From: Methanobacteriota archaeon
Lineage (GTDB): Archaea > Thermoplasmatota > Poseidoniia > Poseidoniales > Poseidoniaceae
Assembly: GCA_002726495.1 (NCBI GenBank)
Contig: PBTH01000046.1
Location: forward strand, 1 to 49,662
DNA length: 49,662 bases
Direction of reading: 5' to 3'
Notes under the pieces: generated by a model
Database searches by the model: none
Seen by the model: the letters and a program-made list of their open reading frames with translations, nothing else
Told to the model about the DNA's origin: nothing
Part shown: positions 1-49,662 of the stretch, piece after piece
Position numbering within the stretch: the first letter of the stretch is position 1
Layout of the letters: every line of letters starts with the position of its first letter
Made by a program: the position numbers and the translations under genes

Positions 1-106
1 CAGGTGCGGCTGGAGCCGCTGGCGCTGCTGGCATTGGTGGCGCTGGTGCCGCTGGCGCTGCAGGTGCTGGCGCGGGCGGGGCTGCTGGGGGGGCTGGGGG
101 TTGCAT
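1..106 (-). CDS. 5' end of a gene running off the window edge; Pro/Ala-rich N-terminus (possibly a MoxR-family AAA ATPase, from context only)
   Basis: Not in the ORF track. ATG at 106 reads MQPPAPPAAPPAPAPAAPAAPAPPMPAAPAAPAAP with no stop to the edge. GGAGG (114-118) lies 7 nt upstream, just after the stop of the preceding gene at 124. Confidence 0.75.
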   Translation of the reverse strand, partial: MQPPAPPAAPPAPAPAAPAAPAPPMPAAPAAPAAP

Positions 107-123
107 ATCTATTCCTCCTTGTT

Positions 124-1698
124 TCAATTACCCCAACGACGTATATGTGGGATTAGTTCCCTTAATTCCTCGTTGGAGTATGAGCGGTTTGAACTTACAA
201 GTTCAACCAGGCGTGGTTCCCGCACCATATGCATTACTTCGGCGGGAGATTTGCGAGCGAATTCATCGCGCGTCAAATCATTGAATTGGCGTACTTTGGA
301 GAGCAAAGCCTCCCGAGTACGCCGTTGGTATTGGGATGGGTCCAATTTTGTTGGACGCTCCCTGAATCGCGTCAAGTCAAAGACGTGACGCCAGTTTTCC
401 TTTTCTGGGACAACCATGATGGCGATCGCCAAAAGAGCGAAGAGGTTGAGGATGATAAGCCACTTGAGCACGCCGTCGCTGGTAAGCAAAACAATGGCGC
501 CAATCGCTTCAGTAAATGGCATTGAGAGTGTGCTTGAAACGTGACGGCTTTCATCAAAAACAATATTGAATTCGGAATATGCACGAGTCACTTGAGTTGT
601 AATATCCGTGTTATCGAATTCCATCATGTCCTCAATGAGGGCGGTGAAGAACATGGAGTTGCCATTCCAAGTCGTATCTCCAAGTCCGGAATTAAGACCT
701 TGAGAGTCGGTATCCCAGCACATGTGGCCGAAGTCAAGGTAGAGTTGTGAGTCGCACTGCTGCTTTCCAGTAGCTGTAGCGATTTCCTTGTCCCACAGGT
801 GATTAGCGAGTACGGAGTGATCGGAAACAAAAACGATGCTTCCTGTAACATCAACTTCTCCGTAGTTGTTGTTGGTTTTCTCATCCAAAACCGTCTGACC
901 TGGGTAATTGATGCGGATGATGAGGCCTGTTTCTCCTTCACCAAGCGTTGGGTTGTTCTCGCCTTTACCCAAATCAATTTGAGCAGAAGTAGATGCTTGT
1001 GCGAGAACATGGATCTCTCGGTCCGTATCAGCCTGGTCATCAAGCACTTGAATAGCGGTGGGTCGATGGAACAAAACAGGTATGCGGCAATTCTGGACTG
1101 TACGAGATGAAACATCTTGTGTTGAGCATGGAATGTACTTTTCATCGCCCATTGAATCAACTCCACGAGTAACGGATGAAACCGCCCAGAGTTTCTTTGT
1201 ATCTGGGCTGACACGCTCATCGTTGTCTGTGGTTACTTCGTAGTAACGGCCAGTTGAGGGGTCGTCCCGAACAGGTGCATCAAAGTACTTGACACCGAAT
1301 TCTTCAGCCACAAGTTGGGCGTTTGTTGAGTTGGAAGCAAGGATGACTTTTCCTCCACGTTCGGTGACGAAGTCATAGATTGCTGCTGCTTCTGCAGCAT
1401 CAAAGGGCTTCTCCGGTGCTGCGATGACAAGAAGTGTTCGATGAGGTTCCTGCCAATCGTTGACAAGCATTGGGGTTGACATGGTATTTGCAATGTTGAA
1501 CTTGGAGGTCTCCAAGTTTTCTCTCATTACGGTGAGTTGTTGGTCCGAAAACTCATCGTCGTTTTGGTAGGGAGAAAATACAGTTGTTTTCCCTGCTGAA
1601 ACCACAGCGATTACGAGCGTGGAAAGAGCGACGGAAACAATCAATCCAACCATGAGCCATGCTTCAAGACTCATACCGGATTTTTCTGCTTCAGCCAT
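124..1698 (-). CDS. DUF4350-like membrane-anchored protein
   Basis: N-terminal TM helix, a flavodoxin/GATase-like segment (TLLVIAAPEKPF...FVTERGGKVILAS; IVFVSDHSVLAN; IVFDESRH) and a late TM helix. Start moved from 1776 to ATG 1698 (MAEAEK), which has GGGTGA just upstream. Confidence 0.6.
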   Translation of the reverse strand: MAEAEKSGMSLEAWLMVGLIVSVALSTLVIAVVSAGKTTVFSPYQNDDEFSDQQLTVMRENLETSKFNIANTMSTPMLVNDWQEPHRTLLVIAAPEKPFDAAEAAAIYDFVTERGGKVILASNSTNAQLVAEEFGVKYFDAPVRDDPSTGRYYEVTTDNDERVSPDTKKLWAVSSVTRGVDSMGDEKYIPCSTQDVSSRTVQNCRIPVLFHRPTAIQVLDDQADTDREIHVLAQASTSAQIDLGKGENNPTLGEGETGLIIRINYPGQTVLDEKTNNNYGEVDVTGSIVFVSDHSVLANHLWDKEIATATGKQQCDSQLYLDFGHMCWDTDSQGLNSGLGDTTWNGNSMFFTALIEDMMEFDNTDITTQVTRAYSEFNIVFDESRHVSSTLSMPFTEAIGAIVLLTSDGVLKWLIILNLFALLAIAIMVVPEKENWRHVFDLTRFRERPTKLDPSQYQRRTREALLSKVRQFNDLTRDEFARKSPAEVMHMVREPRLVELVSSNRSYSNEELRELIPHIRRWGN

Positions 1699-1892
1699 CT
1701 TCTTCACCCAATCCATGTGACGCGCAACGCCATATACACATCTCGGAACTTCGCTCCACTCATAATGATTGCTCAAGGGTGCTCAAGAGAAAAGTGACAA
1801 TGTCTGGAAATCAATGAGAAGAATAACTTGGCAAAAGGCCGTGAATTAACCGAAAAATTACATTTTTAGGTGATTCAAAAAATTGAAACACA

Positions 1893-2843
1893 TTAAGAGT
1901 GTCGTCGTGCAACGAAAGCCGTTGTTAGAAGAATCACGAAGAATATTTCAATCAGCGAAAATGAAGGCATCGATTCAGAGCCAGTGGATGTTGTCTCTGA
2001 ATCATCGTCTTGATCGTTATCAGAAACGGTAGAATCGTCAGCGCTTGGAGCAACGACATTGACATTCATGGTCGAGGAACGTGTCATTTCATCTCCTTCG
2101 GATAGAACCGATATTGAAACCTCACAGGTTCGTTCTTGATGGCTGCTGGTCGCCTCAAGGCGTAATGTGAAGGATTTCTTGCCATTGCCATCTTTGTCGG
2201 TAACCCCTACAACCACATTCTCTAAGGATTCCAATCCAGTAACTGACAAATGGGGGCAGCTACGGATGGTCGCATCAGCGGATACGATTGCATCGTTGTT
2301 ATTGCCGAGGTTGCTCACCATCAAGGTGAATTCAACCCAGGAGCCCGAAAACAGTGTGTCGGAAGGAAGTTGAACCTCGGGGACAAGTTTGTACAAGCGT
2401 GGCGTGCTGATATCACCCTCAATTTCATTCTCGCCAACTGGAGTCCCTCCAACAATTTCTTCTCCTTTTATTGTTAGTTGAATGGAACCGTTTGGCGCAA
2501 ATGCTCGTACCGTCTCTGCATCTGCCCCGGTGATGGTAATGGTTACTGACTCATTGGTTGAACCGCTCACAGATACAGAATCAGGGCCATCAAAAATGAA
2601 CGGCCCGTCCTCATCGTAATCATAGGTCAAGTCAACATTGAGCTCATTTGAACGGTCATTGTTGATGAAAAAGACAAGTTCCCCCGACAGGTCCCAGTCA
2701 TCCTCAAGTTCAACGAGATACGTCGAATCCATGTCTGTTTCCCACCCCATTTCCCACGAAGGCGGCCCCAGATCTTGACCCGAGACAAACGGAACGCATG
2801 TGGTCATGAGAAATGCCAAGATGAACAAGAGTACTTTTCGCAT
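1893..2843 (-). CDS. Secreted acidic beta-rich (Ig-like) surface protein with C-terminal PGF-CTERM-like sorting signal
   Basis: Signal peptide MRKVLLFILAFL, an acidic S/D/T linker, then MPSF + hydrophobic helix + RRHS at the C-terminus. Confidence 0.65.
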   Translation of the reverse strand: MRKVLLFILAFLMTTCVPFVSGQDLGPPSWEMGWETDMDSTYLVELEDDWDLSGELVFFINNDRSNELNVDLTYDYDEDGPFIFDGPDSVSVSGSTNESVTITITGADAETVRAFAPNGSIQLTIKGEEIVGGTPVGENEIEGDISTPRLYKLVPEVQLPSDTLFSGSWVEFTLMVSNLGNNNDAIVSADATIRSCPHLSVTGLESLENVVVGVTDKDGNGKKSFTLRLEATSSHQERTCEVSISVLSEGDEMTRSSTMNVNVVAPSADDSTVSDNDQDDDSETTSTGSESMPSFSLIEIFFVILLTTAFVARRHS

Positions 2844-2847
2844 AAGT

Positions 2848-3828
2848 TCAGTTCTCCTTCATGATTCCTTTAAGCGCCCTTTTGGTCAACGTGTTTACCA
2901 TAGATCTACGATAACGAGGAGGTAATGCTGTGTTATTGACAGGTTTGACTGACTTTTGGATACTGATTGACATTGATTTGATATCAATACTGCCGTCATT
3001 TGACTCAAGATGTTGCCTTATCTGTTCGGAGTGCTCTTTGGGAATTGACTCAAGGGCTGTACTTGCAATTTGAAGTGTTTCGGATTGACCTGGAATCCAC
3101 GAGGCTGCGATGCCTGCTTCGGGAAAATCCCAAGACTCCCGGACTCGAAGTTTTTGATAACACCCCTCACGTTGCGAAGCGTCCTCGGGGAGGATCACCT
3201 TCAATAGAAATTCTCCTTCCTCAAGGATGTTCTTTTTCATTCCATCCAGTTGGTAAAACGAGGGCAATTCAATCGTACGCTCTCCATTTGGCCCAACGAT
3301 AAGAACCGAGGCATTGAGGACCATAAAATTCGGAGCAAGGTCTCCTTGGTAGGTTGCAACACAAAGCGTGTTCTGATTGGGGATCACGCGGCAGTCTGCA
3401 CCAGTTCCACAATCTGCTTTGTGGCACCAATCTATAGAACGACGCCAGTCTTCCGATTGGTTGTACCAGAAACAGCGAGTGTCAAGACACAGATTACCAC
3501 CGACAGTAGCGCTTTTCCGAATAAGAGACGAAGCTACTTTCGAGGCTGCCTCTCGCAGCAACGAATGGACGATTTCTGAAGAACTCAGCGTGTCAAGCGT
3601 CACCATGCATCCAATCTCGTTGGCAGAAAGTGTGAACGCATCGGGTATGCCTGCAAGCGAGATGACATGCGGCTTGGGATTGATACGCCATTTGTAATTT
3701 GGAAGAACGTCTGTTCCCCCAGCAACCCAATCAAAGGCTTGACCTTGCTCGAGCAAAGAGCCGGCAAGTTCACACGCCTCAGCCACGCTTTTTGGGTGAT
3801 GGAGTTCAAATGGAGGCATCAACATCAA
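2848..3828 (-). CDS. hcrB: Xanthine dehydrogenase-family FAD subunit, 4-hydroxybenzoyl-CoA reductase beta-like
   Basis: FAD motifs AGGTDVLPN and IRKSATVGGNLC, plus a Cys-rich insertion CLDTRCFWYNQSEDWRRSIDWCHKADCGTGADC of the HcrB [4Fe-4S] type. Confidence 0.8.
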   Translation of the reverse strand: MMLMPPFELHHPKSVAEACELAGSLLEQGQAFDWVAGGTDVLPNYKWRINPKPHVISLAGIPDAFTLSANEIGCMVTLDTLSSSEIVHSLLREAASKVASSLIRKSATVGGNLCLDTRCFWYNQSEDWRRSIDWCHKADCGTGADCRVIPNQNTLCVATYQGDLAPNFMVLNASVLIVGPNGERTIELPSFYQLDGMKKNILEEGEFLLKVILPEDASQREGCYQKLRVRESWDFPEAGIAASWIPGQSETLQIASTALESIPKEHSEQIRQHLESNDGSIDIKSMSISIQKSVKPVNNTALPPRYRRSMVNTLTKRALKGIMKEN

Positions 3829-6635
3829 GCATCATCCTCCATATGTCTTTGTTCTTTTTTGAGCCAGGCTCTTCCAGCGAATCCAAGTTCTGCTAACTGT
3901 TCAGGAAGCGGTTCGTCAGCCTCCCTCCATCCTTCTACTTGCTCACTAAGCGGTATATTCGGGTCAAATCCAAACAAAACACCGTTTACATAAGCAGAGG
4001 TATCTTCACTTCGCTGACGGAGACGGTCCCGAACTTCGTGCTCCTTTGCACGCTCAACCAATCCCTTTTGCAAGGGCCCATGAGTGAGCGTTGGAGGGGT
4101 GAGGTCCAGTGGGTCATCAACCCCTGTTTTCTTGAGATGTTTTTGGATTCCTTTGTAGACGACATCGGGTGTAAGGGGTAGGTCACGCATACGAACACCT
4201 GTTGCGTCATACACGGCGTTAACTACAGCAGGCAGAATTGGCAACAGAGGACCTTCCCCTGCTTCCTTTGCACCAAACGGCCCTTCTGGGTCGCTTGATT
4301 CAACGATAATCGGTTCGACATGGGGCATTTCATGCACAGATGGAATCTTGTATTCCAACAAGTTTGCATTTTGTAAATGACCTGTGCGTCCATAGACCAT
4401 TTTCTCGGACAAAACTTGACCCAACCCCATGTGGCATGAGCCGATGATCTGTCCACGAACCGCCAATGGGTTGAGCGCTTTTCCACAATCGTGTGCAGCC
4501 CAAACATTGGTGCATGAAACCTTGCCAGTTTCAACATCCACATCAACTTCAGCAACATATGCAGAGAACGAATAAGCAGGTGCAAGTCCTGCTGCCGCAC
4601 CTTTGTGGACACCTCCCATTGGGGGAGACCTGTATGCCCCTCGAGCGATGAGGGCGCCGGTGTCTTCCTGCGCCTTGTGCAATGCTTGCAAGTATGAAAC
4701 TCCTATTGCGGGGTCGTGCTTGTAGTAGATGCGGCGGTCATTGAGGACCAAAACATTGGGATGGTATCCCAACATCTCCCAAGCTGCCTTGAGCAGTTGG
4801 TCTCGGATACCAATCGCTGCACGAATGGCTGCATTCGCATTCATGAAGGTCACACGACTTGAATAAGAGCCCAAATCCACCGGACTTGTATCACTTTCAT
4901 GGCTCCGCACATGTATCATTTCAACGGGCAGAGCCAGTACTTCGGCGACGACTTGAGCGACGGCTGTTGTCGACCCTTGCCCGATGTCAGCAGCACCTGT
5001 ATGAACCGTCACCCCTCCGTCCATATCAACCTGGATGTGTACGGTTGCATGAGGGAAATTCTTCGGATCCCAATGAATGGGAAGGCCCGACCCCGAAATA
5101 AAGAAGCCACAACCGATTCCTATACCTTTTCCGAGAGGGAGTTGTCTGAATTTATTGTCCCAATCCGAGCCTTCTCTAACTCGAGTAAGTGCTTCACGCA
5201 TTCCATTTGAGGTGATGCGGAAACCGCTGATGGTACGACTGTGAGGGGGAAGAAGATTTGCTAATCGAAGGTCAATTGGGTCAACAGCCATTTGTTCAGC
5301 CATTTCATCCAATCCGACTTCAACTGCGCACCGAGTGTTGACTGCACCGTGACCTCTCATAGCCCCAGACGCCGGTTTATTGGTCCAAACACGAGCCCCA
5401 GTATAATGGAATGAACCCAATTCGTATGGAGCGGTAGCCAGCACGCCGTTGTAATAGGATGTCACGTGACCAAACGATGCGAATCCACCACCATCAATGA
5501 GGGCGTCAATATCAAATCCAGAGATGCGCCCTTCCTCATCGGCTGTCATCTTAACATCAATATGAGAAGGATGTCGCCCCCTGTTGATCCAGTACACTTC
5601 TTCTCGGTCAAAGGTAATCCGAATAGGACGTCCTGCTTTACGAGCAAGAATTGCAGCACACATCTCGTGCGGGAATGGGTCGGATTTTCCTCCAAACCCA
5701 CCGCCAACAAAAGTACGGACGACATTGATTTGGTGCATTGGTACATCAAGAACGGTCGATAGAGCCCGATGGGTGTAATGAGGTACTTGTTGGGGCGTGT
5801 ACAACTGTAACCTGCCGTTAGGGTCCCAATGTGCGACAACTGCATGAGGTTCGGTGAAGCCATGATGAACGCCAGCCATGGTCCATGAACCATGAGAAGA
5901 GGCATGTGGGGTCTTGACCAAGGAACGGTCTCCGAATTCTTGGAACACCCGCTTCTGAACGTTGGTTCGGGCCAAGTGGTATTTTCCACGCCAGTGAATG
6001 GGCTCATCGTGGTCTTCAAGACCCTTTTTCGGGTCAAAAACTGGTTCAAGGAGCTCCCATTCAATATCGAATAACGAAAGGGCCTGAATCGCTGTGGCTT
6101 CGTCAACGGCTGCGACGCAAGCAACCAAATCGCCGACGTGGCGTACCTTTTCTACAGCCATAGCATGTTCGTCTTTTGTTACCGGAAGTACTCCGAAACG
6201 GTTTGGGGCGTCTTCCCCTGTTGCAACTGCGAGAACACCAGGTAGTGCTTCAACACGAGATGTATCAATTGATTTTATGCGAGCATAATGATGGGGTGAG
6301 CGAAGAATTTTACCGATAGCTTCTCCCTTGAGGCGGACATCGTCACCGTACCATGCTTGGCCCGTAACTTTTGCATTGGAATCAACCAAAGCCATTGGTT
6401 TACCTACGGCAGTTCCTGTTCGGTCACGGTCGTGGATGTGGTCGCCTGCCGGCTTTGGTTCACGGCCACCTACGGTTTCAGGGATGAAATCCAAATCTCG
6501 AGGGCGCATTTCTGGCTCAGAACCCCCGGAGCCTGGAGGAGGGAAGGCTTGCTTACCAGCCACACGCTTTCCATCACGCCGTTGGCCACCTTTATTGGAC
6601 CCAGGCTGTTGATGGTAACTCCCCATAACAATCAC
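3825..6635 (-). CDS. hcrA: Xanthine dehydrogenase-family molybdopterin subunit, 4-hydroxybenzoyl-CoA reductase alpha-like
   Basis: Motifs KVTGQAWYGDD, QVPHY, GGGFGGK, GAMRGHG, DIGQGS, GSYSSR and GPFGAKEAGEG. 4-nt overlaps with both neighbours. Confidence 0.8.
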   Translation of the reverse strand: MIVMGSYHQQPGSNKGGQRRDGKRVAGKQAFPPPGSGGSEPEMRPRDLDFIPETVGGREPKPAGDHIHDRDRTGTAVGKPMALVDSNAKVTGQAWYGDDVRLKGEAIGKILRSPHHYARIKSIDTSRVEALPGVLAVATGEDAPNRFGVLPVTKDEHAMAVEKVRHVGDLVACVAAVDEATAIQALSLFDIEWELLEPVFDPKKGLEDHDEPIHWRGKYHLARTNVQKRVFQEFGDRSLVKTPHASSHGSWTMAGVHHGFTEPHAVVAHWDPNGRLQLYTPQQVPHYTHRALSTVLDVPMHQINVVRTFVGGGFGGKSDPFPHEMCAAILARKAGRPIRITFDREEVYWINRGRHPSHIDVKMTADEEGRISGFDIDALIDGGGFASFGHVTSYYNGVLATAPYELGSFHYTGARVWTNKPASGAMRGHGAVNTRCAVEVGLDEMAEQMAVDPIDLRLANLLPPHSRTISGFRITSNGMREALTRVREGSDWDNKFRQLPLGKGIGIGCGFFISGSGLPIHWDPKNFPHATVHIQVDMDGGVTVHTGAADIGQGSTTAVAQVVAEVLALPVEMIHVRSHESDTSPVDLGSYSSRVTFMNANAAIRAAIGIRDQLLKAAWEMLGYHPNVLVLNDRRIYYKHDPAIGVSYLQALHKAQEDTGALIARGAYRSPPMGGVHKGAAAGLAPAYSFSAYVAEVDVDVETGKVSCTNVWAAHDCGKALNPLAVRGQIIGSCHMGLGQVLSEKMVYGRTGHLQNANLLEYKIPSVHEMPHVEPIIVESSDPEGPFGAKEAGEGPLLPILPAVVNAVYDATGVRMRDLPLTPDVVYKGIQKHLKKTGVDDPLDLTPPTLTHGPLQKGLVERAKEHEVRDRLRQRSEDTSAYVNGVLFGFDPNIPLSEQVEGWREADEPLPEQLAELGFAGRAWLKKEQRHMEDDA

Positions 6636-7234
6636 TTCGCATGCCCAGGAGGCATCGTTGGGTCTTCAGGCCCAGATGGATGGGGGTCAGGATGAGGGTC
6701 GCTTGCAGGAGCAACGGATTCGCCATCTCCACGATGTAGCACCGCTGCTTCCTCAATTGAATCTATGATCTGTTGATAACCAGTGCATCGGCAAAGGTTT
6801 CCTTCTATGGCTTCAGCAATTTCATCCCTGGTCGGATTGTCATTGTGATTGAGTAAAGCCTGTGATGCTATCAAAAAACCGGGTGTGCAGAAACCACATT
6901 GGGAGCCTCCATGAAGCGCAAAGCATGTCTGAATTGGTGCAAGATGAGCTCCTTCTGACAAACCCTCAACGGTGAGAATTTCTGTGTCTTTCACCTGTCC
7001 TGCGAGTGTTAAGCAGGACAATTTTGGAACACCGTCAATCATAACAGTACAACACCCACAGGTGCCGAGGTCACAGCCTCGTTTGACACCAAGCGTGCCT
7101 ACTTTGTCACGAAGAACATCCAGAAGAACAGCATTTGACGGAGCGAGGACTTCAACTGGGTTTCCGTTAACGACTCCAGACCAGCGTTCGCTTGATGCGG
7201 GCGGAGTCATGGCGATATGTTCTTCTCCAACCAT
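6632..7234 (-). CDS. hcrC: Xanthine dehydrogenase-family 2x[2Fe-2S] subunit (HcrC/CoxS-like)
   Basis: Motifs GCDLGTCGCCTV...SC and QCGFCTPG...GNLCRCTGY. Confidence 0.85.
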   Translation of the reverse strand: MVGEEHIAMTPPASSERWSGVVNGNPVEVLAPSNAVLLDVLRDKVGTLGVKRGCDLGTCGCCTVMIDGVPKLSCLTLAGQVKDTEILTVEGLSEGAHLAPIQTCFALHGGSQCGFCTPGFLIASQALLNHNDNPTRDEIAEAIEGNLCRCTGYQQIIDSIEEAAVLHRGDGESVAPASDPHPDPHPSGPEDPTMPPGHAK

Positions 7235-7270
7235 GTTCGTCCCTGCCTTGCCGTTAGCGTCACACTCTTT

Positions 7271-7289
7271 GATAATTCGGGGTATTATC
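7271..7289. promoter_or_regulatory. GATAAT-N7-ATTATC inverted repeat upstream of the hcrCAB-like operon; candidate operator
   Basis: gataattcggggtattatc in the 78-bp intergenic gap, 36 nt upstream of the hcrC start. Confidence 0.35.
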
Positions 7290-7312
7290 TCTCAAAAAAA
7301 CCCCAACCCTAC

Positions 7313-9292
7313 TCATTCGGGTTTGGTTTCATCCATCAAAATTGCCTCTATGTCCTCATCGGGTATTGTGGCCCACTGGATTCGTTCAACTTCGATGGCC
7401 TCTTCTGATTTGTTAAGGCCAAACATGACCAAAGGAACCAGAACAATTCCGAGAATCATTCCTGCGAAACCTACCAAAACAGTGCTGCCAGAGAACATTG
7501 ATTCGCTTTCTTCAGCTACCCCATCTTTGCTAACATCCATCAACATAATGTCGGCCGTGATGATTGGGGTTGAGGAAAAATTCGTTTCGCCAGCCTCCAT
7601 TATACCCCGAATGGAGATGGTGTGGTTTCCTTGAAGTTCAACACCGGGGAGATGCTCAATTTCATGAACGATATCAATGACCTCTAATTCAATATTTTTC
7701 GTATGCTCGTATGAATGAATGTTCGTCCAGTCATCAAGCAAATGGTTGCTTCGCCACTGAATGGTTTCGACGCCCTCTGTGATGGTAAACTCTAGTGAGT
7801 CCCCGTCAAACATGTGGACGCGATTGTCCATTCCTGAAGGAGTTGTCATGTTGAGAGTCACCGTGTTGTCAAAGGTATAATCCTGCTGTGCCGCTTCCAT
7901 TACAGCATCAAGGGCACGAACTTCTCCGTGACCGTAAACGTTGTTTTGGCGGTTCTTTGGAATAAGATCGTCAGCGCATGGTTCGTTGGCAGCCATGTAA
8001 TGACATTGCCTGTAGGTTGAGGTTTCTTGCATGATGTTGCGAATGTCAAACGGTGAAAGGTCGGGGTTCGCTTGGTACATCAATGCTGCAACACCCGCTG
8101 CGCCCGGAGTTGCCATCGATGTCCCCGACATGTCCGTGTATTGATCACCGGTGTTGAAAGCGACGGACATCACGCTTGAACCAACATATGCAATGTTTGG
8201 CTTAACGCGCCCTTCTTCAGTCGGGCCTTGGCTTGAGTAGATTGCAATGGCTGAATTCTTATCCAAAGCACCGACTGTAATCACATCTTCAGCGGAACCC
8301 GGCGTACCAATTTGAGCCGATACACCGTTATTTCCTGCTGCGATGAACAATGCGATTCCGGAACGTACCATTGTATTCGCGTATCGGTTGACACTGTCCT
8401 CTTCGGACGAAGTCCACTCAATCGCTCCTGGGCCACCCAGGCTCATCGATGCAGCACGAATGTTGAATTGGTAGCGGTTGTCAACGGTCCATTCCATGCC
8501 TCTCATGACGGTTGCAAAAGACCCTGAGCCACCTGCGTCAAGGACCTTTACTCCAACGAGGTTCGCCTGAGGTGCCATTCCGATGTGCTCGTAATTTGGA
8601 GCACCTGTACCTGCAGTTGTACCCGCACAGTGGGAGCCGTGTCCTTGGTCGTCGTAGGGGAAAACCTCAGTGCCGTTGGTGAGGTCTGGATTGTTAACAG
8701 GGTCAAAGAAACCAATCACCTTTGGGTCGTTGGTGGAATTATCATCATCCAAATCATCCAAACTTGCGTGAGCTCCGTCAATTCCGGTATCGATGATGGC
8801 TACAGTCACGCCGGAGCCATCGTAGCCAGTCTCTTGCCATGCTAGGTCAACACCGTGCAAGACTGCTGCATCGCCGTTTTGAACGGTCAAAATTCCATCC
8901 AGTTCAATCATGATGACGCCGGGGATATTGAGGGTTTCACGAACCAAGTCAACATGAACTCTACCTGCGAGGGCGTCAATATGCTTCAACAACCATTGAT
9001 GCTCGTATCCGACTTCACGCTCAAGCAATTCAATGTCCTGCAAGGTAGGTGTTCGGTCAAAGTCGATGATCAGGGGGAGCGTGTTATCCTCATCAAGGAA
9101 CACGGGATTGTCCTTGTGAAATTCAACCATGTCTCCAATGGAATTCTTGTTTTTGTCCACTGTGGTTTCAATCCACCAACCTTCTTCTTCAACATTTGAA
9201 TCTGATTCAATTTGGATTGGCGTTGCAAGTGCCAGAGTCGGAAGCAACATCAAGGTCAGGCAAAATGCGCTGAGGAGTTTTTTGATTAGCAA
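7313..9292 (-). CDS. Secreted, C-terminally membrane-anchored S8 (subtilisin-like) serine protease
   Basis: Catalytic triad motifs IIDTGID, HGSHCAG and SGTSMATP, oxyanion motif AAGN, signal peptide and C-terminal TM. Start placed at TTG 9292, downstream of GGTGA (ORF track gives 9313). Confidence 0.92.
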   Translation of the reverse strand: MLIKKLLSAFCLTLMLLPTLALATPIQIESDSNVEEEGWWIETTVDKNKNSIGDMVEFHKDNPVFLDEDNTLPLIIDFDRTPTLQDIELLEREVGYEHQWLLKHIDALAGRVHVDLVRETLNIPGVIMIELDGILTVQNGDAAVLHGVDLAWQETGYDGSGVTVAIIDTGIDGAHASLDDLDDDNSTNDPKVIGFFDPVNNPDLTNGTEVFPYDDQGHGSHCAGTTAGTGAPNYEHIGMAPQANLVGVKVLDAGGSGSFATVMRGMEWTVDNRYQFNIRAASMSLGGPGAIEWTSSEEDSVNRYANTMVRSGIALFIAAGNNGVSAQIGTPGSAEDVITVGALDKNSAIAIYSSQGPTEEGRVKPNIAYVGSSVMSVAFNTGDQYTDMSGTSMATPGAAGVAALMYQANPDLSPFDIRNIMQETSTYRQCHYMAANEPCADDLIPKNRQNNVYGHGEVRALDAVMEAAQQDYTFDNTVTLNMTTPSGMDNRVHMFDGDSLEFTITEGVETIQWRSNHLLDDWTNIHSYEHTKNIELEVIDIVHEIEHLPGVELQGNHTISIRGIMEAGETNFSSTPIITADIMLMDVSKDGVAEESESMFSGSTVLVGFAGMILGIVLVPLVMFGLNKSEEAIEVERIQWATIPDEDIEAILMDETKPE

Positions 9293-9462
9293 AGTCTCAC
9301 CAGTTAATTCCAAGCAGGTGGTGTTTTTGAACCCATTGGGGACCTGTGAAGCATCCGCTGGACCTGTTCACGGCAACAACTGGAATCTTAACAAACCAAT
9401 ATTTTACCCTCAATGGCGGGTGAAACATTAAGTCCTATTGTAATTGAAAAGGAGCGATTGAC

Positions 9463-12400
9463 ATGGCAGCACCCCGTAGACAAAACCAAGGCGCACCAAA
9501 GCGAAGACCGACCCCCACACCTCAGCCGTTAGGGCAAACAGCATCCCCTTACCAAGGGTCACTTTCTACCCAAGGTGCACCAATTTCGGCGCCGATACTC
9601 ACCGTTGGTCCAAATGCTGCAAAGCAAAGTCAAGACCTGTTTATGATGAAACTATCACAGGTCGTCATGATGGGGATTGGATTCCTCGCAATATGGGGTG
9701 GAATCTTCAGTGTCGCCTTTGATGAAGAAGCCACGAACGAGAACTTCCTTGTCCTGTTCATAGGTGGACTGGCTTCCTTTTTGGTCGCAATAGCCATCAT
9801 TGAATTGCAAAGTAAAAAGAACAACTACAGGCTGTATGACATTCACAATTATTTCCTTGGAATCGCCTTCTTCTTCTCCACAATTGGAGTCCTTTGGGGA
9901 ACCCGATACATGATGGGCGTGATGACCGGAACCTTTGGATTGGACTGGTTTATGGAAAACCCTGACAATTATACAACGACCGACTGGTCACCTAACGCAA
10001 ACGGCATCTATGCACAACTGGCAACCTGCTTGCTTCTCACTTTCGGCCATTATCGATTGCTCCAGCGATATTCAGGCGATACAGGATTTGGATGGGGTGT
10101 TGCGACCTACGCACCAATGGCCATCCTTCTCGCTGGCGTTGGCCCATGGATTCGATGGTCTGGCAACGTAGTGAGTTACGAACTTGGCATCAGCATCATC
10201 GTTATTTCTCTCGTTTCCATGGAAATGGCCCTACGATCAAACAAAGCACTCAATTTCGGAGTTGTTGCATTCGCATCAGGCCTCGTTCCACTTGTCTACG
10301 AATTTCTTAATGATGTCCCTGATGAAAGCAAGGGTGGGGCGCTATCCCTCATGGTGTTCATCATCGCCTTACAAGGCTATTATGCTGCGCGTAGTGACCT
10401 CAGAAAAGAGGTCATGGAACGTGCCTCGCTGTTCCTTGTCGGCCAAGTTGTCTTTGCAATCTTACTGATGAGAGATGCAGACTTCAACCTCATTCTTGGC
10501 CCATTCCGTGCGAGTGAGTATGCATCGCTTTCATCCTACGTCTCACTCCCTGTCGCTCTATGGTGTACGGTGCTGCTCGCATATTTCCCAGCAGTATTAC
10601 AACAACGCGTCCCATGGATGCCGATTGGTCTCGCAGTCAGCCTTGTAGCACTTCCAAACGACACCTCAACGATTCCGTGGGCACTCAGCATTATTATGAT
10701 CCCTTACATGCTCTTCATTTCCAAGATTGCCCGTGAGTGGGTCGTCAATGTTACCGTTTTGGCCTTTGGAATTTCATACCTCCTCACTGATTTTGGTGGA
10801 ATCATAGAAGAATTAACTCCCAAGGAGACCTTCGGTGGCACAATTCTGCATATCATCCTCCCCATCTTCATTGTAGTTATTTCTGAAATGGGCCGTCGAC
10901 AAGGAAAGATCAGCACTGCAATCTCTCTAGGATTGCTCGGAGCAGTGGTATGTTCACGAGCTATTCTTGACCCAGAATGGTTCATGCCATGGCTCTTCAT
11001 CGGATACATGTTTTACCTCAATATTGACATCAAGCAAAAGAGTGATCCAAATGAATTCAAAGACCGCAAGGAACTCACCTTGTCTGCTGGATTTACATCG
11101 GTGATCGTATTAGCATTGGGAGTGTTTGACAAAATCAAACTGCCCGATCATGAATTCGTCAATCGTCTATCACCAGACGGGCTTGAACCTCAATTCTTGA
11201 TCTTAGGGGTCGCCCTCTATTCACTCTCAAGAGTCATTGCAAATTACGAGTTTGATATCGGTTCAATAGGAGCCTGGTTGGACCATGGACACCAAAACGC
11301 CCCTCTTTATGATATTGAAACAAACTCGTGGATTGCTCAAACTCAAGAAGAAGAAAAGACATTGGAATCCGTCCTTGAGCGAGCATGGACTCCACTTGCA
11401 CGGATCTCATTGCTTTGTTCCCTACTCCTGCTCACCTTGACCGTCATTTCAGTTGATGCCTATGTGACAAAACCTCAATGGATTCTTCTTATTGCAATTC
11501 CAATCGGAATCTTGGTCAACGAAATCATATCCATGAAAACAATCAACTCAACAACAAGAGCCACTGGAATCGGCCTGCTAGTTGCCATTGCATTCCCAAT
11601 TTCTGTTCAATTGCAAGATGTGGCTTACAATTTGGTTGGGAACGGCGATCTGTTTGTTGCTGGAGTCCTTCTCGATCTGCTTCTCGTTTCTGCACCGCTA
11701 ATCGTCAACGGAATCATATCAAAACGTGGGGTAGACAGAGATAGCTTGAATTTCTTTGCTGATGCTACTGCCTATGTATTCCTACTCATTCTTGCATCAC
11801 TTGATTCTTCAGGAGGATTGTTGTTTATCCCACTGTTTGCCCTCGTAGCATACAAAACGATACAACACCGGCATTATGGAGCAGCATTGTTTGCTCCATT
11901 AGCAGTGTGGTTCATGGATGACCTTTGGTTCACCAGAGTCGGAGTCACGAATCGGATTCTTGAGGGCTTGCCAAGTGATATTGAGAACTATCTAAGAGAT
12001 TCTCACAGTGGCCCATTCGCGGCTCTAGGAGGGCTACTTGTCGCGGCTCACATGGCCTGCATGCTCTTTGCAATGTACCGTGAAGAACAACGTGAACCAG
12101 GGTACCAAGAAGTGCTGGCAACATTATGGCTTGGCCTCGCCTTCTTATCGGTCCTACCCGATGGATTTTGGATTCCAACCATCATTACCTACACCATCAT
12201 GATGTACCTTTGGTACACAGAAAACAGCACGGCATTGCCTTACATGTTGGGAATCTTGTTCTTTTCACTCTTCATTGGATTTGAAAACAGCAACACCTTT
12301 TCAAGCATCAGCAGCGATGATGCTTGGGCCTGGAGTGGACTTGTTGTCGGGTTGAATGGTGTAGGATTTGCGCTCATGCATCGAGCAAACATCTTGTTCA

Positions 12401-13494
12401 AGAGCGACCCTGATGACGACGATGCTCAGAGAACTCAAGAGGCTACATCACTCTTGAGTCAGCAAATTGCCAGCATTGGGTTCCTCATCAGCTACGACAT
12501 TTTCTACGGAATCGGTCCGTTAATTGGACTTATGATGATTGGTTATTCCGCCTTCAAGAAAGGACAGACAACAAGCCTCATGCTGTTCCCCCCATTGCTC
12601 TCTTTTGCAATCGTAAACATTCTCATGCAGGCCAATATTGGAGATTCTGATTTCCACAGCACCTTGGGTGGAGCTATTTTGGCAGCCCAGGGACTCATGT
12701 TTACGCTCTTGTCCAACAAGGATGATTTGGTTTATGATTGGGAGAATGTCACTTGGGACTCGGATGATAGTTTCTTCGAATTCATGGACAGAATCGGAAT
12801 ATCAGGTGTGGCTTATACCGTTGTTGGCCTGTTCCTTACCTTTGACGCCATCGACCTTGACTCCTTTGCCTACCTTGCTATAACGGTCTATCTTGTCATT
12901 CTTGGAATCCAAGGATTCAGTGAGGAAAACGACGCTCGATGGCGCCGGGGCATCGGTGGATACGGTTCAGTCTTCACCGCATTCTTGCTCACAACCACAA
13001 TCAGCAACGACTTGTTCCGTGGAATCACCGTTGTCCTTATGGGAATTCTCGCTCTTGGATTCGGATTCCTTTTCATGCAGCGAACCAATACTGAGAACAT
13101 CTACGAGGATCCGATGACATCTCCTGAAGTTCCCGCTGCGCCAAGTTTGCCAACTGCCAATGTTGAGCCAATGATAGAGGAACAGGAAGAAGAAGTGGAA
13201 ACCGTAGAAGAGGAAATCACTGCGTCACAGGAAACGGATGAGATCGAGGAGGAGATGGTTGATGAAGTTGAAGAAGAAGTGATGGCCGAGGAAGCTGTGC
13301 CCGTTGAACAGACTCAACATTCCGGACTTTTGATGACAGAAGATGGATTTGCTGTACGCTTGCCTCCTGATTCAGTTAACAACATCATCAATTCTCTAAA
13401 GCAAACACCACATGAAGGTTATTTGCCAGTTGTTGGTTTCTCCCCAAGTGGACAAATCGTGTTGAACTTTGAATCAGAATCCAACGGCGCTTGA
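9463..13494 (+). CDS. Very large polytopic membrane protein, function unknown
   Basis: 1343-aa ORF with AAGGAG RBS, dozens of hydrophobic helices, a basic Pro-rich N-terminus and a Glu-rich C-terminal linker. Confidence 0.85.
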   Translation: MAAPRRQNQGAPKRRPTPTPQPLGQTASPYQGSLSTQGAPISAPILTVGPNAAKQSQDLFMMKLSQVVMMGIGFLAIWGGIFSVAFDEEATNENFLVLFIGGLASFLVAIAIIELQSKKNNYRLYDIHNYFLGIAFFFSTIGVLWGTRYMMGVMTGTFGLDWFMENPDNYTTTDWSPNANGIYAQLATCLLLTFGHYRLLQRYSGDTGFGWGVATYAPMAILLAGVGPWIRWSGNVVSYELGISIIVISLVSMEMALRSNKALNFGVVAFASGLVPLVYEFLNDVPDESKGGALSLMVFIIALQGYYAARSDLRKEVMERASLFLVGQVVFAILLMRDADFNLILGPFRASEYASLSSYVSLPVALWCTVLLAYFPAVLQQRVPWMPIGLAVSLVALPNDTSTIPWALSIIMIPYMLFISKIAREWVVNVTVLAFGISYLLTDFGGIIEELTPKETFGGTILHIILPIFIVVISEMGRRQGKISTAISLGLLGAVVCSRAILDPEWFMPWLFIGYMFYLNIDIKQKSDPNEFKDRKELTLSAGFTSVIVLALGVFDKIKLPDHEFVNRLSPDGLEPQFLILGVALYSLSRVIANYEFDIGSIGAWLDHGHQNAPLYDIETNSWIAQTQEEEKTLESVLERAWTPLARISLLCSLLLLTLTVISVDAYVTKPQWILLIAIPIGILVNEIISMKTINSTTRATGIGLLVAIAFPISVQLQDVAYNLVGNGDLFVAGVLLDLLLVSAPLIVNGIISKRGVDRDSLNFFADATAYVFLLILASLDSSGGLLFIPLFALVAYKTIQHRHYGAALFAPLAVWFMDDLWFTRVGVTNRILEGLPSDIENYLRDSHSGPFAALGGLLVAAHMACMLFAMYREEQREPGYQEVLATLWLGLAFLSVLPDGFWIPTIITYTIMMYLWYTENSTALPYMLGILFFSLFIGFENSNTFSSISSDDAWAWSGLVVGLNGVGFALMHRANILFKSDPDDDDAQRTQEATSLLSQQIASIGFLISYDIFYGIGPLIGLMMIGYSAFKKGQTTSLMLFPPLLSFAIVNILMQANIGDSDFHSTLGGAILAAQGLMFTLLSNKDDLVYDWENVTWDSDDSFFEFMDRIGISGVAYTVVGLFLTFDAIDLDSFAYLAITVYLVILGIQGFSEENDARWRRGIGGYGSVFTAFLLTTTISNDLFRGITVVLMGILALGFGFLFMQRTNTENIYEDPMTSPEVPAAPSLPTANVEPMIEEQEEEVETVEEEITASQETDEIEEEMVDEVEEEVMAEEAVPVEQTQHSGLLMTEDGFAVRLPPDSVNNIINSLKQTPHEGYLPVVGFSPSGQIVLNFESESNGA

Positions 13495-13542
13495 GAATTC
13501 AGCCCAAGAAAAGCAATGAATCAGACCCACCCACGACCAATC

Positions 13543-14091
13543 ATGAGCGGAACCTCTCAACGAATGGTTTGGATTGATCTTGAGATGACGGGTCTTGACC
13601 TTGAACGGGAATCAATAATTGAAATCGCAACCGTGATTACAGACAGTGAATTGAACCTTCTCGCAACTGGCCCCAATCTCGCCATCAAAGTCTCGCAAGA
13701 TCTTCTTGATGGAATGGACGATTGGAACACACGCCATCATCATGGTAGCGGCTTGGTTCAACGTATTCACGATGAAGGCATGGAGTTGCTTGATGCACAG
13801 AAAGCGACCGTGGAATTTCTCAAAAAATGGATTGAGCCAGGAACTGCTCCCCTGTGCGGCAATAGCGTATGGAATGACCGCCAATTCCTTGCGAAAGAGA
13901 TGCCCGAGGTCTTGGAACTTCTCCATTACCGAATGGTCGATGTTTCAACCATCAAAGAACTCGCTCGCCGATGGTACCCTGATGTACCGTTTTATGTCAA
14001 AAAAGGGGCACATCTCGCCCTTGATGACATATTGGAATCCATCGAAGAATTGAAACATTTCAGAAAAGAACTGTTCGTTCGTCAATCTTGA
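13543..14091 (+). CDS. orn: Oligoribonuclease (DEDDh exonuclease)
   Basis: Motifs WIDLEMTGLD, IIEIA, CGNSVWNDRQFL, HYRMVDVSTIKELARRW and HLALDDILESIEEL. Start is 13543 or 13516. Confidence 0.93.
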   Translation: MSGTSQRMVWIDLEMTGLDLERESIIEIATVITDSELNLLATGPNLAIKVSQDLLDGMDDWNTRHHHGSGLVQRIHDEGMELLDAQKATVEFLKKWIEPGTAPLCGNSVWNDRQFLAKEMPEVLELLHYRMVDVSTIKELARRWYPDVPFYVKKGAHLALDDILESIEELKHFRKELFVRQS

Positions 14092-14954
14092 CGCCAACTT
14101 GGTTGGCTTGGGTCTTTCTTCTTGAATGACGACATGATTTGAGCGACGACTGCTACAGCAATTTCTTCTGGGGATTCAGCTCCGATGTTCAGTCCAATTG
14201 GACAAATGACCTGGTCCAACAAACGTTCAGAATGCCCTTGAGACTCACATTCCTTACGAAACGCCTGCCATTTGGACCGGCTTCCAATGACTCCGATTCT
14301 TGGAGCGTTTTCACCGTCAAGCAATACATCATCTTGATTGAACATGTTCAACAGACCAAGCAGTCGGTGCTGGTCCTCGCTCCAATCATGGCCAAGAAGC
14401 AAGATATCAGAAAATCGGTTCATACTGGCGGGGGATTCATTGGCGAAGAGGCCATCAATACCAGCGGATGTTCTTTGAACTGCATTTGGATAAACATCGA
14501 CTGAGGCAAACTCTGGACGTGTGTCGTGAACCGAGTAGGACCACCCAACTTGGTCAAGAAGTGTTGAAAGCGCCTGTCCGCAATGTCCACCGCCCATGAT
14601 GAAAATGTGGGGCATAGGAATCATCACCTCGAGCGAGAGGGTGACACGCCCTCCGCACAATGAATCAAGAGGCTGTACTTCATAGCCCTTCGCCCCCTTG
14701 TTTAAACCATAAGTAATGACCTCGGCAGCGGGTGACGATGTTTCCTTGAGCAAGGTTCTGCATCGGTCTAGAATCTTATGCTCAAGTCCTGCTCCACCGA
14801 CGGTGCCTTCCCATTGGCCATCAGGAGAAGACATGGCCAATCGGGCTCCAGTTTTTCCCGGCACACTTCCCGATGTATTGAGGACCGTAACAAGAACAAC
14901 CTTGCGTTGTTCGTGCAATTGGGCCAAAGCCCATTGGAGGACACGAGCCGTCAT
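14082..14954 (-). CDS. xdhC: XdhC/CoxI-family molybdenum cofactor insertion chaperone
   Basis: Motifs GSVPGKTGA, GTVGGAGLE, CGG, GGGHCG, GVIGSRSK and PIGLNIGAESPEEIAVAVVAQ. Confidence 0.9.
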   Translation of the reverse strand: MTARVLQWALAQLHEQRKVVLVTVLNTSGSVPGKTGARLAMSSPDGQWEGTVGGAGLEHKILDRCRTLLKETSSPAAEVITYGLNKGAKGYEVQPLDSLCGGRVTLSLEVMIPMPHIFIMGGGHCGQALSTLLDQVGWSYSVHDTRPEFASVDVYPNAVQRTSAGIDGLFANESPASMNRFSDILLLGHDWSEDQHRLLGLLNMFNQDDVLLDGENAPRIGVIGSRSKWQAFRKECESQGHSERLLDQVICPIGLNIGAESPEEIAVAVVAQIMSSFKKKDPSQPSWRQD

Positions 14955-14976
14955 GTTTGCCCCTCTCGGCCGGCCC

Positions 14977-15588
14977 TCATATCCCTTGTCCTTCTGTAAA
15001 ATAAGACCGAAGTTCCGGCCCTTGTTGATTTAATTTGAGAAGGTCATCGGGCGTGTCAATGTTTAGATGAAGCCAAGGTGCATCAACTGGCAGTTCCTCA
15101 AAAGAGAGTATGTCTCGCAGCGGAGTATCACTTGGAGCAGCTAGAATTCGTTTAATGTCAGAGTCCTGGACAGCCACAGGATGCCCTCGTTGACCGTTGT
15201 GAACTGGACAGACCGAACGCTTGTGGAGCAACAACTGTTTCACAAGATTTGTATTCCATCCCGGCCGGTCTACGGGAGCCATTACCAAGCGTTGGGGGAG
15301 TGTTCCAATGTCAGTGTGAAGGGAAGAAATACCGTTCTGAAGGCTACCTGTTCTGCCCAATTCGGGATGAGGATTGATACTGACGTTCACACCGGGAACT
15401 GCAAGAAGGATGTCCACGGACAGTTCTGAACGGGTCACGACGACGATTGGATCGCACCCTGCATTGGCCAAATGTTCGTACGCCCATCCAACCAATGTCT
15501 TTCCTTCAAACTCCACCAGTGCTTTTGGTTTCCCAAGCCTGCTGCTCGCACCTGCTGCAAGAATTACTGCTGGAACAGCACGAGCCAT
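14977..15588 (-). CDS. mocA: Molybdenum cofactor cytidylyltransferase-like nucleotidyltransferase (MocA/YgfJ family)
   Basis: Motifs ILAAGASSRLGKPKAL, PVDRP, GQRGHPV and NIDTPDD; adjacent to xdhC. Start moved to ATG 15588. Confidence 0.8.
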   Translation of the reverse strand: MARAVPAVILAAGASSRLGKPKALVEFEGKTLVGWAYEHLANAGCDPIVVVTRSELSVDILLAVPGVNVSINPHPELGRTGSLQNGISSLHTDIGTLPQRLVMAPVDRPGWNTNLVKQLLLHKRSVCPVHNGQRGHPVAVQDSDIKRILAAPSDTPLRDILSFEELPVDAPWLHLNIDTPDDLLKLNQQGPELRSYFTEGQGI

Positions 15589-15660
15589 GGTCGTTCGAAG
15601 CGCTGCCTGCAAAAGTGCTTTTCCTTTTTCCTTCAAATACAGTAGGAGTCACGAACGGTC

Positions 15661-16413
15661 ATGGAGTTGTGGAAAACGCCCAGCAGATGGTCAGCCAAGA
15701 AACTGGCAGCTCATCAACGGGGACTTGATTTTCTAAAATCAATATGTGATTCTTCTGAATTTATGGAATTAAAAACGCTCCCTAATGGTCTACCTCATGT
15801 TCGCGTCAAAGGTACTTCAAGGCGGTGGTATTCTCTTCAAGCATATCCTGAAGAAACGCTCATTGAAGATGAAGATGGCATCACGCAGCCCGGTTTATAT
15901 TGGAATTTTGATGTGCGAGGAGCACCTCGGAAAACTGACCTTTTGTTGCTCAATAATTATTCAGTTCGATTGTGCATCCATCCAGAACGACGTAGTAGAA
16001 AACTACCGATTGGAGACCAACTTGCAACCTTGGCAATGGGGTTGAGAGACGACCGTCGAACTGCCGTTCGTATTGGTTTACTTGCGCAATTTGTAATTGC
16101 ACCCAGAGATGCCCTGATCGAAGTGTACAAGTTCACCGATGAAGGTGCTATGTTTAGCGATGAGGTGTTTCCGGAATACGAACCAATTGGAATCAATGAA
16201 TTCATCGGTAACTTTGATGATGAGACGAGGGAAATTTCAGATTCATTTGCCTTGGATGAACAGGCAGAAGCCAATTCATACGAGCACATCGCATTCCAAG
16301 AATGGTTTGATGAAAAGGAAGAGGAGGTGTCTCTTGATGAGGCCGTACCTTGGCATCATGATGAGCGAGAAATATGGGATCTGGAAGAAATGCTTCTAAG
16401 AAATTTGGATTGA
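15661..16413 (+). CDS. Hypothetical protein with acidic C-terminal half
   Basis: 250-aa ORF filling the gap between mocA and the acyl-CoA dehydrogenase with no overlap. Confidence 0.7.
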   Translation: MELWKTPSRWSAKKLAAHQRGLDFLKSICDSSEFMELKTLPNGLPHVRVKGTSRRWYSLQAYPEETLIEDEDGITQPGLYWNFDVRGAPRKTDLLLLNNYSVRLCIHPERRSRKLPIGDQLATLAMGLRDDRRTAVRIGLLAQFVIAPRDALIEVYKFTDEGAMFSDEVFPEYEPIGINEFIGNFDDETREISDSFALDEQAEANSYEHIAFQEWFDEKEEEVSLDEAVPWHHDEREIWDLEEMLLRNLD

Positions 16414-17562
16414 TCACATGTCTTTGGTGATTTCACGACCAATAATCATCCGCTGAACCTGTGATGACCCTTCATAAATTTGCATCACTTTGGCGCCTCG
16501 CATCAAACGAGCAACGGGGTATTCCTCCGAATAACCGTATCCTCCGTAAACTTGGACCGCATTCGTGGTCACTTCCATTGCCATGTCTGCAGCAAATCGC
16601 TTTGCATGGGCTGCGGATTCGGTATTCCGAATACCGTTGTCAAATTCAGACGCGGACTTCCAGGTCAACATACGTGCAGCCTCGAGGCTTGTTTTCATGT
16701 CAGCGAGCATAAATTGGATGGCTTGATGTTGATGCAAGGGGCGACCAAAGGTTTGACGTTCGTTTGAATAATTCAGCGCATGTTCGTAGGCTGCTCGTGC
16801 CAAACCCGTTGCGTGAGCTGCGATGTTCGGGCGGCTCATGTCAAAGGCCTTCATGGCGTTCATCCATCCTCCGGATTCCGAATCACCAATGAGATGACTC
16901 GCTGGGATTCTGACATTGTCAAATGAAAGTGAACGAGTATCGGAACATCGCTGTCCCATATTGGTCTCTTTTTTACCCAAAGAGAACCCGGGAGTATCTT
17001 TCTCTACAATGAAGCCAGACATACCCTTGTAGCCAGCATCCGGGTCTGTTTTTGCTAGAACAAAGAAAAAATCGGCGTAACCTGCACCAGTAATCCACAT
17101 CTTCGTTCCATTCAGAACATATTCATCCCCATCGCGAATTGCTGTCGTCTTCAGAGCCGCAACATCGGAACCAGCACCCGGTTCTGTGATTGCATAGGAA
17201 GCAAGTGCGCCTTCCTCGGTTACTTTACGCAACCAGATGTTTTTTTGTTCCTCTGTCGCACCAGTAATGATCGGAGCACAGGCAAGAGCGGTCGCGTATG
17301 CTGCAGTAGCAAAACCTGGATCTCCCCATGCCAATTCTTCATTCACCAACACTTCCTCAAGCGAACCCAAGCCTGCGCCGCCATAAGCCTCAGGAATGTG
17401 GAGATTCAACAACCCCATTTCATGAGCTTGACGAATGGCATCGATTGGATAAATGGATTCTTCATCCCAGTGTTCTGCATTTGGACGAATTTCATCAACC
17501 GCGAACTCATGTGCGAGTTCCTTGAGCATCGTTTGCATCTCATCGAGTTGAAAGTCGACCAT
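16414..17562 (-). CDS. Acyl-CoA dehydrogenase (short/medium-chain type)
   Basis: Motifs AITEPGAGSDV, LNGTKMWIT, RQTFGRP, QVYGGYGY and QIYEGSSQVQR. Start moved to ATG 17562 (MVDFQL). Confidence 0.93.
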   Translation of the reverse strand: MVDFQLDEMQTMLKELAHEFAVDEIRPNAEHWDEESIYPIDAIRQAHEMGLLNLHIPEAYGGAGLGSLEEVLVNEELAWGDPGFATAAYATALACAPIITGATEEQKNIWLRKVTEEGALASYAITEPGAGSDVAALKTTAIRDGDEYVLNGTKMWITGAGYADFFFVLAKTDPDAGYKGMSGFIVEKDTPGFSLGKKETNMGQRCSDTRSLSFDNVRIPASHLIGDSESGGWMNAMKAFDMSRPNIAAHATGLARAAYEHALNYSNERQTFGRPLHQHQAIQFMLADMKTSLEAARMLTWKSASEFDNGIRNTESAAHAKRFAADMAMEVTTNAVQVYGGYGYSEEYPVARLMRGAKVMQIYEGSSQVQRMIIGREITKDM

Positions 17563-17621
17563 GATTCTCCCACGGGTCGCCCCCTTATGGCGCTTAGGAT
17601 TCATTGGGAGGAAATGCGTCT

Positions 17622-18734
17622 TCAAAGAACAAGGAGACCCTGCCTTTGTGCAACAAGCAGCCCTAAGAAGACGGCATACAATCCAATCAATACGACGCCT
17701 TCCCATCGTTTGAATTCATATTGTGTTCGCATCATGCTCAAGGCAACAATAGTCCCGATGATGGTAGCAGGTATAATGAGATACATGGCCAAGGGATACC
17801 CGTCTGCAGTTAATGACAAAGGATGTATCATTGCAGCAAGCCCTACAGAGAGCAGTGGGTCGGTGATATTTGACCCGATGAGCGCCCCAATGGCAACCCC
17901 TTCACTTCGTTTTGCTGCCATGAACGCAATGGTAAGTTCAGGAAGAGAAGTTCCTAATCCGGAAACTGTAGTTCCGACCACAGCATGAGGGACATTCAAT
18001 TCATAAGCCATTTCGCTTGCAACTTCCACAAGATGATGCGCTGCAAAAAGAGCCAAAAGAAGACCGAGGATGACCATCGCGATATAGGACGCTGTTGTCC
18101 AATTTGAGGTGCGTTCTATGATGTTGTTTTCGGACAACTCTTCTCTTAGAATTTCTTCACGGTTTGATAACAACCAGTAAATGTAAACTGCATACAAAAG
18201 AACCAAAATCAATCCTTCTATGCTACTCAAGGAACCTCCTGTTATCAAAAAGCCGGTAAGCAATAAGATTGAACCAAGCATGATGACGCCGTCTCGCTTA
18301 AGCCATGATGGGCGGATTTTAACGCCTCGGAACGTTACGACAAAGCCCAATATGAATGTGATTTGTACGAGAATAGAGCCGTAAATACCTCCCAAAGCGA
18401 AATCAGCAAATTGGGCATCTGCTCCTCTAAACCGAAGGTCTGCGGCAGAGGTCGTGGTGACAAGAATCTCAGGGAGGGAAGTTCCGATTGAAACAATCGT
18501 TAGACCAATGACAACTTCCGGAAGGCCTGCTCGGTAAGCCAAACCCTTCGCTCCTTCAATAAAAAAATCAGCCGATTTAATGAGCAAGGCCATAGCCAAA
18601 ACGAGAAGCCCCAATGACATGGGTACGCTCTCTAAGTTTGCTTCTTCAATTCCTGTATGAATAGCGAGGAGGCCAAGAAACAATGCTCCGTTGATGAGAA
18701 GAGTGTTATTGAGGACCAATTGGGCAATCCCCAT
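17622..18734 (-). CDS. Ca2+/Na+ antiporter (CaCA family, YrbG-like)
   Basis: Alpha repeats IVSIGTSLPE and VSGLGTSLPE...IGSNI. Start moved to ATG 18734 (MGIAQ), removing overlap with the divergent gene. Confidence 0.88.
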   Translation of the reverse strand: MGIAQLVLNNTLLINGALFLGLLAIHTGIEEANLESVPMSLGLLVLAMALLIKSADFFIEGAKGLAYRAGLPEVVIGLTIVSIGTSLPEILVTTTSAADLRFRGADAQFADFALGGIYGSILVQITFILGFVVTFRGVKIRPSWLKRDGVIMLGSILLLTGFLITGGSLSSIEGLILVLLYAVYIYWLLSNREEILREELSENNIIERTSNWTTASYIAMVILGLLLALFAAHHLVEVASEMAYELNVPHAVVGTTVSGLGTSLPELTIAFMAAKRSEGVAIGALIGSNITDPLLSVGLAAMIHPLSLTADGYPLAMYLIIPATIIGTIVALSMMRTQYEFKRWEGVVLIGLYAVFLGLLVAQRQGLLVL

Positions 18735-18852
18735 CTCCCTCGATTCACCCCCCATGGAGTTCCCATGGTCATTCACCTCTTGACCATTCGCATGGATGAA
18801 CACATAAAATATGGTCAAAATGATTTCAACATGCCTCCAACTCGCAAAGGGC

Positions 18853-19464
18853 ATGCCTCGGCTTTTTTTCTCCGAATTTCTCGGCACGGCATTGATGGTC
18901 GGCCTTGGGTGTGGAAGTGTTTACTATGGCGCTAGCCATGAGTGGATCTCATTCACCTTTGCGGCGGCTGTAACGCTTGCTATACTTCTTTTTGGAAACA
19001 TAAGCGGGGCTCATATTAACCCGGCTGTCTCAATTGCGTTTTGGAGAGAAGGGCGTCTTGACAATCGCCAACTTCTTTCCTACATCTGCGCCCAATTAAC
19101 CGGAGCATTGGCTGCAGCAATCGTGCTCGGTGGAGCAGGACCCACTGCCGTAGACCCGGAGGTCACTCTACTGCAAGCGTTCACGATTGAGGTTACTATC
19201 ACGATGATTCTAATGTTTAGCATCCTGTTCATCCTCCGTAGCGAACCTTCTGTTCCAATACTCGCCTTATGGGTCGGAGCCACCGTCGGAATCCTTGCAT
19301 ACTTCGCAGGTTTAGCAACAGGTGCAAGCATGAACCCTGCACGCACCTTTGGTCCAAATGTTGTATCTGGAATGTGGGCAAGCCTTCTCTTTTACAGTAC
19401 TTCTACAGTACTGGGGGCTTGGATTGCATGCGACCTCAATCGTCTAACAACTCGGAAAAATTAA
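18853..19464 (+). CDS. MIP-family aquaporin / aquaglyceroporin
   Basis: Motifs SEFLGT, SGAHINPAVS and GASMNPARTFGP. Start 18853 preferred over 18811. Confidence 0.92.
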   Translation: MPRLFFSEFLGTALMVGLGCGSVYYGASHEWISFTFAAAVTLAILLFGNISGAHINPAVSIAFWREGRLDNRQLLSYICAQLTGALAAAIVLGGAGPTAVDPEVTLLQAFTIEVTITMILMFSILFILRSEPSVPILALWVGATVGILAYFAGLATGASMNPARTFGPNVVSGMWASLLFYSTSTVLGAWIACDLNRLTTRKN

Positions 19465-19469
19465 CCGAA

Positions 19470-22073
19470 TTAAGATTGGGCAGAGGTGCGAATCATTTCA
19501 ACCACATATTCCACAGAAGGAATGGTATGGTTTTCCAACGGCGGTGAAAACGGAACCGGTGTGTCAAGGGCACCGATGACGCAAGGTGCAGACTCAAGTT
19601 CATAGAAGCACTCTTCCATTATCCGAGATTGAATCGTATGACCTAAACCACCCGACCATTGCCCCTCTTGAAGAATAACCAATCGGTTTGTTCGTTGTAC
19701 TGATTCAATACAGGTGGCGTGGTCAAAGGGAAGAAGTGTTCGTAAGTCAACGATTTCAACTTCGATTTCCTCTTTTGAAAGGACCTCTGCGGCCTGTAGA
19801 GCAATATGGACCATGGCGCCCCAAGTGATGAGCGTCACATCACGGCCACCCCTTACCACATGAGCTTGCCCAATGGTCAAATCATCCCCAGATTCAATAC
19901 GCTGCTTAACCGATTCAGTATCCACATTCTGATTAATATTCATGCCCCATCCAGTCATTCCACCGCGCAATCCATACAATCCGATATGTTCCAGCATCAA
20001 TACAGGATCTGGAAGATGAGAAGCCTCAACCAGTAGATCGTATGCATCTTGAGGCGTACCGGGAGCGAGTACAATGAGGCCTGGATCATTTGCAAACCAA
20101 GACTCGATCATATTGGCATGGAATGGACCTGAACGGGTTCGTGCTCCAAGTGGAATGCGAACGGTCATGGGGCAATCTACCCCCCATCTCCAACGCAGCA
20201 TTGATGCATTGTTGATGAGAGCATTGAAGCCCAATGCTGCGAATCCTCCGAATTGGATTTCCACCATCGGCCTCATTCCCGAAAGTGCTGCACCTACTCC
20301 TGTATGGACAATGACTGCTTCGCAAAGTGGCATATCGACCAACTTGTCTTCATGCCCTGCATTTTTCAAAGCCATGTTCATTCCAAATGCTCCAGCAACT
20401 TCCATGTCTTCTCCAATAAATACGCAATCTTCTCCGAAGGTTGTTGCAATATCTGCCATGGCTTGTTGAATAGCACGAGCATAGGTCCAGCCACCTTTTT
20501 CAGCATAAATCAACTGAGTTTCGCCAATTTCAAGTGGTGATTTTACTGGTACTTGTCGACTCTTGCCAGCAAAGCGGTCAAGGTGATCCTGGTGTGAATC
20601 TGCATCGTGGATGGACGTAACGCCTTTTGTGACGGTCTCCGGTTGAGGCCATTCCATTTCATCGAGAAGGTTTCGTGCTTCGTCAACCGCATCTTGTTCC
20701 TCCGATTCCATGGCTTCAAGTTCCTCTTCTCCAATCCCCAAATCAAGGAGAAGATTGCGATGGTTTGGAATTGGATCTTTTGCTTCCCAATATGAAAGCA
20801 ATTCACGGTCAACATAGCCAGGAGGTGTACCGCTTGGATTGCCGAGATAGAGATCGTCGTGGTGATGGGCATGACCGCATCCTCGCATGGTTTCAACATG
20901 AATGAGCGTCGGCCCACCGCCCGCAAGAGAGAATTCACGAGCAACCGCCGTTGAAGCGTGCCATGCAGCAGGGTCAGAGCCATCGATGGTCCATGAAGGG
21001 AAGCCCATTGCCTGTGCCTTGTCCGCCCACAATTCAACACCAGATTGTTTGGCAGGCGGAGTATCCAGTGCGATCTGATTGTTTTGAAGGATGTAAGTGA
21101 TCGGTAATCCGCGTGCACCTGCAAGATTCATGGCCTCCCAAAATTCACCGCTGGATGAAGAACCCTCTCCAATGCATGCGACATGAAACCGCTCAAGGCC
21201 TTGGCGCCAGGCTGCAAAAGCCATTCCAGTCATGGTGACGCTGGCGATTGGAAGCGGTGCTGTGGGGGGAAGCACTCCTACGTGCCATGCTCCAACATGC
21301 AAGTCTCGTCCACCGGCACCCTCCCAGCCTCCATTTTGGTTGGAGTCTGCTTTGCCAAGGTTTGCTGCCATCACGTCGAGTGGAGTGTCACCCATAGCAA
21401 GACCGAGCCCAATATCACGAATCATTGGAGCGACCAAATCTCCGTCGTATCCATCTCCTGGGCGGGCAGAGCGCGGAGCATCCGTTTGCCGATTGAGTGC
21501 TGTGGCTACGGCAACAACGCCTTCCTGCCATGTAGAACGGAACCCTTTGCCGCCAAAGCTTCCACCATCAGGGGTCTCAACTCCTTCGTTATACAATTCC
21601 TTGAGTGAAGTGTCAAGATAACGGGTCCGGGTCATGTATCGCTGCCATTCCATTCGATGTTCTACCGTGATAGCCATGTAATGTGCAAGACGACGCAACA
21701 TCAACCGCATGTCGATAAGAAAATATTGGCGACGTCGCTCAAGCATCAGATTCATGCTTCTCCTGGGAATCACTTCTCGCTCAAGTTCGTCATTGAGCGA
21801 AGAGGTGATTTGAGTTTTCATTCCACGTTCCAGTCCTTTCAAAAAACGATCCGAAAAAATGTGCCATGACGGGCCTTCGAACTGTTTTGGTTCGTTGCTT
21901 ACCATATGGTCCCAAACATTGGCAACAAGGAAAAGATGAGCGTCATGTTGCTGGGCAACGAACGATAGGACTTCAGAACGAGCTGCGTCTTGAAGAAGAG
22001 GCTGAACAAAGTTGAGAGCCTCTTCTGGAGTCCAAACCGCTCCGAAAATTTTTGGTAGATCACCTTGAGACAT
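19470..22073 (-). CDS. Fused E1 alpha/beta ThDP-dependent 2-oxoacid dehydrogenase with N-terminal extension
   Basis: ThDP motif IGEGSSSSGEFWEAMN...ILQNNQ; beta-subunit motifs IGEDM, DMPLCEA, EIQFGGF, GPFHA and VDLRTLLPFD. Confidence 0.88.
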   Translation of the reverse strand: MSQGDLPKIFGAVWTPEEALNFVQPLLQDAARSEVLSFVAQQHDAHLFLVANVWDHMVSNEPKQFEGPSWHIFSDRFLKGLERGMKTQITSSLNDELEREVIPRRSMNLMLERRRQYFLIDMRLMLRRLAHYMAITVEHRMEWQRYMTRTRYLDTSLKELYNEGVETPDGGSFGGKGFRSTWQEGVVAVATALNRQTDAPRSARPGDGYDGDLVAPMIRDIGLGLAMGDTPLDVMAANLGKADSNQNGGWEGAGGRDLHVGAWHVGVLPPTAPLPIASVTMTGMAFAAWRQGLERFHVACIGEGSSSSGEFWEAMNLAGARGLPITYILQNNQIALDTPPAKQSGVELWADKAQAMGFPSWTIDGSDPAAWHASTAVAREFSLAGGGPTLIHVETMRGCGHAHHHDDLYLGNPSGTPPGYVDRELLSYWEAKDPIPNHRNLLLDLGIGEEELEAMESEEQDAVDEARNLLDEMEWPQPETVTKGVTSIHDADSHQDHLDRFAGKSRQVPVKSPLEIGETQLIYAEKGGWTYARAIQQAMADIATTFGEDCVFIGEDMEVAGAFGMNMALKNAGHEDKLVDMPLCEAVIVHTGVGAALSGMRPMVEIQFGGFAALGFNALINNASMLRWRWGVDCPMTVRIPLGARTRSGPFHANMIESWFANDPGLIVLAPGTPQDAYDLLVEASHLPDPVLMLEHIGLYGLRGGMTGWGMNINQNVDTESVKQRIESGDDLTIGQAHVVRGGRDVTLITWGAMVHIALQAAEVLSKEEIEVEIVDLRTLLPFDHATCIESVQRTNRLVILQEGQWSGGLGHTIQSRIMEECFYELESAPCVIGALDTPVPFSPPLENHTIPSVEYVVEMIRTSAQS

Positions 22074-22151
22074 AGCGCCACCTCAACCCTGCCAAGGAGT
22101 GTTTCGTTTCAATACTATGTTTGGAAATGTCTCAAGTCAAATCTCAAATGC

Positions 22152-23408
22152 TTAGGATTTCAACCGCCGCTGCATCTCTAAATCATAACATTCATGGAGT
22201 ATTTCTCTGTTTCTTAGTGTGATAAACAGAGCAATCGATGCTGGAATTGCAAGGACACCAAGAGCCAACGCCCATGACTGGAAGATGTCAAACACAGGAC
22301 CGACCAACAAGGGCCCTAGGATAGCTCCTGCTGCCCATGCTGTTCCAAATGCACCGAAAGCCAAACCAGGATTCCCTTCTCCCAATGCTTGATTGGTCGC
22401 TGTATCAATAATGGGTATCATTGGGATTTGTGCTGCTGCGATTGAAAATTGGAACGCTCCTAGAAGGATTATCATTCCAATAATGGCATGAGTGCCCGTA
22501 TAAATCCAACCGACACATCCAACTCCAATAAGTGAAATAACTACCACGGACCATCCAAGGATCATGTATCGTGTTGGACCATTGCGGTCAACGAGTTTGC
22601 CCCAAATCAACGAGCCAAGGCCTTGCATGAGTACCATGACCAACAACACTCCTCCAATCTCTGCTGAACTAAGACCTAAAGTATCGTTCAAAAACAAAGG
22701 CACACCCGCCTCAAGAGCGCCTGTTGCAACGGTTGTTATGGCGAGCAAAATACCAACGCGGAGCAATACGGGGTCTGTGAAAAATACCTTGATTGATGCT
22801 GTCCCAAGTGACGGCTTCTGAGACCTTCCGATGATCCGACTTGCATAAGCCACAACAGGTACGACACAGAGTGTTGTGGCTGCAAGGAATCCGAAGGCTA
22901 ACGCTTCTCCCCATGCAAAGAGAACACCTCCGAATACCGGGCCGAGCAAACCTCCAATTGCAGCAATACCCAGTAATTTCCCCGCCTGCTCTCCGAATTG
23001 AGTTGGCCATAATTGAGATGCAGCAGCGAGCCCTGCTGTCATGATGGTTGCGCCCGATGCCCCATGGAGCAAACGTGCAAAACAAAGTGCAAGGAAGGGA
23101 TGTGGCAACCATTCATTTGTAGCCAAAAGGTAAATTCCGCTTGAAATTGTAAGTAAAATTAGACTTGCAAGGATGGTCGTTCCTGCTCCATAACGGTCAG
23201 TAATTCTACCCGAGAGGGGGCCCATTAGAAACATCGGAACTGCCCATAGTGAAACCAAAAGCGTTGCTTGGGTGGCATTGATATCGAACTGTGCTTGCCA
23301 GGAAGGAAGGATGGGGACGATGAAGGCATATCCTAAAAAGTTCACAAAAAAAGCAGATATCAAAGCCCAAAATGCGATGTTAAGACGTTGTTCTATAGAA
23401 TCTTTCAC
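22152..23408 (-). CDS. MFS transporter (DHA1/VMAT-like)
   Basis: About 12 hydrophobic segments; motif A GRITDRYG and GKLVDRNG; IVPILP near the N-terminus. Confidence 0.88.
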   Translation of the reverse strand: MKDSIEQRLNIAFWALISAFFVNFLGYAFIVPILPSWQAQFDINATQATLLVSLWAVPMFLMGPLSGRITDRYGAGTTILASLILLTISSGIYLLATNEWLPHPFLALCFARLLHGASGATIMTAGLAAASQLWPTQFGEQAGKLLGIAAIGGLLGPVFGGVLFAWGEALAFGFLAATTLCVVPVVAYASRIIGRSQKPSLGTASIKVFFTDPVLLRVGILLAITTVATGALEAGVPLFLNDTLGLSSAEIGGVLLVMVLMQGLGSLIWGKLVDRNGPTRYMILGWSVVVISLIGVGCVGWIYTGTHAIIGMIILLGAFQFSIAAAQIPMIPIIDTATNQALGEGNPGLAFGAFGTAWAAGAILGPLLVGPVFDIFQSWALALGVLAIPASIALFITLRNREILHECYDLEMQRRLKS

Positions 23409-24475
23409 TCTTCTTCCTCCGCCTGGGGTAAAGCTTCCAAAACATCCCCAGTAAGGGAAAGGGCGTCCTCAATTTGAGTCAAGAGTGTTAGGTCCGAGAC
23501 CGCCCCTGGACGGTTGAGGAGTTTCAACAGTTCATGGACAACTTCAGTAGTCAACTGCGTCATAGCGAGCGTTTCTGGATCAATAAATGACTGTGCATCA
23601 GGAGTTAACAGCGAGATATAATCTGGCTCTTCTCCGAGGATTTCATCCATTTTACCCTCCACTTCGTTAGCGAGTTGACGCGCCTGCTTTTCAAGAATAT
23701 CTTCCATGGAACCACCAATTCCATCTGCTGAGGACAGCGTCGGTTTCGCACCATCAGACAGCGTTTTACCCTTGCCAATTGTACGAAATGATGGACCCGC
23801 CGAGGAATCACTTTGAGGTTCCTCTGTATCTAAACCGCCAGAGCCAACAAGACGATTAAGTGAAAGGCGAATCATTGTTGTCAATTCTTCTGAAGAAAGA
23901 GATTGTTTCTCCTCATCCTCTTCATCCCCGCCCATCTCGGATTGGATCTCACGCACAAAATCATCGTCAATATTGCCCGCTTCAACCAATCTGCGCAACA
24001 TCGGCAACGCCCATTGGCTGTCATTCATGGTCATTGATACATCAAAACGTTGACCCCCGATTCCTGCGCCCTGAGTCGAAACAACCTCGGCAGGAGGAGG
24101 CACAAATTGTTTGGAAGCGTGCCGTTGGAGTTGAGCGATGAGATGATTCATATCTACGGGCTTAGCGATGACTTCAGCTACTCCCGCCAAAGCGGCTGAT
24201 GAAAGAAAATCAGGAGATGTGGAACGTGAAAGCACAATAATCCGCGTACTGTTTCTAAATTTAGGTTGCCCATTCATCCGTTGACATGCATCCAATGGAT
24301 TTCCATTGGACCATTCACTTTCAATCAAAAGAACATCTGGAAACGCTGCTAATGCAGTTGCTTCAGTCTGCTTTAGCGTGGAGGTTCTTGTGATGTCAAA
24401 GCCTTGCCGTTCAAACGTATTTGCAAGGAGGTTCCTACGCCCTTCGTTTTCATCCGCGACAATGATTCTTGCGAT
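23405..24475 (-). CDS. Atypical response-regulator (pseudo-receiver) protein with acidic helical C-terminal region
   Basis: The frame is open 49 codons upstream of the tracked TTG (24328), giving IARIIVADENEGRRNLLANTFERQGFDI...PDVLLIE...IIVLS...IAKP, a complete receiver fold. Start proposed at ATC 24475. Confidence 0.7.
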   Translation of the reverse strand: MARIIVADENEGRRNLLANTFERQGFDITRTSTLKQTEATALAAFPDVLLIESEWSNGNPLDACQRMNGQPKFRNSTRIIVLSRSTSPDFLSSAALAGVAEVIAKPVDMNHLIAQLQRHASKQFVPPPAEVVSTQGAGIGGQRFDVSMTMNDSQWALPMLRRLVEAGNIDDDFVREIQSEMGGDEEDEEKQSLSSEELTTMIRLSLNRLVGSGGLDTEEPQSDSSAGPSFRTIGKGKTLSDGAKPTLSSADGIGGSMEDILEKQARQLANEVEGKMDEILGEEPDYISLLTPDAQSFIDPETLAMTQLTTEVVHELLKLLNRPGAVSDLTLLTQIEDALSLTGDVLEALPQAEEEE

Positions 24476-24483
24476 CTGCTCCC

Positions 24484-24535
24484 CCTCCTCAAATTGAGGA
24501 AGTAACGCGTGCCTTTCAATATCTCCCTTTGAAAG
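24484..24535 (-). promoter_or_regulatory. RBS (GGAGG, 24488-24484) partly inside a 6-bp hairpin (24486-24500), plus a CTTTCAA-N9-TTGAAAG inverted repeat (24513-24535)
   Basis: tcctca-aat-tgagga and ctttcaa-tatctccct-ttgaaag read directly from the sequence. Confidence 0.45.
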
Positions 24536-24630
24536 TTAAATCCAGCCCGTATTATTGAGATTGTAACCTATCCTAAAAGGAAAAGCGAAACGACATGTAA
24601 AACATTGCAACATTTGATGAGAAAGGTTGG

Positions 24631-25800
24631 TCAATTGACGATTTCATCGGGTGCAGCAGCCTTCCATGCAATGATGCCTCCATCCAGATTGTAAACTCTT
24701 ACAGCATTGAAACCTGCCTGCAACATACTCATTGCTGCAAGTTGTGAACGCATCCCACTTCTGCAGTATACGAGGATGTCTCTGTTTTCTGGAATCTGTT
24801 CAAGAACAGATAATACTTGATCGTGAGGAACTTGCAAATCGCATGAGGCTGCATGAGCTTCTGCATATTCCGTATCAGAGCGTACATCCAAAACAAAGGG
24901 TTTCCAACCGGTAGAACGTCGTTCCAATGCCTCACTGACTGAGATATGATTGAACATGCTTTGAGCATCGTGGGCTTCCTCTTTTTCAATGTCACCGTGG
25001 TTTGAATCGCTGTCAAGAGAACACCACTCGGATGAATCAAACATGGCGGAAGAGGACTCCAAATCGGTGATTTGCAGGCGCTCAGGGTCAACTCCAAAGG
25101 ATAACGATGTGAATGACATTTTCATCGCATCGTAAATGAGCAAACTGCCTGCAAGAGCGACCTCAAGTTCCAACAGCATTTTGATGGCTTCAGTTGCTTG
25201 AAACAGACCAATAACACCTGGAAGAACACCAAACACGCCTGCTTCTTCACAACTCGGAACTGCGTTTGATGGAGGTGGGTCAGGAAACAAATCCCGATAA
25301 GATGGCCCACCTTTGTAACCGAAAACCGATACTTGACCCTCGAATTGAAAGACTGAACCGTAGACCCAAGGTGTCTTGTTCAACAAGCATACATCGTCAA
25401 GAAGATAGCGCGTCGGGATGTTATCGGTACCATCGATAACCAAATCCCAACCAAGTTCCAATAATTCCGTAGCGTTTCCCGGATTGAAACGGGTATTGAA
25501 TACTGATACTTTTATTCCCGAATCAAGCGCATGGATCCGATCTCTCGCTGAATGAACCTTTGGAGTTCCAACGCTTTTTGTTGTATGCAAAATTTGACGT
25601 TGCAAATTTGATAGGTCAACAATGTCATCATCAACTAAACCAATATGGCCAACTCCAGCGGCGGCGAGATAAAGTGCTGCAGGAGAGCCTAAACCACCTG
25701 CTCCAATGATGAGAACACGGGCTCTGTCTAACTTCATTTGACCTTCTATGCCAACGGTTGGTAGGGAGAGGTGACGCGCATGCCGTTCAACGTCAACCAT
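24631..25800 (-). CDS. moeB: MoeB/ThiF adenylyltransferase fused to rhodanese (MoeZ/Uba4-like)
   Basis: Motifs IGAGGLGS, DLSNLQRQ, DGTDNIPTRY and PSCEEAG; C-terminal rhodanese with LDVR and YCRSGMRS. Confidence 0.88.
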   Translation of the reverse strand: MVDVERHARHLSLPTVGIEGQMKLDRARVLIIGAGGLGSPAALYLAAAGVGHIGLVDDDIVDLSNLQRQILHTTKSVGTPKVHSARDRIHALDSGIKVSVFNTRFNPGNATELLELGWDLVIDGTDNIPTRYLLDDVCLLNKTPWVYGSVFQFEGQVSVFGYKGGPSYRDLFPDPPPSNAVPSCEEAGVFGVLPGVIGLFQATEAIKMLLELEVALAGSLLIYDAMKMSFTSLSFGVDPERLQITDLESSSAMFDSSEWCSLDSDSNHGDIEKEEAHDAQSMFNHISVSEALERRSTGWKPFVLDVRSDTEYAEAHAASCDLQVPHDQVLSVLEQIPENRDILVYCRSGMRSQLAAMSMLQAGFNAVRVYNLDGGIIAWKAAAPDEIVN

Positions 25801-25839
25801 GACCCATCCAAAGGAGCCGCTTTGATGAATCCACCGCCC

Positions 25840-26769
25840 TCAATGGACATTGTCTTCGAGCCACTTTTCAACATCCATAGCGGCAGAGCAACCCATACCT
25901 GCAGCTGTTATTGCTTGCTTGTAACGGGTATCAACCACATCACCTGCTGCGAAGACACCAGGAACCGAAGTCATGGTGTATTCTTTGTTGATGATGTATC
26001 CATTTTCGTCGGTTTCAACTTGGCCGTCAAGGAATCCTGTAATCGGCTTGTGACCGATGGCGATAAAGGCGCCAGTGGCGTGAATCGTTTCTGTTGTTCC
26101 ATCTTGAGTATTTTCTAAAATGGCTCCTGTTAGTCCTTTTTCATCCGAAAGCCATTCTTTGACTTGTCGGAATGTTCGGATCTCAATTTTATCGTGATTT
26201 GCAGCGCGTTCGTACATGATTGTTGATGCTTTGAAAACATCTCTACGGTGAATAAGAGTCACCTTGCTTGCGAAGCGGGTGAGGAACGTTGCCTCCTCAC
26301 AAGCAGAATCGCCCCCTCCGATAACCATGACCTCCTCATCACGGAAAAAGGCTCCATCGCAGGTTGCACATGTGGAAATACCTCGGCCCTTTTGTGCCTC
26401 TTCGCCAGGGGCGTTGAGCCAAATTGATTCGGCGCCTGTACAGACAATAATTGAGTGAGTAAGGAATGTCTCACCTTCAACTTCAACCTTAAATGGGCGT
26501 TGAGATGTGTCAACGGAATCAACATTCCGATCTTGAACTTCCAAGCCAAATCGCTCAGCTTGTTCTCGAAGCTCCATCATCATCTCTGGACCTGCAATCC
26601 CCTTAGGATAACCCGGGAAGTTTTCAATGTCGCTGGTTAGCATAAGTTGGCCACCGGACATGTATCCTGCAAACATGAGAGGATTGAGCATGGCTCTTCC
26701 TGTGTACAATCCTGCGGTATATCCTGCCGGACCCGACCCGATAATGATGACATTGCGTACCTCAGACAT
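25840..26769 (-). CDS. trxB: Thioredoxin reductase
   Basis: Motifs IIGSGPAGYTA, GGQL, CATCDG, IGGGDSACEEA, FAAGDV and QAITAAGMG. Start 26769 has GGAG upstream. Confidence 0.95.
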   Translation of the reverse strand: MSEVRNVIIIGSGPAGYTAGLYTGRAMLNPLMFAGYMSGGQLMLTSDIENFPGYPKGIAGPEMMMELREQAERFGLEVQDRNVDSVDTSQRPFKVEVEGETFLTHSIIVCTGAESIWLNAPGEEAQKGRGISTCATCDGAFFRDEEVMVIGGGDSACEEATFLTRFASKVTLIHRRDVFKASTIMYERAANHDKIEIRTFRQVKEWLSDEKGLTGAILENTQDGTTETIHATGAFIAIGHKPITGFLDGQVETDENGYIINKEYTMTSVPGVFAAGDVVDTRYKQAITAAGMGCSAAMDVEKWLEDNVH

Positions 26770-26891
26770 GTGCTTCTCCAACTAAATTGTGGGGCAAGGG
26801 GGTGTTTGAAGGTTCTCCCCCTCCCTTGTCTTTGGGAACGGGGGATTTATTCGCCTAATGAGTAAAAATTGAAACGAAGGCTCAATGGATT

Positions 26892-27185
26892 TCAATACAA
26901 TAATTCACCTAATTGTGAGGCTTTTAGAACATACTGAGTGGTCGTGTCTTTTGGACAACTCTTGCAAAAAGACTTGCCCTTTTTCTTGTATTTATCACAA
27001 CACTTTGACTTGAATTCGGTCTTTTTGGAACGGCAGGAACCACTGCAACTGCTTCCACGTGTTTGTTCAACGATTTCCATTATACTCAAATTAGAGTTGA
27101 ACATGTTTCCAATTTGCCAACCACAATAAGGACATGCAACCCATCCCAAATTCATTACTTGTCCGCATCCATTGCACAAACTCAT
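26892..27185 (-). CDS. Small Cys-rich protein (zinc ribbon plus Lys/Cys-rich module)
   Basis: CNGC-x10-CPYC and CSGSC...KCCDKYKKKGKSFCKSCP; fits the intergenic gap. Confidence 0.7.
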   Translation of the reverse strand: MSLCNGCGQVMNLGWVACPYCGWQIGNMFNSNLSIMEIVEQTRGSSCSGSCRSKKTEFKSKCCDKYKKKGKSFCKSCPKDTTTQYVLKASQLGELLY

Positions 27186-27226
27186 CGTTCCACCAACGTG
27201 GTGTAGTTTAGGGCAACCTAAAATAT

Positions 27227-29902
27227 TTAGGGTTCACGAAACTCTGCTGTCTCAAGACCGATACTAAATCGATATGTTCCGATAGAAGCTGTCCCTGACC
27301 CCCGAAGCAAATGAACACGATTGTAGAGGATTCCAGCGATTCCAGCAAATGCAAGTTGAGCCAATGCGAAAAAGATATTCCATGTCAAGGCAAAGATCAA
27401 ACGGGGATATATCGGAGAATATGCATAAAGATTCAAACAGCCAAATACGATGAGGAACTGAGAAAGCATGTAGGGTTGAAGCGAAAATCCAGCATGCCGT
27501 ATCGCAAACATCAATGCAACTGAAGCCACGATTAATGGACTTGCAATCATGAATGTCATCCACAGCGTAGACGGTTGTTCACCACCACCAAAATAACCAC
27601 CTTGCACGATAACTGCGCCAGGATCGAGCTCTCGGGGGTGCGGGCAAATACCTTCAAAACAGGTTTGAATACCGTTTACTTGTCCCAGAAGCGTCCACCA
27701 TAGCACCCAAATCACCCATGGGAGCACAGCGAGAGCAACAAGGGAGCGTGGATGTGAAACGCCGTCTGAAAATGAGTTCACATTTGATTTGAACTTCTCC
27801 AACAATTTTGGAATGCATGTAAGCAGCAACACGGTCGTAGTCGCTGCCCAAGCACCCCAGGCAACCATTGCATGCAACGACAATCCGCCAAGGAAGAGTA
27901 AAACCGAGGTTTTTGTTTCTTTTTGGTAGAAGAACATGCTTAGTGAGTATAAACTAACTATTGCGCCTAGAGCCAATAGTTGAAGCCAATATTCATCTGT
28001 AGATTTCAGTAACACCCCCAATACCAACCATGCAGTACAAACGGAAATACGACGTAAGTCAAGGTCCTCATACACTGACCACACAACCGTTATCCCAGTG
28101 ATGACCACCAAGAATAACGTGAGAATTCCACCTCCCAAACTGAGAGAATTCATACCTACAAGATCGAGCATGAAATGCCGACCAAATAAACGACGATGAA
28201 CCAAACTTAATGCGGCAACAAGCAACAACCAAACCACTGTTAGCGAAAGGTTGAACCTACGCTTCACGATACTGGTTACCAGAAAACCTGAGATCACAAA
28301 GTAAAACGGAATTAATGCATACCAAAGACGAAGAGAACCAACGGTTAACGCCCCAACTACGAGCATAAGATAAATTCCATGGGACTTAGAAGACCCGTTT
28401 ATTGCATGTCCTGTCCAAGATGCGGTGGACCAAACCCCGACCCAGATCAGTAAAACGATAAGGATGGACTTGGAAAGTGAACCAAAGAGAAGCCATAAGA
28501 GAATGCTCAGACCAATCCACAGTCGCAACGAATGTATTGATTTTGATTCAATAAACGATGGTTTGCTATGACGCCCTAATGATGATGCTACAAGCCAAAC
28601 TGCACTTGCTGCACCCAATGCCCTGGGTATCATTGCGGAAAACGAAAGATAAGCGTGACTGAGAACACAAAGGCTGATCGCTGCGACAAATGGAACAATA
28701 AATTTCAGTTCATCACGGCGCAATGGCCCTTTCGTTCGAACACCGTAATATGTTATTGAAAACAACAAGACGACAACCAAAATTGAAGCAATGATGTCAA
28801 TGGCCCTCATATTGAATGAACCGTCTTCAAGTGACGACCAACGTGGCACTGCCTCATCTTCCAGCCCTTTGTCATCAGGTTGGAAAAATACATGACGCTG
28901 TGAAGCAGCTTTCCAATTCCATTCTTCAAGCGCCATGACATCTTCATTTGACATCGTGTGGATTCCTAATGGAATGTTGCCGCTCAGTTGAATCGGGTAA
29001 TCAAGGCCGAGGGAAGCGACCATCAGGGCCGGAACATCGCGCTGTTGTGCACTCATTTCAATACCGCTTCGTATCGATGGGCCTGTGACCAATGCAACGA
29101 CTTGCCGAGTGTCTTCCTCAGCCGAACCATGAGACCCTGTTGCAGTCATCCCGTGATCGGCGGTAACAACAACTGTCCAATCCTCAGGCACCCCCTCCAA
29201 TAGAGAAACCACTTGATGGTCAATATGGACCATCTTCTCATAGTAAGGATCGGTTTCAATACCCCATTTGTGGCCGACCTTGTCGGGCCCAGAAAAATGT
29301 GCGGCGATGACATTGTGGGATGATGATTCCAACCACGAATCAAGTTGTATTGCCGTATCTGCATCTCCAAAATAATAATCTCCATGACCTTGAAAGGTAT
29401 CTACAAATTCAATGTCCTCGTTTGAACTGTATAAATTCCCCATAACATAACTTCCAACCATCGCTACTGAATATCGTTCATCTGCTGCAGCAAGCGTCCA
29501 TCCATCCTCGCCACCAGGATGTCCAAGGTTGAAATTCCTTAATCCGTCAATCGGAGCGTTTGGAACGCCCGTCATGAGTTCACTGATGCACGTAGCAGAC
29601 AAGGTCAATGGGCCCGTCTCAATTCTTAGAGTGGCTGCTTCGGCACTCCATGTTTGAAGTTGAGGCATGAAATCAGAACTGAGCATGATGTCTTCTCCAA
29701 CACCATCCAATATGATCATGAGAAAACCTTCAGAAGACACATCAACAGATTCTGGAAATGGTACTGTTCCTTCAGGTTGAGGGCCATCCAGTAAGACATA
29801 TGGAGTTGTTATCACCAAGGGCAGAAGCATCAACAACAAAAGGGAAAAGACCCAGCGTGAGAATCCCTTCCCACCTAATTCGGTCCCTCGTTCTGATTCC
29901 AA
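27227..29902 (-). CDS. Alkaline-phosphatase-superfamily membrane protein with GPI ethanolamine-phosphate transferase (PIG-O/PIG-G)-like architecture
   Basis: One N-terminal TM; catalytic domain with IILDGV, PLTLSA, HFSGPDKVGHKWG, ADHGMTATGSHG and QQRDVP; followed by more than ten TM helices. Confidence 0.75.
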   Translation of the reverse strand: MESERGTELGGKGFSRWVFSLLLLMLLPLVITTPYVLLDGPQPEGTVPFPESVDVSSEGFLMIILDGVGEDIMLSSDFMPQLQTWSAEAATLRIETGPLTLSATCISELMTGVPNAPIDGLRNFNLGHPGGEDGWTLAAADERYSVAMVGSYVMGNLYSSNEDIEFVDTFQGHGDYYFGDADTAIQLDSWLESSSHNVIAAHFSGPDKVGHKWGIETDPYYEKMVHIDHQVVSLLEGVPEDWTVVVTADHGMTATGSHGSAEEDTRQVVALVTGPSIRSGIEMSAQQRDVPALMVASLGLDYPIQLSGNIPLGIHTMSNEDVMALEEWNWKAASQRHVFFQPDDKGLEDEAVPRWSSLEDGSFNMRAIDIIASILVVVLLFSITYYGVRTKGPLRRDELKFIVPFVAAISLCVLSHAYLSFSAMIPRALGAASAVWLVASSLGRHSKPSFIESKSIHSLRLWIGLSILLWLLFGSLSKSILIVLLIWVGVWSTASWTGHAINGSSKSHGIYLMLVVGALTVGSLRLWYALIPFYFVISGFLVTSIVKRRFNLSLTVVWLLLVAALSLVHRRLFGRHFMLDLVGMNSLSLGGGILTLFLVVITGITVVWSVYEDLDLRRISVCTAWLVLGVLLKSTDEYWLQLLALGAIVSLYSLSMFFYQKETKTSVLLFLGGLSLHAMVAWGAWAATTTVLLLTCIPKLLEKFKSNVNSFSDGVSHPRSLVALAVLPWVIWVLWWTLLGQVNGIQTCFEGICPHPRELDPGAVIVQGGYFGGGEQPSTLWMTFMIASPLIVASVALMFAIRHAGFSLQPYMLSQFLIVFGCLNLYAYSPIYPRLIFALTWNIFFALAQLAFAGIAGILYNRVHLLRGSGTASIGTYRFSIGLETAEFREP

Positions 29903-29992
29903 CTTTCGACGCTCCTAATGCCACATAACAGATGAACCAATCTACCCGTTCGTAAGGAGGGCAGACTCTAAAGTTTCGGGTAAGCGAAATTT

Positions 29993-30232
29993 CTATCGGC
30001 GTATGGACCAATTCTTTCGGCCCAAACCTTCGATAGCAACGCCCATCAAGGCTCCCCAAAAAACAGGCGATTCCAATGAGAGGAACATACCAGCAATCAT
30101 TGCCATGAGGGCTAAAATCCAATGATGTATCCAAAAAGAACGGTTGCGGAAGTGTGGTTTGAATCGCTCAGTAATCCAACGCGTCAAAGCCAAAGAAAGA
30201 ACAACACTGATTGAAAAATACGCGAACTCCAT
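29993..30232 (-). CDS. Small membrane protein with WIHHW motif
   Basis: From ATG 30232: 79 aa with three hydrophobic segments. The longer tracked ORF (to 30394) overlaps the divergent phnD start and is unlikely. Confidence 0.6.
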   Translation of the reverse strand: MEFAYFSISVVLSLALTRWITERFKPHFRNRSFWIHHWILALMAMIAGMFLSLESPVFWGALMGVAIEGLGRKNWSIRR

Positions 30233-30372
30233 AGCCTGTACGATGAAGAGACGGTTTATTATCCATTGATGGCCAAAAGAATCGGAGAGCCTTGGAGTTG
30301 GAATGTTCCAAATTTCGGACGTCCTAAAATACATATAACTCCTGCTCATCCCCGTGGTTAAGGGGATACGAA

Positions 30373-31626
30373 ATGCGTCATAGCCAAACCTCAATCTTAC
30401 TAGTTACCTTAATGTTAGCCGCGTGCATACCAGGATGCCTTTTCACAAGTGATTCCTCAATGTCAAAATGTTCAGATGATGACAATTGTCTCAAAATTGC
30501 TTTTGAAGTAAAAGAAGAATACCGCAATACTGACGAAAATCCACAAAAACTTGCAGATAGACTCGGAGAATTGATGGGTCAAGAAGTTGAAATTTATCCT
30601 GTTTCAAGCCCCGCTGCAACGATAGAAGCCTTGCGGTTTGGCAATGCTGACATCGGTTTCCTCGACGGTGGAGCCGCATGGTTGAGTTGGAATGAATACG
30701 GCCTTCAAGTCGCAGCTGCTGAACAAAAGGCCGATGGCCGTGCCTACTATCATGCGGTCGCATGGGTTCACAAGGACTCCGATATGGCTCAAGCCAGCAT
30801 GAGTGGAGATATCGATCAGGCACTCACACTCATGAAGGGTAAAATTTCATGCCACACCTCAGCGCTCGGCAGTTCGGGAATGCTGCTACCAATGGGTTAT
30901 CTCATCAACAACAGCTACATGGAAGTCAAGGGCGATGAAAACGAAATTGACTCCCTCCACCAGACCGTTACATCTCACTTCTCTACTGACTCGAGTATCC
31001 CTGATAGCGGTACGCCCTATTATCGCTACATAGGGTCACTACGATGTCTTGCCGAGCACGCCCTTGGTGATGCTACAGACTACATCTCATTCGCCAAAGA
31101 TCCTACAGTTCCTGATTATTGTGGTGACGAGCCGGAGGACTGGTGTTTTGAAGGCGACTTCGCATCCACTGAAGACTTCTATCCAATAGGAGGATACAAA
31201 GAAAATGGCGAAGTGAACACGCCATTTGGTAAGGCTCCAAGCCATCCTGTGATGTACAACCCTGATTTCTTCACGGCTGCTGAGGTTCAATCCTTGCGAG
31301 ATGCATTCACTACGATGAGCAGCAACGACGATGATTTGGAAATTCTTGAAGATGTTCTCAGCACGCCAGGCATGACCATTATTGACACGGAATCACACCT
31401 TGGCAGCTACGGAGATGCAATTGGAGACGTACCCGGAATCACCGCTTACTTCAACAGTAAGATTTTGAAGACGAGTTCCTCATCCGGCGGAGATTCATCC
31501 ATTTTGCCACAAGCTCTCCTGGTTTTGGGGGCAATTGGTGCTGTGTTCATCATCATTCGAACACGTACCTCCAAATCTGAACAGCTTAACATGCCGGAGC
31601 ATGAAATACCCAAAGAAAACGAATAA
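30373..31626 (+). CDS. phnD: PhnD-like phosphate/phosphite/phosphonate ABC substrate-binding protein
   Basis: Lipobox-like LAACIPGC; motifs IEALRFGNADIGFLDG, YYHAVAWV, SALGSSGMLLP and PSHP; extra C-terminal TM helix. Confidence 0.8.
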   Translation: MRHSQTSILLVTLMLAACIPGCLFTSDSSMSKCSDDDNCLKIAFEVKEEYRNTDENPQKLADRLGELMGQEVEIYPVSSPAATIEALRFGNADIGFLDGGAAWLSWNEYGLQVAAAEQKADGRAYYHAVAWVHKDSDMAQASMSGDIDQALTLMKGKISCHTSALGSSGMLLPMGYLINNSYMEVKGDENEIDSLHQTVTSHFSTDSSIPDSGTPYYRYIGSLRCLAEHALGDATDYISFAKDPTVPDYCGDEPEDWCFEGDFASTEDFYPIGGYKENGEVNTPFGKAPSHPVMYNPDFFTAAEVQSLRDAFTTMSSNDDDLEILEDVLSTPGMTIIDTESHLGSYGDAIGDVPGITAYFNSKILKTSSSSGGDSSILPQALLVLGAIGAVFIIIRTRTSKSEQLNMPEHEIPKENE

Positions 31627-31629
31627 CTG

Positions 31630-32847
31630 GTGAATCGTGTGAGGGGCTGGGCCGTATTTGTTCTCACGATACTGTTGATGGCACCTCTTTCTGGATGCTT
31701 GAGCAATGATGAGGATGAACCGGATACCAATAATTTTGAATGGCCAGGCCAAGGTCAACCTGAATGTGAACCACTTGAAGTTGATGTATCCTGCAGAGAA
31801 TACCTTACTGGCTTCACAACACCAGTAACATCGCTCCATCATCCAGTCAATGAAGAAGTGTGGTTTGCTGACCTTGACGGTCGCATTGTTTCATGGGATG
31901 GAGTGGATAAGCGACAAGTCGCAAATCTAACCGGATTGATCTCAAATTGCCATACTGAAGCTGGACTGCTTGGCTTCACGTTCACGGATGATTTTCAAAC
32001 CAGTTCGGAAATATTGTTCACATTCATTGGCTCTGCTAACTGTGAAACAAAGGAGGTCACCAATTTGTTTCTTGCATCCGCAAAAGTTAGCAATGGCACC
32101 ATTAGCATGGACGATGTAAATGTATTACGAGAAATCGAACAACCTTACAGAAACCACAACGGTGGCCATGTACATTCTCTAGGGAATCATTCCTATCTGT
32201 GGGGAATTGGCGATGGTGGCGGATCAAACGATCCGATGGATAACGGACAAAACGGCAGTAGCATGCTCGGAACCATTCAGCACTTCTGGTATAACGGAGG
32301 AAACATAAGCCCTCTACACAATACGAGCCAAACCGATGATGATTATGTTCTTCACAAGGGTTTGCGCAACCCTTGGAAATTTGACGTTGACCCACAACAA
32401 CGCCTGTGGATTGCTGATGTGGGTCAGAATTGTTTTGAAGAAGTGAATATGGTTGATGTACTTGTCCCAACCAATTTCGGTTGGGCAGAACGAGAAGCAA
32501 ACAGGGAATTTAGCAACCCCAACGATTGCTCCACGCCCCCGAGCAGCCCTCCGCAAGGGATGACAGACCCTATTCTTGTCTATGCTCATGAAGAAGGTCG
32601 ATGCTCAATCACGGGTGGATTGTGGATGGATTGGGGACCCACTGAATGGCAGGATGGTTATCTGTACGGGGATTTCTGCACAGGAGAAATTTGGATAACT
32701 CAGCTAAATCAAGAAGGCGAATGGGAGCAAAAAGACCTCGTAAGCACTCAGAATTTCATCGTTGGTTTTGGACGGGGTCTCAACGATGAGTTGCTCGTTT
32801 TCACCTGGACTGGAACGATTTTTCACTTGAATCCTCATCAGGGATAA
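31630..32847 (+). CDS. PQQ-dependent glucose/sorbosone dehydrogenase-family lipoprotein
   Basis: Lipobox LSGC; motifs EAGLLG, NHNGG, GDGG, GLRNPW, ADVGQ..EEVN, NFGW, SITGG and YLYGDF. Confidence 0.88.
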   Translation: MNRVRGWAVFVLTILLMAPLSGCLSNDEDEPDTNNFEWPGQGQPECEPLEVDVSCREYLTGFTTPVTSLHHPVNEEVWFADLDGRIVSWDGVDKRQVANLTGLISNCHTEAGLLGFTFTDDFQTSSEILFTFIGSANCETKEVTNLFLASAKVSNGTISMDDVNVLREIEQPYRNHNGGHVHSLGNHSYLWGIGDGGGSNDPMDNGQNGSSMLGTIQHFWYNGGNISPLHNTSQTDDDYVLHKGLRNPWKFDVDPQQRLWIADVGQNCFEEVNMVDVLVPTNFGWAEREANREFSNPNDCSTPPSSPPQGMTDPILVYAHEEGRCSITGGLWMDWGPTEWQDGYLYGDFCTGEIWITQLNQEGEWEQKDLVSTQNFIVGFGRGLNDELLVFTWTGTIFHLNPHQG

Positions 32848-32927
32848 ATTTGAGTTAGTAACGAATGAAGAATGCTGTGTTGTTATCGCTGACAAATCAT
32901 TAAGAGGTACTGATTGACCATCAAAGC

Positions 32928-33956
32928 ATGGGAAAGAGAGGGGTACTCCTCATCAACGTCGGAACCCCGGATGAACCTACGGTGAAATCGGTCCGAACTT
33001 ATCTCAAGGAATTCCTCCTAGACCCGGATGTCATTGACATCCCTGCTCCACTCCGTCATCTCTTAGTCCGAGGAATAATTTTGAGGGTAAGGCCCAAGAA
33101 AATAGCACCATTATATCAAAAAATCTGGATGGAAGAGGGGTCACCGCTGCGCGTTTATTCAGATCGAATCACCTCGTCTCTTGATGATATGTTGGAAAAC
33201 ACAGAATTTGAGTTTGGAATGAGATACGGTAATCCTAGCATTCTTTCCGGCTTAGAGAAACTCCGTAACGCTGGAGTGGATGAACTCCTCCTATTGCCAA
33301 TGTTCCCTCATTACGCACAAGCCACAACAGAATCCTCGTTGAAGCATGCCCATAAACAATTGAAAGCAATGGGCTGGAACCCTTCTCTATTGGAGATGAG
33401 CCACTTTGAAACCGAAAATGAATATACGATCCCGCTCGCCAACTCAATCCAGCCGCATCTCACACCAGATACCCATTTGCTCTTTTCCTATCACGGACTT
33501 CCTATTTCCCACGTTAAGCGAATTGATGGTTCAAAAAAGCATTGTCAAAAGGTAAAGGATTGCTGCTCGATAAAATGCGAGGCAAATCAAATGTGCTACG
33601 GTCATCATTGTATGGAAACGACATTGGCGGTTGTTGCTCAGCTCGGCCTTGACGAAGACCAATGGTCGTTAAGTTATCAAAGCCGAATAGGACCTGTAAA
33701 GTGGCTGGAACCATCAACAACAAACAAGATTGTAGAACTGGTGGACAGAGGGATCAAAAAACTCGCCATCGTAGCCCCTGCCTTCCTAGCAGATGGGCTT
33801 GAAACCCTTGAAGAGTTGGACATCGGAATTAGAGAACTTTTCTTGGAACATGGCGGGAAGGAGCTTACAGTGATTGGATGCTTGAACGATGACCCCGCTT
33901 GGATTGAAGGACTTGGCGCATTAATTGTGAAGACATTTGAATCGCTTCCTGTTTAG
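32928..33956 (+). CDS. hemH: Ferrochelatase
   Basis: Motifs GVLLINVGTP, GSPL, MRYGNPS, LFSYHGLP, YQSRIGP..WLEP and FLADGLETLEEL. Confidence 0.95.
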   Translation: MGKRGVLLINVGTPDEPTVKSVRTYLKEFLLDPDVIDIPAPLRHLLVRGIILRVRPKKIAPLYQKIWMEEGSPLRVYSDRITSSLDDMLENTEFEFGMRYGNPSILSGLEKLRNAGVDELLLLPMFPHYAQATTESSLKHAHKQLKAMGWNPSLLEMSHFETENEYTIPLANSIQPHLTPDTHLLFSYHGLPISHVKRIDGSKKHCQKVKDCCSIKCEANQMCYGHHCMETTLAVVAQLGLDEDQWSLSYQSRIGPVKWLEPSTTNKIVELVDRGIKKLAIVAPAFLADGLETLEELDIGIRELFLEHGGKELTVIGCLNDDPAWIEGLGALIVKTFESLPV

Positions 33957-35209
33957 AAGAGCGCGGCAATTCGTTCGGCTTCAGCAATTACGTGAGTGAT
34001 TGAAACCCCTGAAAATGCCCATCCTGCGCGAGTAAAACTGCTATCATGTTGAGATATTCGTTCCATGTGTCCGGGTGGATAGGATGGAATCTCACGGTCG
34101 CCAAGATGTTGAAAGATAACCGATTTGGATGAACCAAGAAGTTGATGTGCGCACTCTTTGACGAGTTGGTGGTTATCTTTCACACGAGAATGGGGAACCA
34201 TCAATCGAAACAAACGGTGACCTTCGGGCGCTCGCTTAGAATGATGGATGTCACTCTCGTGAAGGATGCCACTGATGGGAAGATTTGTATCGGGAACGAG
34301 CGTCCCATACCCCACCTTCACATTAGATATGTCTTCCATTCTATAGCCGATTGCGAATATCGACAAAGATGTTGAAGGGGGACCTGATTCCATAGGAACC
34401 GTCCAGACAACAGATGAGAGGGGGACCTTGAATTTCTCAGCCACTGCTTCTGGTGATTCAGCATGCATGCCAAACTCAACAGAAACGTTTGGCATGTTCT
34501 TCAGAACACTTGAAAGCGCGTCTATGAGGCACTCCATGCCACCATCAAAAGAAGCAAGGCTGCCTTTTTTGGGCGTGAATAGCGGATAGGTATCTCTCAT
34601 TTTCTTTTTGATGGAAGACCATTTGATTGGAGGGTTTGGTCCAAATCGGGTCAACGATGGGAATAAGAAATCTGCATCGACATGGGCTGATGTGTCGTTT
34701 ACAATCCCAAGGGTCATCGCATCCGCAATGAGTTCGTGCGGTAACACCTCGGAAACCGCACACCCGCCTTTTCGTGATTCAATCACTGAACGACGCATTC
34801 GCAGGGGGCCAATTTTTAGGGCGGTCCGCCAAGAAAGGCGATGAGGCTCACCCTTCAAATGGACCCAACGATGTTTTGCATCTGGGTTTGAAGGCATGAA
34901 CACATCACCAAGCGAAAGATCATCCACCAGTCGCCAAACAGCGGGATGACTGCGTGTAGCATTGACCGCTAGATCACAGGTCCATTCATCATGGTTCCAC
35001 GTCTTTATGACCCCTCCAAATTCATTGCTGCCCTCAACAATTGTGATATTAATATCCGGCCGTTTTGAAGCCAAGCGATATCCGATTGTTAGACCTGATA
35101 GGCCGCCTCCAACAATGACAACATGGGTGGAATAACTCAATTCGTCAGCGATAAGAAGGGGGCGACGAAGTTCATCTCCATAGCGAACCCATTCCTCTAG
35201 AGAATACAT
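33953..35209 (-). CDS. hemY: HemY-type protoporphyrinogen oxidase (divergent, short)
   Basis: FAD motif IVGGGLSGL...E..GGVIKT, plus SFDGGM, GYGTLVP, IPSY and GVSI; lies between hemF and hemH. Confidence 0.78.
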   Translation of the reverse strand: MYSLEEWVRYGDELRRPLLIADELSYSTHVVIVGGGLSGLTIGYRLASKRPDINITIVEGSNEFGGVIKTWNHDEWTCDLAVNATRSHPAVWRLVDDLSLGDVFMPSNPDAKHRWVHLKGEPHRLSWRTALKIGPLRMRRSVIESRKGGCAVSEVLPHELIADAMTLGIVNDTSAHVDADFLFPSLTRFGPNPPIKWSSIKKKMRDTYPLFTPKKGSLASFDGGMECLIDALSSVLKNMPNVSVEFGMHAESPEAVAEKFKVPLSSVVWTVPMESGPPSTSLSIFAIGYRMEDISNVKVGYGTLVPDTNLPISGILHESDIHHSKRAPEGHRLFRLMVPHSRVKDNHQLVKECAHQLLGSSKSVIFQHLGDREIPSYPPGHMERISQHDSSFTRAGWAFSGVSITHVIAEAERIAALF

Positions 35210-35221
35210 AGATACAACCCC

Positions 35222-36130
35222 CTACTCAATCCAATCTACGGGTTGCTTCAACACATTTTGCATTCGCTCTTCCTCGCTTCCAGGTTCAATTTCGTGACAA
35301 TATTCCCACCTTGCCACCAAAGGAAGCGACATCAAGATACTCTCAATCCTTCCATTGGTTTTGAGACCGAACGTTGTACCTCGGTCGTAGACAAGATTGA
35401 ATTCAACATATCGCCCTCGACGCAGGTTCTGCCATTCTTTTTGTTGATTATCGTATGCCATATCTTTCCGGCGTTCAAGGATGGGAAGGTAGGATTGTAA
35501 AAAGGATTCAGCACAATCTTTGACAAAGTCAAAACAGTCTTGTTTGTTGTTGGCTCTCAAATCATCAAAAAAAATCCCCCCAACACCGCGCCCTTCAGCA
35601 CGATGGGGGATATGGAAATAGGTGTCACACCATTCTTTGTAATGTGCGTAATCCGCTACGTTGTGTCGGTCACAAGCATCCTTGAGGGTGGAATGAAAAT
35701 GACGGGCATCCTCTTCAAACAGATAACTTGGCGTAAGGTCTGCGCCCCCTCCAAACCACCAGCTACCGTCCCGATCGCCTGTTCCTCGCTCAAAGTACCT
35801 GTAGTTGGCATGAACCGTAGGCGCCATTGGATTGTTTGGGTGAAGAACGAGACTAAGCCCTGTTGCGAAGAAATCCAGGTCGTCGCCTTCGAGACTCTGC
35901 CCCCCTCCCATCGCTTGGGCGGCTTCGGGTTCTAGCGTGCCGTATACAACACTAACATTAACGCCAGCCTTCTCAAACACGGAGCCCCCTGAAAAGACGC
36001 GGCTGCGCCCTCCTCCGCCTTCATCCCGCTCCCAAACATCTTCACGGCATGTTGTTTGGTCAATTGCAGCTAATGATTCACATATCTCATCTTGAATGCG
36101 ATGGACCATGTCAATCATCTTTTGACGCAT
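35222..36130 (-). CDS. hemF: Oxygen-dependent coproporphyrinogen III oxidase
   Basis: Motifs FEKAGVNVS, HPNNPMAPTVHANYRYF, WWFGGGADLTP, GVGGIFFDD and RRGRYVEFNLVYDRGTTFGL. Confidence 0.97.
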   Translation of the reverse strand: MRQKMIDMVHRIQDEICESLAAIDQTTCREDVWERDEGGGGRSRVFSGGSVFEKAGVNVSVVYGTLEPEAAQAMGGGQSLEGDDLDFFATGLSLVLHPNNPMAPTVHANYRYFERGTGDRDGSWWFGGGADLTPSYLFEEDARHFHSTLKDACDRHNVADYAHYKEWCDTYFHIPHRAEGRGVGGIFFDDLRANNKQDCFDFVKDCAESFLQSYLPILERRKDMAYDNQQKEWQNLRRGRYVEFNLVYDRGTTFGLKTNGRIESILMSLPLVARWEYCHEIEPGSEEERMQNVLKQPVDWIE

Positions 36131-36132
36131 GC

Positions 36133-37164
36133 TTATTCCTCAGTAAGCGTCCTTAGAACGGCTTCAACACATTCAATTCTTGCGTTGGGTGCGAAACCAT
36201 GGCCGAGATTAAAAATATGCCCCGGTTCGCTTCCCGCGGCGTTTAATACGCGGCGTGCAGCGGTTTGAGCTGCCTCTACCGAACCATGCATTCGTGAAGG
36301 GTCGAGATTGCCTTGGAATGCAAAATCCTTCCCAAACTGACGCCGATTTGCCGCGAGGTCATCCCTCCAATCAAGAGAAATCGCATCAAGGTCTAATTCT
36401 CGAATCTGAGAATGAAGGTGACCCGAGCCTTTTGCGTAGTGAATGACTGGTACATCATCTCCAGCTTTTTCCTTGAAAACCTCAATGGCTCGTTGAGTTG
36501 CTGGCATGGCAAATTCCCGATAGATGGTCGGAGAAAGTAGCCCTGCCCATGTATCAAACAATTGCACTGCGTCCGCTCCACCGTAGACAACCTGGTCGGC
36601 AAGTAGGTCTCCAACAATCTCACCCATCGACATGAACATGTTCTTTGCCGCATCTGGATTTGAGAACACCTTAGCACGAGCATTGTGGAAATCTTTGTCA
36701 CCCGTCCCTCCTGAGAGAAGATACATACAGATTGTCCAAGGAGATCCTACAAAGCCGAGGCGAGCAACATCATCGCCTAAATGCTCTCCTACCGAACGAA
36801 GTCCGTCGGCAGCCCAAGGAGCGTGTTTTCTTGCATTAAATGCGGTCCAATCGTCAACATCAGAGAGTTCAAAATCACTTATTCGGATACCTCCTCCGTA
36901 TTCTACGTCGTACCCTAGACTAGGTAGTGGCGTGAGAATATCACTGAAAATGATGGCTGCATCAAGGGTCTTGTATCGCTGGAGCGGCTGAAGGGTAATG
37001 GTTGTGCAAAGGTCTACGTCTTGGCAGCGTTCCCAAAATGAATGTTCTGCAGCAATTTTCCGATATTCTGGAAGGTGACGTCCAGCCTGTCGCATGAACC
37101 ACACTGGAGTGCGGTCCACGGGCTGAAGGCGAAGTGCATTCAATATTCGTTCTTTGCTGTTCAT
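36133..37164 (-). CDS. hemE: Uroporphyrinogen decarboxylase
   Basis: Motifs PVWFMRQAGR, DAAIIFSDIL, QLFDTWAG, QGNLDP and HIFNLGHG. Confidence 0.97.
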   Translation of the reverse strand: MNSKERILNALRLQPVDRTPVWFMRQAGRHLPEYRKIAAEHSFWERCQDVDLCTTITLQPLQRYKTLDAAIIFSDILTPLPSLGYDVEYGGGIRISDFELSDVDDWTAFNARKHAPWAADGLRSVGEHLGDDVARLGFVGSPWTICMYLLSGGTGDKDFHNARAKVFSNPDAAKNMFMSMGEIVGDLLADQVVYGGADAVQLFDTWAGLLSPTIYREFAMPATQRAIEVFKEKAGDDVPVIHYAKGSGHLHSQIRELDLDAISLDWRDDLAANRRQFGKDFAFQGNLDPSRMHGSVEAAQTAARRVLNAAGSEPGHIFNLGHGFAPNARIECVEAVLRTLTEE

Positions 37165-38456
37165 TCGTAATCCCCCATTGTCGTCAAAACATCATCGAGT
37201 GCTGCAACCATGCCGTTGATATGATGTTCTTCATGAGCGGTAGCAATAAATCCAATCTCATACGCTGAAGGTGCCAACATGTAACCTCGCTCCAGCAAGC
37301 CATGGTGAATATCTGCATAGATAACTCCGGCATCCTTTGGAATACGGTCGGCTCGTGATGGTGGTGCCTGTTCACCTGGAGAAAACCAAAACAGGCTGCC
37401 CATACGAACGAGGCGCATTGGATGCCCATGCCTATGTAAGACCTTACCTACCTCGGTTTCAAGAAGCGACCCCAACTCTTCCAACCTGTCGTAGGCTTCA
37501 TCGGTAAGAAGTTCGAGAGTTTTCGCACCAGCTGCCATAGCCAATGGGTTTCCTGAGAGAGTTCCTGCTTGGTAAACGGGACCTAAGGGTGACAAATGTT
37601 GCATGATTTCGTCCCGGGCGCCGTAGGCCCCAACAGGCAATCCACCGCCAATGACTTTGCCAAGCGCAGTGATATCAGGTGTTATGCCACAAAGGTCACC
37701 GTAACTCCCGTCTTTGAATCTAAATCCACTTATGACTTCATCAAAAATGAGCAAGGCTCCGTGCTGGTCGCAGAGCTCCCTCAGGCGAAGCAAAAAGGAT
37801 TGTGATTGGACAAGCAGTCCATTGTTTGCCGGAAGAGGTTCAATCACAATGGCCGCAATCTCATTGCCGTGTTCATTGAACAAATATTCTACGGCTTCCA
37901 CATCGTTAAGAGGAGCGATCAATGTGGTAGCGACGGTTTGTTCTGGAATTCCTGGGCTGCTAGCAATCCCAAAGGTGGCCAAACCACTACCTGAACTAAC
38001 CATAAGCGAATCAACATGTCCGTGATAACAGCCTTCAAATTTTATCAGAATATCTCGTTGAGTGTACCCTCTCGCAAGACGGACCGCACTCATCACTGCC
38101 TCTGTTCCGGAAGAAACGAATCGTACTTTATCCATATGACTGAATCGCTTTTTGACAAACTTGGCGAGTTTTATTTCACCTCTGTGCGGGGCTCCAAATG
38201 AGGTGCCATTTTGCATTTTCTCATACACGGTTTCTAGAATATTAGGGTGAGCATGCCCGTGAATCAGAGGCCCCCATGATTGTACGAAGTCGACCAACTC
38301 ATTCCCATCAACATCAGTCACAATCGCACCGGATGCTTTCTCAAAATAAATTGGGTTGCCGTGTACGGATTTGAAAGCCCGAACCGGCGAGTTTACTCCT
38401 CCAACAAGGTGGTCTACTGCCTCTAGATGAAGTTCGTTAGATTGTGAGCGCTCCAT
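37161..38456 (-). CDS. hemL: Glutamate-1-semialdehyde 2,1-aminomutase
   Basis: Motifs GGVNSPVRAF, SGTEAVMSAVRLAR, FDEVISGFR, GKVIGGGLPVG and QAGTLSGNP. Confidence 0.97.
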   Translation of the reverse strand: MERSQSNELHLEAVDHLVGGVNSPVRAFKSVHGNPIYFEKASGAIVTDVDGNELVDFVQSWGPLIHGHAHPNILETVYEKMQNGTSFGAPHRGEIKLAKFVKKRFSHMDKVRFVSSGTEAVMSAVRLARGYTQRDILIKFEGCYHGHVDSLMVSSGSGLATFGIASSPGIPEQTVATTLIAPLNDVEAVEYLFNEHGNEIAAIVIEPLPANNGLLVQSQSFLLRLRELCDQHGALLIFDEVISGFRFKDGSYGDLCGITPDITALGKVIGGGLPVGAYGARDEIMQHLSPLGPVYQAGTLSGNPLAMAAGAKTLELLTDEAYDRLEELGSLLETEVGKVLHRHGHPMRLVRMGSLFWFSPGEQAPPSRADRIPKDAGVIYADIHHGLLERGYMLAPSAYEIGFIATAHEEHHINGMVAALDDVLTTMGDYE

Positions 38457-38465
38457 GCTGATACC

Positions 38466-39446
38466 TCATTCAATCAAGCCTTCGCGAATCGCCTCGCGGG
38501 CATGATAAGACACAATAATGTCTGCTCCCGCCCTTTTGAAGGCATGCAGTACCTCACGAATCATAGCCTTTCGTTGATGATCATCGGGATTTGAATTCAT
38601 GACCATGGAGTACTCACCGCTCACATTGTAAACCGCAACTGGCCGAGAAACGGCATCTGCAACTTGGCGAAGGACATCCAGATAAGGTAATCCAGGTTTG
38701 ACCATAATGACATCTGCGCCCTCTTTTTCATCGTTGAGCGCTTCTAAAATTGCCTCTGAATACCCCGAACGGACATCCATTTGATGGCTTCCGCGATCTC
38801 CGAATATAGGAGATGAAGAGGCTGCATCTCGGAATGGACCGTAAAAGGATGAGGCGTATTTGACCGCATAAGATAGGATGCCTGTCGAGGTATGACCCTT
38901 AGATTCAAGGGCCTCCCGAATTGCTGTGACACGGCCATCCATCATGTCCGAAACCGATACATAATCGGAACCAGCCTCAGCATGTGCAATGGCTATTTCC
39001 ACCAAGCGTTGAACGGTTACATCGTTGTCGATTTGATGGTCAACAATGACACCGCAGTGGCCATGGTCGGTAGCGGTACAAAGACAAACATCTGTGAAAA
39101 GAACAATTTGTTCTCCAAAATGCTTCTTTAACTCTCGTACGGCGATGATTCCATGCATGTCCATGTCCGATGCTGCACTAGCAACACTGTCTTTGTGTTC
39201 GGGTTCAACAACGGTAAACAACATGTGGGCGCTAAGCCCGTGTTTAATATCCTCCGCGATGGTTTTCAAAAGTACATCTATTGACTGCCGTTGTATCCCT
39301 GGCATTCCAGAAATCGGCTCATCAATGTCTTTTCCTGAAACAACGAAATGGGGTTGTACGAGAGATTTAGAGATCGATGAACTGAACACAAGATTCCGCC
39401 TTGCTTCTGTCCAACGATTGATTCTCGGCCTAACTCGCATCCTCAT
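38466..39446 (-). CDS. hemB: Porphobilinogen synthase (Zn-type)
   Basis: Motifs DVCLCTATDHGHCG, SDMMDGRV, KYASSFYGPFRDAA, MVKPG and YNVSGEY. Confidence 0.96.
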   Translation of the reverse strand: MRMRVRPRINRWTEARRNLVFSSSISKSLVQPHFVVSGKDIDEPISGMPGIQRQSIDVLLKTIAEDIKHGLSAHMLFTVVEPEHKDSVASAASDMDMHGIIAVRELKKHFGEQIVLFTDVCLCTATDHGHCGVIVDHQIDNDVTVQRLVEIAIAHAEAGSDYVSVSDMMDGRVTAIREALESKGHTSTGILSYAVKYASSFYGPFRDAASSSPIFGDRGSHQMDVRSGYSEAILEALNDEKEGADVIMVKPGLPYLDVLRQVADAVSRPVAVYNVSGEYSMVMNSNPDDHQRKAMIREVLHAFKRAGADIIVSYHAREAIREGLIE

Positions 39447-41130
39447 CTCTCCTTTGGTTCCACCACGATGTTATGAATTCTACAGTTGGCCCATCTAGCA
39501 CTTCAACGGATGATTGGGAGAAGGGAGCCAGTTGTCCAACCTGCTTCTGTGTACTAAGGCCCATGCACAGTATATTTGTTGGTATGGGTAGACCGTTCTC
39601 AACCCAAGCCATGGCTGAAGAAGGAGAGGACAACAGCAAAACGTCATTGCTTTCAAGTTCTACATGAGGGACTTTCTTGATTTGGTTTTCATAACCAACC
39701 CATGCAGTGACATCGTACCCGTGGCGGGTGAGTTCCTCGGCGAGATAAGATGATCCAATATCTGACTTTGGCAACATCAACGGAGTACTGGTTGGGATTT
39801 TTTTCATGATAAAGGCCGCCAATTCCTTAGCATTACGTGCTTGGGCACAGATGGAAACTGTAACGCCCATGCGAAAACAAGCACGGGCCGTTCCTTCTCC
39901 AATGGCCAGCCATTGAATGCGGTTGATATCTTGATTTTCTCCGGAAACCTCTACTGCACAACGTGCAGCAAATGGAGATGTGAGTACAAGATATGGCCAT
40001 GATGAGCGAACGGAATCTGTTTCGATAAATTCAGAAGGCCAATTTTGATGTTTTGGGGTCAACGTTACGACTGGCTGGTTGACCACAGCAATTCCTTTTT
40101 TGTGGAGAATATGTGAAATCCTATCCGAATTAAGAGTTGAAACAATCTTAGGCGAATCAACCATCTGGAGTCCGTCATCCAAATCCTCCGAAGGAAGACT
40201 AATGTTCAATTCATCGTAATGTCCACTGAAGTGGAAGGTCTCAAACGAACGACCTTTACAGAAAATTGCTCGCCAATTTTTAGGTGCGATTTTTACATCT
40301 ACTTGTTGTCCTTTTACTTGTATACCGGCCGGGTAAAGGCACCCACCGCCGATGGAAGACAGAAGTTCACGCTCCTTGGTTACGCTGTCTTCGGTCATTG
40401 GATGATTGAGAATTGAACGTATGTGGGCGAGGTTGGCTTGATCTTCTGTGCGGCAGTGGACGCTGATCGCCCCTTGACCTGGTGCAGTGGGCCAATTGGT
40501 GTCGGAAATCCGAAGGGCTGCGCATTTCAGCATCCAAGGCTCGAGCCCCCCAACGCTGTGAAGACGCTGAAGGCCAACTTCTGCCAGTACGATTGTATCC
40601 ACGCGCCCTTCATGCAGACGCTTTAGTCTCGTCTCTACACGACCACGAACGGCAATTGGAATCAAATCAGGCCGTTGGCTTAACAAAAAAGACTGGCGGC
40701 GACCAGAAACGGTCCCGACCGTGCTACCTTTTGCCAAATTCATCAGGGCTTCCGAAAGCGTTGAAGATTCTTTGTGTTTGAGTACTTGATCTAGCGTATC
40801 AAGGCCCGGAGCATGTTGAAAGATTAAGACATCAGAGGTTGAACCACGTTCTAGATACGATAAGCATGCTATTGATGATGCAACATCTACTGGTACATCT
40901 TTACTGGAATGAACTGCTAGGTCGATATGGCCTTCCATCAATTTCTTGTCCACTGCATGGATGAACTGGCCAACTTGGGAAGAAAGGTCACCGCCTAAAG
41001 AGCGGTCTCCACTTGTTGTGATTCCTACAAGTTCTGTTTCTATACCCTTCTCGTTGAGAAGATGTTCAACACGTCTAGCCTGCCAAGTCGCAAGTGCCGA
41101 GGTACGGGTTCCAATTCTAAGTTTGTTCAA
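39430..41130 (-). CDS. hemC: Hydroxymethylbilane synthase - uroporphyrinogen III synthase fusion (HemC-HemD)
   Basis: HemC motifs IGTRTSALA, HSSKDVP, RGRVETRL, APGQGA and GGGC; C-terminal HemD motifs LTSPFA, AIGEGTA, YEN, SSPSSA and CMGLST. Confidence 0.88.
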   Translation of the reverse strand: MNKLRIGTRTSALATWQARRVEHLLNEKGIETELVGITTSGDRSLGGDLSSQVGQFIHAVDKKLMEGHIDLAVHSSKDVPVDVASSIACLSYLERGSTSDVLIFQHAPGLDTLDQVLKHKESSTLSEALMNLAKGSTVGTVSGRRQSFLLSQRPDLIPIAVRGRVETRLKRLHEGRVDTIVLAEVGLQRLHSVGGLEPWMLKCAALRISDTNWPTAPGQGAISVHCRTEDQANLAHIRSILNHPMTEDSVTKERELLSSIGGGCLYPAGIQVKGQQVDVKIAPKNWRAIFCKGRSFETFHFSGHYDELNISLPSEDLDDGLQMVDSPKIVSTLNSDRISHILHKKGIAVVNQPVVTLTPKHQNWPSEFIETDSVRSSWPYLVLTSPFAARCAVEVSGENQDINRIQWLAIGEGTARACFRMGVTVSICAQARNAKELAAFIMKKIPTSTPLMLPKSDIGSSYLAEELTRHGYDVTAWVGYENQIKKVPHVELESNDVLLLSSPSSAMAWVENGLPIPTNILCMGLSTQKQVGQLAPFSQSSVEVLDGPTVEFITSWWNQRRDEDAS

Positions 41131-42518
41131 CTTATGACCTCCGAGAGCGAAGATTTTCCGTTGATGTCAAGAACGGTTTTTCTTACATCGGATGAGACTC
41201 TCTCGAGGATTTTGGAATCAAATGGTCGGTTCGTTCGTAGAACGAGTTTGTCAATTTCATCAGAGCTGAATGGCCCTTCTTGATTGCAAAGCCAAGTTGC
41301 AATTTCTCTTGAAAATGCACTCAATTGTTGTGGCTGGTCACCATTCAGAGACTCGAAAGATGACCATTGTTTTGCCAAATCTTCCATGGTTGAATACATA
41401 AATGCTCGGAATTTTGCTTGTGTTCTTTGGGTCAGGGCCGTCATGAACCTTGATTCAATTTCGTCAAGAAGGAACTCACTTTTTTGGATCGTAGCATCAT
41501 AATCCCACTCAATTCCAAGTTTACGGGAGACACGAATCCAATGTTCCATCCCGTAATGGACATGGAAGGGTTTCATTGAACCTGGTTCAATGGAGGGGGG
41601 CCAAGCAAAATCCATAACAATGGATTTTGAAGAAACCGGCAATGGGAGGCCTTTATGATACGTTGCAGATTTGTTGCGGATCGTTGATACGACGAGGTCT
41701 GTTGCGGTGGCGGTAGTATTCCAAGAGTCAAATGATTTCATTTCAACCTGTTTTGCAAGCAAAGGATGACGTAGAGCGGATTGTTCAGGGGAACGAGAAA
41801 CTACGCAGATTTGGGTTTGGCCAAGGTCCAATAAAGTCTCCACGGCTTTGCTGCCCATTTCACCAAACCCGAGAACAGTGCAACTCAGTTCTGTATTTTG
41901 AGAAATAATCTCCTCCAAAGCATTCGTTGCTAAATTTAGCATGGATTCCGTGGTTTGTGTGAAGCCAAATTCCTTTCTCAACACTCGATTAGCTGAGATT
42001 ACATGGTCAAAGAAAGAACCGTTGGCCATATCAATAAAATCATGTTCTCTATGCCATGACACTGCATCTCTAAACTGACCCATAATTTGGAGCTCTCCCA
42101 TCATGAAGGAATCAAGGCCGCTACATATTTTGACCAATTTACGCCAGACATCAAGCCCTTTTGTATGAACGAACGGGACGTTTGATTGTCCTGTTTGCTG
42201 ATTAACGTGCTTCTCAAGTTCATCCGGCTCCACAGAAAAACCAACATAGAGGACACGATTGCAAGTTGAGAGTTCAAAAACATCGTGTTTTATTGAGGAT
42301 TTAAGCCCCTGAACAAATTCAAGTCTCTGCTCTAAAGGCAGTCCCTCGGTAGTAATGGATTTAGCCTGCTCCACGTTTTCCGAGTCCAATTTGAGGGAGA
42401 TCATTGAGACGCTGTCCATGAGGGATTTTGCATCTATTTTTTTCCCATTAATCTCGTGACTGGGGGCTTCATTAAAGAACCGGGACAAATCAATTTTAGG
42501 GGCTCCTAAAAAGTCCAT
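41127..42518 (-). CDS. hemA: Glutamyl-tRNA reductase (divergent)
   Basis: Motifs STCNR, SGLDSFMMGELQIMGQ, GFGEMG and DFAWP; first gene of the hem operon. Confidence 0.85.
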   Translation of the reverse strand: MDFLGAPKIDLSRFFNEAPSHEINGKKIDAKSLMDSVSMISLKLDSENVEQAKSITTEGLPLEQRLEFVQGLKSSIKHDVFELSTCNRVLYVGFSVEPDELEKHVNQQTGQSNVPFVHTKGLDVWRKLVKICSGLDSFMMGELQIMGQFRDAVSWHREHDFIDMANGSFFDHVISANRVLRKEFGFTQTTESMLNLATNALEEIISQNTELSCTVLGFGEMGSKAVETLLDLGQTQICVVSRSPEQSALRHPLLAKQVEMKSFDSWNTTATATDLVVSTIRNKSATYHKGLPLPVSSKSIVMDFAWPPSIEPGSMKPFHVHYGMEHWIRVSRKLGIEWDYDATIQKSEFLLDEIESRFMTALTQRTQAKFRAFMYSTMEDLAKQWSSFESLNGDQPQQLSAFSREIATWLCNQEGPFSSDEIDKLVLRTNRPFDSKILERVSSDVRKTVLDINGKSSLSEVIS

Positions 42519-42604
42519 CTCTTCCCCCTCTTCTCACCTTTGGAGACCTCAGTATACGAACCTTTGTTAACGGCACACTCCAAATGAAATTAAAAAACCT
42601 AATT

Positions 42605-42994
42605 TCATAACAAAGCCCGAACCGATGCTCTGGCATGGGGTTCAAGGCGAGGTTCGATGTGATGTGGTTCCGCTCCGGGCCCTATAATTCCAAGTCCAAT
42701 CGGCTTGTTATGCTTGAGTTGAAGTTCCAATATTGTCTTCATCACAGCTTGGCCCATTGCAAGCCCATGCTGTGTTTCACCCTTTTCGATGATGCCCAAA
42801 CAAACGGCTCCGTCGTGAGTCTTCATCATTCGGTCCAAAGCGAGTGGAACCTCCATGGAACCGTTCACCCACACCACGTCCCCTACGGTCATTTTCAGGG
42901 TCCTGGCTTCATCCTGAGCCCACATGAGCATGCGCTCAACTTCATCCTTGTGGTAAGAGCCACACACCATGCCCACACGTTTGCTCATACCCAT
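42605..42994 (-). CDS. ribH: 6,7-dimethyl-8-ribityllumazine synthase
   Basis: Motifs VNGSMEVP, LGIIEKGETQH and KPIGLGIIGP; last gene of the rib operon. Confidence 0.88.
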   Translation of the reverse strand: MGMSKRVGMVCGSYHKDEVERMLMWAQDEARTLKMTVGDVVWVNGSMEVPLALDRMMKTHDGAVCLGIIEKGETQHGLAMGQAVMKTILELQLKHNKPIGLGIIGPGAEPHHIEPRLEPHARASVRALL

Positions 42995-42999
42995 CGCTT

Positions 43000-43608
43000 T
43001 CAGTTCTCCTGTTTCATTATTCGCTCAACCGTTGCAACGATTGTTTGCGTCATGGAATCAATTTCAAGATTGACATGGTCTCCGATCTTAGATGTTCCAA
43101 AGGTTGTAAGTCTGAGTGTTTCAGGGATCAGGTGAATGTTGAATTCACTTCCAGTCACTTCCCCGATTGTGAGCGAGGCCCCGTTCAGTCCAATGTAGCC
43201 TTTTTCATGGATGTACTTCGTCAGTCCACTCTGTATTCCTAACTTCATGTCAACACCGTCTCCTTGAGGCGCAATTTCGTGAATGACTGCCATCCCCATG
43301 ATGTGACCAGAAAGGAGGTGTCCACCCAATTCATCACCCATTTTTAGGGACCGTTCAACATTCACACGACTTCCAACCGCCAAGGTTTGGAGGTTGGTAC
43401 GTTGCAATGTTTCCGGGATGACATCAAAACAAGCGTTGTTCCCTTGAATCTCTGTGGCCGTTAGACATGCACCGTTGATCGATACGCTAGCACCTCGGTT
43501 GAGGTTGTCTGTTGAGGGGAGTTCGATGGTAAACGTCCAAACACTCCCTTCGTTTTCAAGCGCCGTTACGATGCCAATTCCCTGGACAATACCTGTAAAC
43601 ATGCTCAT
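43000..43608 (-). CDS. ribE: Riboflavin synthase (bacterial/eukaryotic homotrimeric type)
   Basis: Motifs MFTGIV, SINGACLT, VNVERS, GGHLLSGH, LNGASLT and IPET...NLEID. The true start may be ATG 43602 (MFTG). Confidence 0.93.
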   Translation of the reverse strand: MSMFTGIVQGIGIVTALENEGSVWTFTIELPSTDNLNRGASVSINGACLTATEIQGNNACFDVIPETLQRTNLQTLAVGSRVNVERSLKMGDELGGHLLSGHIMGMAVIHEIAPQGDGVDMKLGIQSGLTKYIHEKGYIGLNGASLTIGEVTGSEFNIHLIPETLRLTTFGTSKIGDHVNLEIDSMTQTIVATVERIMKQEN

Positions 43609-44045
43609 GCACCGTTACTCTTTGCTCGCTCCAATATTTTGGCAATAATTTTTCGTGTTCCATCCAGATCATCGGACAATCCTTCCACGCGAACAACTCG
43701 GATGGAAGTATATCCACGTTCATCCAATGCCCTTCTAATGCTGTCTTCAGCATGCTCTTGGTCGTAGCCCAAGGCAATGACATCCGGTTGGATTTGTGGG
43801 AGAATATCAAAAATTGGTACCTCGGGTGAATTTCCAACGACCACTTCATCAACGGGTTTTAGGCCAGCAACCATCCGTTGACGAAGTTCTTGATTGGTGA
43901 TTGGTTCATGCTTTCTTTGCCGTACAGTATCATCGTGAGCTACAACAACGGTGAGATGGTCACCCAATGACTTGGCTTGCTCAAGATAATGCAAGTGGCC
44001 GGCATGGAGTAAATCAAAAACACCAACTGCCATCACGCGTTTCAT
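43605..44045 (-). CDS. ribL: Archaeal FAD synthase (cytidylyltransferase fold)
   Basis: Motifs GVFDLLHAGHLHYL, VVVAHD, LKPVD and PDVIALGYDQ; inside the rib operon. Confidence 0.88.
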   Translation of the reverse strand: MKRVMAVGVFDLLHAGHLHYLEQAKSLGDHLTVVVAHDDTVRQRKHEPITNQELRQRMVAGLKPVDEVVVGNSPEVPIFDILPQIQPDVIALGYDQEHAEDSIRRALDERGYTSIRVVRVEGLSDDLDGTRKIIAKILERAKSNGA

Positions 44046-44092
44046 TGGACCACCTTTTGCGACGTGTTACCCGGACTTCAAGAGCATAACGG

Positions 44093-44848
44093 TCATGCTT
44101 CAAGGCCAAGAGCAGACATGAGGTCCGCTCCTTCCAGGAATGGGATGTTTCGTTGTTCTGCCCATGCTCTAGCATCGTCCACACTTAGGGCAAAATCGCC
44201 ATCTGGTTCAAGCATCTCTGCTCCGATGACAACGGGTGTCATGCCGGACAAACGAGCAAGCCCGACTGCAAGTTCAGTATGACCCTGACGAACAGAAAGC
44301 CCACCCTTGGCTTCCCTACACACTGGTATGTGGCCGGGTGTTCGGAACTCTTTACCGAGATGAGCAATTGCTTGTTCGGTCTTGACTTCATCATTGAGAC
44401 ACGTTGAGGTTAATTCTGTGAATCTTCTTGTCGTAAGCGCACGATCATGGTCGGTAATGCCTGTGTAAGTGTCCCTATGATTCAGAGAGAGTGTGAAGGC
44501 GGAGCGTGAATCATATCGCAAATCGTCTGTAATGAGGTGCGTAAGGACTGGATATGTGGAGGTTGCTTCATTTGTTGTGTGCAAATCTTGGAGGTAGGGA
44601 AGGCCAAACAGGTCACCCACCTCATCTCCAATCGCCAGAAAGAGGAGCCCCCCGCAATCCTGTCGCAATTGTCGCATTGTTTCGGGGTTAGCGTGCTCAC
44701 CGGGAAACAGTAAATCGGTTTCTCCTTCTCGCTTTTCAGAGTCAAAAAGACATACTGGCTCTCCATTTTTGAAGGCGTTTATCGCCTTTTCCAAACGAGC
44801 GTCCATGCAGGTGGCTGTAGCCTCACCTTCATGAAGAGTCGTATGCAA
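44093..44848 (-). CDS. ribB: 3,4-dihydroxy-2-butanone-4-phosphate synthase (archaeal type)
   Basis: Motifs DSEKREGETD, YDSRSAFTLSLNHRDTYTGITDHDRA, FRTPGH and RQGHTE. Alternative start ATG 44806. Confidence 0.92.
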   Translation of the reverse strand: MHTTLHEGEATATCMDARLEKAINAFKNGEPVCLFDSEKREGETDLLFPGEHANPETMRQLRQDCGGLLFLAIGDEVGDLFGLPYLQDLHTTNEATSTYPVLTHLITDDLRYDSRSAFTLSLNHRDTYTGITDHDRALTTRRFTELTSTCLNDEVKTEQAIAHLGKEFRTPGHIPVCREAKGGLSVRQGHTELAVGLARLSGMTPVVIGAEMLEPDGDFALSVDDARAWAEQRNIPFLEGADLMSALGLEA

Positions 44849-44948
44849 TCACCATTGAAACCACCACCGCGCCACCATGAGAGCGGACAGCCAACAGAAA
44901 GAGGTTATCATAGGGTGCACCTTGGCTTGGTTTCGCGGGGGGGAAAAT

Positions 44949-46097
44949 ATGCCAGTTAAACTCGGACCAGCAGGCGTTCCATTGTCATGTAAGGGACGCA
45001 CAATTGTCGAAGGAATGGACGACATCATCTCCCTTGGTCTTGAGACCATGGAAGTACAAACCGTACGTATGGTTGCGCCCCAACATTTTGAACAATATTG
45101 GCAAGCAGGTGTTCTTGCTAACAAGACAAATTTTGAGATGAACATTCACGGACCTTACTACTCAGAACTGCTTGGTAACAAGGTCGAAAGAGGCCGCTCT
45201 CTTGCTAAAATTGAAGCGACATTACAAGCTGCAAGAACCGTCAATGCCCGACACATTACGCTCCACAGTGGACACTACGGTGAATTTGCAAGAGGGCATG
45301 AAGCAAACGAACAAGTTGCCAATGTATTTTCAGGAATTGTTGACCGCATTCACGAAATATGGAACGATGATGAAGATGAGTTCCCGGTATTTCCATGGAT
45401 TAAGGAAGGAACTCCCTCTAAAATCGGAGTAGAAACATCCGGCCGTCAAGAACTCTGGGGCAGTTTGGAAGAAGTGCTGGAAGTCGTCAATCACGTTGAG
45501 GGGACGATTCCGGTGCTCAATATTGCTCACATCCACGCACGTGGCCATGGGCGAATGCGTACCTCTGAAGATTATGGAGAACTGTTTGACATGGTCCGAG
45601 AATCGATTGGAACCAAAGAATTCTATTGCCACTTTTCTGGGGTTGAACATCGCACTGGAAATGCTATGCACTATACTCAAATCAAGAAATCCGACCTCAA
45701 CTTTGAGCCCTTGGCTGAATTTATCGTTGAAGACGGAGGCTGGCTTGACATCACCTTGATTTCCGACTCGCCACTGCTGGAACACGATGCCATGTACATG
45801 ATGCAAAACATCGAAAAATCACGCCATCGACAACTTGAGCGCAAGGCCCGAGAAGATCGACGAAGGGCACTTGCCCTTCAAACCGGCAAGAGCGAAGATG
45901 AACTCAAAACCAGTGAAACAGAACAGGCCCAAGCGCGAGAAGATGCAACTGAAGCGCCTAAAGAGGAGCCTGCTGCAGAGCCTGAACCCAAAAAGGAAAA
46001 AGCCCCTGCCGACAAGAAAAAGAAGGCTGCAAAGGGCAAAACGGAAGCCAAAGATGATGTCTTTGATTTTGAAGAAGAAGACGACGACTTGTTCTGA
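44949..46097 (+). CDS. Archaeal endonuclease IV-like TIM-barrel protein with charged C-terminal tail
   Basis: Motifs LGPAGVP, IHGPYY, LHSGHY, ETSGRQELWGSLEEV, HIHARG, HFSGVE and ISDSPLLEHDA. Start moved to ATG 44949. Confidence 0.8.
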   Translation: MPVKLGPAGVPLSCKGRTIVEGMDDIISLGLETMEVQTVRMVAPQHFEQYWQAGVLANKTNFEMNIHGPYYSELLGNKVERGRSLAKIEATLQAARTVNARHITLHSGHYGEFARGHEANEQVANVFSGIVDRIHEIWNDDEDEFPVFPWIKEGTPSKIGVETSGRQELWGSLEEVLEVVNHVEGTIPVLNIAHIHARGHGRMRTSEDYGELFDMVRESIGTKEFYCHFSGVEHRTGNAMHYTQIKKSDLNFEPLAEFIVEDGGWLDITLISDSPLLEHDAMYMMQNIEKSRHRQLERKAREDRRRALALQTGKSEDELKTSETEQAQAREDATEAPKEEPAAEPEPKKEKAPADKKKKAAKGKTEAKDDVFDFEEEDDDLF

Positions 46098-46191
46098 TGG
46101 CGGCTAGCATTGGCTTGTGAAAACCATATCTTGAATGTAATTTCATCGGGAAATGGTATAAACCAAAGAAGTGGCGAAGCAAACGATTGCT

Positions 46192-47190
46192 ATGGCACAT
46201 ATTGCTGTTTTAGGGCTTGGGAACTGGGGTACTGCTATCGCTCGACTGTGGTTGCTTGAGGGACACAAAGTGAAAGGTTGGACCATCGAGGAAGAAGTAT
46301 ACCAGTCTATAACACTCGACGATGTCAATGCAAAGTACCTTCCCAACCATCCTGTCAAGGGCCTAGATGCAACAATGCACCTTTCCGAGGCACTCAAAGA
46401 GAGTGAAATTATTGTTCTTGCTGTACCCTCTTCGGTGATCCTTGATGTCGTAGAAGACATCATGCCACACCTTCAACCTGGACATGTATTGCTTGACCTT
46501 GCCAAAGGCTTGGCTCCTGGAAAACGATTGATTTCTCAAGCCATTCATGGAATGTTGAAAGATGCTGGAAAAACAAATCCTCTCGCTGTTCTGACCGGAC
46601 CTACCATCGCACCAGAAGCTGCTGGCGGTGTCATGACCACGGCACTGGTCGCCAGTGAAGACGATGCTGTAGCAAATCGACTTGCAAGTACGCTCAGCAC
46701 GCCAAGTTTCATCCTTCATCCTGCGAGTGACCCGGTAGGGGCAGAATTGTGGGGGGCATACAAGAATGTTGTAGCCCTAGCATGCGGTCTTGTTGACGGG
46801 CTTAAACAAGTCGGAGACCTTGGAGGAGACAATTTGAAAGCGGCCATATTTATGTCTGGATTCAAAGAAGGTTGCCTCTTGCTCGCTGAACTTGGAGCTC
46901 GTGCTGAAGTTGCCTTTGGCCCTGCGGGACTGGGCGACATGTATGTCACTGCAACCTCCCCACATGGGAGAAACCGTAGCATGGGGGAAAAACTTGGCAC
47001 TGGCCTCTCTCTTGAACAAGCATTGGATGAAATGCACATGGTCGCTGAGGGAGTACGAGCAACCCGAATGTTCATTGAAAGAGCAGAGGATAGTGGACTC
47101 AATGTTCCATTCACTAAAGCACTCAATACGCTGCTCGATGGCGATATTGATGCGGAAGAATGCTGCAGAAGAATGGTCGCACTTGGTTGA
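46192..47190 (+). CDS. gpsA: NAD(P)H-dependent glycerol-3-phosphate dehydrogenase
   Basis: Motifs GLGNWGTA, LAVPS, AKGL, GPTIA, GAYKNVVALACG, GDNLKAA, AGLGDM..T..S..RNR and VAEG. Start 46192 preferred over 46171. Confidence 0.93.
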   Translation: MAHIAVLGLGNWGTAIARLWLLEGHKVKGWTIEEEVYQSITLDDVNAKYLPNHPVKGLDATMHLSEALKESEIIVLAVPSSVILDVVEDIMPHLQPGHVLLDLAKGLAPGKRLISQAIHGMLKDAGKTNPLAVLTGPTIAPEAAGGVMTTALVASEDDAVANRLASTLSTPSFILHPASDPVGAELWGAYKNVVALACGLVDGLKQVGDLGGDNLKAAIFMSGFKEGCLLLAELGARAEVAFGPAGLGDMYVTATSPHGRNRSMGEKLGTGLSLEQALDEMHMVAEGVRATRMFIERAEDSGLNVPFTKALNTLLDGDIDAEECCRRMVALG

Positions 47191-47237
47191 CCAAGGTCCA
47201 TCGGTGAGGTTTTGAGGAAGAGCCTCGTGAGCGTACT

Positions 47238-47453
47238 ATGTCCGAGGAACTCTCTGCATTTGAAGGCAAGTTATTGAAATGGCTTTCAAAGAGTGAATTT
47301 CATGTCGTACCGTGGTCAACCAAAGATGCTGCAAAGACATTCAAAGTTTCAGAAGATGAAATCTATGAAGCAATCGCTGCTTTGAGTAAGAAAGCATCCG
47401 ACCGAATTCAAGTATTCTACAAGGACGGCTCATTGCACATTGCTGCAGATTGA
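47238..47453 (+). CDS. Small hypothetical protein, possibly winged helix
   Basis: 71 aa; pattern WSTKDAAKTFKVSEDEIYEAIAAL followed by a beta hairpin; fills the gap. Confidence 0.65.
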   Translation: MSEELSAFEGKLLKWLSKSEFHVVPWSTKDAAKTFKVSEDEIYEAIAALSKKASDRIQVFYKDGSLHIAAD

Positions 47454-47454
47454 A

Positions 47455-48351
47455 TCATTCGGATGACGGCTGTTGCTCATCTGGATTCTTTGATTTCGTA
47501 AGTTTAAGCAACAAATTCAACCAAGATGGTTTTCGCACATCTCCTTGCTCGTTGACAAATGAGCGAGCAAGCAATGAAATTAGATCGATGATAATGACTA
47601 CTACGAAAATAAGAAGGAGCAAGGCGAAGACTTTGTCATATTGCAGGAATTTTAGATAATTGTTGATGTAATATCCAACGCCTCCAGCACCAACAATCCC
47701 AATCACAGTGCCATGCCGTACATTGTATTCAAACATGAATATGAGTTGACTCAAGAGATGATTGCTGTTCTCTGGTACAACAATGTTGAGCGTAATGCTG
47801 CTCTTTGATAGCCCCATTGCTCGACCTGCTTCCAACGGACCGCTGTGCATCCCCTCAAAGGTCTCATATTGTAATTTTCCAAGATATCCTACGGTGTAAA
47901 ATGTCATGGCGAGAACACCTGCAAGCGGGCCAAAGCCAATCACGATAACGAAAATTATAGCCCAAATTAGGCTTGGAAGACTGCGAACAAAGGATAGCAG
48001 AATACGAACGGGGATGGAAATCCGAACGGATTGAAGGTTTCTTGCCGCTAATGGCGAGAGAAGAATGGCCCCGATGAACCCTAAGATGGTTGATACAAAA
48101 GCAATTTTCAGCGTTTCCATCATACCGATATAGCCCACCGAACAAAAGAGTTCTACATTTGATTCACACACTGGGTAAGAACGTGCTTCAAGGACACTCC
48201 AATCGGGGGGCCACATGCTCTCTGTGAAAAAGACATAGAGATTTTCAAAACCTCCGGTAAAGCGACCCCAATCACCTCCGACAAGGTCGCCGAGTATCGC
48301 CAAAGCAATGACTGTAAGTCCCCCAATAATGAGGTAAAGACGAAATTTCAT
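47455..48351 (-). CDS. phnE: PhnE-like ABC permease
   Basis: Motifs WPPDW, ETLKIA, RSLPSLIWA, GPLAGVLA, GKL..E and FEYNVR...GIVGAGGVG. Confidence 0.9.
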   Translation of the reverse strand: MKFRLYLIIGGLTVIALAILGDLVGGDWGRFTGGFENLYVFFTESMWPPDWSVLEARSYPVCESNVELFCSVGYIGMMETLKIAFVSTILGFIGAILLSPLAARNLQSVRISIPVRILLSFVRSLPSLIWAIIFVIVIGFGPLAGVLAMTFYTVGYLGKLQYETFEGMHSGPLEAGRAMGLSKSSITLNIVVPENSNHLLSQLIFMFEYNVRHGTVIGIVGAGGVGYYINNYLKFLQYDKVFALLLLIFVVVIIIDLISLLARSFVNEQGDVRKPSWLNLLLKLTKSKNPDEQQPSSE

Positions 48352-49064
48352 TCTTCTTCACCTCCCTGGAAATAGTAAAGTGAGCGCATGCGTTTTACCC
48401 ATTCTTCAATAGGGGTATCAGTGAATGTTCCATCAATGAGTTCCCAAATACGACTGGCGTATTTAATCGCATGATCGGCATGATGCTCAACCATGATCAA
48501 ACTTGCACCCTTAGCAACCAGAGGCTGAACAGCATCCATGACGGCCTTGGCATTTGCATCATCGAGTTCACTAAGAAATTCATCAGCGAGAATTAATTGA
48601 GGGCGTTGAGCCAGCGTCCGTGCAGTGGCAACACGTCGTTGTTGACCGCCCGAAAGACGGCGAACAGGTTCGGATGCTTTATCCTCAATGCCCAATATCT
48701 TGAGCGCATCAAGGGTTTTTTCCCGGCGTTCCCCGTACATCGAAAACGACCATTTCATCCGCACTCCCGCCCCAAGCGAGACATTGTGCGCCACAGTAGC
48801 ATGTCGGATCAAGCCAAGGTTTTGTGGAATGTATCCGAGACCTCCTTTGGCATCAACAGAAAGAGCGCAACTCCCCTCAAGCGGCATCACGACTCCAGCG
48901 ATGGTTCGCATCAGTGTTGTTTTACCAATACCAGAAGGGCCGAGAACAGCGATAATTTCGCCCTCATTAACCTTAGCAGAAATGGGTTCTGAAAGGGGTT
49001 CATTGTATCCGATGACGAGATTGTGGAGTGAAAGAAGGCGCCGGCTCATGAACTTCCTCTCCAT
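48348..49064 (-). CDS. phnC: PhnC-like ABC ATP-binding protein
   Basis: Walker A GPSGIGKTT, signature LSGGQQRRV, Walker B LILADE; 4-nt overlap with phnE. Confidence 0.88.
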   Translation of the reverse strand: MERKFMSRRLLSLHNLVIGYNEPLSEPISAKVNEGEIIAVLGPSGIGKTTLMRTIAGVVMPLEGSCALSVDAKGGLGYIPQNLGLIRHATVAHNVSLGAGVRMKWSFSMYGERREKTLDALKILGIEDKASEPVRRLSGGQQRRVATARTLAQRPQLILADEFLSELDDANAKAVMDAVQPLVAKGASLIMVEHHADHAIKYASRIWELIDGTFTDTPIEEWVKRMRSLYYFQGGEEE

Positions 49065-49117
49065 GTTTGCGATAACCAGTGACTTTTCAAGTATAGCCCT
49101 GAGACCTACATTTCAAA

Positions 49118-49662
49118 TTACTCTGAGGAACTGAGAATTTTTCGTGAGGCTTTGACCATTTGAACCAATTGAATTCGGGCCTCTTCGGGACTAGAAACCT
49201 CATGTTCAAAAGCGATACGAATGGGATGAACGCCATCGGGCAGTGTAGCTTCCATCTCAAATCCATAGCGGTCAATCGTCGTCATGATCGCAGATTGTGT
49301 CGATGTCGCTTTGCTCATGGCTTTGCAGTATGCAATCAAAGCATCGGAATGATCTTCGTTCATATGCTCAACAATGTCCTTGGAATGAGGACCGATAGGA
49401 TCTGGACTGGCATCCATCCATTCTTCATCTTCAAACCATGACATGCGACCAAATCCACCGATGTAACGTATTGACGCAACGTTCAATCTGAAAAAGAAAA
49501 AGTCTCTAAAATCAACGTAGGCGATTGCGCTTGGGTGGTCGTTCAAGAAAGCCTCCCTAGCCCCTTCAATTTCATGCTCTTCAAGCTTCAAGCATTCGCC
49601 AAGAAGTGTTACCCGGGCAGATGCAAGAGGATTTTCCTCGGTATTGTCTGAAATAAGCAATG
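49118..49662 (-). CDS. 3' part of a HugZ/PNPOx-like split-barrel protein with DUF2470 domain (5' end outside the window)
   Basis: Motifs ARVTLLG, DFFFFRL...RYIGGFGRMSW, IVEHMNEDH and IDRYGFE. Confidence 0.8.
   Translation of the reverse strand, partial: LLISDNTEENPLASARVTLLGECLKLEEHEIEGAREAFLNDHPSAIAYVDFRDFFFFRLNVASIRYIGGFGRMSWFEDEEWMDASPDPIGPHSKDIVEHMNEDHSDALIAYCKAMSKATSTQSAIMTTIDRYGFEMEATLPDGVHPIRIAFEHEVSSPEEARIQLVQMVKASRKILSSSE

Follow-up and report, generated by a model that had tools for sequence, protein, structure and literature searches.

The locus examined here raises the question of whether an operon resembling that of 4-hydroxybenzoyl-CoA reductase (Hcr), in an apparently aerobic archaeon, encodes a reductase of aromatic compounds or a relative with another substrate or direction. 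The window, by which we mean the whole 49,662-nucleotide stretch analysed, derives from a Marine Group II archaeon of the order Poseidoniales and contains three minus-strand ORFs encoding a molybdenum-, flavin-, and iron-sulfur-containing enzyme. These are a gamma subunit carrying a pair of [2Fe-2S] clusters (P0001; 6632..7234; 200 aa; Pfam Fer2_2, 102 bits, and Fer2, 28 bits) and a C-terminal tail rich in Pro, Asp, and His; a catalytic, molybdopterin (MCD)-binding alpha subunit (P0002; 3825..6635; 936 aa; Pfam Ald_Xan_dh_C, MoCoBD_1, and MoCoBD_2), whose GTG start codon is followed by an ATG three codons downstream; and an FAD-binding beta subunit (P0003; 2848..3828; 326 aa; Pfam FAD_binding_5, 102.9 bits). 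Neighbouring ORFs have 4 nt in common (6632-6635 and 3825-3828), and the coordinates and Pfam domains bear out the FeS-Mo-FAD order with 4-nt overlaps described in the earlier note. The motifs it had read from the sequence, QVPHY, GAMRGHG, SYSSR, and GAKEAGEG, are all present in alpha. The last of these contains the catalytic Glu of the family, retained as E794, which we take to correspond to bovine Glu1261 and Hcr Glu726.

The top NCBIfam models of the three subunits are those of Hcr, yet each subunit scored below its cut-off: 171.5 bits for gamma against TIGR03193 (cut-off 257.8), 774.8 bits for alpha against TIGR03194 (cut-off 994.55), and 222.1 bits for beta against TIGR03195 (cut-off 404.55). 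A PDB search matched alpha to 1rm6_A with 588 bits and beta to 1rm6_B with 139.1 bits, and the AF2 model of alpha (pTM 0.86) had 1rm6 as its best Foldseek match (TMt 0.96, rmsd 1.8-1.9 A, 40-41% identity); judged by sequence, Thauera Hcr is the nearest solved or characterised relative of all three subunits. Phylogenies of the Mo subunit, built with FastTree (77 rows) and IQ-TREE in quick mode (42 rows), placed the Poseidoniales and the related locus L060 in one clade with a support of 100 (33 of 77 and 22 of 42 rows, respectively). In both trees the clade is sister to true Hcr, with some joining nodes having support of only 80-90. By its scores, all three under the cut-offs, the enzyme is not an Hcr equivalog, and alpha lies in a sister clade; what stands of the Hcr-like reading is that Hcr is the nearest characterised enzyme, while membership of the Hcr clade itself does not. 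Very probably, this is an Hcr-sister, xanthine oxidase (XO)-family enzyme that is neither Hcr proper, nor PaoABC, nor xanthine dehydrogenase (XDH), and the alternative put forward earlier, that of a new substrate or direction for an enzyme of the Hcr clade, is still a fair description.

Hcr of Thauera aromatica (HcrCAB/HbaBCD; PDB 1RM6/1SB3) and the Poseidoniales enzyme share the FeS-Mo-FAD gene order, the three-subunit cofactor set, the motifs GAMRGHG, SYSSRVTFM, and GAKEAxEG with the catalytic Glu, and a four-Cys [4Fe-4S] loop at equivalent positions of the FAD subunit. In contrast, alpha has QVPHY, KSD-PFPHE, and YYNG where true Hcr has QVPYY, G(H/A)RTE or GGKSE, and ILYxG. The motif set that had been said to mark Hcr is not specific to it: characterised Hcr has QVPYY rather than QVPHY, and GAMRGHG, SYSSR, and GAKEAGEG are common to a far wider set of uncharacterised relatives. 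The claimed Cys-rich insertion was indeed found in beta as CLDTRCFWYNQSEDWRRSIDWCHKADCGTGADC, within a loop predicted to be a [4Fe-4S] site (residues 114-156; 3361..3489, minus strand), and Cys119, 135, 146, and 156 align with the four loop residues of HcrB, Cys122, 138, 146, and 155, in the alignment to PDB 1rm6_B. However, the insert is not specific to Hcr either, since all four Cys are kept in the FAD subunits of 62 of 62 related loci, including those of aerobic Bacteroidota. As a Cys-rich insert is also found in the oxidative subunit PaoB and in a Methylobacillus aldehyde oxidase, the loop is uninformative about the direction of electron flow.

The shared insert would be expected of a PaoABC-like broad-range aldehyde oxidoreductase serving detoxification, and an excerpt of a 2026 preprint labels a marine Flavobacteriaceae Mo system as 'PaoABC/YagTSR-like' (PMC13404670). 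We regard this identity as improbable. While E. coli PaoABC (PDB 5G5G) likewise has three subunits and a Cys-rich FAD-subunit insert, its scores were much lower, at 289.5 bits for PaoC (cut-off 1180; Hcr model, 774.8) and 121.5 bits for PaoA (cut-off 322), both below the Hcr models, and in the PDB search at 202 bits for PaoC versus 588 for Hcr and 56.8 bits for PaoB versus 139.1 for HcrB; the grouping with PaoABC that the earlier note had weighed was not seen. PaoABC is also periplasmic according to the part of PMC3958847 consulted, whereas no twin-arginine export signal was seen in gamma when its sequence was read by eye.

The window further encodes an XdhC-type Moco insertion chaperone (14082..14954, minus strand; Pfam XdhC_C, 98.8 bits, and XdhC_CoxI, 53.9 bits), likely accessory to the enzyme, and a MobA/MocA-like nucleotidyltransferase (14977..15636, minus strand; Pfam NTP_transf_3, 101.8 bits) that is the likely producer of Moco in its cytosine dinucleotide form. 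Many related loci, from Poseidoniales and beyond, have an XdhC gene a few genes or fewer upstream of the operon, and in loci of Thalassarchaeaceae, other Thermoplasmata, and Bacteroidota it is adjoined there by a MocA-family gene. In the portion seen of Damashek et al. 2021, xdhC and yagS of Thalassarchaeaceae MAGs are taken as xanthine dehydrogenase, and the putative xdh genes are tied to high transcription of the pbuG permease (PMC9723583). Although the nearby XdhC and the status of alpha as the sole XO-family Mo subunit of its genome fit such a role in purine catabolism, we consider it very unlikely: alpha scored 512.3 bits against NCBIfam XdhA (cut-off 780) and 382.8 bits against PucD (cut-off 783.65), compared with 774.8 bits for the Hcr model, both trees place the representatives of XdhA-like and PucD-like enzymes outside the clade, and neither uricase, of the type searched, nor OHCU decarboxylase was found in any of 61 Poseidoniales genomes (0/61 each). 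The residue after GGGFGGK is also Ser in the enzyme versus Glu in the PucD-like representative, the latter presumably being the xanthine-binding Glu802 of bovine XDH.

Thauera Hcr is oxygen-sensitive. The O2-requiring HemF reported for the window was recovered (35222-36130; PF01218, 450 bits), and it is on this basis that the host is read as aerobic. Likewise, the absence of benzoyl-CoA pathway and CoA ligase genes nearby was borne out, with no match to the benzoyl-CoA reductase, Box, or AMP-ligase families among the 38 other window ORFs scanned. Extending the search for bcr and box genes to genomes of the order, we found class I benzoyl-CoA reductase-type (HGD-D/BcrBC-type) genes in 0 of 61, no above-cut-off BoxC match in any of 61, and a single match to AMP-binding ligases in most; a BoxB-like CoA-ester epoxidase (best PDB match BoxB 3per, 181.5 bits) is present in 148 of 151 Poseidoniales genomes. 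In the organism's own genome its gene stands elsewhere, amid crotonases, a 3-hydroxyacyl-CoA dehydrogenase, and an aldehyde dehydrogenase. This genome also encodes a two-subunit 2-oxoacid:acceptor (ferredoxin-type) oxidoreductase (TIGR03710, 523.9 bits; cut-off 482.75). Thus, the HemF side of the apparent paradox of an Hcr in an aerobe is real, but the paradox is softened by this oxidoreductase and the BoxB-like cluster.

The same clade, with its support of 100, contains Hcr-like operons (L041-L067) from Planctomycetota, Acidobacteriota, KSB1, and Thermoplasmata outside the order, as well as a fused form from Bacteroidota (L052-L082), in which FeS is joined to Mo and extra SDR, hemerythrin, radical-SAM, and HGD-D neighbours occur. 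Both groups, for which the literature searched yielded no characterised member, have the active-site motifs, the four-Cys loop, and XdhC and MocA nearby, and are 44-57% identical to the Poseidoniales enzyme. The operon of L060, which has the same QVPHY, KSD-PFPHE, and YYNG motifs, lies inside an anaerobic benzoyl-CoA-type cluster that encodes Had (432.5 bits; cut-off 338.65), Dch-like and BcrD-like proteins (232.5 and 280.7 bits, both under their cut-offs), an HGD-D protein, two activases, and a CoA ligase. L044 and L067, from the query's nearer clade, are surrounded by genes for crotonase, thiolase, acyl-CoA dehydrogenase, and 3-hydroxyacyl-CoA dehydrogenase, and L044 alone also has a Zn-ADH along with the alpha subunit of a 2-oxoacid:ferredoxin oxidoreductase. 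In the closest non-Poseidoniales loci, of which six were examined, however, the operon with XdhC/MocA lies amid housekeeping genes rather than CoA-ester genes.

Neither the L041-L067 and L052-L082 operons nor Hcr have the two terminal extensions of the Poseidoniales alpha subunit. The N-terminal extension (about 76 aa; 6408..6635, minus strand) has conserved GYxQQPG, PGSGG, and HxHD motifs, is conserved across Poseidoniales and missing from true Hcr in the alignment, and had phmmer matches in 34 of 35 Poseidoniales loci versus 0 of 45 others; its pLDDT stays under 50 over residues 1-42, then runs at about 60 as far as residue 70. The C-terminal extension (about 100 aa; 3828..4133, minus strand), with conserved YxNGxLFGxDP and AGxAW, is modelled at a pLDDT of 75-96 and includes a long helix spanning 855-874. 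It is kept in all aligned Poseidoniales and missing from other Thermoplasmata, Planctomycetota, and true Hcr (phmmer, 35/35 Poseidoniales loci versus 0/45 others), and phmmer found no second copy in the organism's own genome. The Mo subunit is present in 150 of 151 Poseidoniales genomes, and the enzyme is a single-copy, vertically inherited core gene of the order.

We lean weakly, at a probability of roughly 0.37, towards a ferredoxin-driven dehydroxylation of an aroyl-CoA-type substrate, which would be 4-hydroxybenzoyl-CoA or an analogue. In the predicted wiring, a ferredoxin-type protein would be linked through beta's [4Fe-4S], FAD, and the two [2Fe-2S] clusters on gamma to Mo on alpha; as in Hcr, electrons would be supplied by reduced ferredoxin, here produced by the 2-oxoacid:acceptor oxidoreductase, and used to remove the ring hydroxyl para to the thioester. 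The product could then pass not to a benzoyl-CoA reductase of the anaerobic kind but to the BoxB-like di-iron epoxidase, which is just as universal in the order. We base this lean on the closeness of Hcr in sequence and fold, the retained four-Cys loop and catalytic Glu, the contexts of L060, with its identical motifs, and of L044 and L067, the organism's own 2-oxoacid:acceptor oxidoreductase, and a BoxB-like protein as widespread as the Mo subunit. A second XO-family reductive dehydroxylase, the urolithin C dehydroxylase Ucdh of Enterocloster bolteae, is now also known from the sections consulted of PMC12771579; it too has three subunits and Hcr as its nearest characterised relative (32.7% identity), and removes a phenolic OH para to an electron-withdrawing carbonyl, that of an ester, but belongs to a strict gut anaerobe and acts on a free polyphenol.

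Weighing against dehydroxylation are the sub-cut-off Hcr scores, the sister-clade position with nodes of 80-90, the divergent active-site motifs, the 0 of 61 counts for HGD-D/BcrBC-type genes and BoxC with mostly one AMP-binding ligase match, the housekeeping context of the six close non-Poseidoniales loci, the sub-cut-off BcrD-like and Dch-like scores in L060, and the aerobic host; being a universal single-copy core gene is also atypical of a peripheral aromatic pathway. Most characterised members of the family are oxidative, only two reductive ones being described in the part of PMC12771579 seen. The enzyme may instead, with a likelihood that also falls well short of even, be an oxidative molybdenum hydroxylase or dehydrogenase acting on a heteroaromatic acid, on an aroyl-CoA that it would hydroxylate in reverse of the Hcr reaction, or on another activated C-H. 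Electrons would then pass from Mo through [2Fe-2S], FAD, and [4Fe-4S] to ferredoxin or a different protein acceptor, and from there into the aerobic respiratory chain. The host's HemF, the retained Glu that hydroxylases need, the [4Fe-4S] loop in PaoB, the core status and the housekeeping surroundings in the nearest relatives, and the sister form in aerobic Bacteroidota would all suit an oxidative enzyme, whereas its genomic context offers no candidate substrate, its nearest characterised relative is a reductase, and, of the clade-mates with the same motifs, L060 lies within an anaerobic benzoyl-CoA-type cluster and L044 next to a ferredoxin-reducing oxidoreductase.

New here for the order are the presence of the BoxB-like protein and the 2-oxoacid oxidoreductase where class I benzoyl-CoA reductase-type genes, BoxC, and uricase were not found in the genomes searched. 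Also new are the order-specific extensions, the coverage in seawater RNA libraries, contigs of which span all three genes, and the core status of this Hcr-sister enzyme throughout Poseidoniales.

We assign the operon, with a probability of roughly 90%, to a three-subunit, MCD-type enzyme from the xanthine oxidase (XO) family with an extra [4Fe-4S] site, which is a sister of 4-hydroxybenzoyl-CoA reductase (Hcr), is distinct from Hcr, E. coli PaoABC and xanthine dehydrogenase (XDH), and belongs to the vertically inherited core of the Poseidoniales. Pfam assigned its three minus-strand genes to a 200-aa [2Fe-2S] gamma subunit (P0001; 6632-7234), a 936-aa molybdopterin-binding alpha subunit (P0002; 3825-6635) and a 326-aa FAD-binding beta subunit (P0003; 2848-3828), and both gene junctions are 4-nt overlaps. 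This is the subunit set of Hcr, a gamma subunit that carries a pair of [2Fe-2S] clusters, a Mo-pterin alpha and an FAD beta subunit, in hcrCAB order, and every motif that the earlier note quoted from the operon was recovered in the ORFs of the window. The hallmarks of the MCD-type XO family are likewise present, namely Ald_Xan_dh_C with MoCoBD_1/2, FAD_binding_5, Fer2_2, the catalytic Glu and an XdhC chaperone. GC content is even throughout the window (0.46-0.51), with no indication of a foreign island. The gamma subunit ends in a tail of ~30 aa rich in Pro, Asp and His (6632-6730), beyond the part aligned with the Hcr gamma model (residues 22-164).

Hcr is a ferredoxin-dependent, oxygen-sensitive enzyme with inverted electron flow, whose [4Fe-4S] cluster has a very low potential. 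An extra [4Fe-4S] site like that of Hcr is predicted in a four-Cys loop of the beta subunit, where HMMER alignment to chain B of PDB 1rm6, the Hcr of Thauera aromatica, places Cys119/135/146/156 on HcrB Cys122/138/146/155. As this loop is kept in all 62 FAD subunits from related loci, with Chitinophaga, Flavobacteriales and Saprospiraceae among them, it marks a wider clade rather than the reductive direction, and cannot serve as the signature of Hcr for which it had been taken. PaoB also carries an insert at this position, so the feature is not exclusive to Hcr; a PaoABC-like aldehyde oxidoreductase is nevertheless very unlikely and ranks with XDH as the least supported reading, as the PaoC and PaoA models scored far below their cut-offs (289.5/1180 and 121.5/322, respectively) and no twin-arginine motif was seen when the P0001 sequence was read by eye.

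The best NCBIfam models of all three subunits were the three Hcr models (TIGR03193/4/5), and none of the equivalog cut-offs was reached (score/cut-off 171.5/257.8 for gamma, 774.8/994.55 for alpha and 222.1/404.55 for beta). Among solved structures, 1rm6 led by a wide margin (588 bits for chain A, 139 bits for chain B), with CO dehydrogenase, quinoline oxidoreductase, PaoABC and xanthine dehydrogenases all well behind, and an AlphaFold2 model of the alpha subunit (pTM 0.86) superposed on 1rm6 with a TMt of 0.96, an rmsd of 1.8-1.9 Å and 40-41% identity, the second-ranked fold match having a TMt of 0.87. A best hit to Hcr is weak evidence in this part of the family, since among the 60 closest representatives of 50%-identity clusters TIGR03194 was the top model for 57, and a single one, P0139 (1301.7 bits; 40% identity with the query), passed its cut-off. 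In an alignment of 32 representatives, with the Thauera forms taken from alignment to 1rm6, GAMRGHG, SYSSRVTFM and GAKEAGEG, the last of which holds the conserved catalytic Glu of the family (E794), were common to a wide set of Hcr-like clusters. The query's clade differs from true Hcr in its Q loop (QVPHY versus QVPYY), in the residues after GGGF (GGKSD-PFPHE versus GARTE, GHRTE or GGKSE) and in the YYNG region (TxYYNG, TSYYNG in the query, versus ILYTG, ILYAG or VLYSG), and the Thauera sequence carries the true-Hcr forms. Apart from GAMRGHG, SYSSR and the catalytic Glu, Hcr-type active-site motif residues were not found in the alpha subunit, and the motif set that had been read as diagnostic of Hcr is thus in part widely shared and in part, at QVPHY, different from Hcr.

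To place the alpha subunit, rows were hand-picked from the best matches, fragments of less than 700 aa were left out, and two trees were built: one with FastTree (77 rows, 769 columns, PucD-like outgroup; seven Poseidoniales loci besides the window) and one with IQ-TREE in quick mode (42 rows, 762 columns, LG+G4; five such loci). In both, the Poseidoniales alpha subunits formed a single clade with a support of 100, to which the other Thermoplasmata are sister in IQ-TREE (89), a relationship that FastTree left unresolved. Together these grouped with Planctomycetota, Polarisedimenticolia and KSB1 (99/98), and were joined by a Bacteroidota clade with fused FeS and Mo subunits and by the operon of a bacterial MAG, L060 (100 in each tree). 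P0139, which represents true Hcr, formed a clade of its own with L073 and L085, two Acidobacteria (100 in FastTree, 99 in IQ-TREE), which joins the query's larger clade at a support of 90 and 97, respectively, with an intermediate node at 81-83. Kinship of the alpha subunit to Hcr is therefore borne out by the phylogeny that the earlier note called for and membership of the Hcr clade is not: in both trees the query lies outside the clade of equivalog Hcr alpha subunits, in a separate, sister clade with a support of 100. In the Bacteroidota form (loci L052-L082, e.g. L075:5396-9116), found in Chitinophagaceae, Flavobacteriales and Saprospiraceae, the fused chain is ~925-945 aa long, and its recurring neighbours are SDR, hemerythrin, radical-SAM and HGD-D proteins, an odd set for nominal aerobes.

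The same trees bear on XDH, as which the enzyme is taken in the available part of the only paper found to mention it (PMC9723583, Damashek et al. 2021), where Thalassarchaeaceae xdhC and yagS are putative xanthine dehydrogenase genes. This reading is the least probable of those weighed here: the XdhA-like and PucD-like representatives fall outside the query's clade in both trees, and the scores of the corresponding models are 512.3/780 (XdhA) and 382.8/783.65 (PucD). In addition, neither uricase (PF01014, as distinct from other urate oxidase types) nor OHCU decarboxylase (PF09349) was found in any of 61 Poseidoniales genomes. Directly after GGGFGGK, a Ser of the alpha subunit stands in place of the PucD-like representative's Glu, which we take to be the substrate-binding Glu (Glu802 in bovine numbering).

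An alpha match was found in 150 of the 151 Poseidoniales species genomes sampled, including all 58 that are at least 90% complete and all 22 genera. Nearly all genomes have one match, most matches span query residues ~1-25 to ~934, and identity is nowhere below 67%; a second Mo subunit of the XO family is absent from the genome that carries the window (1.73 Mb, 81% complete). Near-identical proteins bear the source names Poseidoniaceae, Poseidonia or Poseidoniales. Two extensions of the alpha subunit, N-terminal (~76 aa) and C-terminal (~100 aa), are conserved throughout the Poseidoniales, where phmmer detected them in 34 and 35 of 35 loci, respectively; both were found in none of 45 other loci and are missing from every non-Poseidoniales relative aligned. 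The C-terminal extension is predicted at a pLDDT of 75-96, the first 42 residues at below 50. Part of the stretch occurs in 20 listed runs from nine studies, 19 of them recorded as RNA, with 38-51% of sampled words in five seawater metatranscriptome runs. Four runs from two studies were aligned to window positions 1-10000, and runs in which the word share was small (X6 to X20) were kept out of habitat claims, with the exception of the aligned X6. Contigs of at least 93% identity cover all three genes, two of them bridge the beta/alpha junction (X2, 3652-4224; X4, 3725-4111), and one (X1, 6670-8212) connects the gamma gene to the peptidase gene upstream of it. These contigs attest to presence in the seawater RNA libraries of two studies rather than to an expression rank, and DNA carry-over is possible.

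Upstream of the operon, Poseidoniales loci carry XdhC and MocA-like genes, with an HTH_10 regulator also in Thalassarchaeaceae; in six loci examined from the closest relatives outside the Poseidoniales, the operon with XdhC/MocA lies amid ribosomal, eIF-6 and TFIIB genes. Downstream, in the same order, follow genes for a surface-anchored protein without a family (35/35 Poseidoniales loci), a DUF4350 membrane protein (32/35) and a MoxR AAA_3 ATPase (25/35), and then DUF58 (24/35) and another, unknown protein (23/35), counts that are limited by contig ends. In the window this Poseidoniales-wide module occupies 1893-2843 and 124-1776 on the minus strand, and in related loci it continues past the point where the window starts; it is not beside the operon in other Thermoplasmata. 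A fourth subunit encoded by 1893-2843 was considered, given the 4-nt gap after the FAD gene and its presence in 35/35 loci, and dropped because its product combines a signal peptide with a Ser/Thr-rich acidic linker and a C-terminal membrane anchor, and has no Pfam match. We read this gene as part of the separate DUF4350/MoxR AAA_3/DUF58 module. On the plus strand, a 1343-aa ORF (9463-13494) has no Pfam match at E<=1e-5, and a homologue of ~1380 aa (cluster 21) lies near the operon in eight Poseidoniaceae loci.

Three bacterial members of the clade lie in CoA-ester clusters. The L060 operon (L060:254-16573) has the motifs of the query's clade and lies within a cluster of Had (above cut-off), Dch-like, BcrD-like and HGD-D proteins, two activases, a CoA ligase and a thiolase, and it is a candidate for anchoring the function of the clade as a whole. 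The L044 and L067 operons are found amid crotonase, thiolase, acyl-CoA dehydrogenase and 3-hydroxyacyl-CoA dehydrogenase genes, with a Zn-ADH and the alpha subunit of a 2-oxoacid:ferredoxin oxidoreductase additionally at L044.

In keeping with the earlier note, which saw no benzoyl-CoA pathway genes or CoA ligase nearby, the 38 other window ORFs scanned gave no match to a family of benzoyl-CoA reductases, Box proteins or AMP ligases. HGD-D proteins of the BcrB/C type, as distinct from the class II BamB type, were found in none of 61 Poseidoniales genomes, nor in the genome that carries the window, leaving no HGD-D gene that would place the enzyme upstream of a benzoyl-CoA reductase in an anaerobic benzoyl-CoA pathway; the same genome has a single divergent AFOR-family protein (83 bits to AOR). 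BoxC above cut-off was likewise found in 0/61 genomes, the best matches being ordinary crotonases at ~90 bits, and a canonical Box pathway was rejected on BoxC, rather than BoxA. A BoxB-like di-iron protein is present in 148 of 151 Poseidoniales genomes; in the assembly studied here it is encoded on another contig, C13:50024-51298, and scores 223 bits with TIGR03225 (cut-off 499) and 181.5 bits with its best PDB match, BoxB 3per. Its ORF has 424 aa, with the true start probably near residue 40, and stands between an HTH_10 regulator gene and an overlapping 185-aa ORF without a family match. The surrounding region (C13:45334-56798; L005:2335-13799) encodes two crotonases, one of them closest to 'oxepin-CoA hydrolase, alternative type', a 3-hydroxyacyl-CoA dehydrogenase, an aldehyde dehydrogenase, MoaE and MoaC, and suggests a hitherto undescribed CoA-ester ring pathway of Paa/Box-like type in Poseidoniales. 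Co-occurrence profiles cannot link the Hcr-like and BoxB-like genes, as both are near-universal, and the HTH_10 proteins of the two regions give no evidence of co-regulation by a shared regulator, since the DNA-binding domain is the sole part they share (32% over 62 residues). No AMP-binding or ATP-grasp_5 match was found in the 81% complete genome. For AMP-binding ligases, the lack noted earlier thus holds for the window ORFs and the assembled genome and does not extend to the order: 58 of 59 high-quality Poseidoniales genomes have an AMP-binding gene, so the gap reflects incompleteness rather than absence.

With regard to direction, we lean weakly and tentatively towards Hcr-like, ferredoxin-driven dehydroxylation of an aroyl-CoA-type substrate, because Hcr chemistry is the nearest characterized, because clade-mates with the same motifs lie in benzoyl-CoA-type and CoA-ester clusters, and because the order has both a ferredoxin source and a near-universal BoxB-like consumer. 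A two-subunit 2-oxoacid:acceptor oxidoreductase is encoded in the genome that carries the window. Oxidative hydroxylation is nearly as likely; in its favour stand the prior from the XO family, an aerobic host, a distribution like that of a housekeeping gene and motifs that differ from those of true Hcr. With a low probability, the enzyme might belong to an undescribed oxygen-tolerant hybrid route for phenolic acids in all Marine Group II, in which it would strip the para-hydroxyl from an aroyl-CoA with ferredoxin, perhaps helped by its order-specific extensions to work in an aerobe. The BoxB-like di-iron epoxidase, with a Paa-like hydratase, the aldehyde dehydrogenase and the 3-hydroxyacyl-CoA dehydrogenase, would then open the ring, and both a dioxygenase and benzoyl-CoA reductase would be dispensable.

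Several other genes of the window deserve mention. The oxygen-dependent HemF reported earlier is real (35222-36130; PF01218, 450 bits) and belongs to a near-complete heme block (32928-42518) that also encodes GluTR-like, ALAD, GSA aminotransferase and UroD proteins, a 566-aa fusion of porphobilinogen deaminase with uroporphyrinogen-III synthase (39430-41130), an amine-oxidase-like protein that is probably protoporphyrinogen oxidase and, on the opposite strand, ferrochelatase. The protoporphyrin route that it encodes is of bacterial type, although the host is an archaeon. In an 867-aa protein (19470-22073, minus strand), a single chain combines E1_dh with Transket_pyr/Transketolase_C, the E1 alpha-like and E1 beta-like portions of a 2-oxoacid dehydrogenase, and a ferredoxin-type 2-oxoacid oxidoreductase is encoded in this genome as well. 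A fusion of a ThiF/MoeB-type adenylyltransferase with rhodanese (24631-25800, minus strand) possibly serves sulfur transfer in molybdopterin synthesis for the Hcr-like enzyme.

Poseidoniales are major, still uncultivated heterotrophs of the surface ocean with small genomes, and Marine Group II ranks with the most abundant archaea in sunlit ocean waters. An elaborate enzyme that is kept in single copy in essentially every genome, has acquired lineage-specific additions and is represented by contigs in seawater RNA libraries must do something central. Databases give it three names, 4-hydroxybenzoyl-CoA reductase, xanthine dehydrogenase family protein and aldehyde oxidase. A link of Poseidoniales or Marine Group II to 4-hydroxybenzoyl-CoA reductase or hydroxybenzoyl-CoA was found in no paper, and the bcr genes in the accessible part of PMC9239135 are those of another order. 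Once its substrate is established, claims of 'anaerobic aromatic degradation' or 'purine catabolism' that annotation has driven for ocean metagenomes would be corrected. According to the available part of a 2025 PNAS paper (PMC12771579), the urolithin C dehydroxylase Ucdh of Enterocloster bolteae is the second reductive dehydroxylase of the otherwise mostly oxidative XO family; if reductive, the Poseidoniales enzyme would be the third, and the first from an aerobe.
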